Source: an uncultured Opitutaceae bacterium (GTDB lineage: Bacteria > Verrucomicrobiota > Verrucomicrobiia > Opitutales > Opitutaceae). Taken from it: a stretch of DNA of 39,681 nt. The stretch lies in assembly GCA_964634535.1 (NCBI GenBank), contig CAZWMF010000001.1:1-39681 (forward strand). The letters run 5' to 3'. Shown here piece after piece: positions 1 through 39,681 of the stretch (positions are counted from its first letter, which is position 1; every line of letters starts with the position of its first letter). Below the pieces are notes generated by a model, which did no database searches, was not told the DNA's origin, and saw only the letters and a program-made list of their open reading frames with translations. Both the position numbers and the translations under genes were made by a program.

Positions 1-7
1 GGCCCGG

Positions 8-358
8 ATGATCAAACTCGAAGTCCGCCATGCCCAGGCGGCCGAAACCCCGGTTGCCGCGGCGCCCGCCGGGGCGTCCGGCGGACTCGAAGTCCCGCCC
101 TCGGCGCCGGCCCAGGACGTCGCGCCCGGGGTCCGCGTCTCCACCTTTCGCGTGCTGGTGGCCCCACCGGCCGGACCGTTCGTCCTATCGTCCGACGCCG
201 ATTGCGTGGCCGCGGTCGAACGGGAGACCGACTTGGCCGCCCGGTTGGCCGCGGGAGATTCCTTTGTCGCCGGCCGGCACCAGGTCTTTATCACCGGTTC
301 GACCCCCTATCCGGGGAGCCGGGCGCTCTATCACTGCGTCGCCGTAACCCACGGATAG
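8..358 (+). CDS. hypothetical protein (frame is open to the left window edge, so it may be the 3' part of a longer gene)
   Basis: ORF-track frame with strongly G/C-biased third codon positions. No motif I recognise. The competing 30..347 and 202..387 frames are Arg/Pro-rich junk. Confidence 0.35.
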   Translation: MIKLEVRHAQAAETPVAAAPAGASGGLEVPPSAPAQDVAPGVRVSTFRVLVAPPAGPFVLSSDADCVAAVERETDLAARLAAGDSFVAGRHQVFITGSTPYPGSRALYHCVAVTHG

Positions 359-501
359 CCGCGGGGCCGGGCGCTCGGCCGGACTGATTGTCGCCCAATC
401 GTAACCCGGCCGTCACGGGACCGTCATCGGACAGGGGTAGGTTATTCACAACCTATTAACAGCCGCCGCTCCGAACGCCTTTTTCGACGTCCATCGACCC
501 G

Positions 502-1638
502 GTGAATATCGCCCTCGTCACCGAAACATTCCCCCCCGAAGTCAACGGGGTGGCGATGACTTTCGGGGTCATCGCCGGCGAATTAGCCCGCCGCCGCCAC
601 CGGGTGACCGTCTACCGACCCCGGCGCCCCGATCCGCAGCCGACCGCCCACGCCGGATACCGGGAAGTGGCCATGCCGGGGATGCCCCTCCCCGGCTATT
701 CTTTTTTACGGCTGGGCCTTCCGGCCGGCGCGGCGTTCCGCCGCATCTGGCGCAAGGACCGGCCCGACGTCGTGCACGTCGTGACCGAGGGCCCCCTGGG
801 CGCCTCGGCCGTCCAGGCGGCCCGCAGTCTCAAGGTGCCGGTCACTTCGAGCTACCACACCCAGTTTCACGCCTACACCCGGCACTATGGGCTGGGACTA
901 TTCCGGGGACTCGCCATCGCCTGGCTGCGCCGGCTGCACAACCGAACGCTGCGCACGTTCGCTCCGACGCCGGAACTTTGCGCCGAGCTGAGCGAACTCG
1001 GTTTTGAACGGTTGAGCGTCATGTCCCGCGGCATCGATACCCGCCAGTTTGGCCCGTCGCGCCGGTCCGCCGACCTCCGCCAATCTTGGGGGGCCGGTCC
1101 CGACGATATCGTCGCGCTGCACGCCGGCCGCATGGCGGTCGAAAAAAATTATCCCCTTCTATTGCAGGCTTTTACAGCCATGCGTGCCGCCGAGCCCCGC
1201 CTCCGCTGCGTCCTGGTTGGCGACGGACCGCTCGCGCCGAGCCTCCGGCGGGATTTCTCCTGGGCCGCATTTGCCGGATTCATGAACCGCGATGAACTCG
1301 CACGGTATTACGCCTCGGCCGACGTCTACATTCACCCCAGCCTGACCGAAACCTTTGGCAACGTGCTGACCGAGGCGATGGCCAGCGGCCTGGCCGTGGC
1401 CGCATTCGACTACGCGGCGGCCCGGCAGTTCGTCCAAAACGAAGTCAACGGACTGACGGTGCCGTGCGACCGCCCCGACGATCTCGTGGCCGCCGGAGTT
1501 CGCCTGGTGCGGGACGCCGGCTTGCGCGAACGCCTGCGCCACGCGGCGGTCGCCTCGGTGGGACCGCTGTCGTGGGAGACCGTGGTCGCCCGCTTCGAAG
1601 AAGCCCTCGACGAATGCCGCCTACCGTCCTCATCCTGA
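502..1638 (+). CDS. glycosyltransferase, GT4 / 'group 1' family (GT-B fold)
   Basis: GTG start. The N-terminus MNIALVTETFPPEVNGVAMTF is typical of GT4 lipid/sugar transferases. The C-terminal half carries an E-x7-E motif (ETFGNVLTE) followed by AMASGLAV. Confidence 0.85.
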   Translation: MNIALVTETFPPEVNGVAMTFGVIAGELARRRHRVTVYRPRRPDPQPTAHAGYREVAMPGMPLPGYSFLRLGLPAGAAFRRIWRKDRPDVVHVVTEGPLGASAVQAARSLKVPVTSSYHTQFHAYTRHYGLGLFRGLAIAWLRRLHNRTLRTFAPTPELCAELSELGFERLSVMSRGIDTRQFGPSRRSADLRQSWGAGPDDIVALHAGRMAVEKNYPLLLQAFTAMRAAEPRLRCVLVGDGPLAPSLRRDFSWAAFAGFMNRDELARYYASADVYIHPSLTETFGNVLTEAMASGLAVAAFDYAAARQFVQNEVNGLTVPCDRPDDLVAAGVRLVRDAGLRERLRHAAVASVGPLSWETVVARFEEALDECRLPSSS

Positions 1639-2741
1639 CCGCCGGCTTCGGCGAAGGGCACAACGCCGCGGCCCGCGCCGTCGGCGCCGCCTGGGAAGAA
1701 CGGCACGGACCGTCCACCGCGCCCGTCGTCGACCTTTGCGCCGCGGCATCGCCCTGGCTCAACGCCTGGGGCCGGCGCGGCTATCTCGGAGCCATCAATC
1801 GCTTTCCCCGGTTTTGGCGCCGGGCCTACGGCTGGATGGACCGCTCGTCGGCCCTGCCGCGCAGCCTGCCCTACCTCATGCGGGACGAACTGCGGATTCT
1901 CGAACGGCGGCTGGCCGATCAACGGCCGGCGGCCGTGTGCAGCTCCTATCCGGCCTATGCCTTCCTGATCGAACGGCTGCGGCGGGACGGCCGATTCACC
2001 GGTCGGCACTACAACATCGTGACCGATTCGATCAGCATCAATTCACTCTGGTGGAGTGCGGGGGCCGACGGCTGGTTCCTGCCCAACGAGGATACCGCCG
2101 AGGCGATGCGAGGGGCCGGACTCGCCCCGGACAAGCTGCACGTCACCGGTTTTCCGGTGAACCTCTTCTTCTGCCGGCACGCCGGGGAATTCATGCCGCC
2201 GGAACCCGGGCCGGGCGTGGCCCCCCGCATCCTCTATATCGTCCACTCGGGCACGCATCGGGCGGAGGCGACCGCGGAGTTGCTCCTGGCCCAAGCGGAT
2301 TGGGACGTGACCTTTGCGGTGGGCCGGGACGAAGCATTGCGCCAGCGGCTGGAGCGCCGCGCGGCCGGCCGGCGCAGGCCCGCGCGGATACTCGGCTGGA
2401 CCGACACGGTGCCCGAACTGCTCATGACCCATCACCTGGTCATCAGCAAGGCCGGGGGAGCGACCACCCAGGAGGCGATTGCCGCCCGCTGCCCCATGAT
2501 CGTCAACCAGGTGGTGCCCGGTCAGGAGGAAGGCAACTACGAGCTGCTCCGGCGGCACAATGCGGGCATCCTGGCCCGGACGCCCGAGGCGATATTGGCC
2601 GCCGCGCGCGACGCGATGGCCGACGACGGGGCCGGCTGGCGCTCCTGGCGGCGCAATTTGGCCGAACTGTCCCGGCCGGATGCGGCCCGCCGCATCGTCC
2701 ACCATCTCTGTCCGGCGGGTGTTCCCGCCGCCTGTCCATGA
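1614..2741 (+). CDS. MGDG-synthase / UgtP-like diacylglycerol glycosyltransferase (GT28-like)
   Basis: I chose the internal ATG at 1614 because the first 50 codons of the 1464 ORF are Arg/Gly/Pro junk overlapping the previous gene. MPPTVLILTAGFGEGHNAAARAV is the typical N-terminus of this family. ISKAGGATTQEAIAARCPMIV matches the GT-B donor-binding region. The gene overlaps the GT4 gene by 25 nt. Confidence 0.75.
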   Translation: MPPTVLILTAGFGEGHNAAARAVGAAWEERHGPSTAPVVDLCAAASPWLNAWGRRGYLGAINRFPRFWRRAYGWMDRSSALPRSLPYLMRDELRILERRLADQRPAAVCSSYPAYAFLIERLRRDGRFTGRHYNIVTDSISINSLWWSAGADGWFLPNEDTAEAMRGAGLAPDKLHVTGFPVNLFFCRHAGEFMPPEPGPGVAPRILYIVHSGTHRAEATAELLLAQADWDVTFAVGRDEALRQRLERRAAGRRRPARILGWTDTVPELLMTHHLVISKAGGATTQEAIAARCPMIVNQVVPGQEEGNYELLRRHNAGILARTPEAILAAARDAMADDGAGWRSWRRNLAELSRPDAARRIVHHLCPAGVPAACP

Positions 2742-3712
2742 AAATCCGTTTCATCTTCAATCCGGCTTCCGGCCGCCTGCGGCGCGATTATCGATTGCGC
2801 GCGCTCCTGAAGGACTATGTGGGCCAGCCCGGCCACGACGCCGAACTGTGCATCACCGAGGGTCCGGGGCACGCCACCGTGTTGGCGCGCGAAGCGGTCG
2901 CCCGCGGTTGCCCCCGCATCGTGGCGGTGGGCGGCGACGGGACGCTCAACGAGGTCGCCCAGGCCATCGTGCGGACTCCGGCGGCGCTCGGCCTGATCCC
3001 CTGCGGTTCGGGCAATGGGCTCGCCCGCTATCTGCGACTGCCCGCCTCGCCTCGGAAGGCCCTCGCGATGCTGTCCCGGGAGACGCCGACCGTGGCCACG
3101 CTCGATTCGGGATTGGCCGACGGGCACCCGTTTTTCAACGCCATGGGCCTGGGCCTCGACGCCGAGGTCAGCCGCCAGTTCAACGGCCTGGTCAAGCGCG
3201 GCCTGCCGGCCTATTTGCGCACGGCGATCGCCGCTTACCGCCAGTGCGCGCGCGCCCGATTCACGATCGAGGACGGCCGTCAGCGCGAGACCGTGCCGGC
3301 CCTCTTGGTCGCGGTCGCCAATTCCGACCAATATGGAAACGATGCGCGGATCGCCCCGGGGGCCCGCGCCGACGACGGCCTGCTCGATCTGGTGACCATC
3401 CCGCCGGTCGGTCTCTTCGGCGCCGTCGGTTTGGCCGCCCGCCTGTTTCTGGGCGGCCTCGATCGGGCCCCGGGGGTTCACCACTGGCGCGCGGCCTCGT
3501 TTCGGATCGAACGGGCCGGGCCCGGCCTCATCCACACCGACGGGGAGACCCACCTGGCCGGACCGGTGGTCGAGGTGTCGGTGCTGGCCCAGAGCCTGCG
3601 GGTGCTCGTGCCGATCCGCCCGGTCGTCTCGCGACCGGAACCCTTGCCGATCTTTCAACCGACCCGCCGGGAGCCTTCGGCCGCGGCCTCGTCCTTCGCG
3701 CTCAAACTCTAG
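2738..3712 (+). CDS. diacylglycerol-kinase-family lipid kinase (YegS/BmrU-like)
   Basis: MKIRFIFNPASG... followed by the GGDGTLNE signature of the DAGK catalytic domain. The ATG at 2738 overlaps the upstream TGA as ATGA. Confidence 0.85.
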   Translation: MKIRFIFNPASGRLRRDYRLRALLKDYVGQPGHDAELCITEGPGHATVLAREAVARGCPRIVAVGGDGTLNEVAQAIVRTPAALGLIPCGSGNGLARYLRLPASPRKALAMLSRETPTVATLDSGLADGHPFFNAMGLGLDAEVSRQFNGLVKRGLPAYLRTAIAAYRQCARARFTIEDGRQRETVPALLVAVANSDQYGNDARIAPGARADDGLLDLVTIPPVGLFGAVGLAARLFLGGLDRAPGVHHWRAASFRIERAGPGLIHTDGETHLAGPVVEVSVLAQSLRVLVPIRPVVSRPEPLPIFQPTRREPSAAASSFALKL

Positions 3713-3735
3713 GCGCGGGCCAAATCCCGCCATCC

Positions 3736-4566
3736 ATGAAAAAACTACGCGTACGCACGGTGATCCTCTCGGACGTCCACCTCGGAACCCGCGAAAGCAA
3801 GGTTCGCGAGGTGAACCATTTCCTGCGGCACGTCCATTTCGCCAAATTGATTCTCAACGGGGATATCATCGACGGATGGCAGCTGCGCCGCACGGGCCAA
3901 TGGACCAAGGCCCATACGCGCTTCATCCGGATCGTCCTGAAGCGCCTGGAAAAGCGGGACTGCGAGGTCGTTTACTTGCGCGGCAACCACGACGACATCC
4001 TGTCCCGCTTCCTGCCCCTCGAATTCGAGCGCCTCTCGATCGTGGAGGACCATGTCCACGAAGGCCCGCTGGGCCGCTATCTCGTGCTGCACGGCGACGT
4101 CTTCGACACGGTGACCAAGAACTTCCTGTTCCTGTCGCATCTGGGCGACGCCGGGTACATCATGTTGCTCGAGATCAATCGCCTGTACAACAAGTGGCGG
4201 GCCTGGCGGGGTTTGGAATACTGGTCGCTCAGCAAGGCGATCAAAGCCAAGGTCAAGGAGGCCGTGAACCACATTTCCAAGTTTGAGAATCATGTGGCCC
4301 AACTGGCCAAGGAACGGGGCTGCGTCGGCGTGCTCTGCGGACACATCCACACGCCGGCCGACAAGATGATCGATGGAATCCACTACCTGAACTCGGGCGA
4401 CTGGGTCGAAACGCTCAGCGCCGTGGTGGAGCACTGGGACGGCCGCTACGAGCTGATCGATTTCGTCACGTTTGCCCGGACCTATCCGATGGAATCGGAA
4501 GAGGCCGAGGAAGCTCCGGAGCCCGAAGTCGAGCCGGTCTTGGCCGCGCCAGCGCCGCCGCAATAG
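3736..4566 (+). CDS. LpxH-family metallophosphoesterase (UDP-2,3-diacylglucosamine diphosphatase-like)
   Basis: Calcineurin-like motifs appear in order: SDVHLG, NGDIIDGW, LRGNHDD, LHGD, GHIHTP. This pattern is shared by COG2908/LpxH-type enzymes. The ATG at 3736 is internal to the 2560 ORF. The C-terminus is an acidic/Pro-rich tail. Confidence 0.7.
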   Translation: MKKLRVRTVILSDVHLGTRESKVREVNHFLRHVHFAKLILNGDIIDGWQLRRTGQWTKAHTRFIRIVLKRLEKRDCEVVYLRGNHDDILSRFLPLEFERLSIVEDHVHEGPLGRYLVLHGDVFDTVTKNFLFLSHLGDAGYIMLLEINRLYNKWRAWRGLEYWSLSKAIKAKVKEAVNHISKFENHVAQLAKERGCVGVLCGHIHTPADKMIDGIHYLNSGDWVETLSAVVEHWDGRYELIDFVTFARTYPMESEEAEEAPEPEVEPVLAAPAPPQ

Positions 4567-5848
4567 CCGCGCGGGTTTTTTCCACGGCGCCGCGATTGTC
4601 CTCGCGCCAGGCCAAGGCCGCCGCGCCCATGGCGGCGCCGACCGCCGGAGTGCGCAAAAGAGCGACGATTTCGGCGGACGCGGCGGCCGGCGACACGACG
4701 CGGGCGGCACCGCGGTCCAGCAGATCGCGGGCGATCGCGCGAAAATTGCCCATGCCCGGGCCAAACAGGATCGGCTTGCCGAGCGCGGCGGCCTCGACCG
4801 GCGTCTGCCCTTCGGTGTGAGGCGGCAGGCTCTTGCCGACAAACACCACGTCGGCCAGCTGCAGAAACTGCCGCAATTCCCCGGTCGTGTCGCCCACGGC
4901 GACGTCGACCGGTGCCGGCGCCGGCCCCCGAGAGCGCAGGTGCCAGCGCCAAGGGCTTGCCCCCAATTCGGCCGCCACGGCGTCGCGGCGTTCAGCGTGC
5001 CGGGGCACGAGCAAGAGCGACGCGTTCAGCCCCGCCGCTCGCGCGGCGGCCAAGGCGGACAGGAGAACCGTTTCCTCGCCCGGCCACGTGGACGCCCCCA
5101 CGATGACGAGACCATCCGCCAGCCCGAGTTCCCTCCGCAGCTGCGCCCGCGCAGATTCGCTCAACGTTGGAAATGCCACGTCGAGCTTGAGGTTGCCCGA
5201 GACGCTGAGCCGCGCGGCCGGCACCCCGAGCGCCCGAAACCGGGCCTCGTCCTGCCGGGACCCGGCCAGGATCTCCGTCAATCCGCCCAGCGCCAGCCGG
5301 GCGGCCGGCGGAAAACGCCGCATCCGGCCAAAGCTCCGGTCCGATATCCGAGCATTGATGCTCAACACGGGCACGCCCCGGCGGCGGGCCTGATGCGCAT
5401 GCTCCGGCCAGCGTTCGCCTTCGGTGAGCACGACCAAATCCGGCTCGATCCGCCGCCAGGCCCGCGCCGAAAACGGCCACCAGTCGATGGGGAAATACCC
5501 CAAACCGACCAACCCCTCAGCGTACCGCTCCCGCGCCAGGGCGTACCCCGTGCTCGTGGTCGTCGTCAAATAAACCTCCCACCCCTCCTCCTTTAACGCC
5601 TTCAAGAGCGGCCCGACCGCAAGCAACTCGCCCACGCTAACCGCCTGAAGCCATATCCGCGGAGCCCGCCGCCCCGGCAACCGGGGATGCGCCCCCAACC
5701 GCTGGGAGAAGTTTTCCCCATACCCCCCCCGCTTCCACATCCGCCGCACATACCTGGGCAATAGAATCAGGAAGGCCGGAACAAACAGAACGCGATACAG
5801 CCAAAGCACCCCTGATTCTTCCCCACTCCTCCTCCATTTCCAATCCAT
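4466..5848 (-). CDS. waaA: 3-deoxy-D-manno-octulosonic acid (Kdo) transferase
   Basis: The N-terminal membrane anchor is followed by IWLQAVSVGE, the hallmark HxxSxGE-type motif region of KdtA/WaaA. The rest shows GT-B architecture (VFVGKSL...GQTPVEAAALGKPILFGP). Confidence 0.85.
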   Translation of the reverse strand: MDWKWRRSGEESGVLWLYRVLFVPAFLILLPRYVRRMWKRGGYGENFSQRLGAHPRLPGRRAPRIWLQAVSVGELLAVGPLLKALKEEGWEVYLTTTTSTGYALARERYAEGLVGLGYFPIDWWPFSARAWRRIEPDLVVLTEGERWPEHAHQARRRGVPVLSINARISDRSFGRMRRFPPAARLALGGLTEILAGSRQDEARFRALGVPAARLSVSGNLKLDVAFPTLSESARAQLRRELGLADGLVIVGASTWPGEETVLLSALAAARAAGLNASLLLVPRHAERRDAVAAELGASPWRWHLRSRGPAPAPVDVAVGDTTGELRQFLQLADVVFVGKSLPPHTEGQTPVEAAALGKPILFGPGMGNFRAIARDLLDRGAARVVSPAAASAEIVALLRTPAVGAAMGAAALAWREDNRGAVEKTRAAIAAALARPRPARLRAPELPRPLPIPSDRSGQT

Positions 5849-5913
5849 TTTCCACTCCCCACCCTCCCCAGTCGCCCCTAGGGGCGTCGCACTTACCCCC
5901 CTTGAGTAGGGTC

Positions 5914-6088
5914 CCGTCGCCGTGCGAATTAGTCTGGCCCTACCGGGGCGTTGCGTCGCTCATCAACCCTCTCCTGGCTGGACTGCGACACCAGCTCCAC
6001 TGCGCGGATCACTGCGGGCCGGTTTGAGGGTTGTCTGGGCCTTGCGACGCTTGCCCCGGTAGGGCCGGACTAATTCGCACGGCGACGG
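5914..6088 (+). repeat. 175-nt palindromic/structured intergenic element, copy A (candidate structured RNA)
   Basis: 5914-5949 pairs with 6053-6088 over 36 consecutive positions (35 Watson-Crick plus one G-U, t5935-g6067). Inner helices are 5953-5959/6044-6050, 5964-5971/6026-6033, 5973-5974/6021-6022 and 5976-5979/6017-6020. The paralogue lies at 15865-16039. Confidence 0.7.
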
Positions 6089-6144
6089 CGCCCGGCGTCA
6101 TCAGCTGGGTTGAAAACAACCAAACTTTGCGCCATCAGACCCCC

Positions 6145-8967
6145 GTGCCCACGTTCCGCCGCCTCTGCGCCCTCGCCCTGCTCAGTCTCGGTCTGCCGCA
6201 TCTGCGCGCGGCCCTGCCCTTTCCCCAGGACGGCAGCGACCTGCGGCCGGATCCGGCCGCCCACTTTGGCATTCTCCCCAATGGACTGCGCTATCTGATC
6301 TATCCCAACCACGAACCGCGCGACCGCGCCTCCCTGCGGCTGCTCGTCCTGAGCGGTTCCCTGGAGGAGCGCGACGACCAACGCGGCCTCGCGCACTTTC
6401 TCGAGCACATGGCGTTCAATGGCAGCGCCCACTACCCCCCCGGCACGCTGGTCGAATACTTCCAGCGCCTGGGCCTGAGTTTTGGCGGAGACACCAACGC
6501 CTACACCGACTTCGACCACACCGCCTACCAAATCGAATTGCCGCACACCAAACCCGACATGATCGCCGAAGGCCTGCGGGTCTTCGCCGACATGGCGGGC
6601 ACGCTCCTGCTCCGGCCGGACATGATCGCGAAGGAACGGCCGATCATCCTGGCCGAGAAGCGGGACCGCGATTCGATCGACTACCGCGAATTCGTGGCCT
6701 CGTTCGCGTTTGAATTGCCGGACGCACGCCTACCCCGGCGCCTGCCGATCGGCTCGGCGCCCGTGATCGAAGGGGCCACGCGTCCGCTCTTCACCGATCT
6801 CTATAATACGTGGTACCGACCCGAGCGCATGGTCGCGATCGTCGTGGGCGACATCGACCCGGCCGTCGTGCAGCCGCTGCTGGTCGCCGCGTTTGGCGGA
6901 CTGACCGACCGGGCTCCCGCCCGGCCCAATCCGGACCTGGGGACCGTGACCGTGGCGCTCGGCCTGCGCGCCGGCTACCATGCCGAGCCCGATGCGCCCT
7001 CGACCATCGTGAGCATCGACGTCATGACTCCGTATCGGCCGCCGGTGGACAGCGCCCGGGTGCGCCGGGCCCACCTGCACCGCGATCTGGCGGTGGCGAT
7101 GCTCAATCGGCGGCTAGAGATTCTCGCAAAAAAGGAGGGAGCGCCCTTCATCCGGGCCGAGGCCGCCGTCGACGAGAGTTATCGCTCGGTGCGCGACGCC
7201 GGCATCAATGTGACCTGCAAGGCCGAACTGTGGCGCGAAGCGCTGGCGGTCGGCGAACAGCAATTGCGCAGCGCCCTGCAGTACGGCTTCACCGAGGGAG
7301 AGCTGCGGATCGCCGCGGCCAACCTGCGCAACGATTTGGAGCAGGCGGCGGCCGCCGCGCCGACCCGGCGCTCGCCGGACCTGGCGGATGCGATGGTCCA
7401 CCAGTTCGTCGATGGCGTCGTCCTGACGAGTCCGGCCGACGACCTGGCCCTCCTGGGGCCCGCGCTCGACCAGGTTACGCCCAACGCGTGCGCCGACGCG
7501 CTGCGTCTGGCCTTCAGCGCGCCCGGTCGTTACCTCTATGTCACCGGCAATGTGCAGATTCCCGGGGACGCCGCGGCCGAAATCGAACGCGTCTACGCCG
7601 CCGCCCATGCCGTCGCCATCGCTCCCCCGGCGCCGGAGCGCCGCGAAGCGTTCGCCTACACCCAGTTCGGGCCGCCGGGCCGGGTGCTATCCGCGCGGCG
7701 GGTGGACGACCTCGACCTGACCGAACTCACCTTCGCCAATGGTGTTCGGGCCAATCTCAAACGCACCGCGTTCGAAGCCGATCGCATCCGGGTGCGCGTG
7801 CGGGTCGGCGGCGGCCTGCTGACCCTGCGCGCGGACCAACCGGCCCTGAGTCTCTTCACCGATGCCACATTCGCGGCCGGCGGTCTCGGCCGGCATAGCG
7901 CCGACGACCTGCAGCGACTCCTCGCGGGCCACACCGTCAGCCTCGACCAGATCTTCCAGGTGGGTAGCGATGCCTTTGAATTTGCCGGAGTCACCAATTC
8001 GGCCGACCTCCTCCTCCAACTCCAGGTGCTCGCAGCCTACCTGACCGACCCCGGATACCGGCCGGAGGCGATGCGCGTGGCCAGCAAGGAAATCGACGAG
8101 TATTACAAGCAGCTCGAGCACACCGTCGAAGGCCCGCTCGAAGCGACCGTTCCCGGGCAGCTGGCCGCCGGCGACCCGCGCTTCGGGCTGCCGGCGCTCG
8201 CCGTGGCCCATGCCCGCAACCTCGACGAAGAACGGGCCTGGCTGGCACCGCAGTGGGCCCGGGGACCGATCGAAATCGGCCTGGTCGGCGACCTCGACCC
8301 GGCCGTGGCGACGGACGCCCTGGCCCGAACTTTCGGAGCTTTGCCCGCCCGAGCGGCGAAGCCGACTTATGCCGCGGAACGGATCGTCCATTTTCCCAAG
8401 CCCTTTACCGAACACCTGACGGTGGTGACCGATATCCCCAAGACGGCGGTCGCCCTCTATTGGCCGACCACCGACGCCTTCGACGTCCATCGGGCGCGGC
8501 GGCTCATGCTGCTCAAGGAAATTCTCGAGGATCGCCTGCGGGTGAAGATCCGCGAACAGCTGGGCGGAGCCTACAGCCCCGAGGCGGAGAGCGAACCGAG
8601 CGACACCTTCACGGGCTACGGCTACCTGGTGGCCGAAGTCATCGTCGACCCGAAGCGCGCGGAGGAAATACGCCAGTCGGTGCTCGCGCTGGCCGCCGAT
8701 CTGGCCGCCCACGGCGCCACCCCCGACGAGCTCAAGCGGGCCAAGCAGCCCGTTCTAACCGCATTGCGGGAATCGGCCCGCACCAACCCCTACTGGTTGA
8801 CTGCCGTCCTCGGCAGCTGCCAGGAGTTTCCCCAACGGCTCGACTGGGCCCGAAGCCGCTACTCCGACGTCGAATCGGTGACCCCGGCCGACATCGCCGC
8901 CCTGGCCAGCCAGTACCTGGGTTCGGAACGCGCCTTTCAGGTCGTGGTGGCGCCGAGGGGGAAGTAG
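6145..8967 (+). CDS. M16 (pitrilysin/insulinase) family zinc peptidase, two-lobed, secreted
   Basis: The HFLEH zinc-binding motif (inverted HxxEH) lies in ...GLAHFLEHMAFNGS.... The length is consistent with two M16 units. A GTG at 6145 gives MPTFRRLCALALLSLGLPHLRAA, a plausible signal peptide. A TTG at 6127 is an alternative start. The 6031 start would lie inside repeat A. Confidence 0.85.
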   Translation: MPTFRRLCALALLSLGLPHLRAALPFPQDGSDLRPDPAAHFGILPNGLRYLIYPNHEPRDRASLRLLVLSGSLEERDDQRGLAHFLEHMAFNGSAHYPPGTLVEYFQRLGLSFGGDTNAYTDFDHTAYQIELPHTKPDMIAEGLRVFADMAGTLLLRPDMIAKERPIILAEKRDRDSIDYREFVASFAFELPDARLPRRLPIGSAPVIEGATRPLFTDLYNTWYRPERMVAIVVGDIDPAVVQPLLVAAFGGLTDRAPARPNPDLGTVTVALGLRAGYHAEPDAPSTIVSIDVMTPYRPPVDSARVRRAHLHRDLAVAMLNRRLEILAKKEGAPFIRAEAAVDESYRSVRDAGINVTCKAELWREALAVGEQQLRSALQYGFTEGELRIAAANLRNDLEQAAAAAPTRRSPDLADAMVHQFVDGVVLTSPADDLALLGPALDQVTPNACADALRLAFSAPGRYLYVTGNVQIPGDAAAEIERVYAAAHAVAIAPPAPERREAFAYTQFGPPGRVLSARRVDDLDLTELTFANGVRANLKRTAFEADRIRVRVRVGGGLLTLRADQPALSLFTDATFAAGGLGRHSADDLQRLLAGHTVSLDQIFQVGSDAFEFAGVTNSADLLLQLQVLAAYLTDPGYRPEAMRVASKEIDEYYKQLEHTVEGPLEATVPGQLAAGDPRFGLPALAVAHARNLDEERAWLAPQWARGPIEIGLVGDLDPAVATDALARTFGALPARAAKPTYAAERIVHFPKPFTEHLTVVTDIPKTAVALYWPTTDAFDVHRARRLMLLKEILEDRLRVKIREQLGGAYSPEAESEPSDTFTGYGYLVAEVIVDPKRAEEIRQSVLALAADLAAHGATPDELKRAKQPVLTALRESARTNPYWLTAVLGSCQEFPQRLDWARSRYSDVESVTPADIAALASQYLGSERAFQVVVAPRGK

Positions 8968-8980
8968 GTCCGCCTCCGCC

Positions 8981-9074
8981 TTCGCCTTCGGCTACGGCGG
9001 GACAAGGTTCGCCTTCGGCTACGGCGGGACAAGGTTCCGCCTCCTCCTTCGCCTTCGGCTACGGCGGGAGTAGG
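8981..9074. repeat. 27-bp tandem repeat (ttcgccttcggctacggcgggacaagg), with 2 identical adjacent copies, a 13-nt spacer, then a third copy with 2 mismatches
   Basis: 8981-9007 and 9008-9034 are identical. 9048-9074 differs at 2 positions. The 13-mers at 8968-8980 (gtccgcctccgcc) and 9035-9047 (ttccgcctcctcc) are also related. A degenerate fourth unit follows, to about 9098. Confidence 0.85.
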
Positions 9075-9105
9075 TTCGCTTTGGCGGCGCGACAAAGCCC
9101 GATTT

Positions 9106-9129
9106 GAGACGGGGAACTCTCGCCGTCTC
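9106..9129. terminator. hairpin in the convergent M16/fabF intergenic region (possible terminator)
   Basis: gagacgg (9106-9112) pairs with ccgtctc (9123-9129) around a 10-nt loop. It is followed on the + strand by taatta. There is no clear U-tract on the - strand. Confidence 0.3.
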
Positions 9130-9132
9130 TAA

Positions 9133-10455
9133 TTATGCACCGAACACCAGCGAGGCGTTGGTGCCGCCGAAGCCGTAGCTATTGGCCACCGCCCGGCGCA
9201 CGGGCTTGCGCACGGCCTGATGGGCCGTGAAATTCAGGCCGGTGGCCGCACAGACGGGTTCGACGTTGTCCAGATTGATGGTGGGCGGTATGATCCCGTC
9301 GTGGATGGCGAGGACGGCGGCCATCGCGCCCAGGGCGCCCGCGCCGCCCAAAAGGTGACCGGTCATCGACTTGACGGCGCTCACGTGCAGGCGATCCCTG
9401 CCCTCCGCAAAAAGCGCCCCGATCGCGGCCGCCTCCTCGCTGTCGCCGCCCGGCGTCGATGTGGCGTGGGCCGACACATAGTCCACCTCGGCGGGCGGCA
9501 CCGAGCCTTCGGCCAGGGCCAGCAGCATCGCCTTCCGGGAACCGGCCGCCTCGGGCGCCAGCATCGATAGGTGGCAGGCATCGGCGGTCGCCCCATACCC
9601 CAAGACCTCGGCATAAATGCGCGCGCCGCGCGCGAGCGCGCGAGACCTCTCCTCCAGGACAAAGGCGATGGCGCCTTCGCCCACGACAAAGCCATCACGA
9701 TCGGCGTCGAAGGGCCGGGAGGCCTTCTCCGGAGCGTCGTTGCGGGTGGACAGGGCCCGCATCTGGGCAAACGCGCCGACGCAGATCGGCGTGATGACCG
9801 CTTCGGAGCCGCCCGTCAGCATGACGTCGGCATCGCCGCGCTGGATCGCGCGAAAGGCTTCGCCGATCGCGTGGCCGCTGGTCGCACAGGCCGAGGCGAC
9901 GCTCATGTTGGGTCCGCGAAAATCGAGCAGGATCGCCAGTTGGCCGGCCAGAATGTTCGGGGCCGCCTGCAGGATGAAGAACGGTGAAATCTTGCGGTAA
10001 CCGTGTTTTTGCCAGTTTTCCTGGGTCGCGGCGATTTCCGGCAGGCCGCCAAGGCCGACCCCGACATTCACGCCGGCCCGGTCGGCCGAAAGCTGGTCGC
10101 GGGCCGAATCGAGGCCGGAATCCGTATAGGCCTCTATACCAGCGACTAAACCGAGATGGCTAAAGCGGCCCAGCTTCTTAAGTTCCTTGGGCGAGACGGC
10201 GTGCAAAACCGGCTCACTGCCTAACCCACGGGGATATAATTGCTTAGCTAATGGCGCCGTCGGATTCAGGTCCTTCACCTCGGCCGCGATCAGGGCCGAA
10301 CAGCCGGTCGGATCGAACCGGGTGATCCGGGCCACTCCGCTCTTGCCGGAAGTCAGCGCAGACCAAGTTGTTGCGGCAGAATTACCCACCGGCGTAACCG
10401 CGCCCAGTCCCGTGATGACCACGCGCTTGCGAACATAAGATAACGATGAGTCCAA
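9133..10455 (-). CDS. fabF: beta-ketoacyl-ACP synthase II
   Basis: RVVITGLGAVTPVG N-terminus, active-site Cys context SVASACATSGHAIG, catalytic His contexts SAHATSTPGGD and SMTGHLLGGAG, and NSYGFGGTNASLVF at the C-terminus. It carries an insertion of roughly 20 aa after DLNP relative to E. coli FabF as I remember it. Confidence 0.9.
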   Translation of the reverse strand: MDSSLSYVRKRVVITGLGAVTPVGNSAATTWSALTSGKSGVARITRFDPTGCSALIAAEVKDLNPTAPLAKQLYPRGLGSEPVLHAVSPKELKKLGRFSHLGLVAGIEAYTDSGLDSARDQLSADRAGVNVGVGLGGLPEIAATQENWQKHGYRKISPFFILQAAPNILAGQLAILLDFRGPNMSVASACATSGHAIGEAFRAIQRGDADVMLTGGSEAVITPICVGAFAQMRALSTRNDAPEKASRPFDADRDGFVVGEGAIAFVLEERSRALARGARIYAEVLGYGATADACHLSMLAPEAAGSRKAMLLALAEGSVPPAEVDYVSAHATSTPGGDSEEAAAIGALFAEGRDRLHVSAVKSMTGHLLGGAGALGAMAAVLAIHDGIIPPTINLDNVEPVCAATGLNFTAHQAVRKPVRRAVANSYGFGGTNASLVFGA

Positions 10456-11004
10456 GCGGGCACAGAAATAGGCCGGACCGCTGCCCGCAAGGCGATTTTG
10501 ACTTCCCGAGGATGAAGTCCCTTACTGCGTCGTCGACCATGGAGCAACTCCACCCCTATTGGCGGATGGATTATATTGAGGCGCCGCGCTTTCCGGCCGC
10601 CATGAAACGGCCGTTCACGGAATTGCCGGCGATGGGAGACGACCGGGCTGCGCTCATCGTGCACCGCTCTAACTTGAGCTACCTCATTCTCAATCGCTTT
10701 CCCTATAATCCGGGGCATCTGCTGGCGATCCCCTTCCGGGAGGTGGCCGAGTTGGAGGAGCTTTCCGCAGTCGAACGCGCCGATTTGATCGAGGAAATCG
10801 TGGTCGCCAAGCGGATGCTCACGGCCGCGATGAAGCCCGACGGATTCAACGTGGGTTTGAACCTCGGCTCGGCCTCGGGCGGAAGCATTTCCCACCTCCA
10901 CGCCCACATCGTGCCCCGCTGGCACGGGGACAATAATTTCATGCCCGTTTTGGGCCAAACCCGCCTGCTGCCCCAGTCGCTCGACGCGACTTGGCAGCGC
11001 CTCC

Positions 11005-11985
<981 letters not shown>

Positions 11986-11992
11986 ATCCACC

Positions 11993-14362
11993 ATGTCGGT
12001 CCGAAATCAATGGAAGCTGATCATGGGCGGATTGTCGGCGCGGCGCCAGGCGACGGCTCCGGTGGGGGCGGCCGCTCTGCGCGAATTCCTCGACGGCAAC
12101 CGCCTGGTGGCCGTGCTCATCTTCGTCGTGACCGTGGCGGCAATCGTGGCGATCAGCTCGCTGGGCATGACCACGTTCAACCTGCCGGTGCTGCCCAACC
12201 AAATCGCCACGATGCGGATCGCGGCCGGCCAATCCTTTACCTACGTCAGCGGCGAGAAGACCCGCCAGGCGCGCGAACAGATCGTCGCGCGCATTCCGCC
12301 GGTGTACCGGATCGATCTCGACGGCCTCCAACGTTTTGAAAGTGGAGTCCGCAATCTGCTGACGCGGTTGTCGGTCTACGAAGCGGGCCACCCGGGAGTC
12401 ACCGCCAGCCCGCTCGCCCTGGCCGACCTGGCCGACGATTACAATGCGGCCGAACCCTATCGGGTGAGCGCCGACGATCTGGCGGCGTTCCTTTCCGCCG
12501 GCGACGCCCCGACCCGGGCCGCGCTGTTCGAAAATGGCCTGGCCGCCATCCGGGAAATCTACGCCGAGGGCGTCCACGATTCGAGCCTGGCCGGCGAGAA
12601 CAACGACGAACTGGGCGTATTTCAAATCGAGCACGCCAATGGCGAGGTTGCGGCCCGGCCGGTCGAATCGATGGAGGATGCCCTGACTTTTCTGCGGGTT
12701 AGCCTGGCGAGCGGCGGCGTTTCCCGGCCGGTCGCGCAGGCGCTGTTCCGCTTCTTTCGGCGGGGGGTCAGCGCCAACCTGGTTTACGACAACGCGGCGA
12801 CGCAACGCCGCGTGAATGCCGCGCTCCAGACGGTCAAACCGGTGAGCGTCCACGTTCCCGGCGGGCAGGTCATCATCGATGCGGGCGAACGGGTCGGCCC
12901 CGAGCAATATGAAATGTTTCGCGCCTATCAGGCGTTCAGCCGCGAGCACGGCGATGCGGAATTCCTGGCTGGGCTCACCCTGTTCGAGCACGTCCTGCTC
13001 GTGCTCGCCATGGTGGTGGCCTCGATCCTCTATATCCGGCTGGAGGATCCGGAAACGATGCGCAGCAACGTCCGGCTCGGGCTGCTCGCCCTCGTGGTCA
13101 TCTTCAATCTGACGCTGGTGCGGTTGATTTACTCGCTGGGCGGCGCCGACTTCTTCCTCCGGGACGGTTCCTGGGCGGCCACCCTGCCCTATGTCGCCCC
13201 GACCGCCCTGGCGCCCCTGATCGTGGCCATTCTGATCGACGCCGGTTCGGGGATTTTCATGGCGCTGCTGATCTCGATCTTCACCGGCGTCATCTACGGC
13301 AACCGGGTCGACCTGCTCGTGCTGACCTTCCTGGCCTCGATGGTCGCGATTTTCTTCTGCCGCGACGCCCGGCAGCGCGGCAAGGTGGTGCGGGCGGCCG
13401 GCGCGGGCGGTTTGACCGTCGCCGCCTTCGCCGCGCTGATCGCCTTTGCCGAGCAGACCCCCCTGGACACGCTGGCGCGGGAAATGACCGCGGGCCTGCT
13501 GACCGGACTGTTCACCGGCGTCGTGGTGGTGGGTCTCCTGCCCGTCCTCGAATCCCTGTTCAAGCGCACAACCGACATCACCCTGCTCGAACTCACCGAC
13601 TACAATCATCCGCTTCTGCGCCGGATGCAGCTCGAGGCCCCCGGCACCTACCACCACTCGCTCGTCGTCGCCCAGCTGTCCGAAAATGCCTGCAATGCGA
13701 TCGGGGCCAATCCCCTGCTGGCCCGGGTGTGCGCGCTGTTTCACGATATCGGCAAGACGGTCAACTCGGGCTACTTCACCGAAAACATCCGCGAGCGGGC
13801 CAACCCGCACGATCGGCTCGATCCGCTGGTGTCGGCCCGGATCATCATCCGGCACGTGAGCGATGGCGTCGAACTTGCCCACAAGCATCGCCTGCCCAGT
13901 GCGATCGTCGCCGCCATCCGCGAGCACCACGGCACGACCCACGTGCGGTACTTCCACGAGAAGGCCTTGGCCGCCCGGGAGGAGGCGGGCGACACCGGGC
14001 CGTTCCTGGACGCGCCTTTCCGCTACCCCGGGCCAAAGCCGCAAACGCGCGAAAGCGCGGTGATTTCCATCGCCGATGCGGTGGAAGCGGCCTCGCGCAC
14101 GCTGCGCTCGGCCACCGCCGAACAGCTCGGCCAATTGATCGACGTAATCGTCGCCAATCGGATGACCCAGCACCAGCTGAACGAGACCCCCCTCACCCTG
14201 GAGGACCTCGCCAAGATCAAGAACAGTTTCACCTTCACCTTGCTGAACATGCTGCACTCGCGCGTGGCCTACGCGACCGAGGCCACCGGCCCGGAAGTCC
14301 GCGACGAGCCCTCGGGCGCCGCGCCGGCCGCGGCCCCCATCCGCGAGCAGCGCAAGGTGTAG
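11993..14362 (+). CDS. 7TM-receptor / HD-domain (HDIG) phosphohydrolase, PgpH/YqfF-like
   Basis: A large extracytoplasmic N-terminal region is followed by about 7 hydrophobic helices and an HD domain (HHSLVVAQL...LFHDIGK...REHHGTT). It sits in the classical phoH-yqfF-ybeY neighbourhood. Confidence 0.85.
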   Translation: MSVRNQWKLIMGGLSARRQATAPVGAAALREFLDGNRLVAVLIFVVTVAAIVAISSLGMTTFNLPVLPNQIATMRIAAGQSFTYVSGEKTRQAREQIVARIPPVYRIDLDGLQRFESGVRNLLTRLSVYEAGHPGVTASPLALADLADDYNAAEPYRVSADDLAAFLSAGDAPTRAALFENGLAAIREIYAEGVHDSSLAGENNDELGVFQIEHANGEVAARPVESMEDALTFLRVSLASGGVSRPVAQALFRFFRRGVSANLVYDNAATQRRVNAALQTVKPVSVHVPGGQVIIDAGERVGPEQYEMFRAYQAFSREHGDAEFLAGLTLFEHVLLVLAMVVASILYIRLEDPETMRSNVRLGLLALVVIFNLTLVRLIYSLGGADFFLRDGSWAATLPYVAPTALAPLIVAILIDAGSGIFMALLISIFTGVIYGNRVDLLVLTFLASMVAIFFCRDARQRGKVVRAAGAGGLTVAAFAALIAFAEQTPLDTLAREMTAGLLTGLFTGVVVVGLLPVLESLFKRTTDITLLELTDYNHPLLRRMQLEAPGTYHHSLVVAQLSENACNAIGANPLLARVCALFHDIGKTVNSGYFTENIRERANPHDRLDPLVSARIIIRHVSDGVELAHKHRLPSAIVAAIREHHGTTHVRYFHEKALAAREEAGDTGPFLDAPFRYPGPKPQTRESAVISIADAVEAASRTLRSATAEQLGQLIDVIVANRMTQHQLNETPLTLEDLAKIKNSFTFTLLNMLHSRVAYATEATGPEVRDEPSGAAPAAAPIREQRKV

Positions 14363-14534
14363 TCGGCCGACTCATCTCCACCTGAACCGGATCACCCGCC
14401 CGCGTCCAGCAAATCACTGGGCACCGGAGGCTCGCGACTACGGAGCGTTGCTTGCACCTGATGATCCGGGAGTTAAATGAGGCGCACCGGCGGCTCCATC
14501 CTCGCGAAAAAGCCGGTTACGAAGATGGCCGGAA

Positions 14535-14756
14535 ATGAACATCGTTACGGCGCTGACCAAGCTCGCGGAAATCCAGGAGGCGATCCAGCACCTGCCGCCC
14601 TATGAGCAGGAAGCATTGCGGCAGTGGTTCCTGGAGACCGAGGAAAGCCCTGAGCTTCTTGCCGCCATCGACGAAGCCGATCGATCTCTGGCCGAAGAAG
14701 GCGGCGTGCCCATCGAGGAGGTGCGCAAAGACCTGAGCCGATGGATTTCAAGGTAA
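14535..14756 (+). CDS. type II antitoxin-like small protein (addiction-module component type)
   Basis: This 73-aa helical acidic protein (…LPPYEQEALRQWFLETEESPELLAAIDEAD…) has a stop that overlaps the ATG of a ParE/RelE-like reading frame by 16 nt. That is the usual toxin-antitoxin operon layout. Confidence 0.6.
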   Translation: MNIVTALTKLAEIQEAIQHLPPYEQEALRQWFLETEESPELLAAIDEADRSLAEEGGVPIEEVRKDLSRWISR

Positions 14757-15040
14757 TCCTCGCCTAGAAAGCCTTACGCGACCTGGGAGAAATTGCCCGC
14801 TATATCGCACAGGACAACCCAACGGCGGCCGAATAAGTCGGCCTCGAATTGGTGGAACTGTCTGAATCTCTCAAAGTGCTGCCGCGGCGCGGCTCGACGG
14901 TCAAATTACGCCCCGGCGTGCATCGGTTGCTCAAAGACCCGTATTTGGTGCTCTATCGCGTAGACCAAGTCCGGCACGTCGTGAGCGTGCAGCGCTTCTG
15001 GCACGCCAAGCGCGATCCGAAGAGCCTGCGCCCGGAATGA
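14741..15040 (+). pseudogene. ParE/RelE-family toxin gene disrupted by two in-frame stop codons
   Basis: A single frame from the ATG at 14741 reads MDFKVILA-[TAG 14765]-KALRDLGEIARYIAQDNPTAAE-[TAA 14834]-VGLELVELSESLKVLPRRGSTVKLRPGVHRLLKDPYLVLYRVDQVRHVVSVQRFWHAKRDPKSLRPE. This follows the ParE_toxin consensus (A..DL.eI..YIa.dnP.aA ... P..G ... Y.i.Yrv ... v.i..v.h..rd). There is no frameshift, only two nonsense codons. Confidence 0.65.
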
Positions 15041-15300
15041 CCGGCACAGAGTCGGAAAACGCATTCATTCCGACCGCCTCCCGTTCGCTGGAAAAACGGC
15101 TGGAGAAAGGGAATCTGGCCGTCAGAATGTGTTCCCATCGTCGCCATTGTCAGCACCGACCCTTTCTCTTTCCAACCGTTCCGCCCGCCGCTGGCATGAG
15201 CGTTGGGGACGCCCCATGTGGAATAATCCTACCGCCGCTTGTTTTGGAACCATGATTATGTTGTCGTTCCATTTGCTGCGGCGATGCCGGGCTGCGAATC

Positions 15301-15837
15301 ATGCGGTCTAGCGCCGGTCGACCGATCGAGATAGGCTGCCGCCATCCGCGTCTGCGCCTGAAGCCCGCCGAGGTGGCCGCCGCTCTGCACCGCCTCGACG
15401 CGGAGCGCCATCGCTGGGAAACCGCCGCGTCCGTCCTGGGCCGGGCCGGCGGCCGCGAAACCTTGACGATCGCCTTCGTGACCGACGCCGAACTCGCGCG
15501 CCTGCACGCCCAGTTCCTGGACGATCCGACGCCGACCGACGTGATCACCTTCCCCGCGGAGCCCGGCTTCGGCGCCGCCGGCGAAATCTGCGTGTCGGCC
15601 GACGCCGCCGCCCGCCAGCCCGGCCGCGCCTTCTCCCTCGAACTCACCCTTTACGTCGTCCATGGCTGGCTCCACCTCGCCGGCCACGACGATCTGAATC
15701 CGGCCGCCAAACGCCGCATGCGCCGCGCCGAGCGCTCCGCCCTGGCCCACCTCCGCGCCGCCCGCGCCCTCCCGCACTTTTCCCTCGCGCCCGCCCAAAT
15801 CAAACGCCCGCACAAGAAGCGATCCCGACTGAACTGA
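15301..15837 (+). CDS. ybeY: rRNA maturation endoribonuclease YbeY
   Basis: The zinc motif is HGWLHLAGHDD (H-x3-H-x5-H). The preceding ITFPAEP...GEICVS segment is typical of YbeY. Confidence 0.85.
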   Translation: MRSSAGRPIEIGCRHPRLRLKPAEVAAALHRLDAERHRWETAASVLGRAGGRETLTIAFVTDAELARLHAQFLDDPTPTDVITFPAEPGFGAAGEICVSADAAARQPGRAFSLELTLYVVHGWLHLAGHDDLNPAAKRRMRRAERSALAHLRAARALPHFSLAPAQIKRPHKKRSRLN

Positions 15838-15864
15838 TCCCTCGACCCTTCTCGATTTGCGGGA

Positions 15865-16039
15865 GTGCCAAGTTTTGAAATAAACCCACCCTCCCGGGGC
15901 GTTAGCGCAGCTCATCAACTCCCTCTGGGACCGTCTGCGTGGCACGCTCCACTGCGGTGATCACTCGGTCCGGTTCGGGGGTTGTCTGGGCCTGGCGAAG
16001 CGTGCCCCGGGAGGGTGGGATTATTTCAAAACTTGGCAC
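15865..16039 (+). repeat. 175-nt palindromic/structured intergenic element, copy B (candidate structured RNA)
   Basis: 15865-15900 pairs with 16004-16039 over 36 positions, with 35 Watson-Crick pairs and one A-A mismatch (15884/16020). Inner helices are 15916-15923/15977-15984 and 15928-15933/15966-15971. The core aligns with copy A and the total length is the same. Confidence 0.7.
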
Positions 16040-16113
16040 GGCTGAATTGCGATGGATCGAGAGAGTTTGTTTGCCCGCACCGCGCGGGCCGATAGCCTAC
16101 TCGCGCCCATGCT

Positions 16114-16830
16114 ATGCCGCTGACCGCCCTCCCCGACCCAGCGCACGATCCCGTGCACGATCCGATCCCGCCGCCGCGCTCGCGGCTCGTCACCGTGCGG
16201 GACGCCTTCATCTCCGGGGCCCTCCTGCTCGCGCCCCTCGTGGTCACCGTCTGGGCCTTTTCCTGGGTGCTCTCCGCGATCGGCGGCAGCTTTCGCCCGG
16301 TGTTCTTCTTTTTCCTGCCCAAGAACCACCCGCTGCTGGACCTGGCGCTCGATCTGGTCTCGACGCTCATCGTCCTCGTCCTCGTCACCGTCCTCGGCTA
16401 CGTATCCCGCGACGTGTTCGGCCGTTTCTTTGTCCGCATCGCCGAGCGTTTCGTCCTCAGCATCCCCGGCGTCGGCGCCGTGTACATCTCGGTCAAGCAG
16501 ATCGTCGACACCTTCGGCAATCAAAACCGCAACAAGTTCAGCAAGGTCGTCCTGGTCGAGTTCCCGCGGAAAGGCTGCTGGGCCATGGGCTTTCTCACAA
16601 ATCGCGCGCAAGCCGAGCCCCAGATCAAGATCGGCCAGGAAGTCTGGACCGTGTTCATCCCCACGACGCCCAATCCGACCGGCGGCTACGTGCTCTTTCT
16701 GCCGCCCAGCGACATCATCGAACTGGAAATGAGCATCGGCGAGGGCATGAAGATGATCATTTCCGGGGGGGCCGTCCTGCCGCCGGGCAACCGTTCCCCG
16801 GCGCCCGCCGGGTCCGCGACCCAGGAGTAG
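16114..16830 (+). CDS. DUF502-family membrane protein
   Basis: It has two N-terminal transmembrane helices. Conserved DUF502 segments are present: IPGVGAVYISVKQIVDTF, FSKVVLVEFPRKGCWAMGF, PTTPNPTGGYVLFLP and EGMKMIISGG. Confidence 0.8.
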   Translation: MPLTALPDPAHDPVHDPIPPPRSRLVTVRDAFISGALLLAPLVVTVWAFSWVLSAIGGSFRPVFFFFLPKNHPLLDLALDLVSTLIVLVLVTVLGYVSRDVFGRFFVRIAERFVLSIPGVGAVYISVKQIVDTFGNQNRNKFSKVVLVEFPRKGCWAMGFLTNRAQAEPQIKIGQEVWTVFIPTTPNPTGGYVLFLPPSDIIELEMSIGEGMKMIISGGAVLPPGNRSPAPAGSATQE

Positions 16831-16832
16831 GC

Positions 16833-17447
16833 GTGGGCGCCCGGACGCTGAGCACGGACGCGCTCGTCCTGGAGAAGCAGCCGGCCGCCTCCGACGGCTG
16901 GGAGCGCCACATCCTGTTCTCGCCCGACGAGGGCATCCTCGCGGCGTTTCGGCGGCGCAGCCGCAGCCAGCGCGAGCCCCCGCTGGATCTGTTCGACGAT
17001 GCCGCCGTCGTCCTCGAGTCGAACAACCAGGGCCAAAGCTGGTTCATTCGGGAGGCGCGCCTGCGCACCCGCCACGCCGGCCTGGGAAAGAGCTATGAGG
17101 CGCTGACCGCCGCCTCGCGCCTCGCCCGGCTGGCCGTGCGCAACCCGGTCGCGGCCGAAAGCCGCTCGCCCGTCTTCGAGCTGCTGCGCGCCGCACTCGC
17201 GGCGATGGCCGACACGCCGCGGCCCGACGTCGTGCTCTTCAAATCCCTGTATCGCTTCGCCCGCGACGAAGGCTACCCGGTGCGGGAGGAGTGGCGGACC
17301 GGCCTGACCGCCACGGACCGGACGGAGGTCGACGCCCTCCTCGATCGGCCGGTGCGGGCGGCGCAAACTTCGGGGGCGGCGGTCGCCCGGCTCCAGCGCC
17401 GCCTGGAGGACTACCTCCAGGCCAATACCGAGATCATTCTGGACTGA
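16833..17447 (+). CDS. RecO-like DNA repair protein (tentative; otherwise hypothetical)
   Basis: GTG start 3 nt after the DUF502 stop. The layout resembles RecO. The N-terminal part looks like an OB fold (DALVLEK...ILFSPDEGILAAFRR...LDLFDDAAVVLES...WFIREARL). A helical part follows (VFELLRAALAAMA...VLFKSLYRFARDEGYP). I see no zinc-finger cysteines. The assignment rests on pattern memory only. Confidence 0.4.
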   Translation: MGARTLSTDALVLEKQPAASDGWERHILFSPDEGILAAFRRRSRSQREPPLDLFDDAAVVLESNNQGQSWFIREARLRTRHAGLGKSYEALTAASRLARLAVRNPVAAESRSPVFELLRAALAAMADTPRPDVVLFKSLYRFARDEGYPVREEWRTGLTATDRTEVDALLDRPVRAAQTSGAAVARLQRRLEDYLQANTEIILD

Positions 17448-17452
17448 CCGCC

Positions 17453-19981
17453 ATGCACATCGATCTCGAGGCCCGTCGCGCGCGCCTGAGCGTGGGCGAA
17501 TTCTCCGATTTTGCACTGGGCCCGCGCGACGCCGGCGAGGGTCCGGCCGGGATCTGGCGGGCCCAGCTCGGCACCCGGTGGCATCAGCAATTGCGGGCCC
17601 AAACCGCCGCCGAGCAGCCGAACGCCGGATTTGAAGTGGCGGTTGAGGGCGCCCTGGCGATCGCCGGGTGGACGATCGTGCTGAACGGACGCATCGACCA
17701 GTACCTGCGGGCGGGCCCGGCGATCCTCGTGCGCGAGATCAAGACCGTCACGCGCGCCCTGCCCGACGGCGAAAATCTCCTGCGGGCCGACTATCCGGGC
17801 TATTTTGTCCAGCTGGCCGCCTACGTCGCCCTGCTCAATCAATCGCCCCTCGAACCGGGCGGCCCGCCGCCCCGGCCGCCGGTGCGCGGAGAACTGATCT
17901 TTGTCGAGACCGCCACCGGCCTCAGCCAAGCCGTCTCCCTGGCGGAGGGCGACGCGCGGATGTTCGACGCGCAGATCGCGCGGGTCGCCGAGTTCCTCAA
18001 CCTGCGGCTCCGCGCCCGCGACCGCCAGCGCGGGCTGCAGTTCAGCCCGCCCTTCGCCGAGTTGCGCCCCGGCCAGGAAACCGTCGTGGCCGACCTGCAG
18101 ACCCAAGTGGACGCGGCCGCGCCCCCGGCCTCGGGCGGCCCCACCCCGCGGGTCGTGCTCCTCGAGGCCCCGCCCGGCTTCGGCAAGACTGGCGTCCTAT
18201 TGGAATTCGCGCTGGGCGCCCTGCGCGCCGGCCGCTTTGAGCGGGTGCTCTATCTGAGCGGAAAATCCTCCGGGCAACTGCAGGTCGGCCGCACCCTCGC
18301 GGCCATGGCCCCGCCGGCGGGAGCGGGCGGGCCGGCCGTTTGGACCGTCCGGCCCAAGTCCGAGCATTGCGTCAACCATGCCTTCCATTGCGTGCGCGAG
18401 GATTGCGGTTACCTGGACGGGGTCGAACGGCGCTGGACCGACAGCGGACTGGCGCGATTCTATTTGCTCGATAACCAGCCGCGCGACCTGCCGACCCTGC
18501 GCGCGGCCGGCCGGGAGGCCGGCGTGTGCCCCTACGAAATCACCCGGGCATCCCTGCCGTTCAACGATGTGTGGGTGGGCGATTACAATTACGTGTTTTC
18601 CCCGGGCAGCCGGGGCCTCTTCTTTCACCAACCCGGCTTCGAACCGGCAAGGACGCTTCTGATCATCGACGAGGCCCACAATCTGCCGGCCCGCGTCGCC
18701 GACGCCTACTCGCATGTCTTTTCCGCCGCCGCCGCCCGGGGGACGGCCGTCCTGCTCGACTCGATCAGTCCCGGCGCGCCCCTCACCCTGGCCTGGTCCC
18801 GCTGGACGGCGTTTCTGGACGGCCTGGCCCCCTGCGGCGCTCTGCGCGCCGGAGCGGAGGCCGACGCCCGGGACCTCATCCAGGAGCTGGCCGCATGCAT
18901 CCGCGAGCAGCCTGTCGACTACGCCGCCCTGAGCCCTGCCGCCACCGAGGCCATTTGGGAGATTCCCGGAATGGCCGACAATCTGGCCGAATCGGCCCTG
19001 ACCCTGCTGTGGTGGTGTCGGCAGCCCGGCAGCCTGTCGGTCACCTGCCTCGACGCGGCCCCGGCGATCGGCGCCGTCCTGGCCGCGTTCGGCGGCGTGG
19101 TCCTGGCGAGCGCCACACCGGGTCCGGCGGACGATTTGGCCGAAGCGCTCGGCCTGTCGGTCCCGCCCGAACCCGCACCGGCGCCCGCCGGCTGGAGCGA
19201 AACCGGGCGGCTGGGCAAGTTGACCAAACGCGAGACCAAGCGGCTGGCCGGCCAGGTGCTCACCGGCGCGGCCTTGCTCCGCCAGGCCGAGGGCGCCGGC
19301 GCCGCGCTCGCCGTCGTGCGGGCGCGCACCCCCTGGCGGGACGGGGCCTACGATGTGGCCTTCGACGTGCGCGTGGACACCACCTTTCAGCACCGCAGCC
19401 GGCACGCCACCACCACCGCCGCGACCGTCGCCGCCCTGTGCCGAGGCGACGCGGCCTGTGCGGCGATCTTCTTTTCGAGCTACGCCTACGCCGAGTTGAT
19501 CCGGGAGGAATTCCAGGCGAGCTATCCCCGGCTCCGCGCCAGCCTGCAGCCGCGGGCCCTGGAACTCGCCGCGCAGGCGCCGTGGGTGGAACGGGAATTG
19601 GCCGAGGCGGATGCGCTGTTCCTAATCCTGGGTTCGAGCTTTGCCGAAAGCGTCGACCTGCTCGGCGGACGCATCGGCTGCGGCATGGTGGTCGGACCGG
19701 CCCTGCCCGAGGTCAACCCGGTGCAGCACGCGCGACTGGCCGCGCTGGCCCCGCTCGGACGCGACGCCGCCTTCCGGCGCGTCTACCAGGTGCCGGGAAT
19801 GCAAAAGGTGAATCAAGCCCTGGGACGGCTGGTGCGCGCGCCGGGGCAGCGGGCGAAGATCCTGCTCCACTGCCGACGCTTCGCCGAACCGACCTACCGC
19901 AACCTGCTGGCCGCCGACTACCAGCAAGGCTGGCGAATCGAAGCCGACGAAGATCTCGAAACCTGGCTCGGACGCATTTAG
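17453..19981 (+). CDS. PD-(D/E)xK nuclease domain fused to an XPD/DinG-type (Rad3-family) Fe-S DNA helicase
   Basis: The N-terminal domain has GRIDQ...LVREIKT...YFVQLAAY, the D / E-x-K / Q-x3-Y motifs of RecB/Cas4-like nucleases. The helicase has Walker A EAPPGFGKTG, four Cys (EHCVNHAFHCVREDCGY...GVCPYE) in the position of the XPD 4Fe-4S insert, the DEAH box LIIDEAHNL, and a motif VI-like QALGRLVRAPG. The ATG at 17453 lies 5 nt after the upstream stop. Confidence 0.75.
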   Translation: MHIDLEARRARLSVGEFSDFALGPRDAGEGPAGIWRAQLGTRWHQQLRAQTAAEQPNAGFEVAVEGALAIAGWTIVLNGRIDQYLRAGPAILVREIKTVTRALPDGENLLRADYPGYFVQLAAYVALLNQSPLEPGGPPPRPPVRGELIFVETATGLSQAVSLAEGDARMFDAQIARVAEFLNLRLRARDRQRGLQFSPPFAELRPGQETVVADLQTQVDAAAPPASGGPTPRVVLLEAPPGFGKTGVLLEFALGALRAGRFERVLYLSGKSSGQLQVGRTLAAMAPPAGAGGPAVWTVRPKSEHCVNHAFHCVREDCGYLDGVERRWTDSGLARFYLLDNQPRDLPTLRAAGREAGVCPYEITRASLPFNDVWVGDYNYVFSPGSRGLFFHQPGFEPARTLLIIDEAHNLPARVADAYSHVFSAAAARGTAVLLDSISPGAPLTLAWSRWTAFLDGLAPCGALRAGAEADARDLIQELAACIREQPVDYAALSPAATEAIWEIPGMADNLAESALTLLWWCRQPGSLSVTCLDAAPAIGAVLAAFGGVVLASATPGPADDLAEALGLSVPPEPAPAPAGWSETGRLGKLTKRETKRLAGQVLTGAALLRQAEGAGAALAVVRARTPWRDGAYDVAFDVRVDTTFQHRSRHATTTAATVAALCRGDAACAAIFFSSYAYAELIREEFQASYPRLRASLQPRALELAAQAPWVERELAEADALFLILGSSFAESVDLLGGRIGCGMVVGPALPEVNPVQHARLAALAPLGRDAAFRRVYQVPGMQKVNQALGRLVRAPGQRAKILLHCRRFAEPTYRNLLAADYQQGWRIEADEDLETWLGRI

Positions 19982-20025
19982 GAAACAAACCGACCTCGGC
20001 GCCGTCTCATCCCTCTTACCTGGTT

Positions 20026-23000
20026 ATGTCTTTCTGGAACCCCCTCCGCTCCATCGTCTTTCTAATGCTTGCGATCGTGGCCATATCCGCGGCCATGCCC
20101 GTGCGGGCCGCCGTCGCAGCCGGCGCGGCGCCGGCCCGGCGCGAATTGACCCGTCAGGAACTGGCCCAGGGCTACCGCAACGGCGTCGTCCTGGCCAAGC
20201 CGCGGGCCGACCACCGGGCCAGCGTGGACGCCGACGAGGCGCGCGAGGGCACCGCCGCGATCCGCACCTTCCCGCGCATGGCCGACTTGCGCATCCTGCC
20301 CACGCAGTCCGGGGAAGACGCCCGCCATGCCGTGGCCCGGCTCAGCGCGACCGGACGCTACGAATTCGTCGAATTGGATCGGGTGATCCACAAGGACCAG
20401 ACGGTGACGCCGAACGACCCCGACTTCGGACAGCAATGGGGCCTCAACAACACCGGCGCCAACTCCCCGGACGGCAGTCCCGGAATCGCCGGAGCGGACA
20501 TCCACGCCCCGGCGGCCTGGGCGGTCTCGACCAACGCCGCGTCCGTAATCGTCGCCGAAATCGACACCGGCGTGCGGCTGACCCATGCCGACCTCGTCGC
20601 CAATCTGTGGATCAATCCGAGCGCCAACCGCGACGGCTACACCGGCGACGTCAACGGCATCGACGCTTCCGACCCGCAGGCGGTCACCGGCGACCCGTCC
20701 GACAGCGACGGCCACGGCACCCATGTCGCCGGCATCATTGGCGCGGTCGGCAACAACGGGCAGGACACTTCCGGCGTGTGCTGGACGGCCAAGATCATGG
20801 CCCTCAAATTCATCGGCTCGAGCGGCAGCGGCTCCACCTCGGGCGAAGTGATCTGCATCGATTTTGCGATCGCCCATGGCGCCAGTCTCATCAACGCGAG
20901 CTTCGGCTCGAGCCAGGCGAGCCAGTCGGAGGAAACGGCGATCCAGACGGCCGGCAATGCCGGCATCATCTTTGTGGCCGCCGCCGGCAACAATTCCGAG
21001 GACAACGGACTTACCACGAGCTACCCATGCAATTATCCCCTGGACAACATCGTGGCGGTGGCCGCTTCGGACAATCGGGACGATCTGGTCTACTTCTCCG
21101 ACTCGGGCTCGGGCAACGTCGAACTGGCGGCTCCGGGCAACGAGATTCTCTCGCTCTACAATACGAGCGACACGGCGACCGCCGTTCTCTCCGGAACGTC
21201 GATGGCCACGCCGATGGTCACCGGCTCGCTGGCCCTGCTCCGGGCCCAGTCGCCGAGCACCAGCTACCGCTACGTCATCAACCGGCTGCTGCGCCACGTC
21301 GATGCGCGCACCAATTTCCTCGGACGGGTGCAAACCGGCGGCCGACTTAATCTGGCGGCGGCCTTGACCTCGGCCCTCACCGACACGGCGCCGTTCAACG
21401 ACGATTTCGCCGCGCGGGGCCATCTGGCTGGGCCGACCGTCGCGGTGCGCTCGAACAACACCGGCGCCAGCCGCGAAGCGGGCGAACCCTTGATTGCGGG
21501 CAACGCCGGCGGGGCCTCGCTATGGTGGGATTGGACCGCGCCCTATACCGGGACCGTGACCCTGACGAGCGCGGGCTCGGCCTACGCCACCTTGCTGGGG
21601 GTCTACACCGGCACGGCGCTCGGCTCGCTGACGACCGTCCAAACCGCCACGTCCGGATCGCTGACCTTTTCCGCCCAGGCGGGGACAACCTACGCCATCG
21701 CCGTCGACGGACAGAATGGCGCCCATGGGCTAACCCTGCTGAATCTGAGTTTCGCCAACGACAACTTTAGCACGCCGATGACCTTGGCGGGGGTCAGCCC
21801 GCAAGTGACCGCAAGCACGGCCAATGCCACGCGGCAGGCGGGCGAACCGTTGATCGACGGCCTGGCCGGCGGCCATTCGGTCTGGTTCACCTGGACGGCG
21901 CCGCAGAGCGCGCAATACCAGGTCTCCGCGACCTCGCCAGACTTTGATCCGCTGGTCGCCGTCTACACGGGAAACAACCTGTCGGCGCTCAGCGCCCTCG
22001 CCAGCGGACATGGATCGGCCATCAACGCCAGCGCCTCCACCCCCGTGAGCATCGGGTCCGGAACGTTTGGCGCCGTGGCGGGCGTCACCTATCTGATCAC
22101 CGTGGACGGCACCACCGATGCGAGCACGCAATTGTCCGCCGGCCAGTTCACGTTATCCCTGGCCGATTCCCAGTGGCAGGGACTCACCACCGATTCGGTC
22201 ACCGGTTCGCCCGCCATCGGGGCCGACGGCACCGTCTACGCGGTCTCGACCGACGGCATTCTCTACGCCTTCACCGCTACCGGGGCGACCCGCTGGACGT
22301 ACAACGCGCAAAACGTCCTCGGCGGGACGGCCACCATCGACACGAGTTCGCCCGCTGTCGGAACCGACGGGACCCTCTACACGTCCGCCATCGGCTCGTC
22401 CAACGGTGCGGTTGTGGCCGTGACCGCCCAAGGCGCTCTCAAATGGAGTTACGCACCCCCGGCGGGGGACTACCCGACCTGCTCGCCGGCGTTGGCCTAC
22501 GATGGCACGGTGATCGTAAAGGACAGTAGCGGCCAACTCGACGCCCTCGACCCGGCGACGGGCACGCTCAAGTGGCAGAGCGCCGTCCCCGGATCCTCCT
22601 ACGCCGCGCCGTCGATCGGCCCCGACGGCACGATCTACATCGGCACCGACGACGGGGCCGGCGGCGGCCAGCTGTATGCCATCAGTTCCACCGGAACGCT
22701 GAAATGGACGGCGCCGGCGGACGGGCCGATCTATTCGACGGCGGCAATCGACGCCCGGGGCCACATTTATTTTGGAAGCCTCACCGGGACATTCTTCGCG
22801 GTCGATACGAGCGGCCATCGGCTCTGGTCCCAAACCGAAGGCAATAGCATCTCCTCCTCGCCGGCGATCGGTTCCGACGGCACGATCTATTTCGGGTGCT
22901 ACGACCACCAACTCTATGCGCTCGACCCGACCACCGGCGCGACGCGGTGGACCTACCGCCTGGCCGCCGAGGTTCGCGCCAGTTCGCCCGCCATCGCTGC

Positions 23001-24411
23001 GGGCGTCGCCGGCCTCGACGTCGTTTATATCGGCGACTACGACGGCAACCTCTATGCGGTCAATGCCGACGGCACGCTGAATCGCACGTTCGCCACGGGC
23101 ATGATCGTCCGCTCCTGTCCGGCGATCGCCAACAACACGCTCTATTTCGGGAGCGAGGACCACAAGGTGTACGCCTTTGCCCTCGGCACGCCCGCCGCGA
23201 GTTCAACCTGGCCGATGTATATGCAGAATCCGCAGCGCCGCGGCGCGGAGGCCGCCACCGCTCCGGCCATCACGATCCAGCCGCAGAGCCAAAGCGTCGC
23301 GGCGGGCAATACCGTCACATTGAGCGCGACGGCAACGGGCGGTGCCCTGACCTATCAATGGTTCTTCGCCGGAACGCCGATCGCCGGGGCGACCGGCTCC
23401 ACCCTGGTTCTGTCCCAGGTCGGCACCAGCCAGAGCTCGCTCTATGGCACTTACACCGTATCCGTCTCCAACATTCTGGGCACGGCCGTTTCGACGGCCG
23501 CCGCCCTGACCGTCCAGCCAAACGCCCACCTGATCAATCTGTCCTCGCGTTCCTACGTCGGCACCGGCGCCCAAGTGCTGGTGGCCGGATTCGTCGTCGC
23601 CGGCGCCGGCACGAAGCAGGTGCTGATTCGGGGCGATGGGCCGGCTCTCTCAACCTTCAATGTCGCCGGCGTCCTCGCGCAGCCGCTCCTGTCGCTCTTC
23701 GACAACACCTCCACGGTGATCGCGACCAATGCGGGCTGGAGCAACGCCGCGGTACTGGGCTCATCGAGCGTCGCCGCCACGATTGCGCCGGCCACGACCA
23801 ACGTGTTCAACCAGGTCTACGCGTTCACCCTGCCTACCGGCTCGGCCGACAGCGCGATGCTCGCAGGCCTGCCGCCGGCCGCCTACACCGCCGAAATCAG
23901 CGGAGTCGGCAATACGACCGGGGTCGCCCTGGCCGAACTCTACGACGCCGACAGCGGCACGCCCACCGCCCACCTCGTCAACCTTTCGGCCCGCGCCTTC
24001 GTCAACACCGGCTCGGGCGTCCTGGTCGCCGGCTTTGTCGTCAATGGCACCGGTTCGGAAACCGTGCTCATCCGCGGGATCGGCCCGGCTCTGGGGCTGG
24101 CGCCCTTCAACCTGCCGGGCGCCCTGGCCCTGCCGCAGCTCACGCTTTTCGACAGCACGGGAGCGGTCATCGCCACCAATGCCGGCTGGAGCACCGCGCC
24201 AGCGGGCGGAGCGTCTGCGGTCCCCGCCGGCATTCAGCCGGCCACGGCGCCACTCATGAGCGCCCTCTATGCCTTTTCCCTGCCGGCCAATTCCGCCGAC
24301 TGCGCGATGGTCATAACGCTGCCGGCCGGAGCCTACACCGCTCAGGTGAGCGGCGAGGGCGGCACGACCGGCGTAGGGTTGGTCGAGGTTTACGACGTTC
24401 CCGGCAATTGA
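20026..24411 (+). CDS. secreted multidomain S8 (subtilisin-family) serine peptidase, 1461 aa
   Basis: A signal/anchor sequence (MSFWNPLRSIVFLMLAIVAISAAMPVRAA) is followed by a propeptide-like region. The catalytic triad contexts are AEIDTGV (Asp), DGHGTHVAGI (His) and SGTSMATPMVTG (Ser). Two modules of about 110 aa follow (NDxF...GEP...VYTG...VDG). Next come PQQ/BamB-like beta-propeller repeats (DGT.Y... repeated many times) and an Ig-like domain (ITIQPQSQSVAAGNTVTLSATATG...YQWF). Two tandem 148-aa C-terminal modules complete the protein. Confidence 0.85.
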   Translation: MSFWNPLRSIVFLMLAIVAISAAMPVRAAVAAGAAPARRELTRQELAQGYRNGVVLAKPRADHRASVDADEAREGTAAIRTFPRMADLRILPTQSGEDARHAVARLSATGRYEFVELDRVIHKDQTVTPNDPDFGQQWGLNNTGANSPDGSPGIAGADIHAPAAWAVSTNAASVIVAEIDTGVRLTHADLVANLWINPSANRDGYTGDVNGIDASDPQAVTGDPSDSDGHGTHVAGIIGAVGNNGQDTSGVCWTAKIMALKFIGSSGSGSTSGEVICIDFAIAHGASLINASFGSSQASQSEETAIQTAGNAGIIFVAAAGNNSEDNGLTTSYPCNYPLDNIVAVAASDNRDDLVYFSDSGSGNVELAAPGNEILSLYNTSDTATAVLSGTSMATPMVTGSLALLRAQSPSTSYRYVINRLLRHVDARTNFLGRVQTGGRLNLAAALTSALTDTAPFNDDFAARGHLAGPTVAVRSNNTGASREAGEPLIAGNAGGASLWWDWTAPYTGTVTLTSAGSAYATLLGVYTGTALGSLTTVQTATSGSLTFSAQAGTTYAIAVDGQNGAHGLTLLNLSFANDNFSTPMTLAGVSPQVTASTANATRQAGEPLIDGLAGGHSVWFTWTAPQSAQYQVSATSPDFDPLVAVYTGNNLSALSALASGHGSAINASASTPVSIGSGTFGAVAGVTYLITVDGTTDASTQLSAGQFTLSLADSQWQGLTTDSVTGSPAIGADGTVYAVSTDGILYAFTATGATRWTYNAQNVLGGTATIDTSSPAVGTDGTLYTSAIGSSNGAVVAVTAQGALKWSYAPPAGDYPTCSPALAYDGTVIVKDSSGQLDALDPATGTLKWQSAVPGSSYAAPSIGPDGTIYIGTDDGAGGGQLYAISSTGTLKWTAPADGPIYSTAAIDARGHIYFGSLTGTFFAVDTSGHRLWSQTEGNSISSSPAIGSDGTIYFGCYDHQLYALDPTTGATRWTYRLAAEVRASSPAIAAGVAGLDVVYIGDYDGNLYAVNADGTLNRTFATGMIVRSCPAIANNTLYFGSEDHKVYAFALGTPAASSTWPMYMQNPQRRGAEAATAPAITIQPQSQSVAAGNTVTLSATATGGALTYQWFFAGTPIAGATGSTLVLSQVGTSQSSLYGTYTVSVSNILGTAVSTAAALTVQPNAHLINLSSRSYVGTGAQVLVAGFVVAGAGTKQVLIRGDGPALSTFNVAGVLAQPLLSLFDNTSTVIATNAGWSNAAVLGSSSVAATIAPATTNVFNQVYAFTLPTGSADSAMLAGLPPAAYTAEISGVGNTTGVALAELYDADSGTPTAHLVNLSARAFVNTGSGVLVAGFVVNGTGSETVLIRGIGPALGLAPFNLPGALALPQLTLFDSTGAVIATNAGWSTAPAGGASAVPAGIQPATAPLMSALYAFSLPANSADCAMVITLPAGAYTAQVSGEGGTTGVGLVEVYDVPGN

Positions 24412-24660
24412 CCCGGGCAAATCTGGCGCAATCTTCGCTCCTGGGTCAGGTGCTCTCAGCGGAACCCTCCGGGGCGGCGCTTCGCCAGGACCCAAAAAGC
24501 CGACACGCCGCGCCTCATCGAGCGGGGCGCCCGAGTCGGTTTGGGAGGCTCCGCTAGGCTTAGGGCAAGCTGACCCACGACCCCATCTTCGCCGGTTTTG
24601 CGCGGGACGCGGAAACCGCGCTTTACTCCCTCAAGGAAGGACCTGAAAGTAACCAAACTG

Positions 24661-27513
24661 ATGCCGACCCCAATCAGAATCCTGCGTGCGTTGGTTCTCC
24701 TCGGAATGGGCGCTTTCGCGCTGGCAGCTGGTTCCGCGTGGGCGGCGATCGAACGCCAGGCCGACGGCGTCGTCATCCCGTTGACCGACGGAACCCTGCT
24801 CAAGCTCGAGGTGCGTTCCCCCACCGTGATCCGCGTCCTGCGGGCCAAGGACCGGACCTTCTTTGCCCATGCCAGCCTCGTCGTGACCGAGCCACGGGAA
24901 GCGGTCCCCCCCTGGGACCTCACGCAAGACGCCGGCCAGGCCGAGCTCGCCACCGCCGCCCTCCGCGTGCACATCGATCTGGCCACGGGAACGATCGCAT
25001 TCCGGGATCGCCAAGGCGTTCTGATCCTGGCCGAACAGCGGGCCGGCACCGAACTCCAACCGATCCAAGTCCAGGGCCTGGCCACTTATGAGGTTGCCCA
25101 ACGCTGGGAGCCAAACCCGGGCGAGGCTCTGTACGGCCTGGGCCAGCACCAATTCGGCTTCGTCAACCTCAAGGGCCACAGCCTCGACCTGTGGCAGCAC
25201 AACACGGAGGTGGCCCTGCCCTTGCTCGTCTCGAGCCGGGGATACGGACTGCTCTGGGACAATCCGGCCTATACCCGCTTTGGGGACCGGCGCGCGCCCC
25301 GGGCGATCCCCGCCGACCAGCTCACCGACGCGGACGGTCGCCCGGGCGGGCTAACCGTGTCGTATTTTGCCGGCGAGGATTTCACGCGCCCAATCGTCCG
25401 CCGCGACACCGCGTCGGTCGCGATCCGCCTGGCGTCCCGGGAGGCCCTGAATCGGCGCCCCATACCGCCGGATTTTCCGGCGGGGGCCCGGTCGGTCCGC
25501 TGGGAGGGAACCGTCCAGGCCACCGATGCCGGCGAGTACACCTTCGATGCCCGGTTCATCTACGGCTTCCGCCTATGGCTCGACGACCGGCTAGCGATGG
25601 ACCACTGGCGCCAGGACTGGCTGCCGGGTGACGAACAGGCCCAAATCCACCTGGAAGCGGGCCAGCGGGTTCGCCTGCGGGCCGAATGGTTCAAGAGCGG
25701 CCGGGGCGGCGACGTGGCTCTGAAATGGCTGACGCCTTCGCCCGAGGCGCCGAGCACGTCCCTGTGGTCCCAGGCCGGCGGCGGGCTCGACTATTATTTC
25801 ATCGCCGGACCGCGCATCGACCAGGTGATCGCCGGTTATCGCCGGCTCACGGGCACGGCGCCCCTGATGCCGATCTGGGCCTTTGGCCTGTGGCAATCGC
25901 GGCAGCGCTACAAGACCCAGGCGGAAATCCTGGATACGCTCGCCGAATTCCGTCGGCGCGCCATCCCGATCGACGACATCGTCCTCGACTGGTTCTATTG
26001 GCCGGAGAACGCCTGGGGCTCCCATCAGTTTGATCCGGCCCGCTTCCCGGATCCGGCCGGCATGATCCGGGCGGTGCACGACGCGTATCATGCCCACTTC
26101 ATGATTTCGGTGTGGCCAAAGTTCTATACGGGCACCGCCAATTTTGCGGAGCTGCAGGCCAAGGGTCTGCTCTACGCGCCCAATCTGCGCGAGGGCATCC
26201 GCGACTGGGTGGGCTATCCGGACACCTTCTACGATGCGTTCAATCCCGAGGGCCGACGGGTCTTCTGGAGCCAGATCGATCGGGCGCTATTCCGCTTGGG
26301 AGTCGACGCCTGGTGGCTGGACGCCTCCGAGCCCGACCTGCTGCCCCAGCCCTCGCTCGCGGGCACGCTCACCCACATGAATCCGACGGCGCTCGGCCCC
26401 GCTTCCCAGGTGCTCAACGCCTATCCGCTCATGAACAGCACGGCGGTGGCCGAGGGCCAGCGGACGGCGGCGCCCGACCAGCGGGTATTCATTCTCACCC
26501 GCTCCGCCTTCGGCGGCCAGCAGCGCAACGCGGCGGCGACCTGGTCGGGCGACACGTCCTCCACCTGGACAGCCTTGCGCAAACAGGTTCCGGCCGCGCT
26601 GGGCTTCTCGATTTCCGGCATTCCCTATTGGACGATGGACATCGGCGGATTTGCGGTGCCCCCGCGATTCTCCGATCCCCACGCCAGCGCCGCCACCGTC
26701 GCGGAATGGCGCGAACTCAACACGCGCTGGTTCGAATTCGGGACCTTCGTTCCGCTCCTGCGCGTCCACGGCGAAATGCCCTTCCGCGAGATGTGGCAGT
26801 TCGGCGGCGAAACCGATCCGGCCTATCGGGCCCAGTTGAAGTTCGATCGGCTGCGCTACCGCTTGCTGCCCTATATCTATTCGCTGGCGGGCGCGGTGAC
26901 GCGCGAGGATGGCACCATCCTGCGGCCCCTGGTCATGGACTTTCCCGACGATCCCCGCGTCCTCGACATCGCCGACCAATACCTCTTCGGGCCCGCCTTG
27001 CTCGTGAGTCCGGTGACGGCGTTTCGGGAGCGCCGCCGGCCAGTGTATCTACCGGATGGGACCGCGTGGTACGATTTTTGGACCGGGACCGTCCAGGCGG
27101 GCGGGCGGTCCATCGAGGCCGCCGCGCCCTTCGACGAAATTCCCATCCACGTCCGGGCCGGAGCCATCGTGCCCTTTGGCCCGCCCTTGCAATACACGCT
27201 GGAAAAGCCGGCCGACCCGCTCACCGTCTACGTGTACGCCGGCGCCGACGGCGCCTTCACGGTGTACGAGGACGACGGCTTGACCAATGGCTACACCCGC
27301 GGAGCGTACAGCCTCATTCCCGTGACCTGGAACGACGCCCGGCACGTGCTGACCCTCGGCGCCCGGACCGGTTCGTTTGCCGGCATGCGGGCGGAGCGAA
27401 CCATGCGCATCGTCCGGGTGGCGCCCGATCATCCATCCGGCTATCCCTTCGACGGCCCGGCGGACCGCGAGGTGCGCTACACCGGCCAAGCCGTCGCGGT
27501 CACGTTACCTTAA
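24661..27513 (+). CDS. GH31 glycoside hydrolase with inserted PA14 domain (alpha-xylosidase-like)
   Basis: Signal peptide MPTPIRILRALVLLGMGAFALAAGSAWA. A PA14-like insert is present (GGLTVSYFAGEDF...VRWEGTVQATDAGEYTF...GFRLWLDD). The GH31 catalytic region includes VDAWWLDASEPD (nucleophile Asp context), YWTMDIGGF and RVHG. The architecture resembles PA14-bearing alpha-xylosidases. Confidence 0.8.
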   Translation: MPTPIRILRALVLLGMGAFALAAGSAWAAIERQADGVVIPLTDGTLLKLEVRSPTVIRVLRAKDRTFFAHASLVVTEPREAVPPWDLTQDAGQAELATAALRVHIDLATGTIAFRDRQGVLILAEQRAGTELQPIQVQGLATYEVAQRWEPNPGEALYGLGQHQFGFVNLKGHSLDLWQHNTEVALPLLVSSRGYGLLWDNPAYTRFGDRRAPRAIPADQLTDADGRPGGLTVSYFAGEDFTRPIVRRDTASVAIRLASREALNRRPIPPDFPAGARSVRWEGTVQATDAGEYTFDARFIYGFRLWLDDRLAMDHWRQDWLPGDEQAQIHLEAGQRVRLRAEWFKSGRGGDVALKWLTPSPEAPSTSLWSQAGGGLDYYFIAGPRIDQVIAGYRRLTGTAPLMPIWAFGLWQSRQRYKTQAEILDTLAEFRRRAIPIDDIVLDWFYWPENAWGSHQFDPARFPDPAGMIRAVHDAYHAHFMISVWPKFYTGTANFAELQAKGLLYAPNLREGIRDWVGYPDTFYDAFNPEGRRVFWSQIDRALFRLGVDAWWLDASEPDLLPQPSLAGTLTHMNPTALGPASQVLNAYPLMNSTAVAEGQRTAAPDQRVFILTRSAFGGQQRNAAATWSGDTSSTWTALRKQVPAALGFSISGIPYWTMDIGGFAVPPRFSDPHASAATVAEWRELNTRWFEFGTFVPLLRVHGEMPFREMWQFGGETDPAYRAQLKFDRLRYRLLPYIYSLAGAVTREDGTILRPLVMDFPDDPRVLDIADQYLFGPALLVSPVTAFRERRRPVYLPDGTAWYDFWTGTVQAGGRSIEAAAPFDEIPIHVRAGAIVPFGPPLQYTLEKPADPLTVYVYAGADGAFTVYEDDGLTNGYTRGAYSLIPVTWNDARHVLTLGARTGSFAGMRAERTMRIVRVAPDHPSGYPFDGPADREVRYTGQAVAVTLP

Positions 27514-28619
27514 CTTGGCGCGATTCGCGTCTGCGCCGGCGGCGGGCCCACCGAGGCGCGAATGACCAAATCGACTGCAAATACCGTCGGCCGCGCGGGC
27601 GCCGGCCGCGCGTCGGCCGAATCGCCCATGCGGTCCAAGAGGAGTTCGACCGCCCGAGATCCCATGGCGCGCAATGGTTGGCGCACCGCGGCCAATTGCG
27701 GCACCGTCGTGCGAGCGGCTACCGTGTCGTCGAACCCCGCCACGGACATATCCTCGGGCGCCTTTAGCCCGACTTCGGCCATGGCTTCCAGGCAGCCCAT
27801 GGCGATGGCGTCGTTGGCGCAGAACACCGCCTGCGGCAAGGGCTGACCGACATGCTCCCGCAGCCAGCGGCGAAAGGCGCCGTATCCGCCCGGGGCGCTG
27901 AAGGCGGACTCGCACACGAGGTCGGGGTCGAAACGGATCCGGCCGGCCGTCAATGCCCGACGGTAACCGCGCAGGCGCCGCAGCGCACCCAGGGCGCCCC
28001 GCTCGCCCCCCAGATGCAGAATCCGCCGGTGGCCGAGCTCGATCAAATGGCGCACCATCTGGCAGGCGCCCGATTCCTCGTCGCTCTCCAAGTTGATGAC
28101 GCCGGGCAGAGGGTGATTGGCGTGGAGCGCCACAAAGGGCGTGTGCGGCGGCAGGGCCCGGCCGGCGGCCGTGGGCATCCGGGGACCGACCAGGATCATC
28201 CCGTCGATGCGGCCGTCGCAAAAACCGCCGAGGCGCGCCGCATCCTCCGCCCAGTTAGCCAGAGAGAACACCGTGGTGTTCTGCCCGTGGGCCGTCGCCG
28301 CCGCGACCACCCCGGCGAACACCTCCAGAAAGTAGGCGTCGATCTCGCCGTCGCCGAAGACCGCGGCGACCCCGATCGTGTTCATCCGCCGATTGGCCAA
28401 CGCGCGGGCGGCGGCGTTGGGCCGATAGCGCAGCCGAGCGGCCGCGGCGAAGATCCGCTCCCGCGTGCCCGCGGAAATGCGCGAGGAGGTGCGGGCCGCG
28501 TTGAGCACCGCCGAAACCGCCATCGCCGAAACGCCGGCGGCCCGGCCGACATCGGCCAGGGTGGCCGCCCGCTTCGAAGAATGCTGCCGAATATGGACCA
28601 TCGACCGGCCTACTCTCAC
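27510..28619 (-). CDS. LacI-family transcriptional regulator
   Basis: The N-terminal HTH is ATLADVGRAAGVSAMAVSAVLN...SAGTRERIFAAAARLRYRPNAAARAL. A periplasmic-binding-protein-like sugar-binding core follows. An alternative start (MVHIRQ) lies at 28601. Confidence 0.9.
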   Translation of the reverse strand: MRVGRSMVHIRQHSSKRAATLADVGRAAGVSAMAVSAVLNAARTSSRISAGTRERIFAAAARLRYRPNAAARALANRRMNTIGVAAVFGDGEIDAYFLEVFAGVVAAATAHGQNTTVFSLANWAEDAARLGGFCDGRIDGMILVGPRMPTAAGRALPPHTPFVALHANHPLPGVINLESDEESGACQMVRHLIELGHRRILHLGGERGALGALRRLRGYRRALTAGRIRFDPDLVCESAFSAPGGYGAFRRWLREHVGQPLPQAVFCANDAIAMGCLEAMAEVGLKAPEDMSVAGFDDTVAARTTVPQLAAVRQPLRAMGSRAVELLLDRMGDSADARPAPARPTVFAVDLVIRASVGPPPAQTRIAPS

Positions 28620-28700
28620 GAAATTGCCCGGCCTTGTCCCGGCTTTTTTGGTCGATTTATCCTCTGGATGGGCGTTTTCTGAGCGTTCTACCCCACCCCT

Positions 28701-30947
28701 ATGCGAGTGCGCCTCCTCCGCCCGGTCTCGCTATCAATCGTCTTGGCCGTCGGCCGGCTCGTGAGTGTCGCCTCGGCGGCGCCGGCCCGGGAGTCGTACC
28801 ACTGGGACAACGTGCGCATTGGCGCCGGCGGCTTCGTCACCGGGATCGTCTTTCATCCGAAGGCGGCCGGACTGGCCTATGCCCGCACCGACGTCGGCGG
28901 AGCCTATCGGTGGGAGGCCGCCACCGCCCGCTGGGTGCCCTTGCTCGATTGGATCAGCCGGCCCGATTGGAACCTGATGGGAGTGGAGAGTCTGGCGGTC
29001 GACCCGGGCGATCCCCGCCGCGTCTATCTCGCGGTCGGCACCTACACCTTTCCCGGGGCGAGCAATGGCGCGATCCTGCGCTCGGCCGACCAGGGGCGCA
29101 CCTGGCTGCGCGCGGACTTGCCGTTCCGCCTGGGCGGCAATGAAACCGGCCGCGGCAATGGCGAACGCCTGGCCGTCGACCCGCTCGCTCCGGCCATAAT
29201 CTATTTCGGCACGCGCCGCGACGGCCTGTGGCGCAGCCGCGACGCCGGCGAACATTGGACCAAGGTCCCCGGCTTCCCGGATGTGCCCGTATCGGCCACG
29301 GAAGATCCCCTGACCTCATGGCAGGGGAGCCCGGCGCAAGCCGTCGGCATCGTCTGCGTGCAATTCGACCCGCGGGGCGCGGTGGCGGGCCAACCCACGC
29401 CGACCGTCTATGCGGCGGTCTCCACCCGGGCGGTGTCGCTCTTCGTCAGCCACGACGCGGGCGCAAGCTGGCAGGCGCTGGCCGGTCAGCCCACCGGACT
29501 GCGGCCCAACCATCTCGTCCTGTCGGCCGACGGCCAGCTCTATATCTCGTACGGCCTCGACCCCGGCCCGAACGCCATGCGCGACGGCGCGGTGTGGCGC
29601 CTCGACCCCGGCAAAGGATCTTGGACGGACATCACGCCGATCAAGCCGGCCGCCACCGACCAGACTTTTGGCTATGGCGCCGTAGCCGTGGATCCCGCCC
29701 ATCCGCAGACGGTGATGGTCGCCACATTCTGCCATTGGAGCCCCCACGACGAGATCTTCCGGAGCACCGACGGCGGCCGCTCCTGGCGCCCGCTGCTCGA
29801 CTCCTCGACCTGGGATCACACCAACGCGCCCTGGACCCGCGCGATGACGCCGCACTGGATTTCCTGTATCGCAATCGACCCGTTTGCCGCCGACCACGTC
29901 CTGTTCACCACGGGCTACGGAATCTGGGCCGGCGCGAACCTCACCCGCACCGACGCGGGCGAACGGGCGCACTGGACCTTTGCCGATACCGGATTCGAGG
30001 AAATCGTGCCGCTCGACCTGATCAGCCCGCCGGAAGGCGCGCATCTGCTGAGCGCCGTGGCCGATCTCGACGGCTTTCGGCACGACGACCTCGGGATCGC
30101 CCCGCCAGCCTTCGCCGCACCGCCGCGATTTAGCAACTGCACCTCGATCGATTTCGCGGGCCGGGCGCCGCGCTGGGTGGCCCGGGTCGGCATGGCCCGC
30201 CATGGAGGGGACCAGGTGAATGGCGGCGGCTGGTCGGACGATGGCGGCGCCACCTGGACCGCGTTCCCCGCGGTGCCCGCCGGTATCCGCGGCTCCGGCG
30301 CGGTGGCCGTGGCGGCCGACGGCGCCACCCTCGTTTGGGCGCCCTGGGGCGTGGTCGCCCATCGGTCGACCGACCGCGGGCGCACCTGGACCGCGTGCCA
30401 GGGCCTGCCCGCTGGCGCGGCGATCGCCGCCGACCGGGCTGATCCCCTGTCCTTTTACGGTTTCGACGGCCAAACCGGACAGGCCTTCGCCAGCCGCGAC
30501 GGCGGCGCCAGTTTCGGGCCCGGTGCCACCATCCTGGCCGCCGCGTCGGGCCGCCGTTCGAACGACGCCGATCTGCAAGCGGTGGCCGACCGGCCCGGCG
30601 ACGTCTGGCTCGGCACCGATGCGGGACTGTTCCATTCCACCGACGGCGCCGCGCATTTTTCCCGGATCGCCGGTCCCGATTCGGCGCCGGCCGTCGGCCT
30701 GGGCCGGGCGGCACCCGGCCGCTCCTACCCCGCGATATTTGTCGCCGGCACCTGGGGCGGCGAGTCGGGCCTGGGCCGCTCGGACGACGCCGGCCTGACG
30801 TGGGCCCTGATCACCGACGCCGCCCATCAATTCTCCGCGGTATCGCGCCTAACCGGCGACCCGCGGGTATTCGGCCGGGTCTACCTGACCACCGGCGGGC
30901 GCGGCATCATCACCGGAGAGCCCGCCACCGTACCGACCCGGCCTTAG
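28701..30947 (+). CDS. GH74-type xyloglucanase (double beta-propeller with Asp-box/BNR repeats)
   Basis: After the signal peptide comes WDNVRIGAGGFVTGIVFHP...YARTDVGGAYRW, the characteristic GH74 N-terminal signature. There are nine S-x-D-x-G-x-(T/S/H)-(W/F) Asp boxes, for example SADQGRTW, SRDAGEHW, SHDAGASW, STDGGRSW and SDDGGATW. Confidence 0.8.
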   Translation: MRVRLLRPVSLSIVLAVGRLVSVASAAPARESYHWDNVRIGAGGFVTGIVFHPKAAGLAYARTDVGGAYRWEAATARWVPLLDWISRPDWNLMGVESLAVDPGDPRRVYLAVGTYTFPGASNGAILRSADQGRTWLRADLPFRLGGNETGRGNGERLAVDPLAPAIIYFGTRRDGLWRSRDAGEHWTKVPGFPDVPVSATEDPLTSWQGSPAQAVGIVCVQFDPRGAVAGQPTPTVYAAVSTRAVSLFVSHDAGASWQALAGQPTGLRPNHLVLSADGQLYISYGLDPGPNAMRDGAVWRLDPGKGSWTDITPIKPAATDQTFGYGAVAVDPAHPQTVMVATFCHWSPHDEIFRSTDGGRSWRPLLDSSTWDHTNAPWTRAMTPHWISCIAIDPFAADHVLFTTGYGIWAGANLTRTDAGERAHWTFADTGFEEIVPLDLISPPEGAHLLSAVADLDGFRHDDLGIAPPAFAAPPRFSNCTSIDFAGRAPRWVARVGMARHGGDQVNGGGWSDDGGATWTAFPAVPAGIRGSGAVAVAADGATLVWAPWGVVAHRSTDRGRTWTACQGLPAGAAIAADRADPLSFYGFDGQTGQAFASRDGGASFGPGATILAAASGRRSNDADLQAVADRPGDVWLGTDAGLFHSTDGAAHFSRIAGPDSAPAVGLGRAAPGRSYPAIFVAGTWGGESGLGRSDDAGLTWALITDAAHQFSAVSRLTGDPRVFGRVYLTTGGRGIITGEPATVPTRP

Positions 30948-30956
30948 ATTTTTACC

Positions 30957-33827
30957 ATGCGTTACCTCAAGACCCTGCTGTCCCTCCTCTGCCTGCTCGG
31001 CGCAGCCGGCGCGGCCCGCGCCGATTCCGCCCCCATCGCCAGCCCCCGCGATCGTCTGCTGCTCGATTTTGGCTGGAAATTCCACCTGGGCGACGACTGG
31101 GGACCGGGCTATCTCCTGACCAAGGCCGGCACCGGCATCGGTCCGGCCAGCACCAACTTCAGCGACGCGAGCTGGCGCTCGGTCGATTTGCCCCACGACT
31201 GGGCCGTCGAGTTGCCCTTCGATCCGAAGGCCGACATCTCGCACGGTTTCAAGCCGGTCGGCCCCGGCTTTCCGCAGAACAACGTCGGCTGGTATCGGCG
31301 CACCTTCGCGCTGCCGAAGGCCGACGCCGGCCGGCGCATCTGGCTGGAATTCGACGGGGTGTTCCGCGACAGCACGGTCTTCGTCAACGGCTGGTTCGTG
31401 GGCCGCCAGCCCAGCGGCTACAGCAGCTTTCGCTACGACATCACCGATATCGCCCAGTGCGGCGAGCCCAACGTGGTGACCGTGCGGGTCGACGTTTCCC
31501 AGCTCGAAGGCTGGTTTTACGAGGGCGCGGGCATCTACCGGCACGTCTGGCTGGTCAAGACATCCCCCCTGGCCATCGCGCCAGACGGCGTGGGCGTTGC
31601 CAGCCGCTTCGCCGGCGATCCCACCGCCGGCCCGGCGGAGATCGACCTGCAGGCGCGCATTCAAAACGACGGCCCTGCGGCCGCGGGCACGGCCACCTGG
31701 GAAATCCTCGCCCCGGACGGCCGGACTCTCGCCACGGCGAGCCAACCCTTCCAGGCAGCCGCGGCGGGCACCGTCGATCTGTCCGCCCGCACGCAGGTCG
31801 ACGTACCCGAACTGTGGTCGCCCGAAACCCCTCGGCTTTACACGCTGGTCACGCGCATCCAGAGCGGCGGCGTCGCGGTCGACCAGGTCAAAACCCATTT
31901 TGGCATCCGCACGGTCGGCTTCGACCCGAATCGCGGCTTTCTGCTCAACGGCCGGCCCTACGAGCTCAAGGGCACCTGCAACCACCAGGATCACGCCGGG
32001 GTGGGCGCGGCCCTGCCCGACGCCCTGCAGGACTTCCGGATCGCCCGCCTGAAGGAGATGGGCAGCAACGCCTACCGCACCTCGCACAACGCGCCGACTC
32101 CCGAACTGCTCGATGCCTGCGACCGGCTGGGCATGCTCGTCATGGACGAAAACCGGCTCCTCGGCAGCGACGCGGCCAATCTCGAGCGCCTGGACAACCA
32201 GATCCGCCGCGACCGCAATCACGCAAGCGTCGCCATCTGGTCGATCGCCAACGAGGAGTTCGCGGTGCAGGGCACCGCCGCCGCCGGGCGCGTCGCCACG
32301 ACCATGCAGGCGCATATCCGGCGCATCGACCCGACGCGGCCCATCACCTACGCGGCGCCGGTCGGCGACGAATTCGTCGGCATCAACGCGGTCATCGAGG
32401 TCCGCGGCTGGAACTACCATGTGGGCTCCGGCATGGATGACTACCACCGCGAGCATCCGCTTCAGCCCAACGTCGGCACCGAGCAGGCGAGCACGGTCGG
32501 CACCCGGGGCATCTACGCCAACGATCCGGTCCGCGGCTATGTGACCGCCTACGACGACAGCGCGCCGTCCTGGGCCCAGACCGCCGAGACCTGGTGGACC
32601 TACTTCGACGCCCGGCCGTGGCTATCGGGCGGTTTCGCCTGGACCGGCTTCGACTACCGGGGCGAGCCGACGCCCTACGCCTGGCCCTGCATCAGTTCGC
32701 ATTTCGGCATCATGGACACCTGCGGGTTCCCCAAGGACAATTACTTCTACTACCAGTCCTGGTGGACCGCGGCGCCGGTATTGCACCTCATGCCCCACTG
32801 GAACTGGGCCGGCCGCGAGGGCCAGGTGATCGACGTGCGCGCCCTGAGCAATTGCGACGCGGTCGAGCTTTCCCTCAACGGTCGCGATCTCGGCCGGCAA
32901 ACCCTGGCCCGCGATTCGGTGGCGCGCTGGAAGGTGCCCTACGCGCCCGGCGTGCTCTCCGCCCGCGGTTACCGCGGCGGCCAACTCGTGGCCGAGACGA
33001 AGGTCGAGACGACGGGAGCGCCCGCCGCACTGCGCCTGACGCCCGACCGCACGACGATCGGCGCCGACGGTCGCGATGTCTCGGTGATCACGGTCGCGGT
33101 CGTCGACGCGCAGGGTCGGGTGGTCCCGACCGCCGGCACGGCGGTGCAATTCGACCTGGCCGGGCCCGGGCGTATCATCGGCGTGGGCAATGGCGACCCC
33201 AGCTGCCATGAACCCGACGTGTATGTGCGCGGATCGGTGGCGCGGTGCATCCCGATCAACGCCTGGCGCTGGACTAAAATCGACGACCCGTACGCGGACA
33301 AACGCCCCGAAACGGGGGTGCAGTTCGACGACTCGGCCTGGGCGACGGCCGATGCGACCGCCGAAAGCGGACCCTTCGGACCGTCGGACAAGGGCGTGAT
33401 GCGCACCCATTTCACCGTGGCTCCGGCCGATTTGTCGGCGGCGGTGGTCGAACTGACTTTCGGCAAGATCGAGGGCGGACTCACCGTATTCGTGAACGGC
33501 GTCAAGGTGGGCCCGGCCGGCGATGCCCGCGGGCCGTCGGTGTACGACGTCAAGGCGCTCCTGCACCCCGGAGAAAACACGGCGGCGGTCATTATCGCCA
33601 ATTACGGCGTGGCGGCCGGCGTCAATCGCGGCGTCAATCTTCGCCTGCAGGACCCCGCCCCCGCCCCGCAGTGGAGCCGGAGCGTGTTCAACGGACTCGG
33701 CCAGATCATCGTCCAAGGTTCGCGCACGAGCGGCGCCCTGGCGCTGACCGCCGCCGCCGCCGCGCTCGCGCCGGCCACGGCGACGATCCAAACCCAGGCG
33801 GTCGCCCTCGCGCCCGCGGTGCCTTAA
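30957..33827 (+). CDS. GH2 glycoside hydrolase (beta-galactosidase-like) with C-terminal accessory domains
   Basis: Signal peptide, then FGWKFHLGD...WRSVDLPHDWAVE...GWYRRTF (GH2 sugar-binding domain). The acid/base context is NHASVAIWSIANEE. It starts 9 nt after the GH74 gene stop, so co-transcription is likely. Confidence 0.85.
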   Translation: MRYLKTLLSLLCLLGAAGAARADSAPIASPRDRLLLDFGWKFHLGDDWGPGYLLTKAGTGIGPASTNFSDASWRSVDLPHDWAVELPFDPKADISHGFKPVGPGFPQNNVGWYRRTFALPKADAGRRIWLEFDGVFRDSTVFVNGWFVGRQPSGYSSFRYDITDIAQCGEPNVVTVRVDVSQLEGWFYEGAGIYRHVWLVKTSPLAIAPDGVGVASRFAGDPTAGPAEIDLQARIQNDGPAAAGTATWEILAPDGRTLATASQPFQAAAAGTVDLSARTQVDVPELWSPETPRLYTLVTRIQSGGVAVDQVKTHFGIRTVGFDPNRGFLLNGRPYELKGTCNHQDHAGVGAALPDALQDFRIARLKEMGSNAYRTSHNAPTPELLDACDRLGMLVMDENRLLGSDAANLERLDNQIRRDRNHASVAIWSIANEEFAVQGTAAAGRVATTMQAHIRRIDPTRPITYAAPVGDEFVGINAVIEVRGWNYHVGSGMDDYHREHPLQPNVGTEQASTVGTRGIYANDPVRGYVTAYDDSAPSWAQTAETWWTYFDARPWLSGGFAWTGFDYRGEPTPYAWPCISSHFGIMDTCGFPKDNYFYYQSWWTAAPVLHLMPHWNWAGREGQVIDVRALSNCDAVELSLNGRDLGRQTLARDSVARWKVPYAPGVLSARGYRGGQLVAETKVETTGAPAALRLTPDRTTIGADGRDVSVITVAVVDAQGRVVPTAGTAVQFDLAGPGRIIGVGNGDPSCHEPDVYVRGSVARCIPINAWRWTKIDDPYADKRPETGVQFDDSAWATADATAESGPFGPSDKGVMRTHFTVAPADLSAAVVELTFGKIEGGLTVFVNGVKVGPAGDARGPSVYDVKALLHPGENTAAVIIANYGVAAGVNRGVNLRLQDPAPAPQWSRSVFNGLGQIIVQGSRTSGALALTAAAAALAPATATIQTQAVALAPAVP

Positions 33828-33835
33828 CCCGGATC

Positions 33836-33866
33836 GGGCGCCGCAGGTCCCGACCGGGCGGCGCCC
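33836..33866 (+). terminator. GC-rich hairpin downstream of the GH2 gene (possible intrinsic terminator)
   Basis: gggcgccgc (33836-33844) pairs perfectly with gcggcgccc (33858-33866). It is followed by the pyrimidine/T-rich stretch aaattcccttcccttttcgtcccggattttt. Confidence 0.35.
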
Positions 33867-33910
33867 AAATTCCCTTCCCTTTTCGTCCCGGATTTTTAGC
33901 ATTAGCGCGC

Positions 33911-34459
33911 GTGGGTTCGCTTCGGTCCATCGGTTCGCGGGAGGTCCTGGCTGCTATCGGGCGGCTGGCGGATGCCATTCGAGCCCGCCACAGCCCGGGC
34001 GAGGATCTGTGGCTCGTGGGCATCGCCAACGGCGGCCTCGCCGTGGCCGACCGGTTGGCGGCGGCGGTCCGCGCGGGCGGGGTTCCCGTGCACGCGGGCA
34101 CGATCGATATTTCGTTTCACCGCGACGACATCGGCCGCCATCCCATCCCCAAGGAGTTTTCCCCCACCATTCTGCCGGGCGACGTGACCGGCGCGACCGT
34201 GATCCTGGTCGACGACGTGCTGTTCACCGGCCGCACGGCCAAGGCCGCCCTGGACGAACTCTTCGATCACGGCCGCCCCGACCGGGTCGAATTGGCCGTC
34301 CTGGTCGACCGCGGCGGCCGGCTCCTGCCCATCGCCGCCGACTATGTCGGCCTCACGGTCTCGGCCCAGCCCGACGAGACGGTGACCGTGGCGCTGCCGG
34401 CCGACCGGCCGGAGCGGGCCGCCATCCGGATCGCCCGGCCGCGCCCCCAACCCGCCTGA
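33911..34459 (+). CDS. pyrR: bifunctional pyr operon regulator / uracil phosphoribosyltransferase PyrR
   Basis: LVGIANGGLAVADRL, IDISFHRDD, and the PRPP-binding motif VILVDDVLFTGRTAKAAL. I chose the GTG start at 33911. The upstream part of the 33671 ORF is junk. Confidence 0.85.
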   Translation: MGSLRSIGSREVLAAIGRLADAIRARHSPGEDLWLVGIANGGLAVADRLAAAVRAGGVPVHAGTIDISFHRDDIGRHPIPKEFSPTILPGDVTGATVILVDDVLFTGRTAKAALDELFDHGRPDRVELAVLVDRGGRLLPIAADYVGLTVSAQPDETVTVALPADRPERAAIRIARPRPQPA

Positions 34460-34464
34460 TTGGC

Positions 34465-35418
34465 ATGACCTGGAAACGCCGCCACCTGCTGACCATCGAG
34501 GAATTGAGCCTGGACGAGATCGACCAGCTCCACGCGACCGCCACGGCGTTCAAGCGGATCCTCGGCCGCAGCGTCAAGAAGGTCCCCGTCCTGCGCGGCA
34601 AGACGATCGTCAACCTCTTCCTCGAGCCGAGCACGCGCACGCGCCTGGCCTTCGAGATGGCGGCCAAGCGCCTGAGCGCCGACGTGATCTCCTTCGATGC
34701 GGCCAGTTCGTCCACCACCAAGGGCGAGACGCTGCGCGACACCGCCCAAAACATCCAGGCGCTCAACGCCGACATGATCGTCCTGCGGCACGCCGCCTCG
34801 GGCTCGCCCCTGTACCTGTCCAAGCTGCTCACCATCCCGGTCATCAACGCGGGCGACGGCGCCCACGAGCACCCGACCCAGGGCCTGCTCGACACCTTCA
34901 CGATGAAGGAGCACCTGGGCTCCCTGCAGGGCCGCAAGGTCGTGATCCTGGGCGACATTCTCTTCAGCCGCGTCGCCCGCTCGAACATTCATGCGCTCAC
35001 CAAGATGGGCGCCGCGGTCACGCTGGTCGGCCCGTCCACTCTAGTGCCGCACTGGTTCACCGCCCTGGGCGTGACCGTCTCGCACGACCTCAAGAGCGCC
35101 CTGGCCGACGCCGAGGTCGTGATGCTGCTCCGCATCCAGCACGAACGCCAGTCGAGCAGCCACTTCCCCTCGCTCGGCGAATACACGAGCATGTTTGGCC
35201 TGAACAAGGCCCGGGCGGCCTGGCTCAATCCGCGGGCGATCATCATGCACCCCGGTCCAATCAACCGCGGCGTCGAAATCGACAGCGAACTGGCCGACGG
35301 CGAACGCAGCGTGATCCTCGAACAGGTCGCCAACGGCATCGCCGTGCGCATGGCCGCGCTTTACCTGTGCGCCGGCGGCCAGCCGGAGCACGTGGGGGCC
35401 GGCCGCCCCTCCCGCTGA
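34465..35418 (+). CDS. pyrB: aspartate carbamoyltransferase catalytic subunit
   Basis: FLEPSTRTRLAFEMAAKRL (the S-T-R-T-R carbamoyl-phosphate site), LRHA, HEHPTQGLLD and HPGPINRGVEI. Confidence 0.95.
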   Translation: MTWKRRHLLTIEELSLDEIDQLHATATAFKRILGRSVKKVPVLRGKTIVNLFLEPSTRTRLAFEMAAKRLSADVISFDAASSSTTKGETLRDTAQNIQALNADMIVLRHAASGSPLYLSKLLTIPVINAGDGAHEHPTQGLLDTFTMKEHLGSLQGRKVVILGDILFSRVARSNIHALTKMGAAVTLVGPSTLVPHWFTALGVTVSHDLKSALADAEVVMLLRIQHERQSSSHFPSLGEYTSMFGLNKARAAWLNPRAIIMHPGPINRGVEIDSELADGERSVILEQVANGIAVRMAALYLCAGGQPEHVGAGRPSR

Positions 35419-36707
35419 TGCCCACCCTCTGGATCACCCGCGCCCGGGTCGTCGACCCGGCCACCCGCCGCGACCGCCTCGGCGACCTGTTCGTGCGCGA
35501 CGGCCGCCTGGTCGACGCCCTGTCCCCGGCCGAACGCAAGCGCGCCCGCCGCATCGACGCCACCGGCTGGGTCGCCTGTCCGGGCCTGGTGGACATCCAT
35601 GTGCATTTTCGCGAACCCGGCCAGACCCACAAGGAGTCGATCGGCACGGGCTCGCGCGCGGCGGCGGCGGGCGGCTACACGACGGTCGTGTGCATGCCGA
35701 ACACGGCTCCGCCGGCCGACAATGTCGGCACGATTCAATTCATCAAGGACGCGATCGCCCGCGACGCCGTCGTCAAGGTGCTCCCGACCGGCTGCATTTC
35801 GGTCGGCCAGAAGGGCCAGGGGCTCGCCCCGATTGGTTCGCTCAAGCGCGCGGGCGTGGTCGCCATCACGGACGACGGCGACTGCGTCCAGTCGAACGAA
35901 CTCATGCGGCGGGCCGCGGAGTACGCGCGGATGTTCGACCTGCCGATCATGGACCATTGCCAGGACCAATCCATGACCCAGGGCGCGGTGATGAACGAGG
36001 GCGTCGTGTCCACCCGCCTCGGCCTGCGCGGCTGGCCGCATGCGGCCGAGGATCTGATCGTCTCGCGCAATGTGATCCTCTCGGCCTGGACCGGCGCGCA
36101 CATCCACCTCCAGCACATTTCCTCGGCCTATTCGGTCGACATCGTCCGGCAGGCCAAGGCCCGGGGCGTGCGCATCACGGCCGAGGCGACCCCCCATCAC
36201 CTCGCCCTGACCGACGAGGCGCTCGCCGGCTACGATCCGAACTACAAGATGAATCCGCCCCTGCGCACCGAGGACGATCGCCAGGCGCTGATCGCCGGCC
36301 TGCGCGACGGCACGCTCGACTGCATCGCCACCGACCACGCCCCGCACACCGACTACGAGAAGGACCGCGAATTCGATTCGGCGCCCAACGGGATCATCGG
36401 CCTCGAAACGGCCCTGCCCGTCGTCCTAGCGGTGCTCGGCCGCACCGGCCGCGGCCGTCTGGCGGCCGCCATCGACCTCATGACCCGCCAGGCGGCGCGC
36501 ATCCTCCGACTCGAGGCCGGCACCCTGGCCCCGGGCGCGCCGGCCGACATCTGCCTCTTCGATCCGGCTGAACGCTGGCGCTACGACGCCCGCGCCGGCC
36601 AGAGCAAGTCGAGCAATTCGCCGTGGAACGGCGCCACCCTGACCGGGCGGGTAAAGCTGACGATCGTCGACGGCCGCGTCGTGTTCGACCGCGGCAAAAT
36701 CCTCTGA
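35418..36707 (+). CDS. pyrC: dihydroorotase (class I, multifunctional-complex type)
   Basis: PGLVDIHVHFREPG (H-x-H metal site), TAEATPHHL and ATDHAPH. The ATG shares its A with the pyrB TGA (TGATG). Confidence 0.9.
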   Translation: MPTLWITRARVVDPATRRDRLGDLFVRDGRLVDALSPAERKRARRIDATGWVACPGLVDIHVHFREPGQTHKESIGTGSRAAAAGGYTTVVCMPNTAPPADNVGTIQFIKDAIARDAVVKVLPTGCISVGQKGQGLAPIGSLKRAGVVAITDDGDCVQSNELMRRAAEYARMFDLPIMDHCQDQSMTQGAVMNEGVVSTRLGLRGWPHAAEDLIVSRNVILSAWTGAHIHLQHISSAYSVDIVRQAKARGVRITAEATPHHLALTDEALAGYDPNYKMNPPLRTEDDRQALIAGLRDGTLDCIATDHAPHTDYEKDREFDSAPNGIIGLETALPVVLAVLGRTGRGRLAAAIDLMTRQAARILRLEAGTLAPGAPADICLFDPAERWRYDARAGQSKSSNSPWNGATLTGRVKLTIVDGRVVFDRGKIL

Positions 36708-37537
36708 TGGCGCCCGTGACGGTGGTTGCCTGGGTGGCGGAAGGGCTGCTGCTCGGCGCCGGGACCCTGGCCGTCATCGGGTGGCTGGCCCGCGGGCGAT
36801 GGCGGGGCATCGACCGATTGGCGCCCTGGCCCGGGAGCCTCGCCCATGTGTTTCTCTACCTTCTGGCCGCACTGAGCGGGGTCTTCGCGCTGGCGAGCGC
36901 CCTGGCGCTCGTCCTCGCGCATGTGCGCTCGCTCAGCGACACCGTCAAGACCCTGATCGAATTCGCCGCGCAGGATGGAGGCATGCTCGGCGGCTGCGCC
37001 CTCTATCTCGTCGCCTACCGCCAGGTGGCGCCCGAGTCGGCCTCCCCGCCCATCCTCGGAGGTTCCCCGGCGCTGGTGCGCGGTTTCACGACCTTCGCCC
37101 TGAGCTGGCCCTTCGTCTTTGGTTCGACGATCGCGAGTCAAAAACTCTTTGAGGTCCTGGGCCTGCCCGTCGTCCAGCAGAACGTGGCCGCCATGTTCGA
37201 AAACCTGACCACGCCGGCGCTCAAGATCACGTTCGGGCTGGTGGCCTGCGTGCTCGCCCCCGCGGCCGAGGAGTTTGTCTTTCGCGCGGGCATATTCCGC
37301 GCCCTGCGCTCCGTGCTGCCCCGCTGGACGGCCGCCTTGCTGTCGGGCGCCGCCTTCGGCGGAGCCCATTGGGCCATTGACCGCCAGGCGGGGGCCACCG
37401 TCATCCCCTTGACGGTGCTGGGCACCCTCTTCGCCCTCGCCTACGAGCGCACCGGGCGGATCAGCACGACCATCGTGGCCCACGGCCTGTTCAATTTGAA
37501 TACGCTCCTCATGATGGCCGCCGGTATCAATTCCTAG
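36707..37537 (+). CDS. CPBP-family (CAAX/Abi) intramembrane metalloprotease
   Basis: A polytopic membrane protein with the CPBP motifs APAAEEFVFRAGIF (E-E-x3-R), FGGAHW (F-x3-H) and VAHGLFNL (H-x3-N). The ATG shares its A with the pyrC TGA. Confidence 0.8.
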   Translation: MAPVTVVAWVAEGLLLGAGTLAVIGWLARGRWRGIDRLAPWPGSLAHVFLYLLAALSGVFALASALALVLAHVRSLSDTVKTLIEFAAQDGGMLGGCALYLVAYRQVAPESASPPILGGSPALVRGFTTFALSWPFVFGSTIASQKLFEVLGLPVVQQNVAAMFENLTTPALKITFGLVACVLAPAAEEFVFRAGIFRALRSVLPRWTAALLSGAAFGGAHWAIDRQAGATVIPLTVLGTLFALAYERTGRISTTIVAHGLFNLNTLLMMAAGINS

Positions 37538-37549
37538 GGGGACGCGCGC

Positions 37550-38494
37550 ATGAAACTCTTCGCGCCGACCCCGCGCCATTCCGTGGCCGCGCTGGGCGAG
37601 GCCCGTTTGATCGCGCGCATTCGCCGCTGGCTCGGCCGCGCCTGCCCGCCGAGTCCGGCCGGCATCGGCGACGACTGCGCGGTGCTGCCGGAGGCCGCCG
37701 GGGCCGGGGCCCGTCTCGTGACGGTCGATCCGGTCGTCTACGGGCGCCATTTTGATGACCGCCTGGCGCCGGCCGCCGCCGGGGCCAAGCTGCTCAAGCG
37801 CAATCTGAGCGACATCGCGGCCATGGGTGGCCGACCCGAGGCCGCCGTCGTGGCCCTCGCCCTCGATCCGCGCGTGCGCGTGGCCTGGCTGGAGGAGTTT
37901 TATCGCGGGCTCGCCGCCGCCGCCCGGCGCTACCGGGTGGCGATCGTGGGCGGCGACGTCGCCCAGGCCCCGGGCGTCTTCGTCGCGACCCTCACGCTCC
38001 TCGGTTCGGCCGGTTCGACCGGCCGGCGCACGCCGCTCCTGCGCACGGGCGGGCGCATCGGCGACGTCCTCTATGTCACGGGCGAACTCGGAGCGAGCGT
38101 GGCCAGCGGCCATCATCACCGATTTGCGCCGCGCCTGGCGGAAGGGGCCTGGCTCGCCCGCCAGCCGGCGGTGCGGGCCATGATGGATATCAGCGATGGG
38201 CTGGCCAAGGACCTGCACGCGGTCACTCCGGCCGGCGCCGCGCCGGTCATCCTCGCCTCCCAGGTGCCCCGCCGCCGCGGCGCCGACCTGCAATCGGCCC
38301 TGACCGAGGGCGAGGACTACGAACTGCTGGTCGTCGCCGACCGCCGAGCCGATCTACCCGCTTTCGAGCGCGCCTGGCGCCGCGCGTTCCGGCGGGTGCG
38401 CCTGACCCGCATCGGCGAGTTCCGCCGCGCCGGAAAAGCCGTGCCTGGCGCCGTCAACCTGGATCATTATCGCGGATATGAACATCTCCGGTAG
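37550..38494 (+). CDS. thiL: thiamine-monophosphate kinase
   Basis: GEARLIARI...GIGDDCAVL...VTVDPVVYGRHF...LLKRNLSDIAAMGGRP...IVGGDV...EDYELL is the AIR-synthase-related fold pattern typical of ThiL. Confidence 0.85.
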   Translation: MKLFAPTPRHSVAALGEARLIARIRRWLGRACPPSPAGIGDDCAVLPEAAGAGARLVTVDPVVYGRHFDDRLAPAAAGAKLLKRNLSDIAAMGGRPEAAVVALALDPRVRVAWLEEFYRGLAAAARRYRVAIVGGDVAQAPGVFVATLTLLGSAGSTGRRTPLLRTGGRIGDVLYVTGELGASVASGHHHRFAPRLAEGAWLARQPAVRAMMDISDGLAKDLHAVTPAGAAPVILASQVPRRRGADLQSALTEGEDYELLVVADRRADLPAFERAWRRAFRRVRLTRIGEFRRAGKAVPGAVNLDHYRGYEHLR

Positions 38495-38927
38495 CATCCT
38501 CGCGCGGTTGCGCGCCGGGGTTTTGACCGCCTCGTCCGGCGAAACGCGGACGCTGGCGCAGGAATTGACGGCCGTCCTGCCGGCCGATGCGATCCTGGCC
38601 CTGCACGGCGACATGGGCGCCGGCAAGACCACATTCGTCCAAGGCCTCGCCCAGGGCTTTGGCGTCGAGGAGGCCGTGACCAGCCCGACCTTCAATATCT
38701 ACACCCTGCACCGCGGCTCCGCCCGCCTGCTGGTCCATGTGGACGCCTATCGACTCCGTTCGGGCGCCCAACTTTCGGCGCTGATGATCGACGATTTTGT
38801 GCCCCGCCCGCCCTTTTGCGTCGCGGTCGAGTGGCCGGACAACGTCGCGAGCTGGCTGCCGGAACGAGCCTGGCACCTGCGCCTGGCGATCACGGCCGAC
38901 GGGCGCCATGCCGTGCAGTTGGGTTAG
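38478..38927 (+). CDS. tsaE: tRNA t6A37 biosynthesis ATPase TsaE
   Basis: The P-loop GDMGAGKTTFVQGL is followed by VTSPTFNI and HVDAYRL, the canonical TsaE/YjeE motifs. It overlaps thiL by 17 nt. Confidence 0.85.
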   Translation: MNISGSILARLRAGVLTASSGETRTLAQELTAVLPADAILALHGDMGAGKTTFVQGLAQGFGVEEAVTSPTFNIYTLHRGSARLLVHVDAYRLRSGAQLSALMIDDFVPRPPFCVAVEWPDNVASWLPERAWHLRLAITADGRHAVQLG

Positions 38928-38968
38928 GGAATGTTCGCGAACCCTCCCCAGACTTAAATCCGCATAAA

Positions 38969-38989
38969 GTCCGGCGAAAGGTCCCGGAC
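38969..38989 (-). terminator. hairpin downstream of the - strand gene (possible terminator)
   Basis: gtccgg (38969-38974) pairs with ccggac (38984-38989) around a 9-nt loop. On the - strand it is followed by tttatgcggatttaag. Confidence 0.3.
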
Positions 38990-39025
38990 GCACCGTGATG
39001 GTCCAGGCCGAAACGTCGTCTATCC

Positions 39026-39681
39026 TTAAGGACTAGGAGCGACCGGCGGCTCCGGCGGCGCCGACGGCTCGGGCAAAGGCGCCGCCGCACTTGGAGCCGC
39101 TTCGGCGCTGGAGTGCTCGATCGCGAGAGGGGCGGAAACATCCAGCGGGGCCTCCGCCGGCGGCGGCTCGGACGCCGGCGCGGCCGCGGCCGGCACGGGC
39201 TCGGCCGGCTCCGCCTCGGGGTTCGCCGTGAACGAATCGGAAACCTCGCCGCCCGCGGCCGATTCCGGCGGACTGGCGGCCGTCTCGGGCGCACCTTCCG
39301 GGAAGTTCTCGGGGTCGAGATCCTCGTGCTCGGCCTCCTTCTTGCGGGCCTCGACCATCGGCGCCGGCGCGTAAAGCGTGCCGTCGATAAACTCGGTGAC
39401 GTAGCCCTCGCGGACCAGCCAGAGCAAGTCGGCCTGCAGCCGGGCCACCTTCTCGCGCTGCTCGATCGTCAATTCGCTGGCCACCGGGCCCGCGGCTTCG
39501 CCTTCGGCCGTTCCGCCGATCGGAATATCGAGAAAGCGCCGGGGCAGATCCCCGGCCTTCACGATCGGGTGGGTTTCGATGAAGCTGATCAACGCGCCGA
39601 TCGAATCGGCGAACACCTGGCCCGGCGTGCGGAACTTGCGCTTGACCGCGCAGACGTAGGAGACGCCCTTCGCCCCCTTCT
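39026..39681 (-). CDS. hypothetical protein, 5'-partial (continues beyond the right window edge), with an Ala/Pro/Glu-rich disordered C-terminal tail
   Basis: The frame stays open from 39616 to the window end (…KGAKGVSYVCAVKRKFRTPGQ-VFADSIGAL…), so the track's start is probably internal. A structured part (…LLWLVREGYVTEFIDGTLYAP…) is followed by a low-complexity tail of about 110 aa. I recognise no family. Confidence 0.5.
   Translation of the reverse strand, partial: KGAKGVSYVCAVKRKFRTPGQVFADSIGALISFIETHPIVKAGDLPRRFLDIPIGGTAEGEAAGPVASELTIEQREKVARLQADLLWLVREGYVTEFIDGTLYAPAPMVEARKKEAEHEDLDPENFPEGAPETAASPPESAAGGEVSDSFTANPEAEPAEPVPAAAAPASEPPPAEAPLDVSAPLAIEHSSAEAAPSAAAPLPEPSAPPEPPVAPSP

Follow-up and report, generated by a model that had tools for sequence, protein, structure and literature searches.

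A long palindromic hairpin defined by its shape and dispersed in intergenic spacers of an uncultured Opitutaceae lineage

Introduction

Between two divergent gene starts of an uncultured Opitutaceae bacterium lies a nearly perfect hairpin of 175 nt, and its position raises the question whether it is a structured RNA that serves the gene downstream, or a repeat unit that came to rest there. The hairpin was noticed in a 39.7-kb stretch of DNA (the window, i.e. the whole stretch that was analysed), where the original prediction described it as a candidate new structured RNA in the leader or promoter region of an M16 peptidase gene and recognised a second copy with the same architecture. To our knowledge, small palindromic repeats are the least understood of the bacterial mobile or regulatory sequences, and in Verrucomicrobiota next to nothing is known of them.

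Results

Architecture of the hairpin

All structural claims made for the hairpin at 5914-6088, hereafter copy A, proved correct. Its arms (5914-5949 and 6053-6088) pair over 36 nt, the only departure from perfect complementarity being a T/C difference that yields the G-U pair t5935-g6067, and with mismatches allowed the inverted repeat extends over 5909-6093 (41 nt, 93 %). The inner helices at 5953-5959/6044-6050 and 5964-5971/6026-6033 are present in the sequence, and the minimum free energy fold contains them with small register shifts. Folded as RNA, copy A reaches -130.4 kcal/mol, compared with -71.8 +/- 4.3 kcal/mol in 200 dinucleotide shuffles (z = -13.7), none of which (0/200) folded as well. 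The hexamer ACTGCG does occur three times in the apex of copy A, as had been described, but only the middle occurrence is invariant across the three copies presented below (A, B and C); in their alignment CTGCG is what is kept of the first, and the third reads ACT-CGG in copies B and C. The conserved loop sequence TCTGGGCCT appears in copy C as the variant TCTGGGCAT. The parts of copy A and its neighbours are as follows.

5914..6088, + strand: copy A, whole element, 175 nt, between waaA and the M16 peptidase gene
5848, - strand: start of waaA, neighbour of copy A
6145, + strand: start of the M16 peptidase gene, neighbour of copy A
5914..5949, + strand: left arm, 36 nt, of which the outer 24 nt (5914-5937) are variable
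5938-5949, + strand: inner 12 nt of the left arm, CCCTACCGGGGC, conserved
6053..6088, + strand: right arm, 36 nt, of which the outer 24 nt (6065-6088) are variable and still complementary to the left arm
6053-6064, + strand: inner 12 nt of the right arm, GCCCCGGTAGGG, conserved
5950..6052, + strand: core, 103 nt, with nested helices and conserved loops, 74-76 % identical to the cores of copies B and C
Conserved loops within this core: GCTCATCAAC, CTGCG, ACTGCG and GGGTTGTCTGGGCCT (6028-6042)
5926..5931, + strand: GAATTA (GAAWTW motif) in the left arm, with its partner TAATTC at 6071-6076
5979..5980, + strand: polymorphic dinucleotide TG, replaced by CC in the same-population contig L071

Two further copies

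The second copy (B) shares this architecture exactly, as anticipated, with arms of 36 nt and 103 nt between them.

15865..16039, + strand: copy B, whole element, 175 nt, between ybeY (ends 15837) and the DUF502 gene (starts 16114)
15865..15900, + strand: left arm, 36 nt, with GAAATA at 15877-15882
16004..16039, + strand: right arm, 36 nt, with TATTTC at 16022-16027 and a single A-A mismatch against the left arm
15901..16003, + strand: core, 103 nt, 83 % identical to the core of copy C

Copy B folds as RNA at -115.2 kcal/mol (z = -11.5), and its sequence is identical on four independent metagenome contigs. Covariance model R1 scores copy B at 197.7 bits, and copy A at 200.8 bits on the + strand versus 71.9 bits on the - strand. 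Scoring every position of the 39.7-kb window with a covariance model built from A and B revealed no further copies there.

The third copy was reached through proteins. The peptide of the one open frame of copy B was searched with HMMER in 1.84 billion representative proteins and found a spurious ORF of 121 aa (P0242), whose C-terminus reads through another copy of the element; P0245 represents the same locus. This copy C lies at 1369-1542 of contig L179, between a DUF4199 gene and a convergent gene, scores 147.6 bits and has arms of 42 nt that are 95 % complementary, with 102 nt between them. The contigs that carry it (L179-L182) stem from two of the sequencing runs of the window sequence itself, an ENA assembly and another JGI metagenome. 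Very probably copy C belongs to the same organism as the window, since it is flanked by a REP-like unit that also occurs at window positions 8967-9080 and in no relative. The family is hence sampled here by three copies.

Short metagenome contigs, derived from few metagenomes, match the window exactly save for the two-base variant in L071. This change of TG to CC at 5979-5980 converts a G-U pair and a G-G mismatch into two Watson-Crick pairs and lowers the fold energy of copy A from -130.4 to -133.6 kcal/mol; such a double change fits the pattern of template switching in a quasi-palindrome, and selection might favour it as well. The short population contigs have ten ends, three of which (of L028, L029 and L071) lie inside element cores (15944 and 15992 in copy B, 6028 in copy A), and the elements make up <1 % of the window sequence. 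This suggests assembly breaks that are either repeat-induced, by more similar copies elsewhere, or hairpin-induced, by poor sequencing.

Conservation and covariation

Pairwise identity among the three copies amounts to 20-40 % in the flanks, 42-56 % in the outer 24 nt of each arm, 92 % in the inner 12 bp (CCCTNCCGGGGC / GCCCCGGNAGGG) and 74-83 % in the 103-nt core, where the blocks GGGTTGTCTGGGC, ATCAAC and ACTGCG stand out in the alignment. The terminal bases differ from copy to copy (CCGTC, GTGCC and GCGGC). The outer arms are homologous nevertheless, agreeing at 13/24 positions between A and C (P = 0.004) and at 12/24 between B and C (P = 0.014), and in the arms copy C is 50-54 % identical to copies A and B. 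Furthermore, the GAAWTW motif has a fixed place in the left arm of each copy, so that alignment columns 23-28 and 169-174 are largely invariant amid variable arms. This homology and the common motif at a fixed place rule out that the arms were copied from each target or represent pre-existing palindromes.

Pairing is far better preserved than sequence in the arms. In the closing stem 97.6 % of positions are paired across copies, and over all pairs the proportion of paired cells is 95.9 %, versus 84.1 % in column shuffles and 35-45 % with slid partners. Both sides have changed in 23 of the 73 pairs versus 8.8 expected, a number that none of 500 shuffles reached, and these compensatory changes are found in the inner helices as well as in the closing stem; the N position of the inner stem, for instance, is A-U, C-G and U-A in the three copies. 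The claim of a structured fold is borne out by these compensatory changes, by a strand asymmetry of the kind expected of a + strand fold and by z-scores far beyond chance. The unit is defined by its shape rather than by its ends: a conserved centre of ~127 nt (core plus 12 bp of stem) is continued by a further 24-30 bp of stem, whose sequence drifts freely with its pairing kept. A coding role was ruled out by 1-nt indels, differing stops and substitutions spread evenly over codon positions; no ORF is conserved among the three copies, and their G+C content is 61-67 %.

Strand asymmetry

Among non-Watson-Crick oppositions read on the + strand, G-U occurs in nine columns and A-C in one (binomial P = 0.02), a count that is partly biased as the structure had been predicted on the + strand. 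Folding each strand on its own avoids this bias and pointed the same way: with RNA parameters the + strand exceeded the - strand in stability by 7.8, 11.9 and 15.4 kcal/mol in the three copies, and with DNA parameters the margin was 4-7 kcal/mol. The fold therefore appears to matter in a single-stranded + strand form, be it RNA or DNA. The GC skew of the + strand is uniformly negative (-0.07), from which the direction of replication cannot be fixed on one 40-kb contig.

Insertion into conserved spacers

The closest relatives are distant. The best named relatives of the YbeY and M16 proteins are Opitutaceae metagenome-assembled genomes, and the closest identities are only 71 % and 68 %, respectively, which marks the lineage as poorly sampled. 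Gene order in the relatives is nevertheless that of the window (waaA, M16, fabF, HIT, 7TM-HD, ybeY, DUF502, helicase), and the two spacers in question compare as follows.

ybeY-DUF502 spacer: 14 nt (three contigs), 54 nt and 110 nt in relatives, 277 nt in the window
waaA-M16 spacer: 122-151 nt in relatives, 296 nt in the window

Over 67 kb searched with the covariance model, the element is absent from the orthologous syntenic loci of every relative examined (64-71 % protein identity). A weak match in the relative L032 was rejected as a plain GC-rich hairpin inside a gene. Conserved synteny without the element identifies both window copies as lineage-specific insertions into conserved spacers. 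No empty site was found within the species, so the comparison rests on relatives 64-71 % identical in protein; absence in relatives that have diverged by 30-35 % in protein suggests that the element has moved.

The three settings also differ from each other: copy A lies between divergent genes, copy B inside the ybeY-DUF502 operon and copy C between convergent genes, a distribution that speaks for an interspersed repeat and not for a regulatory leader. Copy B is very likely transcribed, as its spacer belongs to an operon that is tightly packed in relatives. All three copies share the direction of an adjacent gene and could be carried on its transcript; this co-orientation is informative for copy B only. 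Neither the arms of copy A nor those of copy B have a match elsewhere in the window, so that nothing points to their acting as guides or targets.

Relation to the M16 gene

From the end of copy A it is 39 nt to TTG 6127 and 57 nt to GTG 6145, the distances originally given to the two possible M16 starts, and the 940-aa M16 protein of the public annotation matches the GTG 6145 start. The link to an M16 leader or promoter, in contrast, did not hold, as the element is also found within an operon (B) and between convergent genes (C) and is missing from the M16 spacers of relatives. A candidate promoter lies further downstream.

6111..6116, + strand: TTGAAA, putative M16 -35 box, 23 nt past the end of copy A

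The same hexamer is located 34-42 nt before the M16 start in three lineages, namely the window and the relatives L176 (9960-9965) and L178 (1181-1186), and in both relatives it is followed after 16 nt by the hexamer TACACT or TACAAC. TTGAAA and the following hexamer are likely a promoter with a very short M16 leader. As copy A ends ~23 nt upstream of the putative -35 box, it may be outside the M16 transcript altogether. A short GC-rich hairpin was observed in L176 and L178 just upstream of TTGAAA, where the window has copy A. For annotation, the hairpin of copy A should not be labelled as a regulatory leader of the M16 peptidase.

Searches for known families

In agreement with the failure to assign the element to any known RNA, an Rfam 15 scan of the whole window gave no match at gathering score. 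Near copy A the best hit at E<=10 was CRISPR-DR12 (16 bits against a threshold of 37, E = 1.5), and on L179 nothing was found at E<=1. A HMMER match, P0243, is a 501-aa 'protein' that represents a translated CRISPR array with the repeat in all three frames, and shares ~12 nt (GCTCCAYTGCGG) with the element apex. Both CRISPR-repeat likenesses were judged to be due to chance, as they amount to ~12 nt and summed repeated stretches. BLAST of copy A against plasmid and phage collections returned no similar DNA, and a six-frame pseudo-protein of copies A and B found nothing in a set of 5.8 billion proteins. Pattern scans of GTDB genomes and JGI metagenomes gave only chance matches without the other conserved blocks, and two viral pattern scans gave chance matches or nothing; the GTDB and JGI patterns were strict enough that copy C would fail both, and these collections lack the source contigs, so the two scans say little about the distribution of the element.

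The genes nearby offer no mobilising function. As first noted, there is no transposase or reverse transcriptase, and there is likewise no integrase or recombinase domain, among the ORFs scanned in the 39.7-kb window, which are housekeeping and glycoside-hydrolase genes. The lack of a target-site duplication was confirmed by sequence at copy A and extends to B and C, the junctions being GGGTC|...|CGCCC for A, CGGGA|...|GGCTG for B and CCGTT|...|ACCCT for C, and TA ends are lacking as well.

In size and dispersal the element resembles a miniature inverted-repeat transposable element (MITE; <~300 bp, non-coding, dispersed), with 174-175 nt at three unrelated loci. Its copies, on the other hand, are not near-identical, lack duplications and share no termini, so that the ordinary MITE considered at the outset as the refuting case does not apply; the termini are variable (42-56 %), and the window contains no insertion sequence (IS) or transposase. 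Conservation is central and not terminal, as opposed to REPs and REPINs, and the tetranucleotide GTAG/CTAC occurs in copy A only, at the covarying position of the inner stem. All contigs crossing a copy show one orientation, and with no recombinase domain in the window an inverton is not indicated. Nothing resembling an intrinsic terminator is found at copy A, which lies between two gene starts, and the arms of copy B give only weak internal matches; promoter and terminator scans carried little information and predicted neither signal as belonging to the element. Finally, integron attC sites, which have RYYYAAC ... GTTRRRY core sites at their ends, a variable centre and gene cassettes around them, do not match: the ends differ, it is the centre that is conserved here, and the copies adjoin housekeeping genes whose synteny is conserved.

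Other features of the region

The window contains further sequence that relatives lack. At 8967-9080, the convergent spacer between M16 and fabF, which measures 166 nt versus 30 nt in the relative L176, holds three copies of the REP-like unit CGCCTTCGGCTACGGCGGG with GTAG/CTAC tags, the first two forming a 27-nt tandem repeat. In L179, copy C is flanked by this unit as well (~1226-1265 and ~1565-1600), whereas the loci of relatives lack it; the unit looks like the GTAG-type REP family reported for Opitutus terrae (PMC3733652). The intergenic stretch that precedes copy C in L179 is long (~890 nt from gene to gene) and AT-richer; further small hairpins occur in it (1138-1200), e.g. AATCAGTT/AACTGATT and CATCGA/TCGATG, which makes it a repeat-rich region.

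An insert of 939 nt at 14362-15301 separates the 7TM-HD gene from ybeY, two genes that overlap in relatives. It carries a 73-aa ORF (14535-14756) and a broken ParE toxin, of which a remnant at 14849-15040 matches positions 37-89 only of PF05016, the upstream part being broken by stops, and it is a decayed toxin-antitoxin module inserted in the operon. Another block (18526-33827) comprises genes for an S8 peptidase/beta-propeller, GH31, LacI, BNR and GH2 proteins between a DinG-like helicase and pyrB. In L176 the DinG-like helicase is followed by a phosphoribosyltransferase gene and pyrB without this block, which is a lineage-specific insertion for carbohydrate use.

Discussion

The unit described here measures 174-184 nt, is GC-rich and non-coding, and lies in unrelated intergenic spacers of one uncultured Opitutaceae lineage. 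With a probability of about 0.5, we regard it as a previously undescribed family of structure-defined palindromic repeats, similar in kind to ERIC, Correia and YPAL, which forms a long double-stranded RNA stem when co-transcribed. Since REP-type repeats are present in the genome, other small interspersed palindromic repeats are harboured as well.

Bacterial MITE-like elements of <200 bp, whose 5' and 3' ends pair, are co-transcribed with genes and act on the mRNA via RNase III or RNase E; thus, co-transcribed Correia copies are processed by RNase III, and ERIC alters mRNA stability depending on its orientation (PMC2229807, PMC10969869, PMC2649163). Like our element, ERIC/IRU and Correia (CREE/NEMIS) are shorter than 200 bp, non-coding, intergenic (including inside operons) and folded into one long stem-loop, and ERIC and CREE also possess a conserved central part (PMC2229807, PMC10969869, PMC2649163). 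However, theirs are A+T-rich sequences with conserved terminal inverted repeats (TIRs), TA ends and target-site duplications, whereas here the ends are the least conserved part, TA and duplications are lacking, G+C amounts to 61-67 % and the stem is much longer and nearly perfect (36-42 bp). Closer in some respects is the 168-bp YPAL/RU-2 of Yersinia, which is not A+T-rich, has no TA ends, carries inverted repeats that are not classical TIRs, and targets sites at or near dyad symmetries (PMC2229807), but it generates duplications of 3-26 bp and contains internal inverted repeats. CIR of Caulobacter and Brucella has no TIRs either (PMC2229807), but folds into two arms; both families are likened to our element by their described features and not by sequence.

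REPs and REPINs with their RAYT transposases resemble the element in being hairpin-forming and strand-specific, in being recognised as single-stranded DNA structures and in inserting without duplication. Opitutus terrae is reported to have many GTAG-type REPs (PMC3733652). In contrast to our element, with GTAG in copy A only, at a variable position, and with central conservation, REPs have 20-40 nt with a conserved GTAG or CGTC tag, and REPINs have conserved REP ends around a variable spacer. Lacking conserved termini and duplications and showing the reverse pattern of conservation, the element falls outside the MITE class as defined, and it is not a REP or REPIN. A different parallel is offered by rRNA-precursor stalks and small RNAs released by RNase III, where a long duplex of unconstrained sequence likewise closes a conserved RNA, but the present element is dispersed and lineage-specific, and its transcription and cleavage are predicted.

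How might such a unit spread? The paired shape of the ends, the conserved centre and the better fold on one strand, an unusual combination for a repeat family, point to a single-stranded hairpin, be it DNA or RNA, as what is recognised, and not to terminal sequences. We hypothesise that the element is propagated or maintained as a single-stranded + strand (ssDNA or RNA), that its rod-like hairpin would be recognised by a factor encoded elsewhere, and that it would insert without target duplication. At transcribed sites, very likely including copy B, a double-stranded RNA stem of 36-42 bp would form, and copy B would offer RNase III a 36-bp duplex. The stem would be expected to undergo RNase III cleavage or to serve as a barrier or stabiliser, so that flanking cistrons would become uncoupled, as with ERIC and Correia. 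Such an RNA-level effect does not hold for every copy, as A probably lies before the M16 promoter and no + strand gene precedes it. Against the repeat-family reading stand the lack of duplications, of conserved termini and, within the 39.7-kb window, of a candidate mobilising gene; in addition, loops and core more conserved than the stem and a G-U bias are also expected of a functional RNA. The negative GC skew of the + strand is a weak misfit with the simplest expectation for mobilisation from a lagging-strand template.

The main rival, which seems possible to us though doubtful, is a functional structured RNA family, in which the ~130-nt centre would be active, e.g. as a protein-binding or sponge RNA with its repeated CUGCG/ACUGCG loops, and the sequence-free stem would be an RNase III processing stalk that frees this centre from host transcripts, like rRNA-flanking stems. 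It accounts equally well for the covariation and the strand bias, that is, for compensatory changes in inner helices and closing stem, for G-U in nine columns against A-C in one, for a + strand fold better by 8-15 kcal/mol in 3/3 copies and for the conserved loop blocks (GGGTTGTCTGGGC, ATCAAC, ACTGCG), and the co-orientation with potential carrier transcripts together with the lack of predicted promoters or terminators of its own fits hitch-hiking in host transcripts. Yet orientation tells for copy B only, the G-U count carries its + strand prediction bias, and quasi-palindromes can retain paired arms through template-switch correction, with no need for selection on RNA. What weakens this reading further is that the element is missing from all relatives at conserved loci, and hence is not an old conserved RNA gene, and that copy A, apparently upstream of the M16 -35 box and with divergent waaA opposite, has no obvious + strand transcription. 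A variant that we find rather improbable combines both readings in a new class of bacterial hairpin RNA module that spreads in the genome and relies on host read-through, with the sequence-free 36-42 bp stem as built-in RNase III stalk. If so, cleavage would free a conserved ~130-nt RNA or, from the variable arms, small duplex RNAs, which would have their own function, and the element would amount to a self-contained, mobile 'pre-RNA' cassette delimited by structure only.

Two explanations at the level of DNA have less in their favour. That the element is a decayed, IS-derived MITE, with arms that once were transposase-bound TIRs and stay paired only through replication template-switching, is unlikely: the size, the intergenic site and the long terminal inverted repeat do fit this class, the TG-to-CC double substitution perfects the palindrome as a template switch would, and contigs break within elements, but termini as the least conserved part (42-56 %) around an interior of 74-92 % are the reverse of what MITEs show, there are neither TA ends nor duplications, the 39.7 kb contain no IS, and uniform decay would neither spare the core nor yield the asymmetry of G-U over A-C. 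A DNA-level site, such as an inverton, a recombination site or a cruciform bound by protein, would draw on the inner 12-bp repeats (CCCTNCCGGGGC) that flank the 103-bp segment and are 92 % conserved, on the inverted arrangement around a short segment near gene starts (A and B) and on the symmetry of GAAWTW in both arms. We consider it highly unlikely, given that every contig crossing a copy has the same orientation, that the segment between the repeats is self-complementary and its inversion would change little, that a strand asymmetry of folding is unexpected for a duplex site, that no recombinase gene exists in the window, and that copy C has the 3' end of a gene on either side.

Returning to the family of structure-defined repeats, its members are unusual in that their ends are conserved only as a paired shape, their centre is conserved in sequence, and they fold better on one strand. 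If confirmed on a full genome, the family would provide a natural case for studying how long perfect stems are kept up, by selection or by template-switch correction, and would show how insertions split operons such as ybeY-DUF502.

Follow-up and report, generated by a model that had tools for sequence, protein, structure and literature searches.

A hairpin element with a conserved core and locus-specific outer arms between genes of Opitutaceae

The window analysed here, a stretch of 39,681 nt (39.7 kb) of Opitutaceae DNA taken at its full length, contains two long near-perfect inverted repeats and no others of that kind. One of them, copy B, separates ybeY from the gene for a DUF502 membrane protein, and the other, copy A, sits between the divergent genes for a glycosyltransferase and an M16 peptidase (Table 1). 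The stems of the two copies differ in sequence and remain paired, from which the initial annotation concluded that selection acts on a folded transcript of the + strand, possibly a cis-regulatory leader. One question then is what has kept these stems paired, and another is what kind of element carries them.

Recounting confirmed that copy B measures 175 nt and is closed by a 36-bp terminal stem, in which A15884/A16020 is the only mismatch. Its MFE is -115.2 kcal/mol (z = -11.5 relative to shuffles), and two covariance models, R1 and R2, score it at 174 and 159 bits, respectively. Copy A has the same geometry, with arms at 5914-5949 and 6053-6088 and 103 nt between them, and its folding deviates from that of shuffled sequences by z = -14.3.

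Table 1. Positions of the two elements, their parts and the adjoining genes within the window
Feature	Position	Strand	Remarks
Copy B, whole hairpin element	15865..16039	+	inverted repeat I2; 175 nt
B 5' arm	15865..15900	+	36 nt, 97% complementary to 3' arm
B 3' arm	16004..16039	+	pairs with 15865-15900 except A16020
Outer 23 nt of B 5' arm	15865-15887	+	locus-specific, A+T-richer
Inner 13 nt of B 5' arm	15888-15900	+	CCCTCCCGGGGC plus one base; common to copy A
B core	15901..16003	+	103 nt, branched or rod-like fold
B core helix GCTCA/TGGGC	15910-15914 with 15987-15991	+	
B core helix CAACTCCC/GGGGGTTG	15916-15923 with 15977-15984	+	
B core helix GGACCG/CGGTCC	15928-15933 with 15966-15971	+	
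Conserved unpaired motif CCGGTTCG in B core	15970-15977	+	
Conserved unpaired motif TCTGGGC in B core	15985-15991	+	
Copy A, paralogous 175-nt element	5914..6088	+	inverted repeat I1; imperfect extension to 5909-6093
ybeY, upstream of B	15301..15837	+	Pfam PF02130, E = 1e-20; stop codon 27 nt before B
DUF502 membrane protein gene, downstream of B	16114..16830	+	Pfam PF04367, E = 2e-32
Putative DUF502 promoter	16071..16098	+	TTGCCC (16071-16076), 16 nt, TAGCCT (16093-16098); 31 nt past the end of B
Kdo-transferase-like glycosyltransferase gene	4466..5848	-	Pfam PF04413, E = 2.5e-51; divergent from M16
M16 peptidase gene, downstream of copy A	6145..8967	+	Pfam PF00675 and PF05193
Putative -35 box of M16 gene, TTGAAA	6110..6115	+	21 nt downstream of copy A

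The earlier position-by-position comparison of the outer helices of A and B was reproduced exactly, 20 positions being identical and 14 changed on both sides with Watson-Crick pairing kept, while of the remaining two one is T-G in A and C-G in B and the other T-A in A and A-A in B. The changes reported for the inner helices also hold: within the 8-bp helix the pair at columns 46/103 is U:A in A and C:G in B, that at columns 44/105 is C:G in A and U-G in B, and c5978:g6018 of A matches a15930:t15969 of B. The 38 identities claimed for 54 central positions were not recovered, the best ungapped offset giving 34/54; a gapped alignment of a 152-column region has a mean column identity of 88%.

The meaning of the outer-helix changes depends on where they fall. 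In the inner 13 nt of the arms 11 of 13 positions agree between A and B, and in the outer 23 bp the figure is 9 of 23, against a chance expectation of 28%. On this comparison the outer arms of A and B are two unrelated self-complementary sequences, no more alike than random. The double changes between them are not independent events, and the initial annotation's reading of the 14 changes as compensatory, in the sense of independent covariation, is not supported. Homogenisation of the arms at the DNA level by template switching would produce the same picture of double changes.

Further members were recovered with the covariance model in related Opitutaceae, every one of them at a single different site, between fabF and a HIT gene. 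Member C, present in two assemblies (L041 and L042), has perfect 44-bp arms and scores 49 bits with model R1 (E = 7e-11 and 2e-13); D (in L174) has the reverse orientation, and its arms have decayed to 22 nt at 86%; E (in L033 and L037) is interrupted by a contig end; and E', a diverged allele of E in L031 and L032, is devoid of the inverted repeat. A scan of ~320 kb of Opitutaceae DNA for inverted repeats accepted arms from 22 nt upwards, up to 3 mismatches and spacers no longer than 260 nt. Apart from a 22-nt hairpin in L031, whose spacer is also 22 nt long, those that qualified were A, B, C, D and a further element F. Spacer length is 103-107 nt in A, B, C and F, and arm length is constant at 36 and 36 within one genome and at 44 and 44 at one site. 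C and E agree at 17 of 44 arm positions, and their cores are 85% identical. These comparisons show an element consisting of a ~100-nt core, with conserved motifs and covarying helices, closed by an almost perfect stem of 36-44 bp, the outer part of which has a different sequence at every locus. Five or six loci are known for the family, three of which are one site. Its density is 2 copies in the window and 1 per ~17-21 kb in two relatives, and no copies occur in ~110 kb from other relatives. A candidate third copy in the window, at 24464-24497 on the - strand, was rejected, its score of 38 standing against a background of up to 32 and the site being missed by nhmmer and by both covariance models.

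For the core the evidence is of another kind. When A, B and C are aligned on one structure, 97.4% of the cells pair and 24 of the 51 pairs have changed on both sides, as counted on a model-fitted alignment (A4) that leans towards structure and was used because the MAFFT alignment of A-D (A3) is structurally inconsistent. None of 500 shuffles reached this combination of pairing and double changes, and slid controls fall to 32-47% paired. An internal helix of 8-9 bp has been fully rewritten between the copies (CAACCCUC/GAGGGUUG in A, CAACUCCC/GGGGGUUG in B and UCCGGUCUC/GAGACCGGA in C), the U-G wobble at columns 36/114 is common to all three, and the best-conserved parts are the unpaired motifs CCGGTTYG, TCTGGGC and CUCUnnGG, the first two of which recur in C and D. 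Because the core helices covary in A, B and C and the U-G wobble has been kept, a single-stranded fold is under selection, and to this extent the earlier claim of selection on a folded strand is upheld.

In both copies of the window the + strand forms the more stable fold (-115.2 vs -103.3 for the - strand in B, -138.3 vs -129.6 in A), and A, B and C all favour folding of the sense strand, whether RNA or DNA parameters are used; the difference between sense and antisense energies lies clearly outside the window background only for B (2.7 sd). The G-U wobbles of the + strand noted previously are real, but they exceed the four listed, those at 25/128 and 36/114, for example, being present in both copies. 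A strand-neutral count of single mismatches inside helices gives 3 G-U against 0 A-C. As a sign of strand-specific selection the wobble asymmetry is suggestive only.

All these features, namely the covarying helices with their retained U-G pair, the conserved unpaired motifs, the more stable sense strand and the mismatch count, would suit a host-functional structured RNA of the + strand, be it a cis-acting mRNA element, a small-RNA precursor or an RNA-protein scaffold. The stem of such an RNA may need only to be double-stranded, for instance as a site for RNase III or a dsRNA-binding protein, with the conserved loops binding a factor, and copy B, 27 nt after ybeY, would be transcribed by read-through. 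We nevertheless consider a functional RNA rather unlikely. Comparison with Rfam release 15 gave no hit reaching the gathering score anywhere in the window, and for 15750-16150 there was none even at E <= 10. Consensus scans found no promoter-like site upstream of A or B and no terminator-like hairpin with a T-run at or beyond their 3' ends, terminator-pattern matches in the region of B being confined to its arms or to ybeY upstream. A stem of 36-44 bp with 0-1 imperfections is, moreover, atypical of RNA helices under selection alone, and neither the inverted and decayed D nor E', without a partner arm, is what a functional RNA would lead one to expect. The consensus scans for promoters and terminators gave little information overall.

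The distribution of the element among relatives bears on the same issue. The gap between ybeY and DUF502 is 276 nt in the window and 16-75 nt in seven relatives (DUF502 identity 65-82%), and that between kdtA and M16 is 296 nt vs 105-181 nt in six loci from five species. A and B are absent from the orthologous intergenic sites of every relative compared and hence are lineage-specific insertions; conversely, the fabF/HIT site is empty in the window and in L233 and L234. Turnover extends to strains: over 12.3 kb L033 and L032 agree at 99.7%, ~8 substitutions separating them outside the element, and inside it ~30 of 113 positions differ. Gain, loss, inversion and replacement of the copies, all intergenic, have taken place within the time that separates species and even strains. 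With its empty orthologous sites, the inverted and decayed D and the diverged E', the family behaves as mobile or turning-over DNA and not as a conserved leader.

The placement of the copies points in the same direction. In the relative L029, TTGCCC-N16-TAGAAT precedes the DUF502 gene, resembling the motif pair downstream of B, which the consensus promoter scan did not call; before the M16 gene, relatives have TTGAAA-N16-TACAAC or TTGAAA-N16-TACACT, equally far from the start codon; and the conserved TTGACW motif of HIT lies within 3-4 nt of C, D and E. With the putative promoters of DUF502, M16 and HIT lying downstream of the elements, A and B are probably outside the 5' UTRs of the genes that they precede. 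The leader role proposed earlier is therefore disfavoured both by these promoter-like motifs, recognised by their conservation, and by the empty sites, and the reported co-orientation with the downstream gene carries no weight for elements between divergent genes, which leaves copy B as its one instance. The copies lie just upstream of promoter-like motifs and mostly between divergent genes (four of five loci), so that for A, C, D and E, flanked by divergent promoters, no transcript from a neighbour would be expected. The downstream genes (M16 peptidase, DUF502, fabF or HIT) are unrelated, and no constant association with a gene family or pathway is found across species, the orthologous sites of relatives being empty.

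Such positions could also suggest a regulatory device acting as DNA upstream of promoters, either an inverton flipped by recombination between its long inverted repeats or a cruciform-forming insulator responsive to negative supercoiling between divergent promoters. The perfect arms of 36-44 bp around about 103-113 nt, the preference for divergent intergenic regions and the closeness of C, D and E to the HIT motif agree with it, and, as in invertons, inverted repeats flank a short segment upstream of genes, which lies in opposite orientations in two sister species (C and E vs D). We regard a DNA device as very unlikely, however, because B (window and L028) and C (L041 and L042) each keep one orientation in two independent assemblies, no mixture of orientations having been seen within a population sample, no promoter-like hexamers were detected in the core by consensus scans, and the window contains no gene for a transposase, RAYT, recombinase, integrase or invertase. 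The repeats, unlike those of invertons, are not common to the loci, so that a single site-specific invertase could read no more than the inner 12 bp. A purely double-stranded device would not be expected to show strand asymmetry in its fold, and spacer inversion is known from template switching as well (PMC8604942).

Integron attC sites are recognised as a folded single strand of 57-141 nt with conserved structure and variable sequence. A strand-specific fold with a variable stem, together with an A+T-rich, strain-specific island carrying two small ORFs directly beside the broken element in L031 and L032, might accordingly suggest structure-recognised recombination sites that serve as landing pads for mobile DNA. 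This is highly improbable: attC sites have conserved R'' and R' boxes at their ends and a variable centre, the reverse of the present family, and neither R'' (RYYYAAC) nor R' (GTTRRRY) was read at the ends of A, B or C. No integrase or cassette array lies nearby, and the two island ORFs next to the allele in L031 gave no informative match. Scarcely credible, finally, is a gene for a small protein, although a + strand frame is open (...LINPLLAGLRHQLHCADH... in A and ...LINSLWDRLRGTLHCGDH... in B) and several residues are common to the two copies. No start codon or ribosome-binding site is conserved in position, the frame is broken beyond the block by two 1-nt indels, the stops differ between A and B, direct reading finds one synonymous substitution only, and a six-frame translation of both copies against 5.8 billion proteins gave no match; the block is entirely different in C, which effectively refutes the small-ORF reading.

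Public nucleotide collections were similarly silent. The motif GCTCCACTGCGNNGATCACT has 26 matches in genome contigs of unrelated phyla, none of them with a second core motif, and GCTCCACTGCG-N15-35-GGTTGTCTGGG has one match in metagenome contigs, inside a coding region. The apical motif used in these scans occurs only in A and B; C, D and E lack it. In viral contigs the queries, including the family pattern CCGGTTYGRGN{5,7}TCTGGGC, met with chance matches, none upheld by nhmmer or a covariance model, and blastn of copy B against plasmids found nothing. As to the source of the arms, their sequences have no match elsewhere in the window; a spacer-like origin was dropped when blastn against phages returned nothing significant. 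As regards an origin from flanking sequence, intergenic regions of the relatives have diverged too far to be compared, and the 9-mer CGCCGTGCG, common to the 5' arm of A and the empty site of L236, is suggestive of it at best.

Nor do the ends resemble those of classical MITEs, with conserved terminal inverted repeats and a direct target-site duplication. The termini differ between all copies, no direct repeat adjoins the ends of A, B or C as a target-site duplication would, and the near-repeat GATTTGCG/GAATTGCG around B is 5-6 nt from its ends and has no counterpart at A. The elements start with CCGTC (A only), GTGCC (B) and GCGATC (C), and the 5' flanks (GGGTC, CGGGA, GGCCA and GGGGC) are G-rich with no fixed common word. 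IS200/IS605 elements possess separate left-end and right-end hairpins; the separate subterminal hairpins and fixed tetra- or pentanucleotide target of their PATE derivatives are lacking here, the two ends pairing with each other.

Closer parallels exist. The ERIC/IRU and Correia (CREE) elements of Enterobacteria and Neisseria are imperfect palindromes of 100-160 nt, intergenic, near promoters and patchy at orthologous sites, and are co-transcribed into long hairpins that RNases can cut. The present family shares with them the intergenic palindromes near promoters and the patchy presence at orthologous sites, but their sequence is conserved along the whole element including the terminal repeats, whereas here the outer arms are unrelated between copies; Correia elements also make a TA duplication, and none was seen here. 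REPINs, likewise, are non-autonomous and intergenic, leave no target-site duplication and form one long hairpin from the whole unit in single-stranded DNA or RNA. Their spacer needs only the right length and the capacity to form a hairpin, with compensatory changes commonly found (PMC3116915), as they are between copies of the present hairpin, and a relative, Opitutus terrae, is rich in REPs (PMC3733652). The ends of REPINs (REPs with a GTAG or CGTC tag) are conserved and their middle is variable, while in this family conservation lies in the middle and in the inner stem, the ends being locus-specific; no tagged REP ends common to the copies were found (A and B agreeing at 9/23 outer positions), the element is about twice as long as a REPIN, and no link to a RAYT gene was found, none lying in the window.

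Taken together, we conclude that the family is real, small and undescribed, and that its members are gained, lost and flipped between genes in Opitutaceae. With a probability of about one half, A and B would be lineage-restricted, non-autonomous REPIN/MITE-like hairpin elements, whose core is recognised as a single strand and whose arms are kept perfect by template switching. A trans-acting enzyme would recognise the conserved core and the inner 12-13 bp of the stem on one strand, as single-stranded DNA, in the manner of the HUH transposases of IS200/IS605 type or RAYTs, which leave neither a terminal inverted repeat consensus nor a target-site duplication. Pairing would be the sole requirement of the long outer stem. 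Intramolecular template switching between the arms during replication would copy a change from one arm to the other in a single event and could thereby both keep the stem perfect and drive rapid divergence between copies; it might also extend the arms into flanking DNA and invert the spacer. Read-through from a neighbouring gene, as for B after ybeY, would generate a transcript with a long double-stranded RNA hairpin, any effect of which on expression would be a by-product.

Template switching is known to homogenise inverted-repeat arms, invert spacers and maintain hairpins, and quasipalindrome correction resembles this family in its perfect arms, clustered paired changes made in one event, arm growth and spacer inversion (PMC8604942, PMC8794818, PMC13100816). 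It fits the present case because the arms are perfect but unrelated and copy D is inverted; being a mutational process and not an element, it leaves a conserved, covarying 100-nt core at unrelated loci unexplained. Against a mobile element stands the failure to link any transposase, RAYT or recombinase with it. In every copy conservation is higher in the core than in the arms, which for dead selfish copies would demand a master-copy model and otherwise points to a host function. If C, D and E are orthologues and not repeated insertions, retention of the perfect 44-bp stem by C across species needs strong selection or very efficient homogenisation, and the equal lengths of A and B with unrelated arms fit divergence from one 175-nt ancestor better than independent extension of the arms.

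A quite unlikely alternative is a bacterial element or RNA of a new kind, whose conserved, folded core of ~100 nt carries 'programmable' self-complementary arms of 36-44 bp that are written anew at each locus. Propagation could copy one target flank in inverted form, producing an inverted target duplication, or a dedicated process could rewrite the arms, and what functions just upstream of promoters would then be the long duplex itself, either a DNA cruciform or dsRNA. The unrelated arms of constant length, the lack of terminal or direct repeats and the sharply different alleles in strains 99.7% identical permit such a view.

To our knowledge, almost no mobile or non-coding elements have been described in Verrucomicrobiota. 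If the family is confirmed in complete genomes, it would add to this phylum a structured, strand-specific hairpin element with an architecture the reverse of that of REPINs and attC sites, the centre being conserved and the ends free. It would also offer a clean natural case in which selection on a folded strand, in the core, can be separated from DNA-level homogenisation of arms, in the outer stem; that 'compensatory' stem substitutions may have these two sources is relevant wherever covariation is used to call RNA structure. With the copies placed immediately ahead of promoters and for the most part in divergent intergenic regions, effects on transcription or supercoiling are open to experiment.

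The arm coordinates, lengths and pairing of both elements were re-derived, and the sequence description in the initial annotation is borne out (see table). The window has no long near-perfect inverted repeats besides copies A and B, and the core motifs occur nowhere else in it; both copies fold far better than shuffled sequence (z = -14.3 for A and -11.5 for B). A position-by-position recount of the outer 36-bp helix gave exactly the tally first reported, namely 20 identical positions, 14 changed on both sides with pairing retained, one with T-G in A against C-G in B, and the A15884/A16020 mismatch; the internal covariations listed for A and B were likewise found again. The G-U pairs on the + strand number more than the four claimed, and the 38 of 54 identities claimed for the central stretch were not reproduced, the best ungapped offset giving 34 of 54. 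Rfam returned no match at the gathering score and, in the region around B, none at E <= 10 either. Within the apical segment of the copy A core (window 5982-6018) the word ACTGCG forms a direct repeat of three units (GACTGCGAC, CACTGCGCG, CACTGCGGG), the counterparts of which in B are the variants TCTGCG, ACTGCG and ACTCGG.

Arms of the two elements, flanking genes and putative promoters (window coordinates)
Feature	Position	Strand	Relation	Basis and detail
Copy A arms	5914-5949 / 6053-6088			Inverted repeat search; 103 nt between, imperfect extension to 5909-6093
Copy B arms	15865-15900 / 16004-16039			Inverted repeat search; 36 nt each, 35/36 complementary, 103 nt between
Kdo-transferase-like gene	4466-5848	minus	flanks A	Pfam
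Putative M16 promoter box TTGAAA	6110-6115		precedes M16 gene	TTGAAA-N16-TACAAC or TACACT in relatives
M16 peptidase gene	6145-8967		flanks A	Pfam
ybeY	15301-15837		flanks B	Pfam
Putative DUF502 promoter TTGCCC-N16-TAGCCT	16071-16098		precedes DUF502 gene	TTGCCC-N16-TAGAAT in relative L029
DUF502 gene	16114-16830		flanks B	Pfam
Conserved TTGACW-N17-TTNNTG			before HIT gene, adjoins C, D, E

A search with a covariance model of the two copies gave a full-length match, copy C, between fabF and a HIT-family gene in a related contig (L041 3096-3246, minus strand; 49.3 bits, E = 7e-11 in one search and 2e-13 in another), the stretch being equal to the corresponding one of contig L042. The stem of C is a perfect 44 bp, unrelated in sequence to those of A and B, and its core has CUCUnnGG, CCGGUUYG and UCUGGGC in common with them. 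The apical part of C differs from the A/B apical motif, which is specific to those two copies, so that public scans with this motif yielded chance matches only. Two further species carry members at the same intergenic site: copy D (L174 6185-6397), with a core ~70% identical to that of C, opposite orientation and arms decayed to 22 nt at 86%, and copy E (L033 and L037), oriented as C and cut off by contig ends. One conserved word, GTCAAAGG, lies 3-4 nt from the start of C, of D and of E, and the site is empty in the window and in relatives L233 and L234. Position 1 of L033 and of L037, two independent metagenome contigs of one species, falls within E at different points, which suggests a repeat or palindrome assembly problem, or co-existing alleles in the population.

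When A, B and C are placed on one structure, 97.4% of the cells are paired and 24 of the 51 pairs have changed on both sides, values reached by none of 500 shuffles, the alignment having been fitted to the structure and hence favouring it; sliding the 3' partners by 1-3 columns lowers the pairing to 32-47%. The covariation of the internal helices is convincing. For example, one helix reads CAACCCUC/GAGGGUUG in A, CAACUCCC/GGGGGUUG in B and UCCGGUCUC/GAGACCGGA in C, another GCGUCGC/GCGACGC in A as against UGCCGCC/GGCGGCA in C, and a third GGACCG/CGGUCC in B as against GGCCGCCAA/UUGGCGGCC in C. A U-G pair at columns 36/114 is retained in all three copies, and together these observations indicate that selection acts on a single-stranded core fold. 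A small ORF as the content of the element has only the slightest probability.

The outer stem presents a different picture. Over the outer 23 bp, A and B agree at 9 positions (28% being expected from base composition). In C and E, 17 of the 44 arm positions are the same, whereas identity between the cores is 85% and the flanks are conserved. The outer arms of different copies are unrelated sequences, each self-complementary, and counting the 14 outer changes as independent compensatory events overstated the matter. Mutation-selection balance on an RNA helix, moreover, does not usually give a stem of 36-44 bp with at most one imperfection. Replicative template switching from one arm of an inverted repeat to the other perfects the arms and alters both sides in one event, and it can also extend the arms and invert the spacer (PMC8794818, PMC8604942, PMC13100816); such a process is consistent with arms that are perfect yet unrelated, as well as with the inversion of copy D. 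A device at the DNA level, either an inverton or a cruciform, also to be weighed where arms are perfect and one copy is inverted, seems improbable to us.

Comparison of orthologous sites bears on the origin of the copies. The gap between ybeY and the DUF502 gene is 276 nt in the window and 16, 24, 38, 43, 48, 54 and 75 nt in seven relatives (DUF502 protein identity 65-82%), while the kdtA-M16 gap is 296 nt as against 105-181 nt in six loci of five species; neither nhmmer nor the covariance models detected the element at these sites in those relatives. As judged from these gaps, copies A and B are evidently both insertions. At the fabF/HIT site, contigs L033 and L032 share 99.7% identity across 12.3 kb; ~8 substitutions lie outside the element, whereas inside it the two contigs differ at ~30 of 113 positions. 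The allele of L031 and L032 (E') is without the inverted repeat and adjoins an A+T-rich, strain-specific island (L031 5062-6300, L032 1-560) with two small ORFs of 43 and 210 aa, for which Pfam and PADLOC gave no match and PHROG one weak match of unknown function; L033, with its different allele, ends short of the island position.

A search of ~320 kb of Opitutaceae DNA for inverted repeats (arms >= 22 nt, no more than 3 mismatches, spacer up to 260 nt) recovered, besides A, B, C and D, just one short hairpin and an element F. The latter begins at the TAG stop codon of an M16 gene, at its 3' end, in a relative carrying C (L236 5733-5899; also L237 and L238). Its core differs from those of A, B and C, but the arm geometry and ~105-nt spacer are alike, and the word CCGGGGC in the inner stem is common to F, A and B. 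The arms (33-40 nt) are A+T-rich, the core is almost fully rod-like, and the + strand exceeds the - strand in stability by 13 kcal/mol. Two SNPs inside F separate L236 from L237, and the L237 and L238 contigs end within it.

With RNA as well as DNA parameters, folding of A, B and C favours the sense over the antisense strand, the difference for the cores alone being -3.0, -12.5 and -6.9 kcal/mol, respectively. Such arguments must allow for a shifted background, which in 103-nt windows of the contig is +3.2 +/- 5.9 kcal/mol because the GC skew of the + strand is negative (in nearly every 1-kb bin, cumulatively -2.7, though most genes lie on this strand). Against it, B is clearly unusual and A alone is not. 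A strand-neutral count of single mismatches within helices gave three G-U, no A-C and one other. These data are suggestive of one functional strand but do not discriminate between RNA and single-stranded DNA; an attC-like recombination site, to be considered for a folded single DNA strand, is a very remote prospect.

The initial annotation had read the copies as a folded + strand transcript, possibly a leader. Selection on a single-stranded core fold is upheld by the A/B/C covariation; the conserved motifs downstream of the copies speak against the leader placement, since, if these are promoters, each gene 'preceded' by a copy has its promoter downstream of that copy, and A, C, D and E are placed between divergent promoters. 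Read-through transcription is likely for B alone, which lies 27 nt past ybeY. Consensus scans found neither a promoter-like site nor a terminator-like hairpin with a T-run flanking the elements, and co-orientation with the downstream gene, formerly adduced as evidence, is automatic for elements between divergent genes. The position of the element would thus argue against a leader role, and a functional RNA more generally we hold to be unlikely, some of the total probability being assigned to none of the readings considered.

The window, the complete 39,681-nt contig of an Opitutaceae MAG, has ten other large ORFs, all housekeeping or glycoside-hydrolase genes, and no transposase, recombinase or reverse transcriptase among its genes; a 2.5-kb JGI contig (L028) is 100% identical to it across copy B. 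The block at ~20000-34000, between a DEAD_2 helicase gene and pyrB, comprises a very large S8 peptidase/beta-propeller gene, GH31, a LacI-type regulator, a BNR-repeat protein and GH2, and differs from relatives, some of which have the S8 gene alone while others pass directly to pyrR/pyrB. After the S8 gene, an intergenic stretch at 24464-24497 (- strand) bears a 32-nt likeness to the 3' part of B (TGGG-CCTGGCGAAGCG-GCCCCGG-AGGGT). As a third copy it was rejected, its score of 38 barely exceeding the window background (<= 32) and both nhmmer and the covariance models missing it; it could be a relic or chance. Directly 3' of the M16 stop codon (8969-9082) lie three overlapping or tandem copies of a G+C-rich repeat of ~34-47 nt, GCCTTCGCCTTCGGCTACGGCGGGACAAGGTTCG, with a further 76% copy at 30483-30516; it includes CTAC (= GTAG) and resembles a REP/BIME-type cluster as in the REP-rich Opitutus terrae (PMC3733652).

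We consider, with a probability of about one half, that the family is a non-autonomous hairpin repeat element that works in the manner of REPINs and related palindromic repeats. An enzyme encoded elsewhere would recognise, on one strand, the conserved folded core and inner stem, whereas the outer stem would need only to pair, its arms being homogenised arm to arm; copies would insert without terminal consensus or target duplication and later decay (D, E') or be replaced (E versus E'). The weak points of this hairpin-repeat reading are the few loci, the missing mobilising enzyme and the cores being better kept than the arms in every copy. In REPINs, similarly, part of the hairpin is constrained in length and pairing only, with frequent compensatory changes (PMC3116915). 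In the Opitutaceae element, however, the conserved and variable parts are swapped, the copies lack a shared GTAG or CGTC tag, and no RAYT gene could be tied to it, so that it does not count as a REPIN. The element belongs to no Rfam family and has no close counterpart among the described repeat families compared; its architecture, with a conserved centre, locus-specific perfect arms and placement just upstream of putative promoters, is unusual.
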